NCBI GenBank assembly: GCA_963662665.2
Contig: CAXXJS010000010.1
Location: 288,001-352,000, forward strand
Reading direction: 5' to 3'
DNA length: 64,000 bases
From: Candidatus Latescibacterota bacterium
GTDB lineage: Bacteria; Latescibacterota; UBA2968; GCA-2709665
Shown: piece by piece, positions 1-64,000 of the stretch
Position numbering within the stretch: the first letter of the stretch is position 1
How the letters are laid out: each line of letters starts with the position of its first letter
Made by a program: the position numbers and the translations under genes
Notes under the pieces: model-generated
Databases searched by the model: none
What the model saw: only the letters and a program-made list of their open reading frames with translations
What the model was told of the DNA's origin: nothing

Positions 1-578
1 TACCGTTCGGGTGCAAGCCCCGGAGATCTGATCTACGTGTCGGGCCACTCTCGGGGATTCCCGCGGCAGGCTTGAAACTGGCGCTGGGGGAAGCAGTCGG
101 GCTGTCTGAGGAAGACCGTGAGTTTCTGCGACGCAGACACCACCGGCCGGAGCCCAGGGTGGCGTTGGGCCGCGCGCTGGCGGCATCCGGCGCCGTGACC
201 TCGATGTTGGATCTCTCGGACGGGGTGGCGTCGGATTTACGGCATATCTGCACGCAGAGCGGGGTTTCCGCGGTCATCGGCGAAACGATGATTCCCGTTT
301 CGCCTGCGTTCCGGCGTTTCTGCGAGCTTTCGGATCTCGGAATCCCGGACCTGGCTATTTCAGGTGGCGAGGACTATGAGCTACTCTTTACGATCACTCC
401 CGAAGCGAGAAATGACATCGAGGCGCTCGATGGCGGGTCGCGGGTTTGCCTGATAGGGCGAGTCGAAGCGGGAGGCGGGAGCATATTCCTCGAGAATACG
501 CAAGGCGCGAGGACGGAGTTGGAAGCCCGAGGTTTCGACCATTTTTCCGGTTTAATTGCCCGCGGAACGGTACTCTGA
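1..578 (+). CDS. thiL: Thiamine-monophosphate kinase, 3' part (runs off window start; two apparent +1 C insertions near 46 and 62)
   Basis: Motifs RSGASPGDLIYVSG, (T)LGDSAAGL, MLDLSDG and SGGEDYELLFT. Confidence 0.85.
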   Translation, partial: PFGCKPRRSDLRVGPLSGIPAAGLKLALGEAVGLSEEDREFLRRRHHRPEPRVALGRALAASGAVTSMLDLSDGVASDLRHICTQSGVSAVIGETMIPVSPAFRRFCELSDLGIPDLAISGGEDYELLFTITPEARNDIEALDGGSRVCLIGRVEAGGGSIFLENTQGARTELEARGFDHFSGLIARGTVL

Positions 579-630
579 AAGCCAATTCAAACGAATCCCG
601 TCGCATTGCCGCGACCTGGACAGGTAATCA

Positions 631-3075
631 ATGGGACGCATTCCCGAGTCAAATACCACGGTTCGCCTGACGGTTCCCGTCGCCGGGATGAGCTGCGCCG
701 CTTGCGCCGCCCGTATTCGGGAGGAATTGAGAAAATTGCACGGCGTAGACGAAGCCGACGTTAATTTCGCGACGGCGGAGGCCACTGTGTTGCTCAGGCC
801 CGATCGGACAGGCGTGAAACAACTGGTTCGTAGTATTGAGAATCTCGGCTATGGTATCCGTGCGGAAGAAGCGAAGCTGGCCATTCGCGACATGAGCTGC
901 GCCGCCTGCGTCTCGCGGATCGAAGACGCACTGACCGGCGTTCCGGGCGTACTCGAAACCGCGGTCAACCTTGCGACCCGTCAGGCGACCGTGCGCCACT
1001 TTCAGGTACCCGTGTCCAATCTCAAACTGGCGGTGACCGATGCCGGATACAGCGCGACGGAGACGGAAGGAGATGAGATCGCGGAAAGCGGCGCAGCATT
1101 GGAAGAACGGTCGGAACGCCGTTCGGTGCGCATTCGTTTCATCGTTGCGGCCGTGCTGTCTGCGCTCATCATGGGCGTGGGAATGCTGCACAAAGTCCGC
1201 GGCGCGGGGAACTCGATGCAGGAGGTCCACCTTCTGCTTTTCCTCCTGGCCACTCCGGTGCAATTCTGGTGCGGCTGGCGTTTTCTCAGGGGGTTCTGGG
1301 TTGGCCTCCGCCACACGACTGCCGACATGAACAGCCTCATCGCGGTTGGAACGCTGGCGGCCTATGGATACAGCGTCGCCGTCGTGTTCGCTGCCCGGAC
1401 CGTGTACGGAGCGGGCGAGCCCGTCAGCGTCTACTTCGACACCTCCGCGATGATCGTCACCCTTATCCTTCTTGGCCGGCTGCTGGAGATCCGATCCAGG
1501 GGTCGCACCACCGAAGCCATTCGCAGGCTGATGGATCTTCGTCCCCAGACCGCCTGTGTGATTCGAGACGGTGGAGAGTCGGTGGTTCCCGTGGACGACG
1601 TCGCAGTTGGCGACCTCATTCGTATTCGGCCGGGCGACAGAATTCCGGTGGACGGCGTTGTCGAAGAGGGGCGTTCCAACGTCGACGAATCCGTGATTAC
1701 CGGTGAGAGTATGCCCATTGAAAAAGGCAGGCAGAGCCGGGTCCTTGGGGCAACCCTCAACAAGGCCGGAAGTTTCACCTTCACGGCAACACAGGTCGGC
1801 GCGGAAACGGTGCATGCCCAGATCGTTCGATTGGTTCGCCAGGCTCAAGGCTCACGTGCGCCCGTTCAGCGCATCGCGGACCGGGTTGCCGGGGTCTTTG
1901 TGCCGGTCGTTTTCGGCGTCGCCCTGCTTACGTTCGCCCTATGGTGGTTCGCCGATTCCGGATCCGGCGCCTCCGACGCGCTGCTCAACGCCGTAGCGGT
2001 CCTTATTATCGCGTGTCCGTGCGCGCTCGGGCTGGCTACACCCACGGCCATTCTGGTTGGCACCGGCAGGGCCGCGGAACTGGGGATCCTCATCAAGGGC
2101 GGCGCCGTCCTCGAAACCGCCCACCGGATCGACACAATTGTCCTGGACAAAACGGGCACCCTCACAACTGGCCGCCCCACCGTTACCGATCTCGTCGCCG
2201 CCGGTACATGCACGGAAACGGAACTGCTCAGGTTGGCCGCGGCCGTCGAACAGGGTTCCGAGCACCCACTCGGTGAGGCCATTCGCAACGCGGCGAGGGA
2301 ACGCGGGCTGCCAATAGAAGATTCCCTGGAGTTCCAGGCCTTGCCAGGTCAGGGCGTACGCGCAAAAAAAGCCGGTCGCGCCATTCTTCTGGGCAACCGG
2401 CGGTTGATGGAGGGCAGGGCAACGGTACCGGACCACCTGGATGTGCAGGCGGCGCGTCTGGAAGGCGGCGGCAAAACGGTTCTGTTTGTCGCCGCGGACG
2501 ATCAGATTGTGGGTCTCATCGGCGTTGCCGACGTCCTGAAACCGGACGTCGTGCGCGCGGTTTCTGATCTCAAGTCACTGGACCTGAACGTCTACCTCCT
2601 CACGGGAGACAACCGGAGAACCGCCGGCGCCATCGCGAAGCAGGCGGGGATCGACCAGGTGAATGCGGAGGTGATGCCCGAAGAGAAGGCAGCGCGTATC
2701 GCAGCACTGCAAACCGAGGGTTATCGAGTGGCCATGGTCGGCGATGGCGTCAACGACGCGCCTGCCCTGGCGACCGCCGACGTTGGCATTGCGGTTGGCA
2801 CGGGCACGGCCGTTGCCATGGAAAGCGCGGACGTTACCCTCATGTCCGGTAGCCTCGCCGGAATAGAGACGGCGATCCGCCTGTCGGGTAGGACCATGCG
2901 CACGATCCGCCAGAACCTGTTCTGGGCGTTTGTCTACAACGTACTGCTGATACCTGTAGCCGCGTTCGGCCTGCTCAATCCGCTCGGCGGGCCCATGGTG
3001 GCAGCAGGCGCCATGGCGCTGAGTTCCGTCTCGGTAATCTCGAATTCACTACGGATCAGGAGATTTCTGCGATAG
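631..3075 (+). CDS. copA: Copper-translocating P1B-type ATPase
   Basis: Two HMA CxxC domains (GMSCAAC, DMSCAAC), TGES, CPCALGLATP, DKTGT, SEHP, GDGVND, YN and MALSSVSV. Confidence 0.93.
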   Translation: MGRIPESNTTVRLTVPVAGMSCAACAARIREELRKLHGVDEADVNFATAEATVLLRPDRTGVKQLVRSIENLGYGIRAEEAKLAIRDMSCAACVSRIEDALTGVPGVLETAVNLATRQATVRHFQVPVSNLKLAVTDAGYSATETEGDEIAESGAALEERSERRSVRIRFIVAAVLSALIMGVGMLHKVRGAGNSMQEVHLLLFLLATPVQFWCGWRFLRGFWVGLRHTTADMNSLIAVGTLAAYGYSVAVVFAARTVYGAGEPVSVYFDTSAMIVTLILLGRLLEIRSRGRTTEAIRRLMDLRPQTACVIRDGGESVVPVDDVAVGDLIRIRPGDRIPVDGVVEEGRSNVDESVITGESMPIEKGRQSRVLGATLNKAGSFTFTATQVGAETVHAQIVRLVRQAQGSRAPVQRIADRVAGVFVPVVFGVALLTFALWWFADSGSGASDALLNAVAVLIIACPCALGLATPTAILVGTGRAAELGILIKGGAVLETAHRIDTIVLDKTGTLTTGRPTVTDLVAAGTCTETELLRLAAAVEQGSEHPLGEAIRNAARERGLPIEDSLEFQALPGQGVRAKKAGRAILLGNRRLMEGRATVPDHLDVQAARLEGGGKTVLFVAADDQIVGLIGVADVLKPDVVRAVSDLKSLDLNVYLLTGDNRRTAGAIAKQAGIDQVNAEVMPEEKAARIAALQTEGYRVAMVGDGVNDAPALATADVGIAVGTGTAVAMESADVTLMSGSLAGIETAIRLSGRTMRTIRQNLFWAFVYNVLLIPVAAFGLLNPLGGPMVAAGAMALSSVSVISNSLRIRRFLR

Positions 3076-3192
3076 GCGGGGAGTTGCCGTTTTCCAGGCC
3101 CGTCCGCCATATGCGGCCGCTCCGGAAAGCTGCTTCGACACTATGTTGTGGAAGACCGGCGAAGGCGGAGGAATCGCTCTATGTCCGAAAAG

Positions 3193-4314
3193 TCATCGCT
3201 TTTTCCTGGCATATGCCAGGATGCCCTTGACGATCCTTTCGGCATTGCGCTCCCGGTTCTTATGGTACCGGATCTTCCAGGCGTCGTTCTTGTCGTGGAC
3301 GTTGTGGACTTCAACGAGAATTTCGGCGTGGGCCAGATTATTTCGCAATACCGCGAGGTTCCGCCCCTGAATTCGTGCGGGCAGGTCCGGTTGGTTCAGG
3401 GCTGAACGCATGACGCGGGCGAACGATCTGGAACGGCTGTCAGTCCTGCCACGCCGTTTGTGATAGATCGCCAGCGGACCTCCGGGCCGCCCTGGATTGT
3501 AATCCGCATGTAACGAAATGAAGAGACTCTTTCCTCTGCGCGCTCTTTTTACGAAGCGGTTCGTCACCCGGACTCGCTGTGAAAGATTCGCGCTCCTGGG
3601 GCGGACCTTCTCCGAATTCCTCCGGTTGTACCGTGCATCGTTGTAAACTTCGTTCTGTTCGTGGACGAACGTCACCTTGGCAGGAATATTGTCCCGGATC
3701 AGATGATTGGGGCTGATCACCGTCAATGTCACCTCGGCGCCCAGAAGCCGAAGTCTTTTGTACATACGAAGCGCAATGTCGTAGACATATTCATCCTCGA
3801 CCACGTAAACCCGGATGGACTTGCCCGCTGTATTCGAGACGATCGCCCCCGGATCGATGCCGCCGTGACCGGGATCGAGCACGATTCGCCAGCCCTTCAG
3901 TGGCTGCCGTCTTGTTTTACGGGCATTGGCGAAAATCTGTGCATCAAAAGCGCGCAGGAGGATCTGAGCACGCCGATAGTCCAGACCTGGGCTGGACCGC
4001 GCCCTTTCGGAATAGTTACGATGTCTTTGCCGGCTCGCCTTCGGCTTTCGCCAGTAATACGGGCCGTTCTCCGCACTATATTTGACAATCCGTGGTGTCA
4101 GACGGAGTACCTGACCCGGATAGACGTTGTTGGTCCGCAGTTTGTTGATCCGTTTGATTGCCCCGATGCTGGTATCGTATTGCCTGGCAATCGACCACAA
4201 AGATTCGCCCTTACGGACCTTGTGGGACAATGAGAGCCCTGCAAGGGGGTTTGCCAGCAGCATGACCACGCAAAGCCCGGCGCTCAGAAGACGCAAGAAT
4301 CGAAGCTTGTCCAT
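3193..4314 (-). CDS. LysM-domain N-acetylmuramoyl-L-alanine amidase (Amidase_3)
   Basis: Signal-like N-terminus, LysM HKVRKGESLWSIARQY, VLDPGHGG, FISLHAD, ILVEV; start uncertain (4314 or 4338). Confidence 0.85.
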   Translation of the reverse strand: MDKLRFLRLLSAGLCVVMLLANPLAGLSLSHKVRKGESLWSIARQYDTSIGAIKRINKLRTNNVYPGQVLRLTPRIVKYSAENGPYYWRKPKASRQRHRNYSERARSSPGLDYRRAQILLRAFDAQIFANARKTRRQPLKGWRIVLDPGHGGIDPGAIVSNTAGKSIRVYVVEDEYVYDIALRMYKRLRLLGAEVTLTVISPNHLIRDNIPAKVTFVHEQNEVYNDARYNRRNSEKVRPRSANLSQRVRVTNRFVKRARRGKSLFISLHADYNPGRPGGPLAIYHKRRGRTDSRSRSFARVMRSALNQPDLPARIQGRNLAVLRNNLAHAEILVEVHNVHDKNDAWKIRYHKNRERNAERIVKGILAYARKKR

Positions 4315-4457
4315 AATTGATGTTGTGCGCGTAAGCATGAGTTGACCGGCGGGCACACCTGCCCGTCTTTCCCGAGAGAACACTCCAGATCTTACGCCAT
4401 TTGTCTGTAAAAGACAAGTCGCCACTGCCCGGGAACACAGGAAATGACGCCCCAATC

Positions 4458-4493
4458 CGGTTGTTTTCACCTGGATTATGGCGTTTTTCACCA
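4458..4493 (+). promoter_or_regulatory. Tandem upstream activator sites (PspF-like UAS) for pspA
   Basis: CGGTT-GTTTT-CACCT (4458-4472) and TGGCG-TTTTT-CACCA (4479-4493), 21 bp apart, followed by an AT-rich IHF-like tract. Confidence 0.6.
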
Positions 4494-4577
4494 ATAGTCG
4501 ATGACAGATCCATCTCGGTGTACCTAATAAATGTATAAAATACAGATACTTAATAAACGTGTGGTATTTTTCTCATC

Positions 4578-4595
4578 TTGGTACGGTCCTTGCAT
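4578..4595 (+). promoter_or_regulatory. Sigma54 (-24/-12) promoter of the pspA operon
   Basis: TTGGTACGGTCCTTGCAT, GG-N10-GC, about 95 bp upstream of pspA. Confidence 0.8.
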
Positions 4596-4688
4596 TGTTT
4601 AGGCCGCAGAACTGTGGATAAAAACCGAAAACTGATAAATTCCACCATCGGTGACGTTCAAACACTCACCCCGGAAAGGAGCACGAAC

Positions 4689-5366
4689 ATGGCCAAAGGC
4701 ATTTTCTCCAGAATGGCGGATATTATCAAGGCCAACATCAACGATCTTCTGAATCGCGCCGAAGATCCGGAAAAGATGATTCGGCAGATGATTCTCGAAA
4801 TGGAAGAGGCTGTGAACAAGGCGACTGCTTCCGTGGGGACCGCCGTTGCGAACGAAAAACGCCTGGAGCGTCAACTGCTGGAAAAAACGGACCGGATCGA
4901 GGCCTGGCAGAATAAGGCCGAACTTGCCGTGGAAAACGGCGAGGACGACCTCGCCCGGCGGGCGCTGGAACGGAAGGCCACCCTCGAAAAGGCCGCCAGT
5001 GACCTGGAAGTCGCCTTCGACGAAAGTCACAAAACCTCCGGCCAACTCAAGAAACAACTGACGCAGCTCAAGTCCAAACTGGACGAAGCGCGCACCCGTC
5101 AGGGGGCCCTGATTGCACGGCGCCGCGCGGCTCAGGCGCGTAAACAGATTGCCCAGGGCCTCTCGGGCATCGGCGACGACGCATTCTCCAGCTTCGAACG
5201 CTTTCGCAACCGGGTTGAAAACGAAGAAGCAGAGGCATCTGCTCACGCCGAAGTCGCGGGTGAGGATCCCTCGCTGGAAGACTCGTTCGAAAAAATGGAA
5301 CGGCGGAACACCGTGGAAGAGGAACTCGAGGCACTGAAAAACAAACTGCGCAAATCCGATGCATGA
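4689..5366 (+). CDS. pspA: Phage shock protein A (PspA/IM30 family)
   Basis: GIFSRMADIIKANINDLLNRAEDPEKMIRQMILEMEE, DDLARRALERK, long coiled coil; RBS GAAAGGA. Confidence 0.93.
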   Translation: MAKGIFSRMADIIKANINDLLNRAEDPEKMIRQMILEMEEAVNKATASVGTAVANEKRLERQLLEKTDRIEAWQNKAELAVENGEDDLARRALERKATLEKAASDLEVAFDESHKTSGQLKKQLTQLKSKLDEARTRQGALIARRRAAQARKQIAQGLSGIGDDAFSSFERFRNRVENEEAEASAHAEVAGEDPSLEDSFEKMERRNTVEEELEALKNKLRKSDA

Positions 5367-6003
5367 GTCACGAAAAATACTTGACGAAATCGCTTACGGA
5401 ATCGAAGCGGCGATGCGCGACACAAAAGAGGCCTGGCGCAACGTCCAGAAAAAAAAGCGACCCGTACGGCAAGAAAGGCGAACGGCTAACCACCCGCGAT
5501 CGCGCCGCCTTTCTTACCGACTCTCCGATCTGACCACCGACTGGAGCTGCGCCATGCGATTCGCCCTCGCGTTCGTTCTGAGAGCCACAGCGATACTGTT
5601 TGCACTCGGCGGACTTATGGGCCCTGTTTTTTCAGGGTTCCAGCCGACCGGCTTCCGCCTGGACCCGTTCGACTTCGCACTGGGGCTTGGCGTTGTCGGC
5701 ACGGCTCTGGTCTTCTGGCTTGCCGGCCGCAGGGTCCACACTTCGGCCGAGCGCAAGCGGTACGCGCAATATCAACATCGGCTGCTCGGACTCGCGTTCG
5801 AGAAGGGCGGAAGCCTCACCGTTCTGGAGGCAGCAACCGACGGCAAAATGACTGTTGAAAAAGCCGCTGAGATCCTCAGCGCGTTGGCCGTAGGCGGCAG
5901 CGCGGAAGTGCGTGTGTCCGAGTCCGGTCTTGTTGTCTATCACTTTCCGGAAATTGAACTCGGGGCCGAAAAATACCGGGCAAAACCGGTGGATGACCTT
6001 TGA
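5359..6003 (+). CDS. Two-TM membrane protein with C-terminal winged-helix-like domain
   Basis: Overlaps pspA stop; two hydrophobic segments; C-terminal GGSLTVLEAA...VSESGLVVYHFPEI. Confidence 0.7.
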   Translation: MHESRKILDEIAYGIEAAMRDTKEAWRNVQKKKRPVRQERRTANHPRSRRLSYRLSDLTTDWSCAMRFALAFVLRATAILFALGGLMGPVFSGFQPTGFRLDPFDFALGLGVVGTALVFWLAGRRVHTSAERKRYAQYQHRLLGLAFEKGGSLTVLEAATDGKMTVEKAAEILSALAVGGSAEVRVSESGLVVYHFPEIELGAEKYRAKPVDDL

Positions 6004-6184
6004 TATCTTAAACAGTGTCCTGTCCCACAAATTTCTCACCATTCGGCCGCCGATTCATCCCGTCTCGCGGCGTTGCCTTCGCTCGCCGACCTTACGCAGG
6101 TCGGTGCCGCCTTGCGAGCCGGGCGACTCGACTGCCGAATTCAGGCAACCTATTTCTGGGACAGAACACCCACGGAGGGGTGTC

Positions 6185-6400
6185 ATGTTTGAAGTCGGTG
6201 TTGGAATTGCGCTGATCGTTCTCGCTGCGGCGGTCCACAAATACGTAGATCGGCAAACCAAAGGTTTCATGCCCGGCAAAGTGGAGGAGCGCCTGAATGC
6301 CCGGCTGGACGACCTCGACCGGCGTCTGACGGATATCCAGGAAGTTATGATCGCGATCGACGAGAAGCTGAATCGTGCGGGTTCCCGGGAGACATCGTAA
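6185..6400 (+). CDS. Small PspB-like protein (TM plus coiled coil), 71 aa
   Basis: RBS GGAGGGG; N-terminal TM, then RLDDLDRRLTDIQEVMIAIDEKL. Confidence 0.65.
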   Translation: MFEVGVGIALIVLAAAVHKYVDRQTKGFMPGKVEERLNARLDDLDRRLTDIQEVMIAIDEKLNRAGSRETS

Positions 6401-6489
6401 CCGGCGAATGCACAGGCATCGGGGTTCCACGACAAATGGGATCGAGCAGCATCAGAATCGAACCTGCTCAAGATACGGAGCATAGAATC

Positions 6490-6864
6490 ATGAAATCTAA
6501 ACGCATTGACGTCACCGAGCGGATTCAGGATGGGACGGTTGTTGTCTCCGTCAGTGGCGATCCCGTCACCACAAGGGACGTGGCGCCGCTCCGACGCAAA
6601 TTAACTGACCTTGTAAACAGCGGCACTCGTACGGTAGTGGTCGACCTGTCGCACGTAGACCACGTCGGCGCCGCCATGCTTGGTGAACTGGCAACGGGAC
6701 TGAAGAGCACAAGAAACGCAGGCGGCGACCTGAAGCTGAGCGGCGTTTCCCGTCGGATCCGGAAGGTTCTTGCAGTGACGAGACTCTCGCGCATTTTCAA
6801 GTATGCAGGGGCGGGAAGCGGTACGCAGGATGCCGGCCATCGTAGCGTAAAAAAGGTGGCTTGA
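6490..6864 (+). CDS. STAS-domain anti-sigma-factor antagonist-like protein
   Basis: VVVDLSHVDHVGAAMLGEL...AGGDLKLSGVSRRIRKVLAVTRLSRIF. Confidence 0.85.
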   Translation: MKSKRIDVTERIQDGTVVVSVSGDPVTTRDVAPLRRKLTDLVNSGTRTVVVDLSHVDHVGAAMLGELATGLKSTRNAGGDLKLSGVSRRIRKVLAVTRLSRIFKYAGAGSGTQDAGHRSVKKVA

Positions 6865-6888
6865 AACCTCAAGGGGTGGAAATCCGTT
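6862..6888 (+). promoter_or_regulatory. Candidate ECF-sigma promoter
   Basis: TGAAAC-N17-CGTT upstream of the gene at 6930. Confidence 0.3.
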
Positions 6889-6929
6889 GCTTTTTGTCAA
6901 AGAGCGGGAATTCCTGTGGAGGGAACGGA

Positions 6930-7508
6930 ATGAGTTGGATACTGGAACTGGCGTTGGCCCTTTGCCTGCTGATGGTCGCGGGTGGATTCTCCGTTTATTT
7001 AATGACTCCCGGTAACAAAAAGCCGAGTGGATCCACGGTCGGGATTTTCCTGGCGGTTGCGGCCGTGGTGTTCGTGATCTGGGCATTCACTTCGGATCAT
7101 TGGAAACTGCTGCCTGATGCCAATGACATTCCTGCGCTTACCCTGGCCGGCAAGACCACCAACCTGCCGGACGAAGGCGTGACGCTATTCCTGGACAATC
7201 AAAGACGACTGGAATCAGCCGCAAAAAAACTCGAGGGAATTGCAGACCGGCTCGAGTTGGCTCAATCCGGAACGGGCCTCGGCATCGCAATGGAAATCGG
7301 CATCGGCATCTGCCTGATAATTTTTGCCGGGGGGATGGTGAGCTATATACACCTCAGGAAAAAAAGGGAAGGCAAGGGGATGAGTCCCGAACGGGCGAAA
7401 CGAATGGAATCGCGGCTGGACGCCGTGGACCAGCGCCTGAACGACCTCCAGGAGGTGATCATCACCCTGGATGAAAGGCTCAGGCGAAACAAAACCAACG
7501 TCACATAG
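6930..7508 (+). CDS. Membrane protein with C-terminal PspB-like module
   Basis: Three TM segments; C-terminus MEIGIGICLII...RLDAVDQRLNDLQEVIITLDERL aligns with the 6185 ORF. Confidence 0.7.
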   Translation: MSWILELALALCLLMVAGGFSVYLMTPGNKKPSGSTVGIFLAVAAVVFVIWAFTSDHWKLLPDANDIPALTLAGKTTNLPDEGVTLFLDNQRRLESAAKKLEGIADRLELAQSGTGLGIAMEIGIGICLIIFAGGMVSYIHLRKKREGKGMSPERAKRMESRLDAVDQRLNDLQEVIITLDERLRRNKTNVT

Positions 7509-7549
7509 ATCACGTTTGCTTTCTCGAGATTCACGATCGAATCCGAACA

Positions 7550-7576
7550 GGAATTAACGTGAATACAACTTCCGTT
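7550..7576 (+). promoter_or_regulatory. Candidate ECF-sigma promoter
   Basis: GGAATT-N17-CGTT just upstream of the 7595 RBS; shares TCCGTT with the 6862 site. Confidence 0.3.
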
Positions 7577-7594
7577 ATACAGAAAGGAAGACAC

Positions 7595-7771
7595 ATGCTC
7601 GCGAAAATTCTCGGCATCATCCTTATCGCCATCGGCGCGTACCTCGGTATTTTCGAAGTATTCAAACTCATCGGCATGTCGCTGGAAATCGTGTTCCTGC
7701 TCCTTAAACTGCTTGTGTCCTTTGTCCTGGTCTATGTGGGTTACCGGCTGCTTACCGGCGACTCCAGATAA
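7595..7771 (+). CDS. Small two-TM membrane protein, 58 aa (LiaI/PspG-like size and topology)
   Basis: RBS AAAGGAAG; almost entirely hydrophobic. Confidence 0.7.
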   Translation: MLAKILGIILIAIGAYLGIFEVFKLIGMSLEIVFLLLKLLVSFVLVYVGYRLLTGDSR

Positions 7772-7802
7772 TTCATCACCCTTTCGATAGGAATTCCCAT
7801 AA

Positions 7803-8378
7803 ATGAAAAACGAACGGCATCTGGTCCGGAGGGCCATCGAAGGTGACGCGGCTGCCTTCGGCGTCCTTTACAAGGCCTGCCATGAACAGATCTACGCGAC
7901 GATGGTACGAAGAACCAGCGATCCTGAAACCGCGCAGGATCTCGTGCAAACCGCGTTCCTGAGGGCATATACCGCCATGGGTTCCTACCGGGGAGAGGCC
8001 GCGTTTGCCACCTGGCTTACTCAGATCGCGCTGAACGTCCATAAATCTCACTACCGCAAACAGCAGGTGCGCCGGCGGTGGATAAAGGTAACTGAAGATC
8101 CTGCGGCACTTGCGGAAGCAACGCGGGTCCCCGCTCACGGCGAAAATCCGGAAATTTCGGCACAGCGGAACCAGAACCGCGACCTTGTCAGGAAGAGTAT
8201 TCGCGCATTGCCGGACAGGTATCGCACCGTCGTCTGGATGCGTTACGTCCGGGACTGGTCCTACGAGGAAATTACCCGGGAGTTGCAGATTCCCATGGGT
8301 ACCGTCAAGACCTGGCTCAACAGGGGAAGGTATCAATTGAAGGGCGAATTCCGAAAGCGGGGGTTGGTCCCGTCTTGA
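7803..8378 (+). CDS. ECF RNA polymerase sigma factor
   Basis: AQDLVQTAFLRAY, FATWLTQIALN, SYEEI...MGTVKTWLNRGR. Confidence 0.93.
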   Translation: MKNERHLVRRAIEGDAAAFGVLYKACHEQIYATMVRRTSDPETAQDLVQTAFLRAYTAMGSYRGEAAFATWLTQIALNVHKSHYRKQQVRRRWIKVTEDPAALAEATRVPAHGENPEISAQRNQNRDLVRKSIRALPDRYRTVVWMRYVRDWSYEEITRELQIPMGTVKTWLNRGRYQLKGEFRKRGLVPS

Positions 8379-8504
8379 CGTCGCTTTCCTCCTGATCCCG
8401 GCCGGACAGATTTCAGGGCCGGGAAGCCGTCGCAATCGAGGCCGACTCGCTCGCCACAGTGGTTCGGGGGGGAGTAGAGGACTCGGCATTCGCAAACGCC
8501 GGCG

Positions 8505-8523
8505 AAAACCCACTGGGTTTTTT
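8505..8523 (+). terminator. Possible weak intrinsic terminator
   Basis: AAAACCC-ACT-GGGTTTTTT. Confidence 0.3.
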
Positions 8524-8643
8524 GTTGACTCCGTCAGCGTTCTATGTCACATTTTCGAAGGGCGCATTACTGGACACGGACCCTCGGTAATCCGCGCGCA
8601 TTCCTTCGTATTCGAATTCCGAACCACGCATTGGGAGCGAGAT

Positions 8644-9240
8644 ATGGATGCCTGGTGGACGGATCTGACCACGCTCAACCAGATTCTCTACATCGTGGCG
8701 ATATTTTTCAGCGCGTTTTTCATCTGGCAACTCCTTGCGGTTTTGTTTGGGCTTGGAAACGTTTCGGACGCAGGGTTTTCCGGAGATACAAACCTCGGCG
8801 ACGCCGGTCCGGAGCTTAACGACGGTACGGTTGCTTCTTTCAAACTGCTATCTATCAGGTCCCTCATCGCGTTTGGCATGCTGTTCGGATGGGCGGGCGC
8901 CCTGTATCTGCAGAGAGGGTTGGATACTCAGACTGCCCTGCTCTACGCGCTTGTCTGGGGCAGCGCCGGCATGTTGGTCGTGGCCTATTTCTTCCGCGGT
9001 ATCCGGCAGCTTACCGAAACCGGAAACGCCAGCCTGGATACATGCGTAGGCACGGCGGGAGAGGTATATCTGGATATTCCCGAGGGAGGCGCCGGACAGG
9101 TACGGGTGTTGGAGAGTGGCGCGGTCACCTACGTATCCGCTCGCGGAAGAAACGGGATGCCGATTTCAGCCAAAACGCCGGTCCGCATTCTTCGTGTGGC
9201 GGATGCAACCACACTTGAGGTCGAGCCGATGGTGTCCTGA
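8644..9240 (+). CDS. NfeD-like membrane protein (YuaF type, C-terminal OB fold)
   Basis: N-terminal TMs, then VGTAGEVYLDIPEGGAGQVRV...VRILRVADATTLEVEP; directly upstream of flotillin. Confidence 0.85.
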   Translation: MDAWWTDLTTLNQILYIVAIFFSAFFIWQLLAVLFGLGNVSDAGFSGDTNLGDAGPELNDGTVASFKLLSIRSLIAFGMLFGWAGALYLQRGLDTQTALLYALVWGSAGMLVVAYFFRGIRQLTETGNASLDTCVGTAGEVYLDIPEGGAGQVRVLESGAVTYVSARGRNGMPISAKTPVRILRVADATTLEVEPMVS

Positions 9241-9392
9241 GTGATATCTGGTTTTAGTGCCTGTGTTTCCTGTATTTCCTTTCGTATCATCACGCCCAGG
9301 GATGAGACAGGAACGGGATTTCAACCCGAACGGGACTCGCTCCGGGACAGATTTCAACCAAAGGTGAAATTTCCAATCGGGGAGGGACAGCA

Positions 9393-10907
9393 ATGGCAAC
9401 TGAGACGATCCTGACAATTATACTGTTGTTGGTGGTATTTCTGCTCTTCGTGACGTTTATATCCAGGTACAAACGGTGTCCATCCAACAAAATACTGGTG
9501 GTTTACGGCAAGACCGGACAGGGGGCGGCAAAATGTGTTCACGGGGGCGCCGCATTCGTTCTTCCGCTCCTTCAGGACTATGAGTACCTGGACCTGGAGC
9601 CGTTTGTCACTCCCATAGACCTGGACAACGCCCTTTCACAGGAGAACATCCGCGTGTCCGTTCCCACAACCGTCACCGCGGCGGTTTCGAATCAGGCGGG
9701 CGTGATGCAGAACGCGGCAATTCGCCTGCTGGGTCTTTCGCGCGAACAGATCCAGAGCCAGGCACAGGATATCATCCTCGGTCAGATGCGGGCGGTGATT
9801 GCCACCATGGAAATCGAAGAAATCAACCGGGACCGGCAGGCTTTTATGTTCAAGGTCAACGAAGCGGTCTCTACCGAAATGGAGAAAATCGGCCTCGGCG
9901 TGATTAACGTGAACATCAAGGATATCGAAGACGAAAGCGGTTATATCAAAGCCCTCGGGCAAAAGGCCGCGGCCGAAGCCATCAACCAGGCGACCATTGA
10001 CGTTGCAGAGCAGGAGAAAATGGGCAAGGTGGGCGTGGCCGAGCGGGAACGGGACCAGCGCACGGACGTGGCCGCCGCACACGCGGCCGCGGATATCGGC
10101 GAGGCCGAAGCCGCCAGGGACCGGCGCCAGAGGGTCGCCGCACTCGAATCCGAAGCCCAGATCGGAGAGGCCGAGGCCACCAGAAACAAACGCCAGATGG
10201 TCTCTTCTCTGGATGCGGAAGCCGTCCAGGCGGAGGCCGAGGCCGAATCGAAAAAGGCCGGATACATGGCACAGCAGACAGTGGCCGAAGAGGTCGCGCG
10301 GCAAAAAGGACAGGAAGCCGCGAAGGCCGCGGACGGCGCCATTCGCGTCGCTCAGGAAAAGGCGGAAAAAGAGGCCGAGGAAGCCCGGGCTCTGCGCGAA
10401 GAGGCTCGGCTGAGAGCCGAAATTGTCGTACAGGCGGATGCACAAAAGCAGAAGCTGATCGTCCAGGCGGAAGCCGAGAAGGAGCAGCGGACGCTTGTGG
10501 CGCAGGGCGAGGCAGCCGCCATTCTGGCACAGCGGCGGGCCGAAGCCGAGGGCACGCAGGCCATCCTGGATGCCAAGGCGGAGGGCTACAAGGAGTTGGT
10601 TTCCGCATGCGGAGGCAAAGACCAGGCTGCCGCAGCCTTTCTCATCGTGGAACGCCTGACCGAGGTCGCCGGTATCCAGGCCGAAGCCATACAGAATCTG
10701 CCCCTGGATAAGATCGTGGTCTGGGACGGCGGCAACGGACAGGGTGGTATGTCCAACCTCGGTCAGCGCCTGATGGGCGCCATTCCGCCGATGCACGAAC
10801 TGGCCAAACTTGCGGGCCTTGAACTGCCGGAGTTCCTCGGTAGAATGACAGGCGAGACCAATCCGGGGGACGATCCTCCGGAGAGACCGGAAAGTCCATC
10901 GGAATAG
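9393..10907 (+). CDS. Flotillin (SPFH/Band 7) protein
   Basis: TM, SRYKRCPSNKILVVYGK, IILGQMRAVIATM, INVNIKDIED, Ala/Glu-rich coiled coil. Confidence 0.93.
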   Translation: MATETILTIILLLVVFLLFVTFISRYKRCPSNKILVVYGKTGQGAAKCVHGGAAFVLPLLQDYEYLDLEPFVTPIDLDNALSQENIRVSVPTTVTAAVSNQAGVMQNAAIRLLGLSREQIQSQAQDIILGQMRAVIATMEIEEINRDRQAFMFKVNEAVSTEMEKIGLGVINVNIKDIEDESGYIKALGQKAAAEAINQATIDVAEQEKMGKVGVAERERDQRTDVAAAHAAADIGEAEAARDRRQRVAALESEAQIGEAEATRNKRQMVSSLDAEAVQAEAEAESKKAGYMAQQTVAEEVARQKGQEAAKAADGAIRVAQEKAEKEAEEARALREEARLRAEIVVQADAQKQKLIVQAEAEKEQRTLVAQGEAAAILAQRRAEAEGTQAILDAKAEGYKELVSACGGKDQAAAAFLIVERLTEVAGIQAEAIQNLPLDKIVVWDGGNGQGGMSNLGQRLMGAIPPMHELAKLAGLELPEFLGRMTGETNPGDDPPERPESPSE

Positions 10908-10932
10908 ATAGGCTTGAAACAGGAATCGCCAA

Positions 10933-12561
10933 TTGAACAGACCCGAAATGCCGGACAACGCGCCGTCCACGGCCGACCGCATCGGTATCGCCCGGTCCCT
11001 TCCTGAATCCGGGAACGACGAAGCCCGGCGCCGTGGGCGCGCCGGCGATACCGCGATGGAAACCGGCGACCTCCGGAGCGCAGAGGCTGCCTACCGGGCT
11101 GCGTTAACTCTGGATGCCGACAATATCCGGGCGCGCCACAACCTGGGTGTGGTCCACTACAGGCAGGGCAAGTGGAGGGACGCACTGGACTGCTTTGCGC
11201 GTTGCCTGGGTCTCGCGTCCGATCGCAGCGCGGACCTGTATTTCAAGATTGGTCTCTGCCGGACAAGAGGGGGCGTCCAGGGAGCCATGCAGGCCTTTGA
11301 AGCCGTCATAGCAATCGATCCGGACCATCTTGAGGCGCAATTTCAATTGGCGCTCTTGCAGGCCGAAGGCGAGGAATCGGGTTCCCAGGGTCGGCAACAG
11401 GCGGTAGAAGCGCTTCGCTATATTCTCAAAGCCGTAGACCGGGGGGCGCCCTTCGCGAACGTGGACGGCACCTGCTTCCTGCTTGCCAGCTTCCTCGACG
11501 ACCTTCCGGAAAACATCGAAGAAGCAATCAGGGTTTACCGTCGCGGGCTGGAAGCGAATCCACTGTTCGCCCCCGGCCACAACAACCTTGGCGTTCTGCT
11601 CATGCAGACCGGCCAGACGCTCCAGGCTCTTGGCGCATTCAAAATTGCCATCCAACTCGAGCCGGACTATGCCCTGCCGTACAGGAACCTGGCGCATCTT
11701 CTTTTTGATCACGGTAGTTCAGCCCGGATGGAACAGGAATACACGTCCATCATTGAAGAATTCGGCGCAAAAGCGTCCTCGGTCCTGGCGCGCCTATCCC
11801 GTGAGCTCATCGACCTTGGACGTGTGCAGGTGGGAGAAAGCCTGTATACGCGCGGGCACCAGATCAAAAACCTGATGGGTCTGGTGGGGAGCCGTACGCG
11901 CCGGCTCATTCGAACGGTCCCGACGGAGGATTCGGTTCTCAACGACCTGAAAGGCATCGCCCGCGACCAGGAACACATCTACGATCAGTGGGTCGCCTAT
12001 CTGCGCAGCATGAAGCAGGACCCGCTCAATCCCTCTCTGGTGGATATTCCGCAATTAGTGGGCAAAATCAGGGAGGCCGTCTCTACCCGGACCGGCGCCA
12101 TCGCACTCCGTTTTGCATCTGAACCACAGGTTCCCCAGGTCAAGGTCGATCCCGGTATGTTGCGTGAAGCCGTTACCAACCTGATTCTAAACGCGCTGGA
12201 CGCCGTGAATGATCGTGGTGCGGTCACTGTACAGACCGGCTACGACAATAAGCGGGCATCGGTTTTCATCGAAGTGGAAGACGACGGACCCGGCATAACG
12301 GAAGAGATTCAGGCCAGGATATTCGATCCCGGTTTTTCCACCAAGGAAAAAGGCAACGGATTCGGTCTCAGCATCTGTTCCAGCATCGTATCCGCCCACA
12401 GAGGAAGCCTGCGCATGATCAGCCGCCCCGGCGCCGGCGCCGTGTTCCGTATCGATCTTCCCGTGGACTTCGAACTCGTCTCCGGTGCGGAAAGTATCGG
12501 CTGGAGCGGCGATCCGATTTCAGCGGCGCGGCTGCCCCTTGCAGAAGAATTCATCGAGTAA
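10933..12561 (+). CDS. Soluble TPR-repeat sensor histidine kinase
   Basis: TPRs (HNLGVVHY, HNNLGVLL); H-box GHQIKNLMG; NLILNALDA, EDDGPGI, FSTKEKGNGFGL; no TM segment. Confidence 0.88.
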   Translation: MNRPEMPDNAPSTADRIGIARSLPESGNDEARRRGRAGDTAMETGDLRSAEAAYRAALTLDADNIRARHNLGVVHYRQGKWRDALDCFARCLGLASDRSADLYFKIGLCRTRGGVQGAMQAFEAVIAIDPDHLEAQFQLALLQAEGEESGSQGRQQAVEALRYILKAVDRGAPFANVDGTCFLLASFLDDLPENIEEAIRVYRRGLEANPLFAPGHNNLGVLLMQTGQTLQALGAFKIAIQLEPDYALPYRNLAHLLFDHGSSARMEQEYTSIIEEFGAKASSVLARLSRELIDLGRVQVGESLYTRGHQIKNLMGLVGSRTRRLIRTVPTEDSVLNDLKGIARDQEHIYDQWVAYLRSMKQDPLNPSLVDIPQLVGKIREAVSTRTGAIALRFASEPQVPQVKVDPGMLREAVTNLILNALDAVNDRGAVTVQTGYDNKRASVFIEVEDDGPGITEEIQARIFDPGFSTKEKGNGFGLSICSSIVSAHRGSLRMISRPGAGAVFRIDLPVDFELVSGAESIGWSGDPISAARLPLAEEFIE

Positions 12562-12564
12562 CCC

Positions 12565-13971
<1,407 letters not shown>

Positions 13972-14019
13972 CCACGCCCAATGATCCATAACGATCCCGG
14001 CAGTGAGGGTTTAGATTTG

Positions 14020-14058
14020 ACAATTGCCACTTGACGTCAATTGTAAATTTGATATATT
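14020..14058 (+). promoter_or_regulatory. Sigma70-like promoter with overlapping inverted repeat
   Basis: TTGACG-N16-TATATT with extended TG; ACAATTG (14020-26) and CAATTGT (14038-44) flank the -35. Confidence 0.5.
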
Positions 14059-14210
14059 CGTAGCGAGCCTCGTGCTTTGATGCATTCTGCATCTTTTCCG
14101 GTCCCGCATCTTCTGGCGGGAATCCTGCGGGTTCACAATCGGAACAGGATCACATATCCTGCCCCAATTGCTCTACAAGGAATTGGTCATCCGCTTAACT
14201 GGAAACAGGT

Positions 14211-15995
14211 ATGAGCGAAGCCGAAAACGGCCCATCCGGCCTGATCTTTCCCCAAGATGATTCAGAAGTTTCTCCCGCACAACAGTGCCTCGACGACGCT
14301 GGGTTTTCCAGTAACGATCAGGTGTGGTTGATACGGGTTCTTAATCGTTCGGACTGTTTTAGCAATTCCAGCGGCGTGTCCGTATTCCGGGCCGATTTCG
14401 CGGATGATTTCGCGCACCTCCTTCCCGGAGTCGTCAATCCGTTAAACGAGTCGGATCCTGCGGAGGACAGTAGGCAGACCCGCCTAGCGCTTCTCTTCAG
14501 TTTTCTGCTTGGCTTCGGACCTGTCCACAGTGAGGTGGTTCGCCCGAGCGACAGGCTGGTGAAATCGGGCGGGAACTGGGTTCTTCCCGACTGGGTCCGA
14601 GAGTTCCAAGGGTATGCGGAATTCTGCGCAGAACGTTTGAATTGGGACAAGCTCGTGGCAATAAGGAACGCGTGCCCATTCCTGTTCTTTGATCTTGTTC
14701 CATTTCTGTTTCCACACGGCCTGCCGTTGGGTCAGGTCGTGAATCTGGATATGTTGGATCCGATTCGACGGGAGGGATGGTCCAGCGCAGATTTTGAAGA
14801 CCCTGATCAGCTCGAATTCTGGCTCAAATGGCGTTTTGCCGCAGACTCTGAACGTCGCGATAAAATAAAGATAAACACCCTGCAAGAGTCGTTTTCCGAT
14901 TTTCCGGACGATGTACTGGGCGACAGGATTCTCGGCCTTCTCAATGGAATCTCATATTCGATGAGCATTGGCTTTGCATTGGGTACGGTGAGTATGAATC
15001 CGGCGGGTGACGGATGGCGGGTGGTCGCAAATGAGCTGGTTCCGTTCCTTGACCTCGTGAATGAAAAACGGCCGGAATCGATTCAGGGACGTTCATCCTT
15101 GCTTAATGCATGGTGGCGGTTGGCAGTAGTAATACACCACAGAGGTATGGGAGCGTTAGACTCCGGTATTTCCGATGAACTGAGAAATCGGCTTGTGGAC
15201 AGCGCTGCCAGACAAATCGGCATGTTGCGGAAGGTGCTGCGGGAGTCGCCTGAAGACTTTGGGTGTTCGGATTCGACTGGCGCTCCCGTTGCCGATTTCT
15301 ACGAAAAGGCCTTCGAGGTGCTGGTCGTTTTCGCCGCTCCCTGGAAGTGTTTGAGGTCCGTATTGCTGGCGTTCTCGGAGATGCGGGTCCCTTCCGTTGC
15401 ATCCGACCTTCGTCCGTGGCCGGAAGCTGACAGAGAGCCTCCACCTCATCCCTTCAGTCAAATCCCAATGTGGATCGCAACTGCAATGTATCCGCAGAAT
15501 CTTCGGGATGAACTCAAGCGAGATCCGCATCTGCTGGAATTGCGTGAAGCATTTGCCAAATTCTGCCTTGACCGGCTCAAAACCAGGAAAATTCGGTGCC
15601 AGCAGGATGTTAACCGGTCTGATTGTGCAGACGAAGGGTTTATTGAACCGCGTCGAACGTGGAGACGGTGCTACGTTCAGGCGGTGGTGGCATTGCGTGT
15701 CAATCCGGGCGGACGGGCGCACAGAACGCTCTTCTGGCTCTCCAGGAACGATCCCGATGAAACAGTTCGCGCACTCGCAACAAGGGCGCATCGACAGATT
15801 CGCCATCTCAACCGGAACAGGCCGAATCTGGATCGGGGCGCCTCGCCTCGGCGGCCGCTATTCGAAGCCTTCTGGTGGCTTCGCCAGGCGCATCTTCTAA
15901 CACTTGGAATAGAGATAGATGAAGCCGGGGCCAGCCGAACTCGACGAACGGAATTGCATCGGACACGAGAGAAGGATGATCTCCTCAACTGGTAA
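14211..15995 (+). CDS. Hypothetical 594-aa helical protein with HEAT-like C-terminal region
   Basis: Long ORF; NDPDETVRALA HEAT-like motif; W/R-rich tail SPRRPLFEAFWWLRQAH. Confidence 0.75.
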   Translation: MSEAENGPSGLIFPQDDSEVSPAQQCLDDAGFSSNDQVWLIRVLNRSDCFSNSSGVSVFRADFADDFAHLLPGVVNPLNESDPAEDSRQTRLALLFSFLLGFGPVHSEVVRPSDRLVKSGGNWVLPDWVREFQGYAEFCAERLNWDKLVAIRNACPFLFFDLVPFLFPHGLPLGQVVNLDMLDPIRREGWSSADFEDPDQLEFWLKWRFAADSERRDKIKINTLQESFSDFPDDVLGDRILGLLNGISYSMSIGFALGTVSMNPAGDGWRVVANELVPFLDLVNEKRPESIQGRSSLLNAWWRLAVVIHHRGMGALDSGISDELRNRLVDSAARQIGMLRKVLRESPEDFGCSDSTGAPVADFYEKAFEVLVVFAAPWKCLRSVLLAFSEMRVPSVASDLRPWPEADREPPPHPFSQIPMWIATAMYPQNLRDELKRDPHLLELREAFAKFCLDRLKTRKIRCQQDVNRSDCADEGFIEPRRTWRRCYVQAVVALRVNPGGRAHRTLFWLSRNDPDETVRALATRAHRQIRHLNRNRPNLDRGASPRRPLFEAFWWLRQAHLLTLGIEIDEAGASRTRRTELHRTREKDDLLNW

Positions 15996-16002
15996 GCCTG
16001 GT

Positions 16003-16039
16003 TGGTGTATGACAACACTGTAGTTGGTGAATTACACCA
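16003..16039 (+). promoter_or_regulatory. Tandem PspF-like UAS upstream of the micropeptide gene
   Basis: TGGTG-TATGA-CAACA (16003-17) and perfect TGGTG-AATTA-CACCA (16025-39), 22 bp apart. Confidence 0.6.
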
Positions 16040-16113
16040 GATGCAGGCAAAAAGCCAATGAATATATTCCTATAAAATAAATATTATTAATAACTTATTT
16101 ACATAATGTCTGA

Positions 16114-16130
16114 TTGGCATAGTTCTTGTA
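16114..16130 (+). promoter_or_regulatory. Variant sigma54 promoter (GG-N10-GT)
   Basis: TTGGCATAGTTCTTGTA, preceded by IHF-like TATTAATAACTTA (16085-97). Confidence 0.55.
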
Positions 16131-16228
16131 GTTGGAGACATTGCACGATGAACCGGGTCGCTACTCAACTGCGGAAGTACAGTGTCCCCCTGAAACGGCC
16201 CAATTCCACGACAAAGGAGGTGACGCCA

Positions 16229-16378
16229 ATGGCCAAATCACGCGGGAATCGTTCGAGTGGAAACCGGAGCGGAGGTAATGGCGGAAACGCTCGCGTTGCC
16301 AACCTGCCAAGCAAAACCGGAAACCCTTCCGGGCCTCGCCGCGGCAATGCGCCGCCCAGAGGAGCAAAGAGCAAATGA
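16229..16378 (+). CDS. 49-aa Gly/Asn/Arg/Ser-rich basic micropeptide
   Basis: Perfect RBS AAAGGAGGTGA; MAKSRGNRSSGNRSGGNGGNARVANLPSKTGNPSGPRRGNAPPRGAKSK. Confidence 0.75.
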   Translation: MAKSRGNRSSGNRSGGNGGNARVANLPSKTGNPSGPRRGNAPPRGAKSK

Positions 16379-16585
16379 CGCACCGGCAGGGGTTGGCCGC
16401 TGATCGGCCTTGATGTCAATCGGCTAAACCCTGCACCAACATTTCGTTTTGCCAGATGCGTCGCACTTCGAGGCTAAATAGCCTCACGCCTGATCCCGCC
16501 GGGATTGTGCTACGACGCATCCTTTCATGACAGCGTGGATTGGAAATCTCGTCCCTGTAACGTCATTTCGTGAAAGGATATACAA

Positions 16586-18178
16586 ATGGAACTCCGTTTT
16601 CTAGGCGGTGCCGATGAGGTCGGCGCTTCGTGTACGTTAATTGAAATCGATGGTCAACGTATTCTGGTGGACGCCGGCATTCGCATGGGCCCCAGTAACA
16701 ATTCAAAGTGGCCTGGTGTCGGTAATATGGACAAGATTGACGCTCTGTTGCTGACCCATGCGCATTCCGATCACACGGGTTCGCTGCCACTGCTTGCAAA
16801 GGAGAACATATTACCCGAAAAGGTATATTGTACCCATCCGACAAAACAGATTACACAGGTGTTGTTGGAAGATGCCCTAAAACGGGTAGAAAAGAGCAGG
16901 TCACCTGAGTACACTTCCGATCACGCGAGTTGCGCTTTAAGCCGAATGTCATCGGTGAGTTGGATGGAACCCGTACAAGTGAGCGACTGCGCAAAAGCTA
17001 CGTGGATTCCCGCCGGGCATATTCTGGGTGCGGGAATGATCTATCTCGAGGGCAAACAGGATAGCATACTGGTGACGGGTGACGTGTCTGGTGACGATCA
17101 GTTGACGATTCCCGGCATAGTTATCCCCGAGTGGTGTCGGCCCGACGTGATCGTGATGGAATCGACATATGGTAATCGACAACATAAGGATCGCGCTTGT
17201 CAAGAAAACGCCCTTGTTCAGCACGTAACCAGGGTGACTGAAGCCGGCGGCAGAGTGTTAATTCCTGCGTTCGCCGTGGGGCGATCTCAAGAGGTTATTC
17301 TGGTTCTCAAGGATAGCCTTGAACGGAGACAGATTCCGTTGTACGTTGACGGGATGGTGCGAAGGTTAAATGACGTGTATTCACGTAGCGTACCCGACCT
17401 CAAGCCATCTTTGCAATGCAGAGCGATCGGGGGAGGCGACATTTTTTATTCAGATTTCGTAAGAAAAGTGGAATCTAGGGATCATCGCGAACGTATTTTG
17501 TCGGGTCCACCTTGTTGTATTGTAGCATCTTCCGGGATGTTGAACGGTGGTGTGTCGAATGCATATGCCGGACATTTTGCTGGTGATCCGGAGAACCTGA
17601 TCGCAATTGTGGGCTATCAGGGGGAAGGTACGCCTGGGCGTGCGCTGGTGAATCTGTCAAAGGCAAAAGAACTTGAAGAGCGGAAGTGGAAATTGAGCCA
17701 GAAGGAGTATGTGAACGTGAGGTGCGAAGTGAAGGAATACTCGCTTTCGGCGCACGCGGACCGGATGAAATTGACGGAATTGGTCGAGAGACTGAGTCCG
17801 AAAAAATGCTTTCTCGTACACGGTGATGACTCTGCACGGAAAGGATTGGCCGAATCCGTGCGAAATTCGTCTCCAACCGTGGACGTGCGACTTCCCGAAA
17901 ATGGCCGGACATATACCTACACGAAGAGAGCAGGCATCACGAATGGAAAACAGTTTGGCAATTATAGAATTCTCGCTGAACTTAATTCTTATCTGCAAAA
18001 GATAGGGGCGACGGGGCCATTTCGCGCGCGGGATTTGGCCGAGTATTGGTTCGGCACGGAAGCGACGACGCTCTTTGAGGAGAAGCTGTTTCAATTGTTT
18101 CTGACGTTGGATCGGCAGGAGGTCTTTGTTCGGGACCGCCAATCTCCTCATCTTTTCCGTCTGGGATGGATTGTGTAG
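16586..18178 (+). CDS. MBL-fold beta-CASP nuclease (CPSF73/YSH1-like) with C-terminal extension
   Basis: LGGADEVGAS, THAHSDH, AGHILG, MESTYG, PAFAVGRSQE, SSGML, SAHAD, LVHG. Confidence 0.9.
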   Translation: MELRFLGGADEVGASCTLIEIDGQRILVDAGIRMGPSNNSKWPGVGNMDKIDALLLTHAHSDHTGSLPLLAKENILPEKVYCTHPTKQITQVLLEDALKRVEKSRSPEYTSDHASCALSRMSSVSWMEPVQVSDCAKATWIPAGHILGAGMIYLEGKQDSILVTGDVSGDDQLTIPGIVIPEWCRPDVIVMESTYGNRQHKDRACQENALVQHVTRVTEAGGRVLIPAFAVGRSQEVILVLKDSLERRQIPLYVDGMVRRLNDVYSRSVPDLKPSLQCRAIGGGDIFYSDFVRKVESRDHRERILSGPPCCIVASSGMLNGGVSNAYAGHFAGDPENLIAIVGYQGEGTPGRALVNLSKAKELEERKWKLSQKEYVNVRCEVKEYSLSAHADRMKLTELVERLSPKKCFLVHGDDSARKGLAESVRNSSPTVDVRLPENGRTYTYTKRAGITNGKQFGNYRILAELNSYLQKIGATGPFRARDLAEYWFGTEATTLFEEKLFQLFLTLDRQEVFVRDRQSPHLFRLGWIV

Positions 18179-18202
18179 GCTTGGTTTAGAATGCAGTGAC
18201 CC

Positions 18203-18225
18203 GCCCCGGCGATCATCGCCGGGGC
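18203..18225 (+). repeat. Palindromic hairpin (terminator- or REP-like)
   Basis: GCCCCGGCGAT-C-ATCGCCGGGGC after the nuclease stop. Confidence 0.5.
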
Positions 18226-18277
18226 ATTTGTCTGTCGCGGTCAACCGGCATGCCCTAATCGTCTCCGCTCGTACTTC

Positions 18278-18303
18278 GTAGGGGTAATCCTTGTGGTTGC
18301 CCT
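18278..18303 (+). repeat. GTAG-type REP-like element
   Basis: GTAGGGGTAATCCTTGTGGTTGCCCT. Confidence 0.5.
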
Positions 18304-18334
18304 GATTCATGCACATGTCACCATCCCGCATAAT

Positions 18335-18357
18335 GCGGGCGAGACGCCCGCGCTCCC
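18335..18357. repeat. REP-like palindrome
   Basis: GCGGGCGAGACGCCCGCGCTCCC. Confidence 0.55.
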
Positions 18358-18595
18358 GGGATTGCAAACGCACTGACGAAATATGTTCGTGCGTTCGTAA
18401 TTTTCCCGACTTGGAAAATCTCCGAACAAGATGGTTTCGGTAGTAGGCGTATTGCGTTATATTGTGCCGGACCTGGTGAAGGCATTGAAGACCTCGTGCA
18501 GCGCGTGCATGGGCGAGCCATTTGGGCCGGGACTTTATGTCACACGCGATGGACAGCAGCCGTATGGTCGATGAGCTCCAAACAGAGGATTGTGA

Positions 18596-18928
18596 TTGAG
18601 GCTACCCAACGCCCAACGGGCTCGCGTTGACCCGGCGAAGATTACTGACTATTTGCTTTCAGCAAGTCATCCGGATGGTCGGGAAAAGGCTAAGTTCTTT
18701 TTCAACTTCGGCTTTTTCCCAGCACAATGGCAGAGTCTTTCGGAAGCGTTACGACTTCACGGAGCGAGCCATGAAGCTGTCGAGAAGGAGCAAGGGATCT
18801 ACGGTATAAAGTATATTGTGGATGGATCGCTTGAGACTCCCGATGGACGCAACCCTTACGTACGGACCGTCTGGCACATCGACAGGGAAAGCGACTATCC
18901 AAGGTTCATTACGGCATATCCGGCCTGA
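18596..18928 (+). CDS. DUF6883-like putative toxin domain
   Basis: LPNAQRARVDPAKITDYLLSASHPDGREKAKFF...VRTVWHID...PRFITAYP. Confidence 0.75.
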   Translation: MRLPNAQRARVDPAKITDYLLSASHPDGREKAKFFFNFGFFPAQWQSLSEALRLHGASHEAVEKEQGIYGIKYIVDGSLETPDGRNPYVRTVWHIDRESDYPRFITAYPA

Positions 18929-18944
18929 TCGTTAGGAGACAGAT

Positions 18945-19286
18945 ATGTTCAAGGAACTGGACGTTATAGCGCTTACAGCCGAAGTTCCGCCCAATCACAT
19001 TTGGGATGTCCCATCCAGCAGCCCGCTGATTGAGAAACGCAATCCGGCGGAAGGGCTGAAAGTCGGCGACATTGGCACGATTGTATATGTCCAGGGTAAC
19101 GGGGAAGCCCTTGAGGTTGAATTCCTGGGTCCGGAAGGCAAGACGATAGGCGTTGCCACGATCTCGCCATCGCAGGCCCGCCTGGCCACGGAAGAAGACC
19201 TCACAAAACGATCTCTTCTGAAAAAAGCTGGCAGTCCGGCCTTATCACGGCCTCACGGTAGATTGAGAAAGCGAAAGCCTGTTTGA
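18945..19286 (+). CDS. DUF4926-domain protein (putative antitoxin/immunity)
   Basis: FKELDVIAL...GLKVGDIGTIVYV...EVEFLGPEGKT. Confidence 0.8.
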   Translation: MFKELDVIALTAEVPPNHIWDVPSSSPLIEKRNPAEGLKVGDIGTIVYVQGNGEALEVEFLGPEGKTIGVATISPSQARLATEEDLTKRSLLKKAGSPALSRPHGRLRKRKPV

Positions 19287-20173
19287 GTACTGTGAATTCA
19301 TCGCACTCACCAGCCTAGGGTTCGTCTTGAGGTCGAGTGTTTTACGCACAAGCGCGGAGCCGCCAGCCTCTAGCCCTGCGGAGGACCAGAAAGAGGGGCT
19401 TCTTCGACGCTCAGGTGAATCCGATTGCAGGGGAGGTACTATGAACATTATCGTATTCGGCGCGGCAGGTTGGCTTGGAAGGGCGGCGCTGGCCGCTCTT
19501 GACGCGAACCATCGGGTAAGGGCTTTCGACTATGGTCCGAGGGCCTGGAAAGCCTGGAACGATACCGACGGTGAATGGGCGGGGGGTGACATCGTTCACG
19601 GAGATATCGTGGATTTCGATGCCGTTCACCGTGCCGTGGCGGGCATGGACTCGGTATTGCACATGGCGGTGTACCATTCGGACGCGCCCGGCGCCCACGG
19701 TGTCGATGATCGGAAACCTTTTCTGATCAACGTCAAGGGACTCTGGAACGTTCTTGAATCCGCCCGGCGGCACGGCATCGGGAGGATCGTACATATCGGC
19801 TCCTGTCAGACCGCCCACCCGGGGGGCATCTTCTTCTCGGCCGACGTCAGGCGGCCCGACGGCGGCCTATATGGTGTCACCAAACGGCTTCAGGAAGAGA
19901 TGTGCCGGCAGTTCCACGATGCGTTCGGGCTGCGTATCATCGTTCTCCGGCCTGACTACATTGTTGACAGCCGACTCGGGATCGGCCGGTACAGAGAAAA
20001 ATTGGGTACGGAAGAGCGTCCTTACCGCCAGGGCTGGGTGTGCCGCCACGACCTTGCCGAAGCATGCCGCCTGAGCCTGGAATCTCAGGACATCGATTTC
20101 GACGTTTTCCACGTCGTGGGGACGCCGGGGGCCGACAGGACTTGCAACGTCGCGCGGTCCCGCGAGATTCTAG

Positions 20174-21805
20174 GAGTCTGCGCCGCAGGAAAATTCATTT
20201 CAATGGACATGTAGTTGTAGGTATAATGGGTCGTGTAGTTGGTATATGTCAAGGGTATCGTTGTGTGTTATGTCAGGGGAGGGAGCGATCCATGCCGACA
20301 ACGTTTCGACCGTATCACCCGGACCAGATATTGCTGTTGGCGCCGGATCTTCGGGAGTGGGTGCCTGAAGGTCATCTGTCGCACCAGGTGAGCGATCTGG
20401 TGGATTCCCTGGATCTGGGGTCGTTCTACGCGCCCTATGAAGGCGATGGTCGTCGCAACGCGCCATATGATCCATCGATGATGTTGAAGGTATTGATCTA
20501 TGGGTACGCGACGGGAGTGTATTCGTCTCGAGCGATCGCTGGGAAGCTGGAGGAGGACGTGGCGTTTCGTATGTTGGCGGCGGGCAATTTCCCACAACAC
20601 CGGACGATCTGCGAGTTTCGGCGTCGTCACCTGGAAGATTTCGGGCGTTTGTTCGTGGAGGTGGTTGGTGTGGCACGGGAGATGGGCCTGGTACGTTTCG
20701 GGACGTTATCTTTAGACGGCACGAAGGTACGAGCGAAGGCCAGCAAGCGCAAGGCCATGAGTTACGAGCGGATGTTGAAGGAACAGGCTCGTCTGGAGAA
20801 AGAGATCGGGGCGTTGCTTTCGGGTGCTGTGTCGATTGATGCCGAGGAGGATGCACGTTACGGCGTGGATGTTCGTGGCGACGAGTTGCCGGTCGAGTTG
20901 CAGCGCAGGCAGGCTCGTCTGGCGGCGATCAGGGCGGCGAGGGAGCGTCTGGAAGCATCGCAACGAGCCGTCGACGATGCGCGCGGGCGCAAACCGGGTC
21001 AGAAGCGCAACCCGAAGGGCGGGCGGCCTTACAAAAGAGCCTATGGCGAGCCCGACCCGAAGGCTCAGAGCAACTTCACGGACCCCGAGTCTCGGATCAT
21101 GAAGACGAGCGCGGAGGGGTTCCAGCAGTGCTACAACGCGCAGACGGTGGTGGACGCCGAGCGTCAGATCATCGTGGCTGTGCATCTGGGGTCACAGGCC
21201 ACCGATCAGGGCTTTATGCTCCCCTTGCTGGATGGTGTGCAAGAGACATTCGGGGTCAAGCCGGACGCGGTTCTGGCGGATGCGGGCTACTGCAACGAGG
21301 AGGACCTGGCCACGCTTGAGGAGCGTGGCATTGATGGTTACGTGGCGCTGGGGCGGGAGGGCAAGGAAAAGGTGGACGTCGATTCGGAGACGCTTCCGGC
21401 GACCCATCGCATGGGCGAGAAGCTCACCAGCCCGGAAGGTCGGGGCCTGTATGCGAAGCGCAAGTGGCTCTCGGAGGCGCCCAACGGATGGATCAAGGAG
21501 GTATTGGGCTTCCGGCGCTTCAGCTTCCGGGGGCTGGAAAAGGTGCGTGCCGAGTGGGATCTGGTCTGCCTCGCGTTGAACGTCAAGCGGATGGCAGCGT
21601 TGTCGATGTGTTGAAGCATGGGTTCGGGTGTCCTGTCCTTATGGACTCGACATACGGGAAACCACGATCCCTGGAATCTCGCCCTCAACACGCCTGCCTG
21701 CAACGATCACCGTACCCAAAACTCATCATACCACTCCCAACATAACGACCAACCCGACTCACGGACACACCTCGCCCTTTGTAAAAACTCCTGCGGCGCA
21801 GACTC
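20174..21805 (+). mobile_element. IS1182-family insertion sequence
   Basis: Perfect 17-bp TIR GAGTCTGCGCCGCAGGA; CTAG duplicated at 20170-73 and 21806-09. Confidence 0.93.
20292..21614 (+). CDS. IS1182-family transposase
   Basis: YDPSMMLKVLIYGY, LDGTKVRAKAS, NFTDPESRIMK, LADAGY, GFRRFSFRGLEKV. Confidence 0.93.
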   Translation: MPTTFRPYHPDQILLLAPDLREWVPEGHLSHQVSDLVDSLDLGSFYAPYEGDGRRNAPYDPSMMLKVLIYGYATGVYSSRAIAGKLEEDVAFRMLAAGNFPQHRTICEFRRRHLEDFGRLFVEVVGVAREMGLVRFGTLSLDGTKVRAKASKRKAMSYERMLKEQARLEKEIGALLSGAVSIDAEEDARYGVDVRGDELPVELQRRQARLAAIRAARERLEASQRAVDDARGRKPGQKRNPKGGRPYKRAYGEPDPKAQSNFTDPESRIMKTSAEGFQQCYNAQTVVDAERQIIVAVHLGSQATDQGFMLPLLDGVQETFGVKPDAVLADAGYCNEEDLATLEERGIDGYVALGREGKEKVDVDSETLPATHRMGEKLTSPEGRGLYAKRKWLSEAPNGWIKEVLGFRRFSFRGLEKVRAEWDLVCLALNVKRMAALSMC

Positions 21806-21903
21806 CTAGGCCTGGAATACAGAGGAAACCTCGAGCAATACCGCACTGACGCCGGCGTACAATAGCAGTTGGAACTCGATTCCGGATACCGGAGGTAGCC
21901 CCA

Positions 21904-22329
21904 ATGTCAACCAGCAAAAACGCACGAATTGCCCGGGAGTCCCTCGAAGCCGCCTTTGCGTGTGACTGGAAGCGACTTCGCGAAACCTACGCCGACGACG
22001 CGACCATGGTCGGCGGCGCACTTGACATCCGGGGTGCGGATAACATGGTGGCGCTCTGGCGCGGCTGCCACGAGGAAGAGCGGGACATGCGGCTCGAGAT
22101 TCTCAATATCGTCGCAGACCACGACATGGTCGCCGTGGAGTTTTACTTTAGGGGTATCGTAAACCAGCCCCTTCCCGGGCTGCCCGAAGCAATGTACGGC
22201 AAACATCTGGATGCCACCGAAGTGCATATGTGCCGCATACAGAACGGGAAAATAACCGCCGTGACGATCTACGGCGGCGTCTTGGAATCCCCCGACGTCC
22301 CACTCAAGCGGGTCTGGGTGGCCAAATAG
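21904..22329 (+). CDS. SnoaL/NTF2-like protein
   Basis: YADDA, IRGAD, IVADHDMVAVE, RIQNGKIT. Confidence 0.8.
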   Translation: MSTSKNARIARESLEAAFACDWKRLRETYADDATMVGGALDIRGADNMVALWRGCHEEERDMRLEILNIVADHDMVAVEFYFRGIVNQPLPGLPEAMYGKHLDATEVHMCRIQNGKITAVTIYGGVLESPDVPLKRVWVAK

Positions 22330-22342
22330 GGAAACAGGTTGT

Positions 22343-23452
22343 ATGCCCTACCCGCAGATCGACCATCGCGACGTCGCCCTTAGACCCCTTGGGGAGAGAC
22401 GCAGCAAATTCTCGATCGACGAGATCATGGTCGACCCCGACCAGGCCGCTCCCGACCCCGGACCGCTGGCGGACAGGCTCCGGCGCGTTGCCAGAGAAAT
22501 ACAGCGCGCCAGGCGGCGGGGTGCGTCCGTCATACTGGCCTACGGCGCCCATCTGGTCAAGAACGGCCTGGCGCCCGTCGTGGTCCGAATGATGAAGGCA
22601 GGCTGGGTCACCCATCTGGCCACCAACGGAGCCGGCACGATTCACGACTGGGAGTACGCCTTTCAGGGGCGCTCCGAAGAAGACGTGCGGGCTAACGTCG
22701 CACAGGGGTGTTTCGGCACGTGGGAGGAAACCGGACGCTACATCCATCTTGCCATTCTCAACGGCGCGTTGCAAGGCATGGGGTACGGCGAATCCCTTGG
22801 GAAATTTATCTGCGACGACGGTTGCGATATTCCCACCCGCAGCGACCTGGCATCCACCCTGCGCGCCTGGGCAGATGGCCCCACGGATTCGCCCGGCATG
22901 CCCGCGCACGCCGAACTGCTCCAGGTCCTCTCGCGATTTGACATTCCTTCCGGCCGCTGCCGCGTCGAACATCCATATGGGGATATGTCCCTTACCGCTG
23001 GAGCCTACCGACTCGGTGTTCCGCTTACCGTTCATCCCGGTATCGGCTACGACATCATCCACAATCATCACCTCGCCAACGGGGCGGCCGTTGGCCGCGG
23101 CGCGGATATCGACTTTCGGGTGTTCGCACGGGGTGTCGTCGATCTGGATGGCGGCGTGTTTCTCTCAATTGGCTCGGCCGTCATGGCGCCGCAGGTCTTC
23201 GAAAAGGCCCTCTCGCTGGCCAATAACCTGCGTATTCAGGAACGCAAGCGCGTTGTACACCCGTTCATCGTTGTCAACGATCTGGCGCCGATGACCTGGG
23301 ATTGGTCCAGGGGCGAACCTAACAAAGACAACCCGGCGTATTACCTCAGGTTCTGCAAGTCGTTCAGCCGCATGGGAGGAGAGATGGTATACGTCGACGG
23401 CGACAACCGGAACTTTCTGCATAATCTCTACCGGATTCTGGATGCGACGTAG
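22343..23452 (+). CDS. Deoxyhypusine-synthase-like (DHS fold) protein of unknown function
   Basis: VILAYGAHLVKNGL, HLATNGAGTIHD, TVHPGIGYDIIH, IGSAVMAPQVFEKA. Confidence 0.65.
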   Translation: MPYPQIDHRDVALRPLGERRSKFSIDEIMVDPDQAAPDPGPLADRLRRVAREIQRARRRGASVILAYGAHLVKNGLAPVVVRMMKAGWVTHLATNGAGTIHDWEYAFQGRSEEDVRANVAQGCFGTWEETGRYIHLAILNGALQGMGYGESLGKFICDDGCDIPTRSDLASTLRAWADGPTDSPGMPAHAELLQVLSRFDIPSGRCRVEHPYGDMSLTAGAYRLGVPLTVHPGIGYDIIHNHHLANGAAVGRGADIDFRVFARGVVDLDGGVFLSIGSAVMAPQVFEKALSLANNLRIQERKRVVHPFIVVNDLAPMTWDWSRGEPNKDNPAYYLRFCKSFSRMGGEMVYVDGDNRNFLHNLYRILDAT

Positions 23453-23546
23453 CGGCGAACCGCAAGAATCACCGGTCCCGTCCCGCTTTACGACAGCATG
23501 GCCATACCTGCCTGCAGCGCCGCGAACGACTCCTCGGAAGGACGCC

Positions 23547-24719
23547 ATGGACGCCGTGCCCGAACGGGTTTTCCTCATCCACTATCACGAAATCGGCCTG
23601 AAGGGCAGGAATCGCGGCCGGTTCGAACAGCAACTGCTCACAAATATCGGGCGTGCGTTGAAAGGACTGCCACGTGGCGCCGCCCGCCGTCTTTCCGGCC
23701 GCATCACTCTGGAACTCGTGCCGGACGCAGATCTGGGCGCCATAAGGGAACGTCTGGCCGACGTGTTCGGGATTGCGAATTTCTCCGTAGCTGTTCACGT
23801 TCCCAATGCCATCGAACGCATTCGGGCGGGGGCGTGGGACGTCGTCCGGAACGTGGAGTTCGGCTCTTTCAAGATTGCAGCACGTCGCGGCGACAAGAAA
23901 TTCCCGCTCACGTCCGAAGAGATCAATCGTGACGTGGGCGCCCACGTCCAGACCCTCTCCCGGGCAAGGGTCAAGCTGGATGACCCGGACCTGACATGTT
24001 TCATCGAAGTTTCGTACCAGGGCGCCTTCATCTATACCGGGAAAACACCCGGACCCGGCGGTCTTCCCGTCGGCGCCAACGAGCGCGCCGTCAGTCTGCT
24101 GTCCTCGGGTATCGACTCGCCCGTTGCTTCATACAAGACGATGAAACGCGGCGTACGGCTCTCCTTCGTACACTTTCACAGCCAGCCGTATACCAACCGA
24201 AGTTCCCAGCGCAATACAGAGGAACTCGTCCGCGTGTTGACACGATACCAGTACCAATCGACACTGTATCTGGTCCCGTTCGTTGAAATCCAGCGCCGCG
24301 TGATGACCCATGCGCCGCCCGGTTACCGGGTGATTTTCTACCGCAGAGCCATGTTGCGCATCGCCGAAGCCATCGCCGAACGGGAAGGCGCCCAGGCCCT
24401 GGTCACCGGCGAGAGTATCGGTCAGGTCGCCTCACAGACGCTGTCCAATATGCGCGCCATCGAGGAAGTGACACCGCTCCCGCTCCTGCGTCCGCTGTCC
24501 GGCGACAACAAAGAGGAAATTATCGATCTCGCCAGGCGCATCGGGACCTACGACATTTCGATCGAGCCCTATGAAGATTGTTGCACGGTTTTTGTGCCCA
24601 AACATCCCGAGACCCGCGCCAGTCTGAAGACGGTTCACGCGATCGAACCGAAACTCGACCTCGTCCCGCTGATTGAACAGACACTGAAGGCGACGGACGT
24701 CAAGACAGTAAGGATCTAA
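23547..24719 (+). CDS. thiI: tRNA 4-thiouridine synthase (THUMP + PP-loop, no rhodanese domain)
   Basis: HEIGLKGRNR, GPGGLPVG, LLSSGIDSPVA, TGESIGQVASQT, EDCC. Confidence 0.93.
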   Translation: MDAVPERVFLIHYHEIGLKGRNRGRFEQQLLTNIGRALKGLPRGAARRLSGRITLELVPDADLGAIRERLADVFGIANFSVAVHVPNAIERIRAGAWDVVRNVEFGSFKIAARRGDKKFPLTSEEINRDVGAHVQTLSRARVKLDDPDLTCFIEVSYQGAFIYTGKTPGPGGLPVGANERAVSLLSSGIDSPVASYKTMKRGVRLSFVHFHSQPYTNRSSQRNTEELVRVLTRYQYQSTLYLVPFVEIQRRVMTHAPPGYRVIFYRRAMLRIAEAIAEREGAQALVTGESIGQVASQTLSNMRAIEEVTPLPLLRPLSGDNKEEIIDLARRIGTYDISIEPYEDCCTVFVPKHPETRASLKTVHAIEPKLDLVPLIEQTLKATDVKTVRI

Positions 24720-25639
24720 AGATCCGTCCGGTCGCCGCGCCTCCCGCCCGTTGCTATTCCGAACCTTTCAAAAATCGCGTCCAGCAGGTGCCGGATCGCA
24801 GGGCCGAAATAACGGCCCTGGCGCCACGCCACGCCGATTTCGCGGCTGAATTGCACGCCCGTCACGAGGATGGTCACCAGCGCTCCCGACGTGAGCGAGT
24901 CCCTTACGGCCAGGTGTGGCAGGAAAGAAATTCCCACGCCCACCTCAACCAGTTTCCGCATGGCCTCGGGGCTTCGCATTTCCATGACCACGCCGGGGGA
25001 CACGCCGGCCTCCGCGAACCGTTCGTCCACAATCTTACGTGACACGGAATCCGCGTGAAAAAGGATAAGGGGTTCCTCCGCCACTTCCTGCAGGCCAACG
25101 GAGGAACGCCGGGAAAACCGATGCGATGCCCCAACGACCAGGGGCATGGAATCTCTATATATGGATACCGTGTTCAACTTCGGATGGGTGAACGGAAGTG
25201 AAATTACGGCGAACTCGGAACGGTTCATTAGCAGGTCCTCAACCAGGTACCTGGAAGGCGCCACCTGTACGGAAAGCGCTACGTCCGAACAGTCCCGCAT
25301 ATATGTCTTAAGGATATCGGGAAGCAGATACGTCACGGCGGCGTCGATCGCCCCGAACTGGAATCCTTCGCCCGGCAGTATGTCACGGCGTTTCAGCCGA
25401 TCTTCGGTTGATTCAACCAGATCCTGGATCTGCATGCCGTAATTCGCCAGCGTTCTTCCCTCCATCGTCAGGCCCACGTGGCGGCTGCCCCGGTTGAAGA
25501 GGCGGACCCCAAGCGCACGCTCCAGGTCCGCCACCCCGCTGCTGACGGTGGGTTGCGTCACGTGCAGTTCTCGCGCTGCCTTGCTGAAGCTGTTTGCGCG
25601 GGCCACAGCCAGGAAATATTTCAGATGCTGCAGGTTCAT
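24716..25639 (-). CDS. LysR-family transcriptional regulator
   Basis: SFSKAARELHVTQPTVS...LERALGVRLFNR. Confidence 0.93.
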   Translation of the reverse strand: MNLQHLKYFLAVARANSFSKAARELHVTQPTVSSGVADLERALGVRLFNRGSRHVGLTMEGRTLANYGMQIQDLVESTEDRLKRRDILPGEGFQFGAIDAAVTYLLPDILKTYMRDCSDVALSVQVAPSRYLVEDLLMNRSEFAVISLPFTHPKLNTVSIYRDSMPLVVGASHRFSRRSSVGLQEVAEEPLILFHADSVSRKIVDERFAEAGVSPGVVMEMRSPEAMRKLVEVGVGISFLPHLAVRDSLTSGALVTILVTGVQFSREIGVAWRQGRYFGPAIRHLLDAIFERFGIATGGRRGDRTDL

Positions 25640-25663
25640 AGACGTCCCCTGGACCGAGAAAGA

Positions 25664-25680
25664 TATAGAATATACCTATA
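25664..25680. promoter_or_regulatory. LysR-type T-N11-A operator between lysR and ino1
   Basis: TATAG-AATATAC-CTATA in an AT-rich divergent spacer. Confidence 0.55.
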
Positions 25681-25785
25681 AATAATATAGTTATTATTCA
25701 TTTGTTAAATATATAAAACTTCCTATCTTTCAAACCACGTTAATTTCATTGCGGCTGATTTCTCACACCTCCAAGGAGTCTTTCA

Positions 25786-26868
25786 ATGGCCAGAAAAGTC
25801 CGGGTTGCCATCGTCGGCGTTGGCAACTGCGCATCTTCTCTCGTTCAGGGCGTACATTATTATAAAGATGTTCCTGTAGACGCCTTCATACCTGGCCTGA
25901 TGCATCCCGAACTGGGCGGCTATCACATCAGCGACGTCGAATTCTCCGCCGCGTTCGACATCGACAGGAACAAGGTGGGAATTGACGTCAGCGAGGCCAT
26001 CTTTAAGGAACCGAACAATACCGTCAAATTTGCGGATGTTCCCCACCTTGACGTGCCCGTTCAGCGCGGAATGACCCACGACGGCCTCGGACGGTATCTC
26101 CGCGAAGTCATCGAAAAGGCGGACGGCAGTACCGTGGACGTGGCGGAGGTCCTGAAAGCCACGGGTACCGACGTGGTGGTGAACTATCTCCCGGTAGGCA
26201 GTGAGGAAGCCACGAAGTGGTACGTGGAGCAGGTTCTTCAAGCGGGCTGTGGTTTTGTCAATTGCGTGCCCGTCTTTATTGCCAGCGCAGGGCACTGGCC
26301 CGAACGCTTTGAAAAGCGCGGTCTTCCGATTATTGGAGACGATATCAAATCACAGGTGGGCGCCACTATCGCCCACCGGGTGCTCACCCGGCTCTTCCGT
26401 GAACGGGGCGTCAAGCTTACGCGCACGTACCAGTTGAACTTCGGCGGGAATACCGATTTCTACAACATGCTGGAACGTTCCCGGCTGGAGTCCAAGAAAA
26501 TCAGCAAGACCAATGCCGTTACCTCCCAGTTGGACTACGACCTGGGAGAGAAGAATGTACACGTCGGCCCGAGCGATCATGTGCCGTGGCTGGAAGACCG
26601 GAAATGGTGTCACATCCGGATGGAGGGCGAAACCTTTGGCGGCGTGCCGCTCAACCTTGAACTGAAGCTGGAAGTATGGGATTCGCCCAATTCCGCGGGT
26701 GTTGTGATTGACGCGGTTCGTTGCTGCAAGCTGGGCCTCGAGCACGGCCTCAAGGGACCGTTATTGGGTCCCTCCTCGTACTTTATGAAAACCCCGCCCG
26801 AGCAGTTCAGCGACGATGAAGCCCGGGAAATGGTGGAAGATTTCATCCTGCAATACGGTCGGAAATAG
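25786..26868 (+). CDS. ino1: myo-inositol-1-phosphate synthase
   Basis: [48 protein letters not shown]. Confidence 0.95.
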
Positions 26869-26912
26869 CGGGTCCAATCCGGCTGCGCGACACGGCGGAG
26901 GATACCGACGCC

Positions 26913-28732
26913 CTACGAGATATCAAAGACCATTACGACGAGGACGTCCTCGCCTTCCTGCTGGACGGCCACGCCCCAACGCGTCCATTCCTTACCCAGA
27001 ATTCCCCTTCTGTGAGCCACGCTCAGCATCATAAACGTATATACCTCCTCAACGGAAGGACCCCGGCCGAAACTCTCCGCGCCCCCGTGCGTCCGCTCGG
27101 ACGTGAAGGCGCCGGACGACACCACGTCCCATATTTTCGCCCGCGCGAACTCCATCAGCTCCGGATCCGACTCGAGGGCCGGCAGTTCCAGGCGGCTGCG
27201 TGCCGCATGAACCATCGTTGAAAGTCGGTCTCGGGCATCATCCGCGCCCCGAAACGGCATAACGGCCAGGACCATCTTCCCGAGCGGCGGCGGATCGCCC
27301 ACCACCAGCGGCCGGTCTTCGATCACTACGGACCCACGGGTGAGCTGCCCACGGACCTGCACCCGGTAATGACCGGGCGCCGCAAAAACGCTCTCCGGAA
27401 AAACACAGCGAAAGCGTTCTCTCTCACGCGCGGCGGAAATTTCAATGACATTCCCGTCGGGTAACCGGAAAACCGCCGCCAACACCCGTTTGAGGTCTGA
27501 ACGTACGGCGCCGGCCACCTGCAGGCGACCCCCGGTCTGCAGGCGCTCCGGCGTGGCTTCGACCTCCGCCAGACCGCTCTCCAACGCTCCCCAGTACCTG
27601 TAGGCGTTGACGAAGGTTTTGATCCGGGTCCCGTCCGGAAACTCCTCAACGTGGTTGCCATTGGCGTCGCTTTGAGTACGCCGGCCGTCCGGAAACGTCT
27701 CCAGCCGGTTGCCCTGAGAGTCGGTCTGTATCTCCCGGCCGTCAGGAAGCGCCTCCAGGCGGACGCCGTCCGCGCCGGATTGTACCTTTCGCCCGTCCGG
27801 GAATATTTCCATGACCATGCCATCCGCGTGATGTTCCACACGTGAGCCGTCCGGTTTCCGGATCACCGTGGAGCCATCCTTTAAGACCGTTCGCCTGGTA
27901 CCGTCAATGTAGACCTCCACCCGCTCGCCGTCCGGACCCTGTTGTACGCGCCGCCCGTCCGCGAATTCCTCGAGTACCGTACCATCCGGTGCCCGGGTCA
28001 GGCGTCGTCCGTCAGGGAACACCGTCACCCGGTGTCCTTCTCTGGTCACGGCAACCCTTCGCCCGTCTGCATGCCGCGTTTCGCTCATTCCCTCGGGAAA
28101 GGTCATCTCCACGGTTCCATCTCTGCGTTTGACGTGAAAGGTACCGTCCGCAAACCGCGTTTGCTCCCGGCCATTCGGGAAAATCGTACGCTGCGTTCCC
28201 GTTTTGAAGTATTGAACGATACGTCCGTCGGCAAAACGCTCTTCACGGTTACCGTCTGCAAATGTGGCGGCGATTCTTCCGTCGGGATGCGTCATCCGCA
28301 CATTGCCCCTGACGTCGGTCATCTCCACTCTGCCGTCGGCATAGTATTTTTCACGCGCCCCATCGGGCAATTCCACTTCCACGCGTCCGTCGGGAAAAAC
28401 GATTCGCTGCCTGCCATCGGGAAACGTGGTCCATTCGCGACCGTCTCTGTATTTGCGTCTGCGCATGCCCGAACCGGGCGACGTCTTGCTTCGGGGCTTG
28501 GGCCAGACCCCTGCCAGAACCCGCATATAGCCCTCCGGCGGCATCTCGGCGCGTTCGCCGGACCGGTGGCGAAGTCGGGGAAAAATGCTCTGATGGACCC
28601 CCACCGCATCTTCGAGCGCCAGGCGATTTTCAACCGGGCGACCACCAGGCAGAGCCAACTTGCCGTAAACGCCGGGGTGCAGATGCAGGTAGAGATACTG
28701 AAATCTTCCCAGCGTCTCGCCGTTTTCGCTTT
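26913..28732 (-). pseudogene. 3' part of a lipoprotein gene (Tcp10/G-box-like FPDGR repeats + CAP-like domain) split by the IS1595 element
   Basis: Many (F/Y)PDG(R/T) repeats; C-terminal MLSVAHRRGIL...WGVAV; joins in frame to 37941-38414. Confidence 0.85.
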
Positions 28733-28768
28733 GGGGCTTATATACAAAAAGACAGGTAGAAAGGAGGG

Positions 28769-28806
28769 ATAAAAATAACTCCTTCTCGGCTGAAACCAAA
28801 AGGAGT
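28769..28806 (-). terminator. Intrinsic terminator inside the left end of the element
   Basis: Minus strand ACTCCTTTTGG-TTTCAG-CCGAGAAGGAGT-TATTTTTAT. Confidence 0.55.
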
Positions 28807-28905
28807 CTGGGGATGGGGGAGATAGTTGATTTTTTAGTAGATGCTTGGAAAATGAATATTGTGAAATACTCAGTGTTGGCTTTGTAGTAAGGTGATATAG
28901 AATAC

Positions 28906-29211
28906 TCAGTCTTTTAATTCAATGAACAGTAAATCATCCAATTCTTTCAAAAAATCATCCAAACGTTGCTGAGAAGTCTTTACAGCTTTCTCTATTTTTT
29001 GAAGAGTAGCAGGGTCAGTTATTTCTTGTTTTTGAGCAGTTTCTATATACAAATTGGGTTGAAGAACTAGGTTGTGTAGAGTTTGTCTGATTTTTTCACT
29101 TTTACTAATTCTTGTAGCTATGCTTAGTAACATAACAGACACTTTTAGTGCGTTTATTTGTCTTGTGTTTTCAGCAATTATGGTTTCCAGTTCTTTTATT
29201 TTTTCGGACAT
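28906..29211 (-). CDS. Hypothetical coiled-coil protein (cargo)
   Basis: 101-aa AT-rich ORF with RBS GAAGGG. Confidence 0.6.
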   Translation of the reverse strand: MSEKIKELETIIAENTRQINALKVSVMLLSIATRISKSEKIRQTLHNLVLQPNLYIETAQKQEITDPATLQKIEKAVKTSQQRLDDFLKELDDLLFIELKD

Positions 29212-29373
29212 AATAGACGCCCTTCATTAAACTCGGTTTGCCCACACCCTCCATAGGGTTTTGCGAAAAATGCAGAAATTAATCATAATTCAAAGCAGTG
29301 CTGTTGACCAAATTGAGGGATTTATTTTAGCGGTTAAAGACCACTGGACAAAGCTAACGGGAAATTCCTCTAA

Positions 29374-31071
29374 TCTGAATAATTCACAAAAAAGGTAGTT
29401 TCCTTACCCAAGTCATTGTATTATATTATGGTTACGAGAATAACCTGATAACAATGAACCGGGAGGAAACTACCGTGGCAGGTCAAGATAAACAACAAAG
29501 GATGTCTTTCGCAAGTGTTTCTGGCAAACGGGTAGAAGCCACCTTCGACGGGGGCATGCTGACCAGCGACACCGGGGCGATGCTGCTTCGCGAGGTGGAA
29601 TCCAGAATCGGCATTTTGTGTCGGATCGTCGAGGCGATAACAGATCGTCGGCATCCAAGTTACGTGGATCACCCGTCGGTGGACCTGCTGACTCAGCGTG
29701 TCTTTCAGATGGCGTGTGGGTATGAGGATGCGAACGACTGCAATGCGTTGCGTAGTGACCCCGGCTTCAAGGCGGCCTGCGATCGGTTGCCGGTCACCGG
29801 TGCCAACCTGGCCAGTCAACCCACGATGAGTCGGTTCGAGAACCGGATCACCAGAGGTGACTTATATCGTATCGCGAAGGCCTTTGCCGATGCGTTTATC
29901 GCCTCGTATAAGCACCCCCCTGAAGCCATTCTGTTGGATATCGATGACACGGAAGACAAGGTGTATGGATCCCAGCAGTTGTCGTTATTCAATGCGTATT
30001 TCAAGGGCTATTGCTACCAACCCCTGCATATCTATGAAGGGCAAACCGGCAAGTTGATCACGACGGTCTTGCGTCCGGGCCGCCGACCCACGGGCAAAGA
30101 GATCGTGTCGATTCTCAAACGGGTGATCGCCTACCTGCGTAAAGCATGGCCCGATGTCAAGATCCTGTTGCGTGGCGATTCACACTTTTCGTGTCCGGAA
30201 GTGCACACGATGTGTGACGAAAACGATGTGTTTTTTATCCTCGGACAAGGCGGAAACGCGGTGCTGCTGCGGTTGGCACAGCCCTTGATGGACCAGGCCA
30301 AAGCGCTGTATGCCGATGGGGGAAAACCTGTGCGCCTGTATCGCTGTTGGGACTATCAGGCCGGCAGCTGGTCTTCCCCACGCCGCATCATCTGCAAGGC
30401 AGAAGTCACCCCGCAAGGTCACAATATCCGATTCGTGGTCACCAACCTGAACGGCGCACAACCGTCATTCATCTACAAAACCGCTTATTGCTCACGCGGC
30501 AGGATGGAAAACTTCATCAAGAATCACAAGACCTTTCTGCATTCCGATCGCACCTCTTGCCACACCTTCCACGCCAATCACTTCCGGCTCTTTCTCCACA
30601 GCGCCGCCTATGTGTTGGTGCACGCCCTGGCCCATATCGGGTTGCGCGGCACCACGTGGACGAACGCCCAGTTTAATACGCTGCAAAACCGCATCTTGAA
30701 AGTCGCCGGGCGCGTTTGTGAACTGAAAACCAAAATCACGTTCCATCTGCCAACGGCGTTTCCACTCAAACACCTCTATCGAACCATGCTCTACAATCTG
30801 GGAACCGCCATGCCATAACGTTTCCATCTGGAACAGGCCGCCTTCACGTCTTGATTGCTACCACCAAAAGCCATGGAGAAGTCTGTGCTCTTGGCAGTCA
30901 CAACAAGGTCATCCTGACGCCTCCACGCAACCCTGCTACAAAAATACACCCTGAAATCGCTTGAAAACGCCAGTTCCGCACAGCCAGCTTTCTCCTGCGT
31001 TCTTAGACTCACTCGAAAGCTGCTTCTGCTGCACGAATCTGCAATCCCTGACGATTCATGAATAGGTCAGG
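29374..31071 (+). mobile_element. IS1380-family insertion sequence nested in the IS1595 element
   Basis: Imperfect TIRs TCTGAATAATTCA / CCTGACCTATTCA; CTAA duplicated at 29370-73 and 31072-75. Confidence 0.85.
29454..30818 (+). CDS. IS1380-family transposase
   Basis: FDGGMLTSDTG, GYEDAND, LASQPTMSRFEN, LDIDDT, LRGDSHF, RGRMENFIK. Confidence 0.93.
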   Translation: MNREETTVAGQDKQQRMSFASVSGKRVEATFDGGMLTSDTGAMLLREVESRIGILCRIVEAITDRRHPSYVDHPSVDLLTQRVFQMACGYEDANDCNALRSDPGFKAACDRLPVTGANLASQPTMSRFENRITRGDLYRIAKAFADAFIASYKHPPEAILLDIDDTEDKVYGSQQLSLFNAYFKGYCYQPLHIYEGQTGKLITTVLRPGRRPTGKEIVSILKRVIAYLRKAWPDVKILLRGDSHFSCPEVHTMCDENDVFFILGQGGNAVLLRLAQPLMDQAKALYADGGKPVRLYRCWDYQAGSWSSPRRIICKAEVTPQGHNIRFVVTNLNGAQPSFIYKTAYCSRGRMENFIKNHKTFLHSDRTSCHTFHANHFRLFLHSAAYVLVHALAHIGLRGTTWTNAQFNTLQNRILKVAGRVCELKTKITFHLPTAFPLKHLYRTMLYNLGTAMP

Positions 31072-31335
31072 CTAAGGGCTTTACGGATTCTTTTGGCGGC
31101 ATCGTTGACAAACTGCTTTTGTGCAGTTTTGACGAGTTCGTCGTAAGTGAATCTATTTCCACAGACAAGGCACTTGTAGTGATCTTTACTTTCAATTTCA
31201 GCCTCTTCTATAGGCGACTTGCATTGGCGGCAACGGACAATAATCTTCTCGTCCATGAGAAAGTTCCTTTCGAGGTCTAGTGTGACATCAGGGACACAGC
31301 TTCATGGAAAATTACAAAAAACACACTTTTATAGC

Positions 31336-31373
31336 AAAAGCCACTGATCCTAAAATATCGCAGGGTCAGTGAC
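31336..31373 (-). terminator. Intrinsic terminator after the DUF2513-like gene
   Basis: Minus strand GTCACTGACCCT...AGGATCAGTGGC-TTTT. Confidence 0.55.
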
Positions 31374-31423
31374 TCTTTCATTTAAGTTTTAAAGAATTAA
31401 TAGACATGAATTTTGAATTTAGT

Positions 31424-31666
31424 CTAATTCTTCTTACCCTCCATATAAATGTGCCCGGCCCAGGTTATACGAAACATCCGTCCCTCGTCTGTGGTGATTG
31501 TTTTAAGATATCCCGCGTCTTCCATTAAAAGTAAATGCTGTTCAAATTGTTGTCTACGCTTGGACGGTTCTGCCTTTTCAAACAAAAGGACGTAGGGCAT
31601 TCTTATTTCTTTGTGTTCGATAAGTGCATCAAGAATGCGCCACCCCATTCTCATATTTCGTACCAT
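31424..31666 (-). CDS. DUF2513-like winged-helix protein (cargo)
   Basis: HLLLMEDAGYL...RITWAGHIYME; RBS GGAGGG. Confidence 0.7.
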   Translation of the reverse strand: MVRNMRMGWRILDALIEHKEIRMPYVLLFEKAEPSKRRQQFEQHLLLMEDAGYLKTITTDEGRMFRITWAGHIYMEGKKN

Positions 31667-31727
31667 TGCTACCCTCCAATCTGTGAGCCCACCTGGGTCA
31701 CTAAGCTATGGACCGTGATTGAGAAAG

Positions 31728-31922
31728 TCAAGATGCATAATGCCAGGTTCTGTTAGGCTTGCCGTTAGCATAGTGCATAGTAAATTCTTCCACTCCCTCA
31801 GCCTTTGCTATGATCTTTCCTTCGCGTTGTGCTGCCTCCTTTGTTTGATATTCAGCCAATACTGACCCATCTAGCTTGATTTCCCATATTCCGTCCTTGT
31901 TTCGCCGACCTGTCATTGCCAT
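31728..31922 (-). CDS. DUF2188-like small protein; its RBS is displaced by the IS21 insertion
   Basis: WEIKLDG...YQTKEAAQREGKIIAK...HYANGK; ATG lies in the CATTT TSD, RBS AGGAGG now at about 34580. Confidence 0.7.
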   Translation of the reverse strand: MAMTGRRNKDGIWEIKLDGSVLAEYQTKEAAQREGKIIAKAEGVEEFTMHYANGKPNRTWHYAS

Positions 31923-32016
31923 TTTGTCAATGATCGGTGTAAAGGCGCCACCCATGATCGGCTTAAAGGCGCCAGTGAGCGAGGGTCAAAAGGGGGGTCT
32001 CAGACGGGACATGTAA

Positions 32017-32796
32017 TTAGGTTTTAGTGACCTCCTTTGCAAGGGTGATTTTGTGTGGTGTACGTAGGGGACGCGGAGACCGATAGCTGTGACCGTCGAG
32101 GATGATGCGGTAGGCGGCGTGTCGCAGTCGGTCGAGTGTTGCGGCGCCGAGGAGTCGATTGGAGAAGGCGTTACCCCACTCGTTGAAGTCGAGGTTGGAG
32201 GTGACGATAGTGGCAGCGCGTTCATAGCGTTCGGCGATGAGGTCATGGAAGTCGTCCTCGTGCGGCGGGCTAAGGGGTCGGAGTCCGAAGTCATCGATGA
32301 CGAGGAGGGGGACCTTGGCCAGGGCGTGGAAACGGCGATCGAAGGTATGGGTGGCTCTGGCGGCGTGCAGGTGTCCCAACAGTTTGGTTTGTGTGTAGAA
32401 GAGCACATCGTAGCCGTTGCGGACGGCGCAGTGGCCTAAGGCTTGGGCGATGTGGCTTTTGCCAGTGCCGCAGGGTCCGGCGATGAGGACAGCGACCTTC
32501 TCGTGGATGAAGTGGCAGGACGCCAGTTCCTGGATTTGCGTCTGATTGATCTTGGGATTGAAGGAGAAGTCAAAGCCTTCGAGGGTTTTTTCGTTTCTGA
32601 AGCCTGCGCGACGTACTCTGAGGGCGAACTTTTTCTGTTCGCGTCTTGCGACTTCGTCCTGGATGAGTAAGGCGAGGAACTCAGCATAGGACAACTGTTT
32701 TTCGGTGGCCTCGCGGTTTCTTATCGGCAGGGATTCGACGATGCCGGACAAACGCAGTTGTTTGAGCAAGGGCGCCAGCTCAGGCATGGGGTTCAT
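32017..32796 (-). CDS. istB: IS21 helper ATPase IstB
   Basis: GPCGTGKSH, LLVIDDFG, TSNL, ATLDRLRH; ATGA overlap with istA. Confidence 0.95.
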   Translation of the reverse strand: MNPMPELAPLLKQLRLSGIVESLPIRNREATEKQLSYAEFLALLIQDEVARREQKKFALRVRRAGFRNEKTLEGFDFSFNPKINQTQIQELASCHFIHEKVAVLIAGPCGTGKSHIAQALGHCAVRNGYDVLFYTQTKLLGHLHAARATHTFDRRFHALAKVPLLVIDDFGLRPLSPPHEDDFHDLIAERYERAATIVTSNLDFNEWGNAFSNRLLGAATLDRLRHAAYRIILDGHSYRSPRPLRTPHKITLAKEVTKT

Positions 32797-34367
32797 GGCC
32801 GTGTCTCCTTGGAATGGGCAGCGTTGTCTATGTGATGGAACAGATCGGTTGTCTCTCTGCAAAAAAGCCCAGCGCCTTTATAGACGTCAGGCAGCTTATC
32901 GGGCGTGTTTGGTGTGTCGGGCTGCTGGTCGAGTCCCCGATCCAGGATGGTTTTGACGGTGCGATACAGGGGACTGTCGAAAGCCAATGCGCGGGCGCAG
33001 GCGGCTTCCAGGCGGGCGGGGCCATAGCGTTTTTCCATCCTGATGACCCCTTGTGCCGCGCGTAGCTTGTCGAGGACCCTGTCTGCAAAGAGGCACTCGA
33101 TGAGCTCCCGGCAGGCCGGCCCGATGCGTTTGGCCTGTTTCAAGCACCATTGCGGATCTCGCATCTTGTAGGCCCTGGCGTCGGGTGGCAGATGGTCATC
33201 CACAGTGGAACGGGCGCCGGGATTGTGCAGACGGGAATGGGCGGCCACCAGTTGTTGATCCTTGTAGATCCGGACCGTGGTTGGTCCTGCCCGCAGCCAG
33301 AGGTCGCGGCGCACGAGGCTAAAAGGCACACTGTAGCGGCACTTTTCGAACTGCACGTGGCAGTCGCCGTGTACTTTGACGGGGGTCCAGGACGCTTCTT
33401 CAGGGGGGATATCGGGCAAAGGCGTGAGGAGATGACGCTCGGTTTGCGCAAAGCGGTTCAGCGGCTTTTCCTGCGTGGTGCCGTGGATGCGGTTGCCGGC
33501 GATGGAGAGCACCCATTCTCGAAGTTGTGCATTGGCGTCGGCCACGCTTCGGAAGTCGCGTAGTGGCAGGAAGTTTCTCTTCACATATTTGACGCCGGCC
33601 TCGACGCGTCCCTTCTTCTTGGGGTCTCGTGGGGGACACGGTGAGATGAGAAAGCCATAGCCTTCGGCGCAGGCGGCGTAAGCACGCTGCACGCCCGGAT
33701 CGTAATAACACGCGCGGGTGATGGCGCTCTTGGGGTTATCGATCATCACCCTTTTGGGCACACCAGCGAAGAACTCGAAGGCGTGGCGGTGGCAAAGCAA
33801 CCACGTCGCGACCTTCTGGTCGGTGACGAACGCCGCGTATTGGTGACGACTCCAGGCCAGGACCATGACAAAGACCCAGGTCGAGCAGACCTGGCCCGTA
33901 TGCACGTCCTGGATGCGTGGACCGGCGCCAAAGTCCACCTGCGCAACATCGCCCGGAGAGAAACCCAGAACCGTCGTGACCCGCGGATGGGTCTGTTCCA
34001 ACCCCTGCAGAAAACGGCGGATGGACGAGTAACTGCCGGAAAATCCGTACTTGCAAACAAGCGCCTGGTGGATCGTCGTACCCTGGATGCCCTGTCGCCA
34101 CCAGCGGGTGACTTCCTCCCGATACGGGAGCACCAGGGAAACAGCCGCACGGGTCGAAGCCAACTCCAACACTTTCGCAAGCGTGGCTTCCTCAGGCACG
34201 GGATTGCATAGGTCCAGAAAACCGTGACGAGCAGCAAGGCGGCGCAGTTGACCCACTTTCTTGCGACCCATCAATCCGGCTTCGGCAATCGCGCGGTCGG
34301 ACTGTCCCAACCGCATGCGGACAATCACGTGTCGGTATTCGTGCATCTCGAACCTCCGGTTTGACAT
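32793..34367 (-). CDS. istA: IS21 transposase IstA
   Basis: AQVDFG, VMIDNPK, KGRVEAGVKYVK, RIHGTT. Confidence 0.95.
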   Translation of the reverse strand: MSNRRFEMHEYRHVIVRMRLGQSDRAIAEAGLMGRKKVGQLRRLAARHGFLDLCNPVPEEATLAKVLELASTRAAVSLVLPYREEVTRWWRQGIQGTTIHQALVCKYGFSGSYSSIRRFLQGLEQTHPRVTTVLGFSPGDVAQVDFGAGPRIQDVHTGQVCSTWVFVMVLAWSRHQYAAFVTDQKVATWLLCHRHAFEFFAGVPKRVMIDNPKSAITRACYYDPGVQRAYAACAEGYGFLISPCPPRDPKKKGRVEAGVKYVKRNFLPLRDFRSVADANAQLREWVLSIAGNRIHGTTQEKPLNRFAQTERHLLTPLPDIPPEEASWTPVKVHGDCHVQFEKCRYSVPFSLVRRDLWLRAGPTTVRIYKDQQLVAAHSRLHNPGARSTVDDHLPPDARAYKMRDPQWCLKQAKRIGPACRELIECLFADRVLDKLRAAQGVIRMEKRYGPARLEAACARALAFDSPLYRTVKTILDRGLDQQPDTPNTPDKLPDVYKGAGLFCRETTDLFHHIDNAAHSKETRP

Positions 34368-34637
34368 CTTGTATCCCTCCTGACTTGTGCGAATAGTTAT
34401 CCACTGTGTCGTCAGAAGGTAAACAACGATGAACGGAATGCCCGAGACCCCTTTTCCGGTTACCTCACATGGCGCTATTACGGCGATCCTCGCGTGGCGC
34501 TATTACGGCGATCCCCACGTGGCGCCATTATGGCGATCCCCAAATGGCTCCATATGCCCGATCACTAACACATTTCTCCCCTCCTGTTCATTCTTTCGCC
34601 CAGGGCTTAATTGCGGAAAGCCCTGGGCGAAATTTAT

Positions 34638-35012
34638 CTACTTGTTCAGCATTTCTGAATCGAGATAAATTTTACCGCTTTCGACGTGCAGGTAGATGAT
34701 TCTGCCTATGCTGCCGCAGACAACGAAGTAGTAATTTTTATCGATAGGGGAACGAAGCCAACCACCACTTTCCCTAAAACTGTCCATCGAACAACGATAG
34801 GACATTAGGAGACGAGCGGCGGCATAGAGAAATTGTTTTTGGTATATGTGGTAGTCATCCGAATGTGATACTACGTCGATTAATTCATCTGGATATGTTG
34901 AAGTTTCGAGCACATCCGGTTCTTGTTTTTGTCTACCGTAAGCAAAAATGCAACTGGTTATGATTATACCACTCATGAACCAAACAAGTCGGGACAACCA
35001 GGTACGTAGCAT
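34638..35012 (-). CDS. Hypothetical exported/membrane-anchored protein (cargo)
   Basis: N-terminal hydrophobic segment; SDDY...RC...GGWLRS...YFVVCG; RBS GGGAGG. Confidence 0.7.
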   Translation of the reverse strand: MLRTWLSRLVWFMSGIIITSCIFAYGRQKQEPDVLETSTYPDELIDVVSHSDDYHIYQKQFLYAAARLLMSYRCSMDSFRESGGWLRSPIDKNYYFVVCGSIGRIIYLHVESGKIYLDSEMLNK

Positions 35013-35024
35013 TTTATCCTCCCA

Positions 35025-35070
35025 TAAATAAAGGCGTTAAGTACCGACACTTTGCCGGTACTTAACGCCT
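35025..35070 (-). terminator. Strong intrinsic terminator immediately upstream of the 35012 RBS
   Basis: 15-bp perfect stem AGGCGTTAAGTACCG / CGGTACTTAACGCCT, extended by G-U only on the minus strand, followed by TTATTT. Confidence 0.7.
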
Positions 35071-35307
35071 AATATATATCAGAGGATATGTTGGACGATA
35101 TCTGTTTTTCTAATAATTCCATTTTCTCTCCTGTGGCTCTTGCAAAGCCGTTTTGAAATTGGTGACGGGCCTTGCAAGCATCACAGGAGAGTGAGCCTCG
35201 CCTATTCGCCTGTTCCAGGGCTATTATATTCAGCGAGAAACCCGTCCCGCAGGTTTCTCCCGTGATGCTTGCATTGTAAAGATAGTCAATGCTGCTTATC
35301 TAATCAA
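35025..35307 (-). ncRNA. Candidate structured leader RNA with alternative pairings and a 17-aa uORF (35122-35069)
   Basis: TTGATT-N17-TATCTT promoter; segments X (35256-73), Y (35173-91) and Z (35126-44, contains RBS), with Y complementary to both X and Z. Confidence 0.5.
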
Positions 35308-35320
35308 GTGATAATAATGC

Positions 35321-35353
35321 TCAGGCCCGAGGAGCGTCGCTCCTCGGGCCTGA
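35321..35353. repeat. Perfect 16-bp inverted repeat
   Basis: TCAGGCCCGAGGAGCG-T-CGCTCCTCGGGCCTGA. Confidence 0.8.
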
Positions 35354-35529
35354 AAATACTTTTGTTGTTTGTAAGACAACCATCGATCCCAGATCCTCGC
35401 GCTTCGAGCGCCGGGGAGGGTCGGGGGTTTCTTGTTTTGAGGTTAATTTTAACTTGTGCAGTAATTTATCATGCTGTATCTTAATGGCAGAGTTGGGTAA
35501 GTGGAATATTTAATGAAAAGGAGATAAAA

Positions 35530-35739
35530 ATGTCAAAAGATAATGATACTGATAAATCCTCAGACGATACGCCTATACCTGACGATCCCACAGATATTGG
35601 TTCTAATGTTAAGGGACATGGACGAAGGAAGCCTGTAGTAGAGAGGCGATCCACTGGTAGTGCTTATCAGAAACGTCCAACTGTGCAACCCAAAGCACAA
35701 GAACAAAAACCTGGAAAGCGAGGAAAAGGGTCGCAATGA
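35530..35739 (+). CDS. Small acidic/basic low-complexity protein (cargo)
   Basis: RBS AAGGAG; 69 aa; overlaps the convergent gene. Confidence 0.5.
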   Translation: MSKDNDTDKSSDDTPIPDDPTDIGSNVKGHGRRKPVVERRSTGSAYQKRPTVQPKAQEQKPGKRGKGSQ

Positions 35740-36142
35740 CTGATGTATGCCATTTTTTTCTAATACCGTGTTGGTTTTTTTCAAATTCCACACCTGCATA
35801 GTACACCATATCTCGTTTGAATATTTCATCTTCTTTTTGAATTTCTCTTGCATGTAGACTTCCCGGGTTAATTAATCGAACACTTCCCTGATGCCGTCCC
35901 CATAAACACAGAGTTACTGTGATAAAGCAAATTAGCAGAGTAAGAATTATCCAAAAGCCAGTAATTTCTATTTTAGCGGTTTTTGCGATAAGCGGTACTG
36001 CAGCAGTAATGGATAATGAGATAGACAATATTGAATGGAACAGCCTATTAACTGAGTTCCATTGTTGACGCATTTTTTCAAATGAGTCAATGGCAATTTC
36101 ATAAGCCAGATCTACCGAGGGGTATTTGCTATTTTGCTCCAT
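35609..36142 (-). CDS. Three-TM membrane protein with Pycsar-effector (DUF5706)-like topology
   Basis: Helix-TM-TM-loop-N...IRKK-TM layout; RBS AAGGAG. Confidence 0.6.
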   Translation of the reverse strand: MEQNSKYPSVDLAYEIAIDSFEKMRQQWNSVNRLFHSILSISLSITAAVPLIAKTAKIEITGFWIILTLLICFITVTLCLWGRHQGSVRLINPGSLHAREIQKEDEIFKRDMVYYAGVEFEKNQHGIRKKWHTSVIATLFLAFQVFVLVLWVAQLDVSDKHYQWIASLLQASFVHVP

Positions 36143-36248
36143 GTTAGATCTCCTTAAAAGTATTTAACAAGGGTTAAAAATAGCAAACTTTTCTTGCTAC
36201 ACAAGAGTAAAATGTAAAGCAAGGTTTAAATTTAAAGGGGTGATAGTA

Positions 36249-36488
36249 ATGGGCGAACAGTCTTTTAAGATAGGGGATACAGTGAAATTAAAAGGAGGTG
36301 GCCCCATAATGACTATATCTGGGAATTCGACAGAAATTGATCCAAGTGAGTCTTTTGCCTGGTGTTGCGAATGGATTGATGCAAAAGGTAGTTCACAGTA
36401 TAAATACTATTCCCCAGCTATGCTTAAATCTGTTCAAACAAGGTGCAAGGGGCTGGAATCCGGGCAAAAGGATTGCATCGGTTATTAA
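36249..36488 (+). CDS. YodC/DUF2158-family protein
   Basis: FKIGDTVKLKGGGPIMTI...CEW. Confidence 0.8.
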   Translation: MGEQSFKIGDTVKLKGGGPIMTISGNSTEIDPSESFAWCCEWIDAKGSSQYKYYSPAMLKSVQTRCKGLESGQKDCIGY

Positions 36489-36512
36489 TTAGATCTTTTA
36501 GTTTACCCTAAT

Positions 36513-36542
36513 AAAAGCCCGGAGCTATTTTTCGGGCTTTTT
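36513..36542. terminator. Bidirectional terminator-like hairpin
   Basis: AAAAGCCCGGAG...TTTCGGGCTTTTT between convergent genes. Confidence 0.55.
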
Positions 36543-36665
36543 GCCTTTACATTTCTGCTTTGGCTTTATTGAACTATCGGCCGACGGTTTTTTCACAGGC
36601 TGTAAAATGATCCGACGAACTTCCTCCGGCGTTTGGTCAATCTTAAACCGCTCTTCCTTTTTCAT
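36525..36665 (-). CDS. 46-aa basic ORF translationally coupled to the IS1595 transposase
   Basis: ATGA overlap; MKKEERFKIDQTPEEVRRIILQPVKK... Confidence 0.5.
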   Translation of the reverse strand: MKKEERFKIDQTPEEVRRIILQPVKKPSADSSIKPKQKCKGKKPEK

Positions 36666-37579
36666 TCCGTTAATTCCCTATAACGTAACTGACTCCATTG
36701 TAGGTTGTGGGCGATTATTTTCATTATGCCGTAAGTCCCTTTGTCCCGATAGTTGTTGCGCAATACGAATTCCTGCACATATCGGTTAAGGTGTTTGAGG
36801 CTCATATAATGGTAGGTTCCCTTGTAGGCGCGTTTGAGCAAAGACCAAAAGGATTCGATACCGTTTGTGTGGACATCCCCTTCAACGAATTTCCATTTGG
36901 AGTGTGTAACAACCTCGTGTTCGTAATAAGCGAGCATTCCAAAGTATGCCTTGTGATCGTCAGTATATAGCGTTGACAGAACCTGAATCCAGTATCTGAG
37001 CTGGTATTCTATTGTTTGTTGTGTAGTGTTGATGGGCACCATAGCCTTTACCTGCTTTGTTTCTCGTTCTCGAACGCCAAGGACCGGAAACTTTTCGTGC
37101 ACTCCGCGCCCCTTACCGAGCGCCAGCTTTCTTCCATAGTGCATATTCTTCTTTAGGCCACCGACGTATGTTTCGTCCGCCTCCACTGTCCCCGTAAACT
37201 TGCCGCTGTCTTCTTCACACGCCTTTCTGATCCGGTGTCCAAGGTACCATGCGCTTTTTTGCGTAATGCCGAGGTCCTTTGCTAACTGAGTGGAGGCGAT
37301 CCCTTTGGGCTGACACATAAGGTAAATCGCCCAAACCCACTTACGCAAGGGAAGTTTGGAACTGTGGAGCAGGGTTCCGGTTCTTATCGTGAATTTCTTT
37401 TGACAGGTATTGCAACGATATGCCTTCGGCGAACACTCTTTCCGTAAGCGAACATCTTCACTCCCACAACTCCGGCAAAAGACCCCGCTGGGCCAAAGGT
37501 GTTCAGCAAACCATTCCTCAGCGGCTTCTTCTGTTGGAAACATTTCTTGCAGCTTAAACATTGAAATTTCATTAGCCAT
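36662..37579 (-). CDS. IS1595-family transposase
   Basis: Zn ribbon CRSCGS...CNTC, VEADETYVGG, LYTDDHKAY, HTNGIESFWSLLKR, HLNRYVQEF. Confidence 0.95.
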   Translation of the reverse strand: MANEISMFKLQEMFPTEEAAEEWFAEHLWPSGVFCRSCGSEDVRLRKECSPKAYRCNTCQKKFTIRTGTLLHSSKLPLRKWVWAIYLMCQPKGIASTQLAKDLGITQKSAWYLGHRIRKACEEDSGKFTGTVEADETYVGGLKKNMHYGRKLALGKGRGVHEKFPVLGVRERETKQVKAMVPINTTQQTIEYQLRYWIQVLSTLYTDDHKAYFGMLAYYEHEVVTHSKWKFVEGDVHTNGIESFWSLLKRAYKGTYHYMSLKHLNRYVQEFVLRNNYRDKGTYGIMKIIAHNLQWSQLRYRELTE

Positions 37580-37658
37580 TTTATTAACTCCTAAAATAGT
37601 AACTATAAGGTAATTCATAATAACGTAGATGACAAGGGAATTCCCAGGGGGAGGGAAA

Positions 37659-37806
37659 TGACAAGATTTATCTTGTCACTGACAGGGGAGGATTGGTATA
37701 ATATTGGCGCGTTAATTATAGGGTCGTGCGGCCGGGGCGATGAACGTTTCTGCGCTAACAGAAACTGCTAAAGCCATCGCCCGGCTGCATTATGTGTACC
37801 TTTTTT
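37659..37806 (+). ncRNA. Candidate ~100-nt sRNA with its own sigma70 promoter at the right end of the IS1595 element
   Basis: TTGTCA-N18-TATAAT with extended TG; palindrome TGACAAGAT-TT-ATCTTGTCA over the -35; stem 37726-42/37775-90 with inner hairpin GTTTCTG-CGCTAA-CAGAAAC; T tract 37801-06. Confidence 0.45.
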
Positions 37807-37940
37807 CTAGCCGTCACATTATCACCCCCTTTAAACGCCGTTTAAAGGTTCTTAGTCTTTGTTATTGTTATAATTATTGGAATTTAACGAAGTTTGAAAA
37901 AAATGCAACTTTTTTTGTGTCACTTTTGTATATAGTCCCC

Positions 37941-38414
37941 TTCGCTTTTAACCACCGTTCCGGCTCCAATCACGGAGACAACCATCACTCCCGCGATGGT
38001 CCGGCCTTCGGCCATCCAACCTCCCGGGACCCGATATTCCCTGTCTTCCCACCGCAGCGTCAGGTTTGCGATGGTCCATACCGTATCCATCCGTACCGCG
38101 TAGTTCCGAAACGGCACAAGGATCAGATCCCCGGAGATGACCCGGGGCGACGACACCAGAGGCCACCACGACCGGTTCGTTTCCTCGTTGGTAACGCTGT
38201 CTCGCCGGACGCGGATCAACTTTCCTTCGGACACGACAGCTTCCGCCGTATACCCGCCCGCGGCCCTGACGTAATCGACGACGGTCCGTTCCGCGCTGTG
38301 GGCATACCGTCCGGGGCGCGCCACGGCGCCGGAAACGGTAACCGCGGCCTCTTCTCCCGAGCAGGCCGCAAGAACGAGGGCCAGAGCCAGGCAGGCTGGC
38401 GGGTTCCAGTTCAT
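37941..38414 (-). pseudogene. 5' part of the split lipoprotein gene (lipobox + SLBB domain)
   Basis: LALALVLAAC; VTVSGAVARPGRY...VRAAGG; ends GTVVKSE at the TSD. Confidence 0.85.
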
Positions 38415-38509
38415 GGATCGCTCCATCGCAAACCCTGTGATGTGCCGGAATCTCCCGTACTCCGTCACCCCACTCGCCCCCGCGCGCAGTCTGCATTGCC
38501 CGGAGACGT

Positions 38510-40972
38510 CTACCTGATGCGCAATCTCGAGGCGCCCGACGTTGTCTGTCCTGAAACCTGATCCGTCACGGTCACGGTCACGTACTTTTCTCCCGGATCA
38601 GAAGCAGCCATGTCAAGTTCCACGTAACCCTGGTCGTCCTCACGACTGCCAACATGCGCGTAGTCGATTGAAATCGACGCCTGATTGTGTTGCCGGACGT
38701 TCAGCAGTTTGCCGATACCGCCCAGAATGCGGGCGCCCACCGATTCACTCAACGCCGACCGCATCTGGTAGGAAACCCGGTACCGCGTGGCTCCGAACTC
38801 GTCTCGCTTCAGATTGTAGACTTCATAGTATATAAATACCGATTGTCCTCGTTCATACGCACGCGTGGGATTGGGAATGACCTCGATATCCCCCTTGCGG
38901 AATCGGTCACTGTCCGCCGGTCGGATGGTCGCGGCAATCTGAATACCGCTGAGTCTCAAATAGCCCCTGGGATACGCGGGCAACACGACCTGTTGCTCGT
39001 AGACCTGCGATCTTCCCGTACCAATTTCCAAGACCTGAACGGACATCCGGTATCTGCCCGGCGGCGCCGAAACCCGAAACATCTCGGGTACGTACGCTTT
39101 TCGCGAAGTATCCGATGGCGCGTCGGAAAACAGCTCGAACTCCCCGTCTTTCCGAAGCACCCGTTCATTCGCCTCGTTGTAAAGCGCAACACCCTTTTTC
39201 AAACGGGCCGTGGGTTTTCTGTCCGGACCTGGCGAAAAATCCAGTTCCCACACGGGAATTCCGTAGTAAACCTCAAGATTCGAGGCGTCCTGCGCCCCTT
39301 TGAATGCAGCCGAGTCGAAGAAATAGGCCAGCGGTCCCGTGGCGAACGCGGGCCGGTAGAGCGTGGGCACGCGTCGCCCCACCTGGTCCAGTTTCAATTT
39401 GGGATTCATCCGCTGCCAGGTGTACAGGTGGCGGGAGTGTCCGCCCTTCCCGCTGGGCATATCGGCAAATTTGAAGGTCGTCTGTCCCAGCGTGCGGGTG
39501 AACGTAATCTCCATCCCGGGACCCACGTCGGTGTAGATCCAGTATTCCCAGACCTTGCCCGAAACCGGATAGACCGGCCAGCCCAGAATGCTGGACGCCA
39601 TTCGCAACTTGCCGGAGAGATCGCCCGACCCATCGCTCAACGGGACCGACCTGTAGCCGCCGGTCGCGGTTCGCGTGACGCCGGCCTCCTCCGATTCACG
39701 AAGCGACTCGCTGACAGGACCTAAAACGCTCGCTTCGCCGAGACCTCCGACCCTTCCGCCGTGGGAAGTCGTTTCGCTGTTTCGCACCCTGAGCATATGG
39801 GACAATGCATCGCCCGCATGCAGCGCGATCCGTTCCTTGATCCTGATCGCCTTCGGGTCGGTTTCGAATCGGATGTTTTCAGAACTGCTCACGTGGGCGG
39901 GCGGGCCGTAACGGATGTAGACGTCGCCGCGCGCGTCCCACGGGAAGCGGTCAATTCCGAAATTCTCCAGCGAGTATGCCACGCGGCGGTAATGTTCCAG
40001 CTTTCGCTCGTTGGCGGCCGTGGCGGGCGCCGGGTCTCTCCCCGCCCAGTATTCTTCGGAAAGCGCCTTCCATTCCGCCGCCGGCGTAGAATCAAAACGC
40101 TTCTGCTGCTCCTTTGCGACATTGCGCAAGTCGTAATATACGGCCTGCGTATCCGCCCCCATGCCTTCGAGATACCGGTCGAACAGGACGTCTGCACGGT
40201 CGTATTCGCGTTGCTTCAGGTAGACTTCGGCGAGTGCCAACGCCGACCGTTGCTGATACGGATTGCGCGACTCGACAAGTGGTTTCAGAATCGGCACGGC
40301 CTCTTCGGGTTTGCCCTGGTCCCCTAATACTTCCCCCAGATCCAGCCGCGCTTCCGCGTGATCCGGGTTGACTTCGAGTTGCCTCCGAAAGGCCGCTTCC
40401 GCCTTTTCGAGCTGGACGTACTCTCCCGCGTCTCCATTTTTGTAGATGCTACCGATGCGAAACCAGACGTCCCCATGCTCCGGTGCGATTTTAGCCAGAC
40501 GCTTGTAGGCCATGAGCTCTTTGGTATCGCCAATTTGCCGGTACGCCCCGGCCAGATTGTAGTACGCCTCGGCATAGGTACGTTGCACCGAAATCGCATC
40601 CTGGAAGTATTTGATTGCCCATCGCAGCCCCTTTTCCTTCCGCAAATACACCAACCCCAACCCGTTGTGGGCGGGCGCGAATTTCCGTTTCCTGCGCCTG
40701 GCATCCATGAACGCGTCTTCCGCGGCATCCAGGTCGTCGCTTTGCAGATACACGTGGCCTGCGCCTACCAGTGAAGGTACGTGTTTCTTATTGATGTCCA
40801 GCGCCTTCCTGAACTTCAACAGCGCGCCGTCCAGGTCTCCCGCCTCGAACAGCAGTATCCCCTCGCCGTAAAGCGTCTCGACCGGCGTCCGGCGGGTATC
40901 GGTGGATTCGGCGCGGATGTCGCTTGCTGTACTCAGGACGATTGACGTCGCGAAAGCAAGAATGCACCTCAT
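38510..40972 (-). CDS. TPR + GWxTD-domain protein
   Basis: Signal peptide, TPRs, YWAGRDPAPATAANERKLEHYRRV...WDARGDVYIRYGPP. Confidence 0.85.
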   Translation of the reverse strand: MRCILAFATSIVLSTASDIRAESTDTRRTPVETLYGEGILLFEAGDLDGALLKFRKALDINKKHVPSLVGAGHVYLQSDDLDAAEDAFMDARRRKRKFAPAHNGLGLVYLRKEKGLRWAIKYFQDAISVQRTYAEAYYNLAGAYRQIGDTKELMAYKRLAKIAPEHGDVWFRIGSIYKNGDAGEYVQLEKAEAAFRRQLEVNPDHAEARLDLGEVLGDQGKPEEAVPILKPLVESRNPYQQRSALALAEVYLKQREYDRADVLFDRYLEGMGADTQAVYYDLRNVAKEQQKRFDSTPAAEWKALSEEYWAGRDPAPATAANERKLEHYRRVAYSLENFGIDRFPWDARGDVYIRYGPPAHVSSSENIRFETDPKAIRIKERIALHAGDALSHMLRVRNSETTSHGGRVGGLGEASVLGPVSESLRESEEAGVTRTATGGYRSVPLSDGSGDLSGKLRMASSILGWPVYPVSGKVWEYWIYTDVGPGMEITFTRTLGQTTFKFADMPSGKGGHSRHLYTWQRMNPKLKLDQVGRRVPTLYRPAFATGPLAYFFDSAAFKGAQDASNLEVYYGIPVWELDFSPGPDRKPTARLKKGVALYNEANERVLRKDGEFELFSDAPSDTSRKAYVPEMFRVSAPPGRYRMSVQVLEIGTGRSQVYEQQVVLPAYPRGYLRLSGIQIAATIRPADSDRFRKGDIEVIPNPTRAYERGQSVFIYYEVYNLKRDEFGATRYRVSYQMRSALSESVGARILGGIGKLLNVRQHNQASISIDYAHVGSREDDQGYVELDMAASDPGEKYVTVTVTDQVSGQTTSGASRLRIR

Positions 40973-41173
40973 CTTGCGACCCTCCGCAGGGGAGTGGCTG
41001 TGTCGCGCCGGCGCGGGACTTTCCACGGGGCTACGTCTGTGGACGCGCGGGTCTCTGCGCGCCATGGTATTCAATAAGGCATCCATAAACGTGGCAATCG
41101 AATACCCATCCATGAAAGACACGATGTTACGGGAGATGGTTCCTTGAAATACCGCCCCGTACATCACGTTGCG

Positions 41174-42049
41174 TCAACACAGGGTTTCACGGCGGCGAAG
41201 CGGCCCCATCTCCGAGGCGCGCGCCACGTCCTCCAGTTCGGCCGCCGTCGCCGCGCCGCTGGAAATCGTGCTGACCCTCGGATCGGCGAGGACGTACCGG
41301 AACGCGTTCCTGGGTACGGTACCCGGTTCATTGCCAAGGCGCCCAATGATCCCCTCGGCTCTGGCGCGTTCCCCGCGATCTTCCAGATTCTCAAGCGCCG
41401 CCTTTCGCCGGGGTTCGTCGGAAAAAAGCCCTCCAGCGAGCACTGTGGCAACGACAATGCCCATACCGCTTGCGGCTGCCGCCGGTATGACCTCTTTTGC
41501 GGCTATCTGCGAACAGGGGTGGTAATCGTGAAAGACGAGCAGGGCATCGAACTCGCCCGTGCGAGCGAGTTTCGCCAGCATTGGAATGGCCCTGTCCGTT
41601 ATGCCGATATGGTCGCACAGTCCGCGTTTCTGCGCCTCCCGCAACCCCTCGAGGGTTCCGCCCCGTTCCATGATGCGATCCCATCCGGCTTCGCTCACCT
41701 GATGGACCTGTGCCGAGAAAAGCCTCGATATTCGCAGGCGCGTCAGGCTTCGTTCAAGGCTGCGCAATACACTGTCCCGCCGATAGTCGAAATCCTCGGG
41801 GTCAAATCCAACCTTGGTGGCGACGTGCATGCGGGACCCCGCGGTTTCGAGGGCGTAACCGAACAGCGCTTCGCTCCTGCCGTAGAGGGGCGCGGTGTCG
41901 ATATAGTTGATTCCCAGATCGTCCGCACGGCGGACGATCTCAACCGCGTTTTCCTGCTCGTGTTCGGGATCCGGCCCTCCGATGTACGCGCCGCCCAGGC
42001 TGACCTCGCTGACGCGGATGCCCGTGTTGCCGAACTCGCGGTATTCCAT
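41174..42049 (-). CDS. Aldo/keto reductase
   Basis: YREFGNTGIRVSEVSLG, GINYIDTAPLYG, VATKVG. Confidence 0.9.
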   Translation of the reverse strand: MEYREFGNTGIRVSEVSLGGAYIGGPDPEHEQENAVEIVRRADDLGINYIDTAPLYGRSEALFGYALETAGSRMHVATKVGFDPEDFDYRRDSVLRSLERSLTRLRISRLFSAQVHQVSEAGWDRIMERGGTLEGLREAQKRGLCDHIGITDRAIPMLAKLARTGEFDALLVFHDYHPCSQIAAKEVIPAAAASGMGIVVATVLAGGLFSDEPRRKAALENLEDRGERARAEGIIGRLGNEPGTVPRNAFRYVLADPRVSTISSGAATAAELEDVARASEMGPLRRRETLC

Positions 42050-42189
42050 GTTCCCTCCTTCCCGTGGCGCTCTTGTCAAAAGATAGCCGAATCAAGCCGG
42101 CCCCGCAAGGTGCCGGGGGACCCGTTTCCGGCCGTACACCGGCACTCGGAGACTCCCGATGCTCGGCCAGTGCCGGACGGTCCGCCCTC

Positions 42190-42699
42190 GCCTCTGTTCC
42201 TGACGGCGCAGATCGGCGGCGCGGTCACGGACATGATTTCCTTCGATTCCGAAGGCAAGACCTGGGTCGGCGTCGGCATGGACAAGGGGGTGCACCTGCT
42301 TACTTCGGATGGCCGGGAGGGTCGGTTTTTCGGTACGGACGGTCCGGTCCGGGTCCTGCGCTGGTGGGATGGAAGATCGGCGGCAACTTCCTGAGTGACG
42401 CGCCGGCCGAACCGCGGGAATACGCCCTTCATCCAAATTTCCCGAACCCATTCAACAGTGAGTGCCAGATCGCTTATCAGCTGCCCGCGGCCGGCGACGT
42501 GTCGCTGATTGTCTACAACCTGATTGGACAGCGTGTCCGCGTCCTGGCCGAGGGAAACCGGCAGGCCGGATATTACCAGGTAACCTGGGACGGGAGAGAT
42601 GACTCGGGGAGAGAAGTGTCCAGCGGCGTCTACTGCATCCGTCTGGTCGCTGATGACGGCAAGTTCACAGCGGTAGGGAAGATGGTGCTGTTGAAATGA
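42190..42699 (+). pseudogene. Remnant of a T9SS type-A/FlgD Ig-like C-terminal domain protein
   Basis: NFPNPFN...VTWDGRDDSGREVSSGVY...KMVLLK; upstream fragment is in another frame with no clear start. Confidence 0.7.
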
Positions 42700-42808
42700 C
42701 GTCCGGTCCGGAAATGCGCCGACGTCGTCACATGTTGAATTCGGATCCGGATCGACCGCGAACGGCGGCAATTTCGCGCAACAGCGACCGCCTATTGAAA
42801 CGTTATCT

Positions 42809-42836
42809 CTTTTTCGGAATGTACAGGTCGGTCGCG
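42809..42836. repeat. Direct repeat of the lpdA 3' end (second copy at 44650-44677)
   Basis: 28-bp identity CTTTTTCGGAATGTACAGGTCGGTCGCG. Confidence 0.9.
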
Positions 42837-42864
42837 AAATCCAGATGGACTTCAGCCATGCTTA

Positions 42865-43878
42865 CTATCGATTTGTCCTTGTCTCGATTTCGGCGCATTT
42901 ATCCAATATGGTTTCGAATCGCTCTTCGTCTTCAAGCAACATCCCATCGCTGAGCATCTTCCTGTAGTCGTCAGCCAGCGCCTCATATGCCAGGGCCTGC
43001 GGCACCAACTGCAATGCGCCAGAAACAGCAGCCTCGTAGTCGATCCAATTCCCTGCGGCGTCCTTCTCCCGGAAGAACATTGCCTTGTGTCGTGCGACCG
43101 ACAGGGCCAGGTTTCGGTCGGCGAGCGACCGTTCGACGAAACCCGCGGCGTCCAGGTGGAAGAGGTCATGCCAGTGCCGGGAGAGTCGCTCGCCTCGGCT
43201 TCGTTGTTGGCGGCAGAAAACGTGTACGGCTGTGGCCTTCTCCCAGAAGGTACGCTCCGGCAACATGACAAGAGCATGGGTGGAGGGGAATGCGACCTCC
43301 GAAACGTATGGCGCCGCATCGCAGGCTATCGGACGCTCTTCGCGAGGCTCCCCCGTTGAACGCCCCCCAAACTCCACCGACACCTCCGGGCTGACGAAGC
43401 CATAATCCGGAAACAGCGGCTCATAACTGACGATTATCCGGTCTCCGTCGGCCCGTATCCGTGCCGATAGGTCGGATTCAGACAGGTTAGCCTCAATCGT
43501 GGGCCGCGCATGAAATTCCACCCACTCGGCCAGGCGTCGCCTGATTTCCCGCGTCCACTTCCGTTCCTGACTGCGCGTGGATGGCAGCACATCTTCTCCA
43601 TAGCCTTCCACGAGGTCTGCAGCGATGGCTCGGATGCTATAGGTGACGTCGAGGTCTTCCGAGAATCGACGGATGGCATGATACGCCTTGGCCAGAGAGG
43701 TGCCTCCCTTGAAGGTCAGGTCTCTGCGGCAAGGACTCTCCATCAGGGTGCGTAACGTAAACACCACCCATATGTCCTTTTCCAGGAGATGGGCACGCCT
43801 CCCACTGAGGCTCGCGGCCACGTTCAGGGCATCCCGTCGGTCGTCCGGAGAGAGGGATTGAAAGGGTGTGTCAGCCAT
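42865..43878 (-). CDS. AbiEii/AbiGii nucleotidyltransferase toxin
   Basis: LEKDIWV, FKGGTSLAKAY..IRRFSEDLD, ERTFWEK, SRHWHD. Confidence 0.9.
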   Translation of the reverse strand: MADTPFQSLSPDDRRDALNVAASLSGRRAHLLEKDIWVVFTLRTLMESPCRRDLTFKGGTSLAKAYHAIRRFSEDLDVTYSIRAIAADLVEGYGEDVLPSTRSQERKWTREIRRRLAEWVEFHARPTIEANLSESDLSARIRADGDRIIVSYEPLFPDYGFVSPEVSVEFGGRSTGEPREERPIACDAAPYVSEVAFPSTHALVMLPERTFWEKATAVHVFCRQQRSRGERLSRHWHDLFHLDAAGFVERSLADRNLALSVARHKAMFFREKDAAGNWIDYEAAVSGALQLVPQALAYEALADDYRKMLSDGMLLEDEERFETILDKCAEIETRTNR

Positions 43879-44467
43879 TGGCAACCATCGCGCTCACCGG
43901 TTCCGCCATCCATGCTGGCATGATAGCACGCGATGCGGCCAACTCCTGAGTATCTTTCGCGGAGAGCCTGCGCCAAATCACGCCTAAGCCCGCCTCAATT
44001 TCGTCGGCACCCAACCATGAAAGGGCGCGAACCACCTCGCCGGCGGGTCGGTGCGGCGCTGCCAACTGCCAACGCGGAGCATGACGCAATTCCACTGCCA
44101 GATTGCCGAAGAACAGCCTGCGGCAGGGACCGGAGGTCAGATAAACCGAACGCACCGGCACCTGCGTTGTGAGTCCAAGGGCGTTCGCCGCCGCACCTCC
44201 ACAGGGTACAATCGTCTCACCCCATAGATCGGACAGTGATGCGATCACTTTCTCAACCGCAGGCGGACGAGGACCGAATCGAGTCTGAACGGGCCGGACA
44301 TAGACGCCGTGGCAGACCCGCAGGAGGTCCTTTTTGCGGGCAAGTCGGGACAAGGTCTGGTCGATTGCCGCGCGTTTTCCCAGGTGAAGGAGCGCACCTG
44401 GGCAAAGCAGCGCGCCTTCCGGTAAGTCGGCAGCGAGCTCAATAATCTGTTTAGACAGGCTGGACAT
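43871..44467 (-). CDS. DUF6088/AbiEi-like antitoxin
   Basis: AIDQTLSRL...GVYVRP, AANALGLTTQVP. Confidence 0.88.
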   Translation of the reverse strand: MSSLSKQIIELAADLPEGALLCPGALLHLGKRAAIDQTLSRLARKKDLLRVCHGVYVRPVQTRFGPRPPAVEKVIASLSDLWGETIVPCGGAAANALGLTTQVPVRSVYLTSGPCRRLFFGNLAVELRHAPRWQLAAPHRPAGEVVRALSWLGADEIEAGLGVIWRRLSAKDTQELAASRAIMPAWMAEPVSAMVANG

Positions 44468-44481
44468 GATCCACCTCTTGA

Positions 44482-44511
44482 ATGTCAGAAATATATAAGA
44501 AAATCTGACAT
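44482..44511. promoter_or_regulatory. Inverted-repeat operator of the AbiE-type TA operon
   Basis: ATGTCAGA-N14-TCTGACAT. Confidence 0.65.
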
Positions 44512-44643
44512 CAAGCAATATAACTTTCGTGGAGCGAAGCGTTGAAGCGCCTCACGTACTGTGTGCGCGGCTCCCGGCATGGGATCGAGATCAGAGCGTA
44601 AGGGCGCCATAATAGGAGCATTCGATGGCTTGAGGCCACTGAA

Positions 44644-46062
44644 CTACCGCTTTTTCGGAATGTACAGGTCGGTCGCGGTACCCAGATGGATCTCCGCGGC
44701 GATGCCGAGGGATTCGGAGAGGGAAGGATGGGGGTGGATCGTGTGCGCCAGATCTTCGGCGACAGCGCCCATTTCAACGCCGAGGACGGCTTCGGCTATG
44801 AGTTCGCCCGCGTTGGGGCCCACAATCCCCGCCCCCAGAATTCGGCTGGTTTCCGGGTCGAAAACCAGTTTCGTAAGCCCCTCGGTACGGCCGAGAGTTG
44901 CCGCCCGGCCTGAGGCGGCCCACGGAAAGCGGGCGGTTTTCGCTGGGCGATCCTGCGCCCGCGCTTCGGTTTCCGTCAGACCGCACCACGCGATCTCAGG
45001 ATCCGTGTAGACAACGGAAGGGACGATGCTGTCGAAGGCCGCGGGTTGCCCGGCGATGACTTCGGCGGCAACTTTCCCCTGGTGGGCGGCTTTATGGGCG
45101 AGCCCCGGGCCATCCACCACGTCGCCAAGGGCAAAGATGCGGCTGTCGGACGTGCGCATGTGTTCGTCGACGAGGATGAATCCGGCATCCGAGAGGCCGG
45201 CCCGCGTGTTTTCGAGCCCCAGGTCCCGGGTGTTCGGAACCCGGCCCGCCGAGAGCAGGATGTTGTCGAAGGCCTGAGACCCCCCCTCGAATTCCCCGTC
45301 AAAACTCGCGGTTATCCCCTTGTCGCTGTCTTCCAGGGAGGTGACGGCGGTGTTGACGTGGATGCCGTCGAAAATGCCTTTAAGGTGTTTTTGCAGGGGT
45401 TTGACCAGGTCACGGTCCACACCGGGCAGGAGGCCGCCGGTGATTTCGACGAGCGTCACCCGGCTTCCGAGTCGGGCGTAGACGGTGCTCAGTTCAAGTC
45501 CGACGATACCCCCGCCTACTGCAAGCAGACGATCCGGGACGTACTCCAGTTCAAGCGCCTTGTTCGAATCCAGGATCTTCGGGCTTTCAATGTCGAAAAC
45601 AGGGGGCACTGCCGGCCTGGACCCCGTGGCGACGATGGCATGCACGAAGTCGATTTGAGAGACGTCTCCACCGCCCGAGACACGGACCCGCTGGGAAGAC
45701 TCGAAGGCCGCGCGGCCGCAAACACGCGTGACCCTGCGGCGTTTGCAGAGGGCATCGAGGCCGCGTGAGAGCTTCGTGACAGTCCGGTCTTTCCACTTCC
45801 GCATCTTGTCCAGGTCGATTTCCGGTTCCGGGAACGTCAATCCACACGCCGCCGCTTCACGGGATTCCGAAATCAGGCTTGCAACGTGAAGCAGGGCCTT
45901 GGAGGGGATACAGCCCCGGAGCAGGCATGTGCCTCCGAGACGGTCGTCGGCCTCGACCAGCGTGACGGGGATGCCCAGGTCCGCCGATCTGAAGGCGGCG
46001 GCGTAACCGCCCGGCCCCCCGCCGATAACGAGGAGGTCGGTCTTGTGAGTGCCTTCCGGCAT
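44644..46062 (-). CDS. lpdA: Dihydrolipoamide dehydrogenase (E3)
   Basis: GGGPGGY, GGTCLLRGCIPSK, IHPHPSLSE. Confidence 0.95.
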   Translation of the reverse strand: MPEGTHKTDLLVIGGGPGGYAAAFRSADLGIPVTLVEADDRLGGTCLLRGCIPSKALLHVASLISESREAAACGLTFPEPEIDLDKMRKWKDRTVTKLSRGLDALCKRRRVTRVCGRAAFESSQRVRVSGGGDVSQIDFVHAIVATGSRPAVPPVFDIESPKILDSNKALELEYVPDRLLAVGGGIVGLELSTVYARLGSRVTLVEITGGLLPGVDRDLVKPLQKHLKGIFDGIHVNTAVTSLEDSDKGITASFDGEFEGGSQAFDNILLSAGRVPNTRDLGLENTRAGLSDAGFILVDEHMRTSDSRIFALGDVVDGPGLAHKAAHQGKVAAEVIAGQPAAFDSIVPSVVYTDPEIAWCGLTETEARAQDRPAKTARFPWAASGRAATLGRTEGLTKLVFDPETSRILGAGIVGPNAGELIAEAVLGVEMGAVAEDLAHTIHPHPSLSESLGIAAEIHLGTATDLYIPKKR

Positions 46063-46140
46063 GGTTGCTCCGGATTGGTGGACGTTTCATGCAGACCGGA
46101 TGGACATTTTTCAACGGGCAGTCAGGGCTCTGATTGCCGT

Positions 46141-47433
46141 CTACCCGCCAAGGAGCATGCGTTCCGGGTCTTCGAGGGAATCAACCAGATGTCTGGCAAA
46201 TCTCGCGCCATCGGCGCCGTCTACGATGCGATGGTCGTACGACACGCAGATAGGCATGATGAGACGCGATTCGATGCGCCCACCATGTACGACCGGTTCC
46301 TGTCGGGATCGCCCCATGCCCAGTATGGCGACTTCGGGGAAGTTGACGATGGGCGTGAAGGCAGTACCGCCTATGCTGCCCAGATTGGTGACGGTAAAGG
46401 TGCCGCCCTGAAGTTCTTCGAGTTCGGTCCTGCCCTCACGCGTGCGGCGCGCGAGTTCGTCGAGTTGAACGGCCAGTTCGAATATGTCTTTGCGGTCGAC
46501 GTCGCGGATAACCGGCACAAGCAGACCCCTCTCCGTATCGACGGCCACGCCGATATGGTAGTAGTGCTTGAGAATGAGATGTCCGGCGGCCAGGTCCAGG
46601 CTGGCGTTGAACTGCGGAAAGGCTTTCAGTGCGCTGACGACGGCCTTCAGGACAAATGGCGTGGGCGTGAGCTTGCCGCCCTGGGCCTCGGCGTCGGCCT
46701 TGTGCCGCTGCCTGAAAGCCTCCAGATCCGTCACGTCTGCCCGGTCGAACTGCGTCACGTGTGGAATCTGCGCCCAGGCCGCGCCCACGTTCTGTGCAAT
46801 GGTCCTGCGAACCCTGGGCAGGGACTGTCTTTCGACGTGGCCCCATCGGGCGAAGTCCGGCAGGTCGGGCGCAACGACAGGCCCGGACGGCGCCGCTTCG
46901 TTCAGGGACGACTGCACGTAGTTCTTCACGTCGTCGCGGGTAATCCGTCCACCCGCGCCGCTGCCCGGTACCTGGCGCAGATCGACGCCGAGTTCACGTG
47001 CGAATCGTCGCACGGAAGGGGCGGCCGGCACGGTGACGCTTGAGGTTTCCGCGGCCGCGGGCGTCTTTTCTTCCGTACCCGCGTTCACCACACCGGGCGG
47101 CGCCTGCGGTTCCGTCGGCGCATCCGCCGGAGGCTGCTGGACGTTCTTGTCCGGCGCGCGCGATTCCCGCACGTCTTCCCGATCGTTCGATGCTGCGTCT
47201 GTTTCGACGGTTATGAGTACGGTGCCTGGCGAGATGCTTTCGCCATTCCTGACGTTGACCGAAGCGATCGTTCCGCCAATGGAAGACGGAACTTCCACCA
47301 GCGCTTTGTCGGTTTCCAGCTCGATAACGGGCTGATCGACCTCAATTGAATCTCCTTCCGAGACCATGACACGCACCACGTCGCCCTGATCGATACCCTC
47401 ACCCAGGTCCGGAAGCCTGAATTCTTCAGCCAC
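46141..47433 (-). CDS. aceF: Dihydrolipoamide acetyltransferase (E2)
   Basis: Lipoyl domain ETDKA, PSVRRFARELGVDL, SYDHRIVDG. Confidence 0.93.
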   Translation of the reverse strand: MAEEFRLPDLGEGIDQGDVVRVMVSEGDSIEVDQPVIELETDKALVEVPSSIGGTIASVNVRNGESISPGTVLITVETDAASNDREDVRESRAPDKNVQQPPADAPTEPQAPPGVVNAGTEEKTPAAAETSSVTVPAAPSVRRFARELGVDLRQVPGSGAGGRITRDDVKNYVQSSLNEAAPSGPVVAPDLPDFARWGHVERQSLPRVRRTIAQNVGAAWAQIPHVTQFDRADVTDLEAFRQRHKADAEAQGGKLTPTPFVLKAVVSALKAFPQFNASLDLAAGHLILKHYYHIGVAVDTERGLLVPVIRDVDRKDIFELAVQLDELARRTREGRTELEELQGGTFTVTNLGSIGGTAFTPIVNFPEVAILGMGRSRQEPVVHGGRIESRLIMPICVSYDHRIVDGADGARFARHLVDSLEDPERMLLGG

Positions 47434-47523
47434 GGTTCCTCCTTTGCTGGTGCCGCGAACGCTTCCTGGTGTGCCGCGCCGGAAATAAGCTGCCGAATGG
47501 TGACGTATTTCCGGGACGGGACA

Positions 47524-50229
47524 CTATTTTCCGTAACTCAACGTTGGACCGGCGGCGACCGGATTGGCTTTATCGGGGTCGACGCCGAGGTCCTCTATGG
47601 CCCTTGTAACCTGGTCTCTCTCTATCCCGCCCTGATTCGAGAGGCCGTGTAGCGCGGCGATGGCGATGGATTCGGCATCGACTTCAAAATGCCGGCGAAG
47701 CGCTTCCCGGGTATCGCTTCTTCCAAAGCCGTCGGTACCCAGCGAGAACAGATCCTGTGCCACCCAGGGGCGGATCATGTCAGGCAGGATCTTCATATAG
47801 TCGGAGGCGGCTACGACCGGACCCCGGGCGTTTTCGAGTACGCGGGTGATATAGGGCCTGCGTGAGGGCTGGGTGGGGTGCAGCCGGTTCCAGCGTTCGG
47901 TTTCGAGGGCGTCCTTGCGCAGTTCCTTGTAGCTGGTGACGCTCCAGACCTGCGCGGAGATGCCATAACTCTCAGCCAGAATGCTCCGGGCGCGAAGGGC
48001 CTCCCTCAGGATGGCGCCGCTGCCGAAAAGCTGAACGTGATGCGTTGCGCTTTCCAGGGAGTCGGGCTTGAGTTTGTAGATGCCTCTGATGATGCCTTCC
48101 TCGACGCCTTCCGGCATGGCCGGCATGTCGTAAGGTTCGTTTCCAAGCGTCAGATAGTAGAAGATGTCTTCCTGCTCCCCGTACATTCGCCGGATACCGT
48201 CCTGAATGATTACTGCGATTTCGTAAGCGTAGGCAGGATCGTAGGTGAGCAGATTGGGGACGGTGCTGGCCAGTACGTGGCTGTGCCCGTCCTGGTGCTG
48301 GAGGCCCTCGCCGTTTAACGTTGTCCGGCCGGCGGTGCCGCCCAGGAGGAAACCCTTGCACCGCATATCCGCGGCGGCCCAGATCAGGTCGCCGATGCGT
48401 TGAAACCCGAACATGGAGTAGTAGATGAAAAACGGGATGGTGTTCACGCCGCAGGTGGCGTAGGCCGTGCCTGCGGCAATGAAGGAGCACATGGATCCCG
48501 CTTCGTTGATGCCTTCCTCCAGAATCTGACCCTCTCTGACTTCCCGGTAATACAATAGCCTATCGGCGTCTACGGGTTCGTAGAGTTGCCCGACGCGGGA
48601 GTAGATGCCGCATTGTCTAAAAAGCGGTTCCATGCCGAACGTGCGGGCTTCGTCCGGAATGATGGGCACGATGAGTTCGCCGATATCGGGATCACGCAGA
48701 AGCTTGGAGAACATCCGGACGAATGCCATGGTCGTGGAGGCCTGCCGGCCCCGGGTGCCCTTCAGAAACTCGTCGAAATGGTCCAGCGCCGGAACGGCGA
48801 GAGGTTCTGTGTTGACCTGCCTGCGTGGCAGATAGCCGCCCAGTTCCTCACGGCGTCGTTTCATGTATTCGATCTCGGGGCTGTCTTCGGGAGGCCGATA
48901 GAAGGGTGCGGCGGCGACTTCGTCGTCCGAGATCGGGATTCCGAAGCGGGATCTGAATTCCCGCAGTTCGTCTTCATTCAGTTTCTTTTGCTGGTGGGAG
49001 ACGTTCCGGCCTTCACCGGATTCGCCAACACCGTAGCCCTTGATCGTCTTCGCGAGAATGACGGTGGGCGAGCCACGGTGTTCCACGGCCGATCTGTAGG
49101 CGGCGTAGACTTTCTCGGGATCGTGGCCGCCGCGGCGCATTTTCTGCAGCTGCTCGTCCGAAAGGTGGTCGACCATGCCCAGCAGTCCCGGGTGCGTTCC
49201 GAAGAAATCTTCGCGGATGTAGTCGCCCGATTCGACGGTATATTTCTGGTATTGGCCGTCGACCACTTCGTTCATACGCTTGACCAGAATGCCGTCGTGG
49301 TCCCGGGCAAGCAACGGGTCCCAGTCGTCGCCCCATATCACTTTAATCACGTTCCAGCCGGCGCCGCGGAAGGCGGCCTCCAATTCCTGGATCACCTTGC
49401 CATTGCCCCGTACCGGTCCGTCCAGTCGCTGGAGATTACAGTTGATCACGAAGATCAGGTTGTCCAGCTTCTCCCTGGAGGCCAGCGTGATTGCGCCAAG
49501 GGATTCGGGCTCGTCGGTTTCGCCGTCGCCCATGAAGACCCACACGTGGGAACCGGAGGTGTCTTTAAGGCCCCGATCTTCCAGGTAGCGGTTGAATCGA
49601 GCGTGATATATGCCCATAATGGGCGCAAGGCCCATGGACACCGTAGGGTATTCCCAGAAGTCGGGCATCAGCCACGGGTGTGGGTAGGATGACAGACCAC
49701 CCGGATGCCGGAGGTCCCGGCGGAAATTTTCCAGGGCCTGCTCGTCAATCCTGCCTTCGAGGAACGCCCGGGCGTAGACACCCGGCGCGGCGTGCCCCTG
49801 GAAATACACCTGGTCGCCCAGGAAACCGTTGCCCCGTCCGTGAAAGAAGTGGTCGAAACCCACCTCGAGCAGCGTGGCTGCGGACGCATAGGTGGAAATG
49901 TGGCCGCCGATACCATCGTATTCCCGGTTGGCGCGCACCACCATGGCCATGGCGTTCCAACGGATGATACTTTTTATGCGGCGTTCGGTTTCACGGTTGC
50001 CCGGGTACGGGTGCTGCTGGTCCACTGGAATTGTGTTGACGTAGGGTGTATTGGCGCTGAAGGGGATGACGACGTCCGCACGGTGCGCCCACTCCTCGAT
50101 TTTCTTGAACAGGAAGCGCACCCGGTCCGGCCCGTAGTTTTTCAGGGCGTAGTCGAGCGATTCGATCCAGTCCCGGGTTTCTGCCGGGTCCACGTCGCGG
50201 GAGGGAACTCGGACGACTTTATCTGACAT
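47524..50229 (-). CDS. aceE: Pyruvate dehydrogenase E1, homodimeric type
   Basis: GGHISTYAS, SSYPHPWLMP, GDGETDEPE, GEGLQHQDGH. Confidence 0.96.
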   Translation of the reverse strand: MSDKVVRVPSRDVDPAETRDWIESLDYALKNYGPDRVRFLFKKIEEWAHRADVVIPFSANTPYVNTIPVDQQHPYPGNRETERRIKSIIRWNAMAMVVRANREYDGIGGHISTYASAATLLEVGFDHFFHGRGNGFLGDQVYFQGHAAPGVYARAFLEGRIDEQALENFRRDLRHPGGLSSYPHPWLMPDFWEYPTVSMGLAPIMGIYHARFNRYLEDRGLKDTSGSHVWVFMGDGETDEPESLGAITLASREKLDNLIFVINCNLQRLDGPVRGNGKVIQELEAAFRGAGWNVIKVIWGDDWDPLLARDHDGILVKRMNEVVDGQYQKYTVESGDYIREDFFGTHPGLLGMVDHLSDEQLQKMRRGGHDPEKVYAAYRSAVEHRGSPTVILAKTIKGYGVGESGEGRNVSHQQKKLNEDELREFRSRFGIPISDDEVAAAPFYRPPEDSPEIEYMKRRREELGGYLPRRQVNTEPLAVPALDHFDEFLKGTRGRQASTTMAFVRMFSKLLRDPDIGELIVPIIPDEARTFGMEPLFRQCGIYSRVGQLYEPVDADRLLYYREVREGQILEEGINEAGSMCSFIAAGTAYATCGVNTIPFFIYYSMFGFQRIGDLIWAAADMRCKGFLLGGTAGRTTLNGEGLQHQDGHSHVLASTVPNLLTYDPAYAYEIAVIIQDGIRRMYGEQEDIFYYLTLGNEPYDMPAMPEGVEEGIIRGIYKLKPDSLESATHHVQLFGSGAILREALRARSILAESYGISAQVWSVTSYKELRKDALETERWNRLHPTQPSRRPYITRVLENARGPVVAASDYMKILPDMIRPWVAQDLFSLGTDGFGRSDTREALRRHFEVDAESIAIAALHGLSNQGGIERDQVTRAIEDLGVDPDKANPVAAGPTLSYGK

Positions 50230-50426
50230 TCACTGCCTCGTTATGATTTGACGAGCGCGGTCGATCACACCCGGGTGCCGGGGCCGCCAACCCGGCGGAA
50301 CGGTTTTGTCCGGGGGCAGCCGGTCCGGTCGGATTGTTCAACGTCCCGGAGCCTTCTGAATTTACCGGTAGACGCCTGAAAAGTCAAATTTGTTGCCCTT
50401 TCATGCAGTTTGACCGGGCGATAAAG

Positions 50427-50459
50427 AAAAAAAGCCCCGGGAGGCACTCCTCCAGAGGC
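50427..50459 (-). terminator. Intrinsic terminator after the PFOR genes
   Basis: Minus strand GCCTCTGGAGG-AGTG-CCTCCCGGGGC-TTTTTT. Confidence 0.7.
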
Positions 50460-50499
50460 TTTTCGTGCGTCGACCCATAACGATGTTTACAGCGCGTCT

Positions 50500-52143
50500 T
50501 CAGATGATGCCGGCCATCTCCTGGAGCATTCGCCAGTTCTGCAGGCGGTCGTCCTGGGCGGCCATGAGGGTTTCGGAAGGGTTTCCGTCCTTGTCGAAGT
50601 GCTTGGCGAAACGCCCTTCGGTCCGGGCGAAAGTAACAAAGTCGACGGTTTCGCCGGTCTTGCGAATGGTATACCAGTCGTCCTTGACGGCCGGGTTGCC
50701 CCGGAGGTCCAGCCGCTCCTTGATGCGTTCTCCCTTGCGCGGATCGTAGATGAAGATTGGGAATGCCCGCGACTCCATGGCCAGTTTGGCCTGGTGCCCC
50801 GCCAGGTGGTCTCCCACCCCGTGTTCGGGCTGGCACGTGGTGAAGACGTTAATTACGGCCGGCCCGTCGAATTCGTTAGCCGCGGCGATGGCACGGTAGA
50901 AGTGGTTCTGCAGGCTGCAGATTGTCTGTGCGACAAAGGTGTCCGGATGCATCATGCAGATCTGGCCAAGTTCCTTCCGGCGCTCGGTTTTTCCGGGAAC
51001 GGCGGAGCCGTGGACGGACATCTTGGTATTCTGCCCCATGTAACTGGAGGTGGAGGCTTGTCCGCCGGTATTGGAGTAGACCTGGGTATCCAGGACCAGG
51101 ACGTTGATATCCATGCCTGACATGAGCATCCTGGAAAGTGCCTGGAAACCGATATCCAGCATGGCCCCGTCTCCGCCGATAACCCATATCTTCTTGTCCT
51201 GCCAACCCATCTGGTCCCAGCGGGCACGCACCCCCATGGCATCGGTGGGTCCGTTTTCAAAGAGCGAGTTGGTCCAGGGAACCGTGTAGGGGTTGTACGG
51301 ATAAGTGGAGGTGTATACAGTGTTGCATCCCGTGGAGGCCACAAGACCGAGGTTTTCAGGGCCGTGCAGATAACCCGTGGATGCAAGCATCATACGCAGG
51401 GCCGTGGCTTCTCCGCAGCCCATGCAGGACCCGGCGCCGCCCACGTAGAGTAGAGACCGTTCGGCCAGCATCATGTCCTGAACGGATTTTTCGAGGATAT
51501 ATTCGCTTGGAGATTCCGGCAGGTCGTTGTGGAAGTCCCAGGCGGCGCGGAATTCCTCCAGGTTTTCTGCCGTCTTGGTGACCATCTTCAGGGCGTCTTT
51601 GTCGGCGCAGACCTCGACGCATTCGGCACAACCCTTGCATTTGGTGGGGTCTATGAAGATGCCGAAGTAGGCGCCTTCTTTGCCCTTCTTCTCAAAGTTC
51701 TTGTAGTACTTGGCAGTCTCGGAAAACTGGTTGCGCAGGAATTCTCTCTGTTCGGGATCGGTGGTCTTGGCCAGCGCCGCGTCGAGTTCTTCGCGGGTGG
51801 TGATTTTTCCCAGGATGGCCGTATCCGGACATTCGGTGACGCAGTCCATGCAGCCAACGCAGTTTTCCTGGATAAATTCCGGGATTTCGGGGGCGATGTA
51901 GCTGAAGTCGCGAAAGGCGCCGGTACCCGGGCCCACCAGGCTGCGGGCAACGCCCACGTCCGCGGGCAACCCCTGTTCGGCAATGCCCGTATTGTACCCC
52001 GCCACAACCCGCCCGTTAAAATCTTCGATATCCAGCAGGGTATGCAGGTTGATCGGCGCAGAGGAGATCGGCTCCTCGTCCATTTCCTGCAATGAACTGA
52101 CGCTCAGCAGTGTGGCTGGCTCGCTTTTGCCATTGGTTGACAT
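50500..52143 (-). CDS. 2-oxoacid:ferredoxin oxidoreductase (PFOR-type), ferredoxin + TPP-binding subunit
   Basis: CVGCMDCVTECP, CKGCAECVEVC, CMGCGE, GGDGAMLDIG, YSNTGGQ. Confidence 0.9.
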   Translation of the reverse strand: MSTNGKSEPATLLSVSSLQEMDEEPISSAPINLHTLLDIEDFNGRVVAGYNTGIAEQGLPADVGVARSLVGPGTGAFRDFSYIAPEIPEFIQENCVGCMDCVTECPDTAILGKITTREELDAALAKTTDPEQREFLRNQFSETAKYYKNFEKKGKEGAYFGIFIDPTKCKGCAECVEVCADKDALKMVTKTAENLEEFRAAWDFHNDLPESPSEYILEKSVQDMMLAERSLLYVGGAGSCMGCGEATALRMMLASTGYLHGPENLGLVASTGCNTVYTSTYPYNPYTVPWTNSLFENGPTDAMGVRARWDQMGWQDKKIWVIGGDGAMLDIGFQALSRMLMSGMDINVLVLDTQVYSNTGGQASTSSYMGQNTKMSVHGSAVPGKTERRKELGQICMMHPDTFVAQTICSLQNHFYRAIAAANEFDGPAVINVFTTCQPEHGVGDHLAGHQAKLAMESRAFPIFIYDPRKGERIKERLDLRGNPAVKDDWYTIRKTGETVDFVTFARTEGRFAKHFDKDGNPSETLMAAQDDRLQNWRMLQEMAGII

Positions 52144-52283
52144 GGTTTTTGCTCCCGGTTCAGCTTGAACGTTCGGAATGGGCGGGGTCGTTGCGGGTCT
52201 GGAACGTGGCGCCCTGATGCCGAAACAAAACTATCAAGCGACAACAGATGGCACTGTGCCGTTGGAGAAATCGGAACGACCGG

Positions 52284-54305
52284 TCAGCACCCGATCGAGA
52301 CCAGGCCCGCCGGAAGATCGTCCGTTTCCTGGTCGATTGTGCTTTCGATCAGTTCCCGCGGGACTTCGAACACTTCCCGGTAACCTCTCATGATGGCGTT
52401 CATGTTGGCGTCCACGACGCCCTTTCCCTTGTTGCCCCAGTATTTGTTGACCGCGTTTTCCACGTTAACGAACAACTCGTCTTCCGTGAGATTCAGATCC
52501 TTCTGGAAGGGGGTGTGTTTCAGAAAGATCCCCAGAAGGACAATACCCTGGAAACGCTGCATCAGATCCGGCGACGGCGCCTCTTCCAGGGCGATTTTGA
52601 CGGCGTTGAGGGCGAGGGGTTTGATGAGTCTGGTACGGATCATTCTCTTTGCCCATCCGGGAATATTGTCCCATACCTTTTCCGCCTCGGTGTGGGGACT
52701 CTGGATAAAGACCATGCCGCCGTCGACAACGCCGGCCAGCGGATTGGCGGTATTGAAGGCGTTGACGTCGTTGAGCGGTACGAAGTCCACCACTTCCAGT
52801 TCGGAGTGGGTCCGGATGTGTTCGTTGGCCGCGGTCAGGTAGTAGGTGGTGGGCAGCCCCTTCTTTTCCGACCCGTATTTCGGGTAGGCCTGAACGTGAA
52901 GCCCCAGGTTTGCCAGCAACGTGGCAATGACTTTATTGGTGGTAACGGAACCGTACCCGCCCACCGAGTGCCCGCGCATCGCGAATGCGCCAATCTCCCT
53001 CGTGCTTGGATCGGGCTGCCTCCGGAGGGCCAATTCGTGTTCGATATTGAGGACGAAAAGTTCCTTCTGCCCGGGTGCGGCCGCCTGCATATTTCTCACG
53101 GTGGCAATGAAGTCGCCTGGCCGGACGTCGCGGCTTCCCAGGCCGGCCATCCCTGAGAGGATCTTCGGAATTCGTTCGATTCGCGGATACCCGGTGGCGC
53201 CGCCGGCGGCATCGGCGAAGGCAGCCTTGATTTCGGCGGTCAGCGGATTGGACTGCGCGAGCGGGTTGTCCATTCGTTCCAAAATGGAAATGGCCTTCGC
53301 TCCCTTGAGCGCTTCCACAATTTCGACGCCCGGGAACGGGCGGAACGACGTGACGTGAAGGGCGCCCACTTTCAGGCCCTCCGTATCCCGCAACCAGTCG
53401 ACGGCGGTCTGGGCGGTCTCCAGCATGCTGCCCATGCCCACGATGACGTATTCGGCGTCTTCAAGCCGGTACCCGTCGATCATGCCGTAACGCCTGCCGG
53501 TCATCCTGTAGAATTCGTGCATGGCTTCCAGCAGGTCGTCGGGCACGCGATCGTAAAAATACCGCTGGGCGATCTTGCCCTTCATGTAGCTGTCCTGGTT
53601 CTGTACCACGCCGCTCATCATCGGATTGTCGACGTCCATGAGGTTCTGGATCTTGTCTTCCGGGCGCCCCACGAAAAGCTTCATCAGTTCCGGTTCGATG
53701 GCCGTGACGTTCTGGACCGTGTGGGTTGTGAGAAACCCGTCCTGCACAACCATGAACGGCGTCTGGGAGGCTTCCGCCGCGCGGCGGGCGATGAGCGTCG
53801 TGTCCATAACCTCCTGGGTATTGCGGGCAAATACGATGCCCCAGCCGCAGTCGGCCACGGCCATGATATCGTCGTGGCCCGCGTGTACGTTGAGCGATTG
53901 CGAGGTGAGCGCGCGCGCGCCGATATGGAAGACAGCGGGAAGGCGTTTGCCCGAGATCGTGTAGAGCACCTCTTTCATCAGGACCAGACCCTGACCCGAG
54001 GTGAAGTTGGTGACCCGCCCGCCCGCCACGGCAAAGCCTTCGGACGCAGAAGCCGAACTGTGTTCGGACTCGGGCTCTATGAAAACCAGGGTATCGCCCC
54101 ACAGGTTGACCGCGCCGTTTGACACCACCGCGCTGTATTTCTCGCCCAGAATCGAGGAAGACGTGATAGGATAGGTGCAGGCGGCCTGGCTGATGTGTTT
54201 TTCTACCCAGATTGCGGCATCGCCGCCGTCGCCCACGTCGGGGTTGCCGGGAAACGGAAATTCACCTGGCCGTCCGTCAATCTGTATTCTGGCGCTTTCC
54301 GCCAT
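52284..54305 (-). CDS. 2-oxoacid:ferredoxin oxidoreductase (PFOR-type), alpha/gamma subunit
   Basis: YPITSS, ESEHSSA, FTSGQGL, QDGFLTTH, GGYGSVTTNK, YGSEKKG. Confidence 0.9.
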   Translation of the reverse strand: MAESARIQIDGRPGEFPFPGNPDVGDGGDAAIWVEKHISQAACTYPITSSSILGEKYSAVVSNGAVNLWGDTLVFIEPESEHSSASASEGFAVAGGRVTNFTSGQGLVLMKEVLYTISGKRLPAVFHIGARALTSQSLNVHAGHDDIMAVADCGWGIVFARNTQEVMDTTLIARRAAEASQTPFMVVQDGFLTTHTVQNVTAIEPELMKLFVGRPEDKIQNLMDVDNPMMSGVVQNQDSYMKGKIAQRYFYDRVPDDLLEAMHEFYRMTGRRYGMIDGYRLEDAEYVIVGMGSMLETAQTAVDWLRDTEGLKVGALHVTSFRPFPGVEIVEALKGAKAISILERMDNPLAQSNPLTAEIKAAFADAAGGATGYPRIERIPKILSGMAGLGSRDVRPGDFIATVRNMQAAAPGQKELFVLNIEHELALRRQPDPSTREIGAFAMRGHSVGGYGSVTTNKVIATLLANLGLHVQAYPKYGSEKKGLPTTYYLTAANEHIRTHSELEVVDFVPLNDVNAFNTANPLAGVVDGGMVFIQSPHTEAEKVWDNIPGWAKRMIRTRLIKPLALNAVKIALEEAPSPDLMQRFQGIVLLGIFLKHTPFQKDLNLTEDELFVNVENAVNKYWGNKGKGVVDANMNAIMRGYREVFEVPRELIESTIDQETDDLPAGLVSIGC

Positions 54306-54798
54306 GGCGGTTCTCCTTAATTAAGTGGACAAAAGGCATCGTGGCAACTGACGCCCTTGTCAGCCCGTTGGAAGAGTCCATCCGGGCTACGGCCGGCCCG
54401 TGCGGTCGAGATACTGCGTTGCGCTCCCTCGCCGGATCGCTCGATTCAACTCGGTTGCGCGCCTTGTCTTCGGCCACAATGCCTCGGCCTCGCCTGCAGA
54501 GCGACTTTACTACGGACTGTTGTGCCAGCTCAATCCACGACCGGGCACGTTTCGCTTTCAGTAAGTATGAATGATAAGCTAAATCATGTTGAGTAAAGGC
54601 TAAATATAACTCAAACACGACCTGTCTGCAAGCGCTGATTAACGTGACCATTAATGAAGTTTGTTAATTATGAATTGGCGCATCGCCATCGGCGGTCTCT
54701 GAATCCGCTTGCCCGAATTCAGGCGCACCTCCATATTTACCCTGCTTGAAGGGTCTTTCCAGCGAATCACGTGCACGCATGAAACGCGGAGGCAAACA

Positions 54799-55110
54799 AT
54801 GCCTGAACTCAGGTACGACGGAGGAGACCCTGACTGCGCGCTTGCGTATTTCCGGGAACACCGGGCGAAGTTGCGCGCGCTGCCCAGGGTGTTTGTAGGC
54901 CCGGACGGCACGACCGTAAAGGACATTAACGGCGAGGAGATGAATCTTGAAGGGCTTACTTTGGGTCAAACCCAACTGGAAACGTTGCTGAAGCTGGCCG
55001 GGGCCTCATACAATCCGTCGACCCTGCATAACCCGCCGCGAGGCCGAAGTCCGGTCAAGGAATTTGAGATTGTCAAACAGGACCCGTGGGGACACGATCG
55101 GGTCTTGTAG
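54799..55110 (+). CDS. Hypothetical protein, 103 aa
   Basis: RBS GGAGG; host-like codon usage. Confidence 0.65.
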   Translation: MPELRYDGGDPDCALAYFREHRAKLRALPRVFVGPDGTTVKDINGEEMNLEGLTLGQTQLETLLKLAGASYNPSTLHNPPRGRSPVKEFEIVKQDPWGHDRVL

Positions 55111-55149
55111 GCGCGAGTCCGCCGACGCCCTCCGTGATGCTGCAGACTG

Positions 55150-56187
55150 TTAACGCCGGTTGGCTTCCAGCCGGTCCAATTGCCGGTATTCGTCCATGGG
55201 ACCGATCGAATTCCGGAGGTCGCCGATTCCGCCGAACGACATCACGACGGTGTCGTCAACCTGAAGGCCGCTCGGCAAGTCGGCTTCAGAAAAAACAACA
55301 GGTGTGCCCCAGTACAGTAGTTGCAGGGTCTTTTCACGCAGGGGCAGCCGACTGAAGAGAGAACGCTCCAGGTGGAAGAGCCGCTCCGGCATGTTGAGAT
55401 GGCTCTGTCCGGTGTGACCCGTTTTTCGAGCGATACGTTTATTGTTTCTCAGAATATCGCAGGAGACCGCGACGCTGGCGTCGTCGAATTCGGAATCCGT
55501 GATCAGAACCGGCCCCAGGCTTGCGCATCCGCCGTGCCAATTCTTGGCCTGAGGGAGATTCAACGGATTCTCGGCTTCAATACCGTTGTCGGTGTAGTCA
55601 TTGCCGCCTGTATAGCCGATACGCTCGATCTGACCGCGGGTGTCCAGTCCGTAAAGGGTGACGAGTTCGGTTTCCGGCACAAGGCGGCGGGTGCCGTCCG
55701 GCCGGGCGATGCGGCCTCGATGTCCGGCCAGCGCGCCCGCGTCGTTCTTCGCGAAGAGTTCGGGTATGCCGCCGCGCGCGCATTCGCGGTATTTCTGATC
55801 GTAGACGTTGACGGCGCCACCGGTGGCCTCTTTCGCTTCGGTTTCCCGCAGCCGCGCGCTGTCGGCGTGTGTGACGCCGGCCAGCCAGACGCGCAACCGG
55901 TGGGGTCGTCCGGCGGGCGGCGTGACGGGAGCGATCAGGTGTGGCCGCCCGGCGGATGGATCGCTTTCCATCAGATCCGTGAGGCTGTAGGAACGGGCGC
56001 CGGCCGTGTCGACGTCCGCGACCACACGATCCAACCCCATTCTTTCGCCCCCGTGGCCGTAGTAGAGTTCGTAGACCGACGCGGGGTATGGCTCGCAGGC
56101 TGTAAGATCCAGGACCGTTTCATTGTCGACGAGTCCCAGACGCGAGGGGTTCGGGGCGGATGGATCGCGGAATTGCAGGAGTCTCAC
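55150..56187 (-). CDS. Fumarylacetoacetate-hydrolase-family protein (2-keto-3-deoxypentonate dehydratase-like)
   Basis: AGVTH, PELFAK, VPETEL, GYTGGND, IEAENPLNLPQAK. Confidence 0.8.
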   Translation of the reverse strand: MRLLQFRDPSAPNPSRLGLVDNETVLDLTACEPYPASVYELYYGHGGERMGLDRVVADVDTAGARSYSLTDLMESDPSAGRPHLIAPVTPPAGRPHRLRVWLAGVTHADSARLRETEAKEATGGAVNVYDQKYRECARGGIPELFAKNDAGALAGHRGRIARPDGTRRLVPETELVTLYGLDTRGQIERIGYTGGNDYTDNGIEAENPLNLPQAKNWHGGCASLGPVLITDSEFDDASVAVSCDILRNNKRIARKTGHTGQSHLNMPERLFHLERSLFSRLPLREKTLQLLYWGTPVVFSEADLPSGLQVDDTVVMSFGGIGDLRNSIGPMDEYRQLDRLEANRR

Positions 56188-56331
56188 GGAACACACCTCC
56201 CTGATAGTCTGTCGAGCGTGCCTTCACAGGCGTACAACTGAATCAAGGCATACGCTGCTCTATCAACCTGCAGCGTTTCTGACGATCTGACCGGACAATA
56301 GGCGTTAACGCACCGTTTAATCGGAATCGGC

Positions 56332-56368
56332 TTGATTTTACACATTTTATTGTGTAGATTAATGTGTA
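56332..56368 (+). promoter_or_regulatory. vapBC promoter/operator
   Basis: TTGATT-N17-TAGATT with TACACA-N6-TGTGTA inverted repeat. Confidence 0.55.
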
Positions 56369-56384
56369 AACACGGAGGTCTGCA

Positions 56385-56585
56385 ATGGCAACCAATCTTG
56401 CGCTCGACGACGAGTTGATCGAAGAAGCCAGGCGAATCGGTGGGCATCGAACGAAAAAAGCTGTTGTCACCGAGGCCCTGGAAGAGTATGTCCAGCGCCG
56501 CAGGCAGCTTCAGATACTGCGCATGTTCAATACGATCGACTACGATCCCGATTTCGACTACAAAATACAGCGAAAGCGGCAATGA
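56385..56585 (+). CDS. vapB: VapB antitoxin
   Basis: MATNLALDDELIEEARRIGGHRTKKAVVTEALEEY. Confidence 0.9.
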   Translation: MATNLALDDELIEEARRIGGHRTKKAVVTEALEEYVQRRRQLQILRMFNTIDYDPDFDYKIQRKRQ

Positions 56586-57001
56586 AGGTATTGGTTGATA
56601 CGAGCGTCTGGTCCCTATCGCTGCGGCGCAAGGTCGTTTCCGAACATCCGGTCGTGGCGGAATTGGCAGAACTGGTCCGTGAGGTCCGGGCGCAAATGAT
56701 CGGTCCGATCCGCCAGGAGGTCCTTTCCGGCATCCGTTCGCAAGTTCAATTCGAGGGGCTACGAACTCTTCTGCGGGCGTTTCCGGATCTATCGCTTGAT
56801 GCCGCTGACTATGAATGCGCGGCCGAATTTTTCAACGTTAGCCGAAGCCGCGGCGTTCACGGATCAAATACGGACTTCCTGATCTGTGCGGCATCCCATC
56901 GGTACGAGATGCCGATTCTGACTACGGACGGCGATTTTCGTCGTTTCCGTGAATATCTGCCCATAGAACTTCACGTGACGCGTTCTAATGCGGGGGCGTA
57001 A
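56582..57001 (+). CDS. vapC: VapC PIN-domain toxin
   Basis: VLVDTSVW, QEVLSG, DFLICA, TTDGDF; ATGA overlap with vapB. Confidence 0.92.
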   Translation: MKVLVDTSVWSLSLRRKVVSEHPVVAELAELVREVRAQMIGPIRQEVLSGIRSQVQFEGLRTLLRAFPDLSLDAADYECAAEFFNVSRSRGVHGSNTDFLICAASHRYEMPILTTDGDFRRFREYLPIELHVTRSNAGA

Positions 57002-57005
57002 TGCG

Positions 57006-57554
57006 ATGCTGATGCAAGATGAGATGGCCGGGTTGGGAAAGCGATTCCTCGCGCTGGTGATTGACATGCTCATGCTGAAGTTGCTCGACCTGCCGCTTTC
57101 CCGCGCATTGAGAGAGGTCACGCCGTCGCCGATTGCGGCGCTGGTTCTGGAATATGGGATAACGCTGGTATATTGTACCGTCTTTCTTGCACGCAGGGGG
57201 CAGACGCCTGGCAAGATCATGATGAGCCTGAGGGTCATCTCCGCGGACGGCGGCGCGGTAGGGCGGACGCTGGCTCTCGTCCGTTCCACGGTGAAGTGGA
57301 CGCCTGTCTTCGGGTTTGTAATTGTCCTGTCCGCCCTGAACCCGTACGCGGATCCTCATCAGGTGGCGCTGGGCGCCGAACGCGTCCTGACGCCTCCGGA
57401 AAATGTCGATGCCGGAAGCTTGCACGCGTGGTCGATCATCTTTTATTCGGGATGGCTGCTGGGCTTTGTACTTGTCTGGATCACGCGCCGACATCCGGAC
57501 CGCCAGGCGCTGCACGACCGCCTGGCAGGCACCCTGGTGATGCGTGTGGAATAA
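57006..57554 (+). CDS. RDD-family membrane protein
   Basis: KRFLALVID, GQTPGKIMMSLRV, RQALHDRLAGT. Confidence 0.88.
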   Translation: MLMQDEMAGLGKRFLALVIDMLMLKLLDLPLSRALREVTPSPIAALVLEYGITLVYCTVFLARRGQTPGKIMMSLRVISADGGAVGRTLALVRSTVKWTPVFGFVIVLSALNPYADPHQVALGAERVLTPPENVDAGSLHAWSIIFYSGWLLGFVLVWITRRHPDRQALHDRLAGTLVMRVE

Positions 57555-57689
57555 TCAATCGGATAGCGTAACCGTGACGGAGGCCGAAGGAACAGACTTC
57601 GCTCCGATCGATCGGGAGCGTGAGGCAGGAAGCGCACATAAAACGATCGGACCCGGCCGTCTCCGAGCGCTCTGTCCCGTGCGGTACCT

Positions 57690-60098
57690 TTATCGTCGGC
57701 GCTGGAGCGATGCAATCCTGAAGATGCTGTCCCGTTTAATGTTCAGGTCGGCATTCAGGTCCTTGACGGTCATGTGAAGTGAGTAGCGACCCGGGTCCGC
57801 CTGTCCCAGGTCCAGTTCCACGAAATCCGACACCCAGATTTCGTTGCCGACCTGTTCATATCGCACCTCGATTGCTTCGCCGTCTTTCCGGATTCTGGGC
57901 AGAAAGGTCCTGGGCGATTTGTTGCTTGTGGACTTGGAGATGACCTCGAACGTCACTTCATATCGGGTATTTCCGAAGGCATCTTTTTCCAGATTATAGA
58001 CTTCGAAGTAGACGAAGACGGAGTTGCCAACGTAAAAGGTACGGGACGGCGCCGGAAGGATATCCCAACCCTGACGCACGAATTTCGGGTTGGATCCTTC
58101 TCGGGTCTCCTCCACGTTCTGAGCGATCTGGATGTCGCTCATCATGAGGTCGTCCCCGCGATAGTCGGGCAGTTCCAGGGTCTGCTGGTAGACCTGGAGC
58201 ATATCCGTCTTCTTTCGCCAGGCCTCCAACGCAAGCTGATACACGCCCGGCGCAGCGGCAATGTCGATGCGGTCCAGCGCCAGCAGGCTCCGGCCCAGGT
58301 TGGCGTCCGTTACCGGCACCGCGAGGTCGTCGCTTCGTTTGTGGAGCCGTCCGCTGCGGCTGTCGACAAGTGCGACGCGGCGATTGACAACGATGGTCGT
58401 GTCGATGTCGCCGGGCCGGGCCACGTTGTCAATGGGCAGCCCGATGTTGAGTTGCAGTTCGGTCTTGCCGTCGCGCCCGCGAAAGGAAAGGGCTTCGTAA
58501 TAGTAGTCCAGGGGATCCAGTGTTTCAAATGCGTATCGTTCCGGTTCTTTACTGGCAACCCTCGTCATGCGGGCCGCGGGAGAAAGCGTGTTGAGCCGGT
58601 TGACCATATTGCGAAACGGACCGCCCCGGCTTTGCATGTTGTATTCATTAATATCTTCCGGGCCAAGGACAGGTTCCGGCGCGTAGTCGAAGTTGCCCGT
58701 GTTGAATTCGTCCGTGAAGGCGATTTCAATGCCTCCGTCTATATCAGCGTAGATCCAGACGGCCCATGGAACGGCGGACCAGTCGCCGCTGGACGTTATG
58801 GGTTTGTATCGTTCCAGGCCGATCGAGGTTTCGTCGATTGCCTCACCGGGTCGTGAACTTGCGCGGACCTCCGAGTTGCGCCAGGTATTCTCGGCGGCCT
58901 GCGCGGAACGGATGGGGTAGACCGGACCCACGAACGTGAGGGCCAGGGCATTGTTTCCGTAAAGCTGATGGGCCATGCGCTCCTGGACGCGCTGGACCTT
59001 GAGGGGCATCTGGGCATTGAGTTCGCGCCAACTGGAACGGAAGTCGGGCTCTCCGTAGCGGATATAAATCTCGCCCCGCCGGTCGTAAGGGAACTTTTTC
59101 TCTCCAAAAAACGTACGGGCGTACCAGACCCGGCGGTAGTGTTCGACCCGCCGCATCGCGCCGGCCGACGACTTGAAGGGATCTTTTCTAAGCCAGAAAT
59201 TTCGCAGGAATATCTCGCGTGTTTCCGGTGTCGTCGTACGATATGCCTTGACTTCTCGGGAGTGGCCGACTAGCGAAATATCTTCGTACAGGGCCTGTTC
59301 CTCAGGCGTGAGGCTGTCGATATACTGCGAGAAGGCCACCAGCGCAGCTTCATAATCGCGGTCGGCCATAAGCGCCTGAGCGACTATCGGCAAGCCTCGC
59401 GAACCACCGAGCCGCTCCGCGATTTCCCGGGCCCTGTCGAGTTCCTTCTGTTTGAGCAGTTCAACGGCGAATTCATACGCTGCTGTCTGGTCGTTCGGGC
59501 GTTGTTCGAGATACTTCTTGTAGAATGTGTGGGCGGCCCGTTTGTTGTTTTCCCGCTGGTAGAGTTTTGCCAGAAACAGGTATGGCGCCGCGTAGTTCGG
59601 ATCCACCTGGATACACTTGTCCGCGGCTCGCCTGGCGGCCGTGGTTTTCCTGGAACGCAGGTAAGCGCGGGCCATCATATAGTGGGCTTCCGCGTACGTG
59701 GAATCCAGGTCAACGGCCCTTTGCAGGGGAATGAGGGCGGCGCGGGGCCTGTTTCGGAGTTGGAGGCGGACTTCGCCCAGGCCGAGATAGGCTCCCGCAA
59801 GTGTCGTGTCCCGGTCAACGGCGGCCTGGAAGGCGACTTCCGCGCTGTCCGCCTCCTGCAGCCGCACGTGCAGGTTTCCGATTCGGATCAGCATCCCGGC
59901 CGGATGGATGGCTTCGGGCAGAGCGGCGTTGAGTTCGTCGAGGATTTCGCGCACGTCGTCCATCCGTTCAGTGGTCTGACCATGAGCGTAGAGGGAGTCG
60001 ACGGCTGCGGGGGAAAGCGAGAAAACGGCGGATGGCGCCAACAGAACAATTACGCACATCCCGGCAATTAATATCGATACGGCTCCTACAGGGCGCAT
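57690..60098 (-). CDS. TPR + GWxTD-domain protein (paralog of 38510-40972)
   Basis: Signal peptide, TPRs, FWLRKDP...EHYRRV...YDRRGEIYIRYGEP. Confidence 0.85.
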   Translation of the reverse strand: MRPVGAVSILIAGMCVIVLLAPSAVFSLSPAAVDSLYAHGQTTERMDDVREILDELNAALPEAIHPAGMLIRIGNLHVRLQEADSAEVAFQAAVDRDTTLAGAYLGLGEVRLQLRNRPRAALIPLQRAVDLDSTYAEAHYMMARAYLRSRKTTAARRAADKCIQVDPNYAAPYLFLAKLYQRENNKRAAHTFYKKYLEQRPNDQTAAYEFAVELLKQKELDRAREIAERLGGSRGLPIVAQALMADRDYEAALVAFSQYIDSLTPEEQALYEDISLVGHSREVKAYRTTTPETREIFLRNFWLRKDPFKSSAGAMRRVEHYRRVWYARTFFGEKKFPYDRRGEIYIRYGEPDFRSSWRELNAQMPLKVQRVQERMAHQLYGNNALALTFVGPVYPIRSAQAAENTWRNSEVRASSRPGEAIDETSIGLERYKPITSSGDWSAVPWAVWIYADIDGGIEIAFTDEFNTGNFDYAPEPVLGPEDINEYNMQSRGGPFRNMVNRLNTLSPAARMTRVASKEPERYAFETLDPLDYYYEALSFRGRDGKTELQLNIGLPIDNVARPGDIDTTIVVNRRVALVDSRSGRLHKRSDDLAVPVTDANLGRSLLALDRIDIAAAPGVYQLALEAWRKKTDMLQVYQQTLELPDYRGDDLMMSDIQIAQNVEETREGSNPKFVRQGWDILPAPSRTFYVGNSVFVYFEVYNLEKDAFGNTRYEVTFEVISKSTSNKSPRTFLPRIRKDGEAIEVRYEQVGNEIWVSDFVELDLGQADPGRYSLHMTVKDLNADLNIKRDSIFRIASLQRRR

Positions 60099-60335
60099 GG
60101 AATTCCTTTCGGTTTCGAACGAGCCGGAGGGTTGCATCGGCGGATCGGGACTTCTCCCCGGGGGTGATCGTGGATTTCCCCTCGTTTTACGCCGATTGAG
60201 CCGAATTGTTTCAAGTTTTCGCGTGTGCTGCAATTTCTGCTTTCCGCTTGACAGTGAGGGTGGCGAAGGGTATACTCACCTGTCGAAATCAGCTTCAGGC
60301 ACAGCGACCTGCATTTGTGAAACAGGTAATAAACG

Positions 60336-62129
60336 GTGGATGTCGATCCCGCGCCAACTGTATTGAATGCCCCCCAGGCGGCAAACCGCTTCCGTAACCG
60401 GATCGTTCGGTTTTTTCCCAGGTTGAATCTCAGTGAACAATCCTTTCTGATCAGCTTGGCCATTCTGGTCGGGGTAGGTTGCGGAGCGGGTTCCGTACTG
60501 TTTCAATGGCTGCTGGACGCGGCGCACAGGCTGCTGTTCGTAGACGCGCCGGCACTTCTTGGTAATCCCTTCCTGTTCCCCCTCATACCTGCTCTGGGCG
60601 GCCTGGCGGCCGGGTTGATCGCCAGTTTCTATGCGTCTGAGGCGCGTGGCCCCGGCGTTGCGGAAGTGATGAACGCAATCATCACCAGGCGTGGCGTGAT
60701 TCGCGCGCGTGTAATGGTTGCCAAGGCGTTTGCGTCTGCATTCACACTCGGATCGGGCGGGTCGGCAGGCAGCGAGGGACCGATTATCCAGATCGGGGCC
60801 GCATGGGGATCCACAGTCGGACGGCTGTTCAGATTCTCAGAGGCGAACCTGAAAACGCTGATTGCCTGCGGTGCCTCGGCCGGTATCTCCGCCATTTTCA
60901 ACGCGCCGATCGCAGGCGTGCTTTTTTCGCTGGAGATCATCCTCGGGGACTTTACGATTGCCGCGTTCACGCCTGTTGTGATCTCTTCGGTGATGGCGGC
61001 CGTCGTTGCGAAGGCCTACATGGGAGAACGCCAGGTATTCGAGGTGCCGGACTATCAGTTCGTGAATCTCCACGAATTGGGATGGTACGTTATTCTGGCC
61101 GTTATCGCGGGAGTTGCGGGCGCTGTCTTCATCCGGTTGCTGTATGCCACGGAGGATCTTTTCAACAGGCAAGCCAACGGCATGCCTTCCTGGCTGAAGC
61201 CGGCCGTCGGCGGCGCGCTCGTGGGGCTCATCGGCCTTGGTTGCCCTCCCGCCATGGGTGTGGGTTACGAGATTGTAGGCGCCGCACTACAGGGACAGAT
61301 TCTGCTGCCCATGCTGGGTCTGTTGCTGGGGTTGAAGCTCCTTAGCACGTCGTTGACCGTGGGCTCGGGGGCGTCGGGTGGCTTGTTTGCGCCATCGCTC
61401 TTTGTGGGCGCCACGCTCGGCGGCGCTTTCGGCCGCCTGGCGGAGAAGTGGTTGCCCGGTGTCATCAGTCCACCGGGTGCCTACGCCGTGGTTGGCATGA
61501 GCGCCTTTGTCGCCGCTACGACGCATGCCCCCCTTACATCCTCGCTCATCATTGTGGAGATGACCGGAAACTACCGCCTCATCCTTCCGTTGATGTTCAC
61601 CACGGTTCTGGCCGTGGCTATGGCGCGTGTAATTGAACGTGAGTCCATCTATTCGCTGAAGCTCAGGCGCCGGGGATTGAATATACACCAGGGGCGGGAT
61701 CTGTCGGTATTGGAAAAACTACCGGTCTCGCGGATCGTACGCAGGGATTTCGATTTTATCAGGGAACACACTCCGTTGCGGGAGATTGTCGACCTGATCG
61801 GCCGCAGCAACCTGAACGATTTTCCGCTGATGGACGACAGGGGCGGGTTCAGGGGCATGATCTGGTTTCATGATATACGGGAAGTGATGCTGGAGTACGA
61901 TATGCACGCGCTGCTTATCGCCGAGGACGTGATGGGTAAACCCCCGCCCTTTCTCGAGCCCTCCAGTTCACTTGCCGACGCACTGGTTCAGTTTTCAAAC
62001 ACGGATGCGGATGCGCTGCCTGTATTTCGTTCCAATTCGCGTGAAGAACTGGAAGGGATCATTACCCGATCGGACCTGCTGCGCAGTTACGAACGGGAAC
62101 TCCTGATTCGCGGCCGGACGACGGGATAG
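60336..62129 (+). CDS. ClC chloride channel/antiporter with CBS domains
   Basis: GSGGSAGSEGP, FNAPIAG, GGLFAP, C-terminal CBS pair. Confidence 0.92.
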   Translation: MDVDPAPTVLNAPQAANRFRNRIVRFFPRLNLSEQSFLISLAILVGVGCGAGSVLFQWLLDAAHRLLFVDAPALLGNPFLFPLIPALGGLAAGLIASFYASEARGPGVAEVMNAIITRRGVIRARVMVAKAFASAFTLGSGGSAGSEGPIIQIGAAWGSTVGRLFRFSEANLKTLIACGASAGISAIFNAPIAGVLFSLEIILGDFTIAAFTPVVISSVMAAVVAKAYMGERQVFEVPDYQFVNLHELGWYVILAVIAGVAGAVFIRLLYATEDLFNRQANGMPSWLKPAVGGALVGLIGLGCPPAMGVGYEIVGAALQGQILLPMLGLLLGLKLLSTSLTVGSGASGGLFAPSLFVGATLGGAFGRLAEKWLPGVISPPGAYAVVGMSAFVAATTHAPLTSSLIIVEMTGNYRLILPLMFTTVLAVAMARVIERESIYSLKLRRRGLNIHQGRDLSVLEKLPVSRIVRRDFDFIREHTPLREIVDLIGRSNLNDFPLMDDRGGFRGMIWFHDIREVMLEYDMHALLIAEDVMGKPPPFLEPSSSLADALVQFSNTDADALPVFRSNSREELEGIITRSDLLRSYERELLIRGRTTG

Positions 62130-62350
62130 GCGCCGCCCGGGGTAGAGCCGGACCACGTCGGGTCGCACCCCGGAGCAGCCGATTCGCCGTGCGGGTATTT
62201 GAGGTCGTGACATTGGCCTATCCCCCTGTTTTTTTATGCCTTTTCACTTGACTCCGATTAACGGATGGTTTATTTTTCGCTTCGCCGGGCCGCGCTGCAC
62301 GGGCACCGGATTTCGATGGTGGTTTCGGGGCGTTTGCGGGAGAGGTTTTC

Positions 62351-62812
62351 ATGACCCTGATGGAAATTCTTTCTGGAAGGTCGGTTGTTGCCGGGTTGAG
62401 CGGCGGGAACAAACGGGAGATACTCGAGGAGTTGGTCGATGCCGTAGACAGCGAGAAGATAACCGATCGAGGGAAGGTCCTGGAAGCCGTGCTCCTGCGC
62501 GAGGACATAATGAGTACCGGCATCGGGCACGGTATCGCCATTCCGCACGGCAAATCCGAATTTGTGAGCGAGCTTGGCGGCGTCCTGGGCATCAAGCGGG
62601 AGGGCGTTGACTTCGACGCGCTGGACGACCAACCGACGTTCATCTTCTTCCTGCTGGTTTCGCCGATGGATGTTTCAGGGCCGCATATCAAGGCGTTGGC
62701 GCGCATCTCCCGCCTGCTCAAGGGAGAGGCCTTTCGCCGGCATCTCATAGAGTCGGAGGACCGGGAGTCCCTCATTGCATGTATCGAAGAAGAAGAGAAA
62801 CTTCATTCGTGA
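62351..62812 (+). CDS. PTS IIA component (PtsN/fructose type)
   Basis: REDIMSTGIGHGIAIPHGK, HIKALARISR. Confidence 0.9.
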   Translation: MTLMEILSGRSVVAGLSGGNKREILEELVDAVDSEKITDRGKVLEAVLLREDIMSTGIGHGIAIPHGKSEFVSELGGVLGIKREGVDFDALDDQPTFIFFLLVSPMDVSGPHIKALARISRLLKGEAFRRHLIESEDRESLIACIEEEEKLHS

Positions 62813-62844
62813 ATTTTATAGTAGCGCCCCCCGAAGTGCGACAG

Positions 62845-62876
62845 CCTGCGATCGATTGAGTAGCAGGTTTTTTTTG
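62845..62876 (+). terminator. Intrinsic terminator after PTS IIA
   Basis: CCTGC...GCAGG followed by a T run. Confidence 0.6.
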
Positions 62877-63066
62877 TACGTGGAGTGAGATTACCAGTCC
62901 GGCGCAAGGCAGGTACCCCGCGTCTGAGCGGACCTCCGGCCCTGCCCCGGGGGTTTCGGCAAAAGGCCCGCCTGCGAGGTTCGGAACCGGCACGACGGTC
63001 CCCCTCCGCCCCGCCGCAGTTTTGATGTTTCGAACGCGTGAGTTTGCGTTTCCAGGTTGGACAGGG

Positions 63067-64000
63067 ATGTTTGGTCTATCGTTTTCATCACCGGCCGTGT
63101 TGTATGGATTGTGGGCCGCACTGTTGCCGCTGGCGATTCACCTGTTAAACCGAAGGCGGGCCGTGACCGTTGCGTTCAGCAACGTGGCTCTCCTGGAGAC
63201 ATTGCAACAGGACCGAATGCGCCGGGTCAGGTTGAAGCAGGTGCTGGTGTTGATTCTGCGCACACTGGTCATATTGCTCCTGGTGCTTGCATTCGCCCGC
63301 CCTGCGCTAAAAGGGGTGGGCGGCAACGGCGCTGTGCGGACGTCTGCGGCGCTTCTTCTGGATCGATCTCTGAGCATGAGTTACAGGGTGCCTGAGGGAA
63401 CCCTGTTCGACCGGGCCCGAAGTCGGGCGAAAGAGGTTCTGCACCTGTTCGACGCCGGGGACGACGCACGTCTGTTCCAGGTGGATGATCGCGTGGAGGA
63501 GATCGGGCAAGTCCGTCCAGACCGACTTGCGGCCCGGCTCGAGGTAATGAAGCCCTCGCACAGAGGGACGAATTTCCGGCCCGCGTTGGAAGCCGCGCTG
63601 GAACGTGCCTCTCAAACCGGGATTCCGAACAAAGAGCTCTTCGTCTTCTCGGATTTCGCCCGAAACGGCTGGTCGGAGGTACCCGATACGCTTTTCAAGG
63701 GTCGGGATATCACCGTGTTTTGCATTCCGGTACGCCCGTCCGATCCGGACAATATGGGCATCCGCCGGGCGTCTCCCGTCGATGGGATTCTTGCTGCCGG
63801 GAACGCTTCCACGCTCAGGGTGTCGCTGATGGATTACGGAGGCCCCGTCCGGCTGCGTGCGGCGGTACAGGTCTACCTTGACGGTCGCCGGATCGGTCAG
63901 CGTGTCATCCGTACCGAGATCGGTACCTCCCGGCGTCTCCACTTCAGGTTCGTTCCGGAAAGGGGGGGCCAGATCCCCCTGCGCGTCGAGCTTGGCGACG
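63067..64000 (+). CDS. BatA-domain/VWA protein (partial, runs off window end)
   Basis: PLAIHLLNRRR...FSN...LILRTL...AFARP, then LLDRSLSM; open to the end of the window. Confidence 0.85.
   Translation, partial: MFGLSFSSPAVLYGLWAALLPLAIHLLNRRRAVTVAFSNVALLETLQQDRMRRVRLKQVLVLILRTLVILLLVLAFARPALKGVGGNGAVRTSAALLLDRSLSMSYRVPEGTLFDRARSRAKEVLHLFDAGDDARLFQVDDRVEEIGQVRPDRLAARLEVMKPSHRGTNFRPALEAALERASQTGIPNKELFVFSDFARNGWSEVPDTLFKGRDITVFCIPVRPSDPDNMGIRRASPVDGILAAGNASTLRVSLMDYGGPVRLRAAVQVYLDGRRIGQRVIRTEIGTSRRLHFRFVPERGGQIPLRVELGD

What the first reader, a model, noticed from the sequence alone, without database searches (positions are those of the whole stretch)
14020..18225. Candidate new PSP-linked module: 594-aa HEAT-like protein, sigma54-driven 49-aa micropeptide and beta-CASP nuclease
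Seen: right after the PspF-like activator are three co-oriented genes. The middle one is a tiny disordered basic peptide (core NLPSKTGNPSGPRRGNAPP) with a perfect Shine-Dalgarno and its own enhancer-type promoter. The 594-aa protein has no family I recognise and sits behind a sigma70 promoter with an overlapping operator. The third gene is a CPSF73-like nuclease with an extra C-terminal domain. Inference: a stress- or phage-triggered unit in which the peptide is the induced output (ligand, RNA binder or modified precursor) acting on the helical protein and/or the nuclease. I recall similar PS(K/T)TGNPSG..RGN small proteins among unannotated ORFs but could not verify this.
Basis: partly seen in the sequence, partly recalled or inferred. 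Interest (0 to 1): 0.85.

Follow-up and report, generated by a model that had tools for sequence, protein, structure and literature searches.

The report
Mobile defence cassette with RNA-gated nuclease
The three genes form a horizontally moving cassette in which an unknown 594-residue helical protein and a tiny basic protein come before an exchangeable antiviral-type enzyme, here an RNA-cutting nuclease, whose ribosome-binding site is hidden by a previously undescribed folded RNA leader.

Summary
The three genes, the Shine-Dalgarno site and the promoter-like motifs are all present. The link to phage-shock (PSP) is not supported. The upstream activator is an NtrC-type response regulator and a core gene. 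The segment at about 13976-18201 is an insertion that is missing from seven same-genus genomes.

The 594-aa protein (p594) defines a family with no annotation. It is patchy in the phylum, found in 19 of 168 genomes.

In 42 close loci the layout is the same:
- a sigma70-like promoter;
- a structured leader-1;
- p594;
- usually a small hydrophilic protein (intact in 33 of 42);
- a structured leader-2;
- one exchangeable enzyme: prokaryotic viperin, the B12 radical-SAM protein PDC-M51A, a beta-CASP nuclease or a glycosyltransferase.

Leader-2 is a three-way junction followed by an anti-Shine-Dalgarno helix, and both parts covary. It occurs in exactly the genomes that carry p594. Neither leader matches any Rfam family.

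Synonymous codon variation shows that the small ORF is under selection as a protein. A sigma54-type motif sits about 104-123 nt upstream of it in several lineages. In this window its -12 GC reads GT.

Best reading: a defence-type cassette whose effector is kept off at translation. How p594 and the peptide act is inferred, not shown.

The parts
13976..18201 (+). Inserted cassette as a whole: present here, absent at the same site in same-genus genomes
   Evidence: The empty site L067 aligns to the window up to 13975 and again from 18202. L065-L071 have the activator followed directly by DUF6883/DUF4926 and/or the epimerase gene.
14031..14058 (+). Sigma70-type promoter-like site TTGACG-16-TATATT; a palindrome at 14022-14049 overlaps the -35
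   Evidence: The -35 TTGACA keeps its position ahead of leader-1 in most of the 36 aligned upstream regions. The palindrome is not conserved there.
14062..14216 (+). Leader-1: structured 5' leader of the p594 gene. A closing stem and two hairpins lie at about 14065-14146.
   Evidence: MAFFT alignment of 32 loci: 20 predicted pairs, 14 of them with changes on both sides. Model R2 scores 114.4 bits, E 2e-21, here and hits 41 of 43 sources. The single-sequence fold is not significant, z -0.89.
14211..15995 (+). p594: all-helical protein of an unannotated family, with an acidic N-terminal third and a basic, most conserved C-terminal part
   Evidence: Searches give no family. AF2 gives pLDDT 81 and pTM 0.80. 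Only noise-level HEAT/ARM likeness was found, best Z 8.1. Residues 1-200 have pI 4.3 and residues 461-594 have pI 11.2. Family size.
16115..16130 (+). Sigma54-type promoter-like motif TGGCAT-N5-TTGTA, with -12 GT instead of GC
16160..16228 (+). Conserved leader of the small ORF: a short hairpin, then the SD AAAGGAGGTGA at 16213-16223
   Evidence: Alignment of 24 loci: 7 predicted pairs, 4 with changes on both sides, weak energy. The window's own fold is not significant, z +0.48.
16229..16378 (+). Small basic hydrophilic protein, 49 aa, pI 12, of type A (motif PSKTGNPSG..RGNAPP)
   Evidence: Conserved residues are written with 2 to 6 synonymous codons across 20 loci. The family has 783 hits.
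16430..16593 (+). Leader-2. The three-way junction is at 16454-16522. The anti-SD CCUUUC at 16521-16526 pairs with the SD GAAAGG at 16572-16577 of the nuclease gene, whose ATG is at 16586.
   Evidence: R1 scores 151.2 bits. R3 scores 82.7 bits on the core. Pair counts. Compensated anti-SD/SD variants. The window's own fold gives -49.7 kcal/mol and z -3.96 with the same helices.
16586..18178 (+). Beta-CASP metallo-beta-lactamase nuclease of the CPSF73/aCPSF1/INTS11 type, with about 100 extra C-terminal residues: the effector of this copy
   Evidence: The HxHxDH motif can be read in the translation.
18203..18225 (+). Terminator-like hairpin that belongs to the host flank, not to the cassette
   Evidence: The stretch is shared with the empty site L067.

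Best explanation
Window 13976-18201 is one copy of a horizontally mobile, defence-type cassette.

Shown:
- The fixed front end is a sigma70-type promoter, a structured leader (leader-1), the p594 gene and, usually, a well-translated small hydrophilic protein.
- The back end is an exchangeable enzyme gene. In this copy it is a CPSF73-like beta-CASP nuclease. In relatives it is prokaryotic viperin (with or without a nucleotide kinase), the B12 radical-SAM protein PDC-M51A, or a family-2 glycosyltransferase.
- Each such gene follows its own copy of leader-2.
- Leader-2 is a three-way-junction RNA whose 3' tail pairs with the enzyme's Shine-Dalgarno sequence.

Inferred:
- The enzyme is made only when leader-2 is opened.
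- The opener is an infection-linked signal read through p594, whose basic conserved C-terminal part would bind the leaders, or read directly by the junction as a ligand pocket.
- The small basic protein assists or buffers this step.
- In some lineages, this genus included, an internal sigma54-type promoter adds transcriptional induction of the small ORF and the enzyme gene.
For: 1. Insertion. The cassette is absent at the same site in seven same-genus genomes. p594 occurs in 10 of 41 relatives and in 19 of 168 genomes of the phylum, 5 of 49 genera. Close copies sit in Latescibacterota and Poribacteria records, and one close protein is named Gemmatimonadetes by its source.

2. Exchangeable effector. 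The ORF after the 42 leader-2 matches is viperin-like in 15, beta-CASP in 15, B12 radical SAM in 10, glycosyltransferase in 1 and the small ORF in 1 weak match.
- Representatives match PADLOC pVip at 5e-91 to 2.5e-117 and PDC-M51A at 7e-93.
- One passes the cut-off of NCBIfam viperin_w_prok, 312.7 against 180.
- On a p594 tree of 37 rows the first effector type changes at least 17 times. The first ten of 200 label shuffles gave 16-19.

3. The link holds for distant family members with 27-40% identity. Among 58 ORFs downstream of them, 7 are pVip, 6 PDC-M51A, 3 beta-CASP, 3 GT2 and 2 thymidylate-kinase-like.

4. Leader-2 structure.
- 94.1% of cells are paired, against 85.9% in shuffles.
- 20 of 29 pairs show double changes, reached by 0 of 500 shuffles.
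- Slid partners pair in 32-54% of cells.
- All six anti-SD/SD pairs covary. Examples are CUCCUC with GAGGAG and CCCAUC with GAUAGG.
- The window's own fold gives z -3.96.

5. Leader-2 occurs in exactly the 10 of 41 genomes that hold p594, once each and beside it. It occurs once in the own genome.

6. Leader-1 has 14 of 20 pairs with double changes on a structure-blind alignment.

7. The small ORF is selected as a protein. It recurs in 33 of 42 close loci and, as types A or C, in the distant loci L092/L093, L109 and L116.

8. Beta-CASP nucleases have a defence precedent as Cas14 of type VII CRISPR-Cas. The NCBIfam cas14 model matches at 4e-81, below its cut-off. Only the search listing and abstract starts of PMC12669027 and PMC13069675 were seen.
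Against: - No experiment or RNA data exist. No RNA run holds the stretch, so transcription, 5' ends and induction are untested.
- p594, the small protein and this beta-CASP gene match no PADLOC model. The defence label therefore rests on the neighbours of relatives.
- The pair counts were made on an alignment fitted to the model, which favours the structure. The structure-blind 10-sequence alignment shows only 2 of 29 pairs with double changes.
- Nothing shows that p594 binds RNA. Its fold matches are at noise level.
- Leaders were not detected beside distant family members. The RNA layer may be specific to one subfamily.
- The small ORF is absent or broken in 9 of 42 loci, so it is dispensable.
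- The loci are related and come mostly from two phyla, so the counts are not independent events.
Confidence: 0.6

Rival explanations
1. This is a PSP or envelope-stress output unit driven by the adjacent sigma54 activator. The 49-aa peptide is the induced product and acts on p594 and/or the nuclease.
For: - PspA, STAS, an ECF sigma factor, flotillin, a TPR histidine kinase and the activator lie upstream.
- A sigma54-type motif sits 114-122 nt before the small ORF in all three same-genus loci.
- Similar motifs lie at 104-114 nt in six other loci.
Against: - The activator has a receiver domain, so it is not PspF-like.
- It is a core gene in 15 of 15 genomes and is followed directly by the flank genes where the cassette is absent.
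- In G022 and G026 it lies more than 1 Mb from p594.
- Of the 41 related loci (L022-L062) searched, only the same-genus locus L022 has such a gene within about 6 kb.
- This window's own -12 element reads GT.
- In 12 of the 34 loci tabulated the small ORF starts 55-66 nt after the p594 stop, and none of these has a GG-N10-GC motif scoring 8 or more.
Confidence: 0.1
2. A peptide natural-product (RiPP) cluster. The small ORF is a precursor that is modified by the radical-SAM enzyme or glycosyltransferase and trimmed by the metallo-hydrolase. p594 is a scaffold or recognition protein.
For: - All ten loci whose slot holds the B12 radical-SAM gene have a type A trace. It is intact in eight, truncated in L030 and absent in L056.
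- The conserved motif is often present in two tandem copies.
- The B12 radical-SAM protein gives weak matches to RiPP C-methyltransferase models, TIGR03975 at 4.8e-12, far below the cut-off.
Against: - The same small ORF precedes viperin, an enzyme that acts on nucleotides by established knowledge (recalled), and precedes beta-CASP nucleases.
- The enzymes replace one another rather than co-occurring.
- The small ORF has three unrelated C-terminal types and is missing in 6 of 42 loci.
- In distant loci it lies after the enzyme gene.
- No protease, transporter or recognition-element family was found.
Confidence: 0.07
3. Leaders 1 and 2 are riboswitches for a small molecule such as a nucleotide-related metabolite. 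The cassette is a metabolite-controlled nucleotide- or RNA-processing unit without a role in immunity, and p594 is not the regulator.
For: - The leader-2 core is a 69-nt closing stem with two hairpins and conserved junctions, joined to an SD-hiding helix. This layout is common among translational riboswitches (recalled).
- It is conserved independently of which enzyme follows.
Against: - No Rfam family matches, even at E up to 10.
- The enzymes it controls have no pathway in common apart from being known or candidate antiviral effectors.
- It co-occurs strictly with p594.
- The distribution is patchy and mobile.
Confidence: 0.15
4. The conserved non-coding blocks are DNA recombination sites for cassette exchange, in the manner of integron attC sites, and not RNA regulators.
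For: - The exchange point of the third gene coincides with the 3' end of leader-2 at the start codon.
- Some loci carry two copies, one before each enzyme gene.
Against: - The anti-SD/SD pairs covary with the ribosome-binding site of the following gene. That is a constraint at the mRNA level.
- All copies lie on the coding strand.
- No integrase or recombinase family recurs in the neighbourhoods.
- There are no terminal repeats at the insertion ends.
Confidence: 0.04

Closest known systems
Prokaryotic viperin (pVip) defence genes, alone or with a nucleotide kinase
   Same: In 14 of 41 close loci, and beside distant family members, the exchangeable slot holds a bona fide pVip, often followed by a thymidylate-kinase-like gene. 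The viperin-kinase linkage is described in 10.1101/2023.09.13.557418 (passages read). Linkage of pVip with HicA and RelE RNases is described in 10.1101/2023.12.08.570793 (passages read).
   Different: This window has no viperin. The fixed partner p594, the small protein and the structured leaders are not mentioned in the passages read. pVip is treated there as a one- or two-gene system.
PADLOC candidate system PDC-M51 (A: B12 radical SAM; B: kinase-like)
   Same: The B12 radical-SAM gene that follows leader-2 in 10 loci matches PDC-M51A at 7e-93. The kinase-like gene matches PDC-M51B at 6.5e-27.
   Different: PADLOC-DB 2.0.0 has no model for p594 or the small protein. A full-text search for the name found no paper.
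Cas14, the beta-CASP ribonuclease of type VII CRISPR-Cas, and archaeal aCPSF1 / eukaryotic CPSF73 and INTS11
   Same: The catalytic architecture is the same: Lactamase_B, Beta-Casp and RMMBL domains. The closest solved chains match at E 6e-63 to 1e-51. The cas14 model matches at 4e-81 and the aCPSF1 model at 1.7e-90.
   Different: Both equivalog cut-offs are missed: 273 against 800 and 304 against 580. The match to aCPSF1 chains starts at their residue 182-192, so the N-terminal part of those proteins is absent here. The window has no cas genes or repeats next to the gene. About 100 C-terminal residues are unmatched.
Translational riboswitches and protein-binding mRNA leaders that hide the Shine-Dalgarno sequence
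   Same: A junction-type fold is followed by an anti-SD helix whose pairs covary.
   Different: No Rfam family matches. The ligand or binding protein is unknown. The element moves as part of a mobile cassette and precedes unrelated enzymes.
Conserved regulators found in front of many different defence systems, such as the WYL-type BrxR/CapW (recalled, not checked here)
   Same: One fixed gene sits in front of diverse, exchangeable effector genes.
   Different: p594 has no detectable DNA-binding or WYL domain. Control here appears to be at the RNA level.

Membership tests
Psp (phage-shock) regulon with a PspF-type activator | The activator lacks a receiver domain and has only the AAA+ sigma54 and HTH domains (recalled definition) | tested here: not met
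   Response_reg matches residues 5-112 at E 1e-21, alongside Sigma54_activat and HTH_8.
Psp (phage-shock) regulon with a PspF-type activator | The target genes stay linked to the activator across genomes | tested here: not met
   Linked only in 3 genomes of one genus. The activator is more than 1 Mb away in G022 and G026, and the cassette is absent from 7 genomes that keep the activator.
Sigma54-dependent promoter | GG at -24 and GC at -12, spaced GG-N10-GC (recalled consensus TGGCAC-N5-TTGC) | tested here: inconclusive
   The window has GG-N10-GT. The full GG-N10-GC stands at the same place in L014 and L022 and at 104-114 nt before the small ORF in six further loci. Overall 8 of 42 loci carry such a motif, against about 3 expected.
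Beta-CASP nucleases of the metallo-beta-lactamase superfamily | Lactamase_B, Beta-Casp and RMMBL domains above the Pfam cut-offs, and the HxHxDH motif | tested here: met
   76.8, 49.1 and 46.1 bits against cut-offs of 27.7, 21.6 and 22.7. The motif can be read in the translation.
aCPSF1 and Cas14 equivalogs | Full-length match above the NCBIfam cut-off | tested here: not met
   304.1 against 580.2, and 273.2 against 800.
HEAT/ARM repeat proteins (p594) | Match to a HEAT/ARM sequence family, or a fold match well above background | tested here: inconclusive
   No Pfam family. No Foldseek match at E<=1e-3. Best VIA Z is 8.1, within the range the tool gives as common for helical repeats. The Atlas gives HEAT_2 leads at 0.88-0.89 only.
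Known anti-phage defence systems (PADLOC-DB 2.0.0) | The proteins of this window match a system model | tested here: not met
   0 families for p594, the 49-aa protein and the nuclease. Only the enzymes of relatives match, as pVip and PDC-M51A/B.
Rfam RNA families (leaders 1 and 2) | Match at the gathering score, or any match at E<=10 over the element | tested here: not met
   0 matches in the whole window at the gathering score. In 15990-16600 only three chance-level rows appear, for animal RNA families. Leader-1 was covered only by the gathering scan.
RiPP biosynthetic cluster | A precursor peptide constantly linked to its maturase | tested here: not met
   The same small ORF precedes viperin, beta-CASP or radical-SAM genes interchangeably and is absent in 6 of 42 loci.
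Integron-type gene cassette | An integrase next to an array of attC-bounded cassettes | tested here: not met
   No recombinase family recurs among the neighbours. The element lies 5' of the gene and covaries with its SD.

The most novel reading that the evidence does not exclude
p594 is an RNA-binding immune sensor. It uses dedicated three-way-junction leaders to hold translation of self-toxic antiviral enzymes (viperin, B12 radical SAM, beta-CASP RNase) in check until infection. That would be a bacterial counterpart of induced, interferon-style viperin expression. It would be built from a new protein family, two new RNA motifs and a widespread micro-protein cofactor.
Probability: 0.22. Interest if true: 0.9.

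Novelty: new variant of a known kind. Interest (0 to 1): 0.78.

Why it matters
- Prokaryotic viperins and similar nucleotide-modifying effectors are usually treated as one- or two-gene systems, and their control is unknown. Here a large unannotated protein family is tied to viperin, PDC-M51A, beta-CASP nucleases and glycosyltransferases. The family has 471 clusters at 50% identity. The tie holds down to about 30% identity.
- In one subfamily two structured RNAs, absent from Rfam, hide the effector's ribosome-binding site.
- This gives a directly testable model for how toxic immune enzymes are kept silent. It offers two candidate RNA motifs for Rfam.
- It suggests a role outside CRISPR for beta-CASP nucleases in defence.
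- It gives a first genomic context for a small-protein family with hundreds of members.

Tried and rejected
- Complex prediction of p594 with the 49-aa protein gave no answer, score 0.00. It is not used as evidence either way.
- Sequencing runs: no RNA holder is listed.
- Fold searches. For whole p594, Foldseek gave nothing at E<=1e-3 and VIA gave a best Z of 8.1 to HEAT/ARM proteins. For the N-terminal 205 residues (pLDDT 73) the best Z was 6.0, to dynein fragments. A PDB profile search gave only E 0.26. No fold assignment is made.
- Protein Atlas: weak HEAT leads below 0.9, recognition 1609. Lead only.
- Pfam on ten distant family members: 0 families. Pfam on the type A, B and C small proteins: nothing but one chance row.
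- tblastn of a type A small protein against plasmids and phages: no match, though the low-complexity filter may be the cause.
- The p594 family occurs in only 3 viral contigs.
- Leaders beside distant family members. R1 and R2 hit only the close loci L081-L083. By eye the spacers of L079 and L123 fold like leader-2, but the core model R3 does not find them. This is a lead only.
- Homology between leader-1 and leader-2 is not shown. With filters off, R3 gives only 9.3 bits, E 0.24, on one hairpin of leader-1.
- Ends of the insertion: no terminal direct or inverted repeats.
- The 90-aa reading of the small ORF from 16106 is rejected. The conserved SD and the relatives' N-termini fit the start at 16229.
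- Literature searches:
  - the motif strings: 0 papers;
  - viperin with riboswitch: nothing relevant;
  - Poribacteria with viperin: 1 unrelated paper;
  - PDC-M51: 0 papers;
  - beta-CASP with anti-phage: only the type VII CRISPR papers and one unrelated preprint.
- Supplementary tables of the viperin papers could not be opened and may list neighbours that include this family.

Full report
**What is in the window.**
- Three co-oriented ORFs follow the activator gene: p594 at 14211-15995, a 49-aa ORF at 16229-16378, and a 530-aa ORF at 16586-18178.
- The 49-aa start is preceded by AAAGGAGGTGA at 16213-16223.
- p594 has no hit in Pfam, PADLOC, NCBIfam or PHROGs.
- The 530-aa protein has Lactamase_B, Beta-Casp and RMMBL domains that end at residue 428.
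- Its closest solved relatives are aCPSF1-type proteins, INTS11 and CPSF73, at E 6e-63 to 1e-51.
- It misses the NCBIfam cut-offs for aCPSF1 and for Cas14 of type VII CRISPR-Cas.
- A sigma70-type site, TTGACG-16-TATATT, lies at 14031-14058. A palindrome overlaps its -35.
- The sigma54-like motif at 16115 is TGGCAT-N5-TTGTA. Its -12 GC reads GT, and 2-mismatch matches are no more frequent in the window than in shuffles.

**The neighbourhood and the PSP claim.**
- The upstream activator has a receiver domain as well as the sigma54 AAA+ and HTH domains. It is therefore an NtrC-type response regulator, paired with a TPR histidine kinase, and not PspF-like.
- PspA lies 9 kb upstream at 4578-5366, with STAS and ECF sigma genes in between.
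- The activator is present in 15 of 15 genomes searched.
- In seven same-genus genomes it is followed directly by the DUF6883/DUF4926 pair or by the epimerase gene.
- Alignment with such an empty site puts the ends of the extra DNA at about 13976 and 18201. No terminal repeats were found.
- In G022 and G026 the activator and p594 are more than 1 Mb apart.
- Of the 41 related loci (L022-L062) searched, only the same-genus locus L022 has such an activator within reach.
- So the three genes are an inserted cassette, and their position next to the activator is local to one genus.

**Distribution of p594.**
- It is found in 10 of 41 relatives: 2 of 14 other genomes of the own genus and 7 of 16 genomes of a genus in another family.
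- It is found in 19 of 168 genomes of the phylum, 5 of 49 genera, as a single copy each.
- The word-indexed search gave 413 proteins at E<=1e-3 among 8000 scored candidates. The 120 listed share 54% identity or more, and none has a Pfam domain.
- Record titles name Latescibacterota and Poribacteria MAGs and one Planctomycetota MAG. One close protein is named Gemmatimonadetes by its source.
- A profile search of 1.84 billion representatives gave 471 clusters at E<=1e-3, 221 of them at E<=1e-30. The conserved part is roughly residues 260-590.
- Ten distant members have no Pfam family.
- Only 3 viral contigs encode a relative.

**The third gene is exchangeable.**
- In the nine loci first fetched, the gene after p594 and the small ORF was one of three kinds: a beta-CASP nuclease, a radical-SAM protein, or a B12-binding radical-SAM protein.
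- PADLOC names these pVip (5e-91 to 2.5e-117) and PDC-M51A (7e-93). A thymidylate-kinase-like neighbour matches PDC-M51B/VakA.
- The viperin passes the cut-off of NCBIfam viperin_w_prok.
- Over the window and L022-L061 (41 sources), beta-CASP occurs in 21, viperin in 14 and the B12 radical-SAM gene in 10. The kinase-like gene occurs in 8 and a family-2 glycosyltransferase in 1. No other gene family recurs with the cassette.
- On a p594 tree of 37 rows the type of the first enzyme changes at least 17 times. The first ten of 200 label shuffles gave 16-19, so the enzyme type is essentially uncoupled from p594 descent (the rows left out are listed under Tried and rejected).
- The link extends to distant family members found in metagenome contigs. 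Of 58 ORFs downstream of them, 13 are radical SAM (7 pVip, 6 PDC-M51A), 3 beta-CASP, 3 GT2, 2 thymidylate-kinase-like and 4 DUF4258. These counts include near-duplicate contigs and three ORFs that I added by motif.

**Leader-2.**
- The spacer between the small ORF and the third gene is 77-82% identical in DNA across all nine loci, whatever gene follows.
- RNAalifold predicts a closing stem with two hairpins. Directly after them, CCUUUC pairs with the GAAAGG Shine-Dalgarno sequence of the third gene.
- A covariance model gave 42 matches in 37 of 43 sources, all on the coding strand. Four loci carry a second copy, in front of a second enzyme gene.
- On the model-fitted alignment 94.1% of cells pair, against 85.9% in shuffles. 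20 of 29 pairs show double changes, reached by 0 of 500 shuffles. Slid partners pair in only 32-54% of cells. That alignment leans towards the structure.
- The structure-blind 10-row alignment has 2 of 29 compensated pairs.
- The anti-SD and SD change together, for example CUCCUC with GAGGAG and CCCAUC or CUUCAUC with GAUAGG.
- The window's own sequence folds into the same helices at -49.7 kcal/mol, z -3.96.
- Leader-2 occurs once in the own genome. It occurs in exactly the 10 of 41 relatives that carry p594.
- Rfam has nothing, either at the gathering score for the whole window or at E<=10 for 15990-16600.

**Leader-1 and the small-ORF leader.**
- Upstream of p594, a conserved -35 TTGACA and a -10-like box are followed by a conserved transcript leader.
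- On a MAFFT alignment of 32 loci it forms a closing stem with two hairpins. Of its 20 pairs, 14 are compensated.
- Its model hits 41 of 43 sources. Extra copies lie before p594 remnants (L029, L030), downstream of p594 (L048, L050), or separated from p594 by an inserted transposase gene (L058).
- The 60 nt before the small ORF are also conserved, with a short hairpin of 7 pairs, 4 of them compensated and with weak energy.
- Homology between leader-1 and leader-2 is not shown.

**The small protein.**
- Of 42 close loci (the window, L014 and L022-L061), 33 have an intact small ORF, 3 a damaged one and 6 none.
- All share the N-terminus MAKSxGNRSGG and the SD AAAGGAGGTGA.
- The C-terminal part comes in three types:
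  - type A, as in the window, in 22 loci;
  - type B, with the motif NQLNPNN, in 7 loci;
  - type C in 2 loci.
- L022 has a type B and a type A ORF, and L014 has the two fused.
- Conserved residues are written with several synonymous codons: six for the invariant Arg and four for one Ser. This shows selection on the protein.
- The family has 783 members at E<=0.01 among 3888 candidates. They include proteins named from Lautropia, Acidovorax soli and a Euryarchaeota MAG, often with two motif copies.
- Types A and C also occur in the distant loci L092/L093, L109 and L116, there after the enzyme gene.
- No paper holds the motif strings.

**The sigma54 motif.**
- In the two other same-genus loci the motif reads TGGCAT-N5-TTGCA at the same place.
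- GG-N10-GC motifs matching 8 to 10 of the 11 consensus positions lie 104-123 nt before the small ORF in L014, L022, L032, L033, L045, L051, L053 and L058.
- Within -100 to +700 nt of the p594 stop, 8 of 42 loci have a motif matching 9 or more of 11. The background is 0.074 per 800 nt, or about 3 expected.
- In 12 of the 34 loci tabulated the small ORF starts 55-66 nt after the p594 stop. None of these has a GG-N10-GC motif scoring 8 or more.
- So an internal sigma54-type promoter is a real but optional feature. In this window it is weakened at -12.

**p594 itself.**
- AF2 gives an all-helical model with pLDDT 81 and pTM 0.80.
- The matches to HEAT/ARM proteins are at the level the tool calls common for helical repeats. 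The N-terminal domain matches nothing clear.
- The N-terminal third is acidic, pI 4.3. The most conserved C-terminal 134 residues are basic, pI 11.2.
- That p594 binds the leaders, or binds the basic small protein, is inference.

**Mechanism and status of each step.**
- Shown: insertion and mobility; the fixed order of parts; exchange of the enzyme; RNA structure with a covarying SD-hiding helix; protein-level selection on the small ORF.
- Inferred from family knowledge: the enzymes are antiviral effectors. Viperin is by established work, which I recall rather than read in full. The passages read concern its kinase, HicA and RelE partners (10.1101/2023.09.13.557418 and 10.1101/2023.12.08.570793). 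The rSAM-containing Ophion system was read in 10.1101/2025.09.30.679545. Beta-CASP acts as Cas14, seen only in search listings.
- Inferred without a test: the effector is translationally silent until a signal opens leader-2; p594 or a small ligand is that signal's reader; the small protein assists.
- I put 0.6 on the cassette being a defence-type unit with a riboregulated, exchangeable effector. I put about 0.2 on the specific p594-binds-leader version.

**Comparison and novelty.**
- The kind is known: a modular defence cassette with swapped effectors, viperin among them.
- The fixed protein family, the two leaders and the small-protein partner are in none of the libraries searched, and in no paper found by the searches named under Tried and rejected.
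- Supplementary tables of the viperin papers could not be opened.

Noticed in passing
window 18596-19286: A DUF6883/DUF4926 gene pair directly after the cassette is itself present in only some same-genus genomes at this site. The gap between the activator and the epimerase gene is therefore a hotspot for accessory genes.
   Followed up: partly
window 20040-21614: DDE transposase ORF of 524 aa (DDE_Tnp_1, DUF772) just beyond the epimerase gene.
   Followed up: no
window 4578-12561: A cluster in envelope-stress style: PspA, a STAS protein, an ECF sigma factor, a 504-aa flotillin/SPFH protein and a TPR histidine kinase, ahead of the NtrC-type activator.
   Followed up: partly
L029 6079-6493 and L030 about 9933-10400: Downstream of the radical-SAM gene lies a second leader-1 copy, followed by a remnant of the p594 C-terminus with an in-frame stop. 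These look like decayed second cassettes.
   Followed up: partly
L058 4738-6001: Two leader-1 copies, then a 263-aa transposase-like ORF inserted between leader-1 and the p594 start.
   Followed up: no
L062 2374-8395: In a Planctomycetota MAG a distant p594 homologue is preceded by ORFs that look DprA-like and phosphoribosyltransferase-like to me by eye (no family scan was run on them). It is followed by an ORF I read by eye as a family-2 glycosyltransferase like that of L045 (GT2 families matched 3 of the 58 ORFs scanned; per-member hits were not listed).
   Followed up: partly
L079 6727-6770 and L123 5806-5852: Spacers before the enzyme gene in distant loci fold by eye into a closing stem with two hairpins like leader-2, but the core model does not detect them.
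   Followed up: partly
P0146, P0205, P0184 (proteins): Small proteins made of two tandem copies of the type A motif occur in Lautropia, Acidovorax soli and a Euryarchaeota MAG.
   Followed up: no
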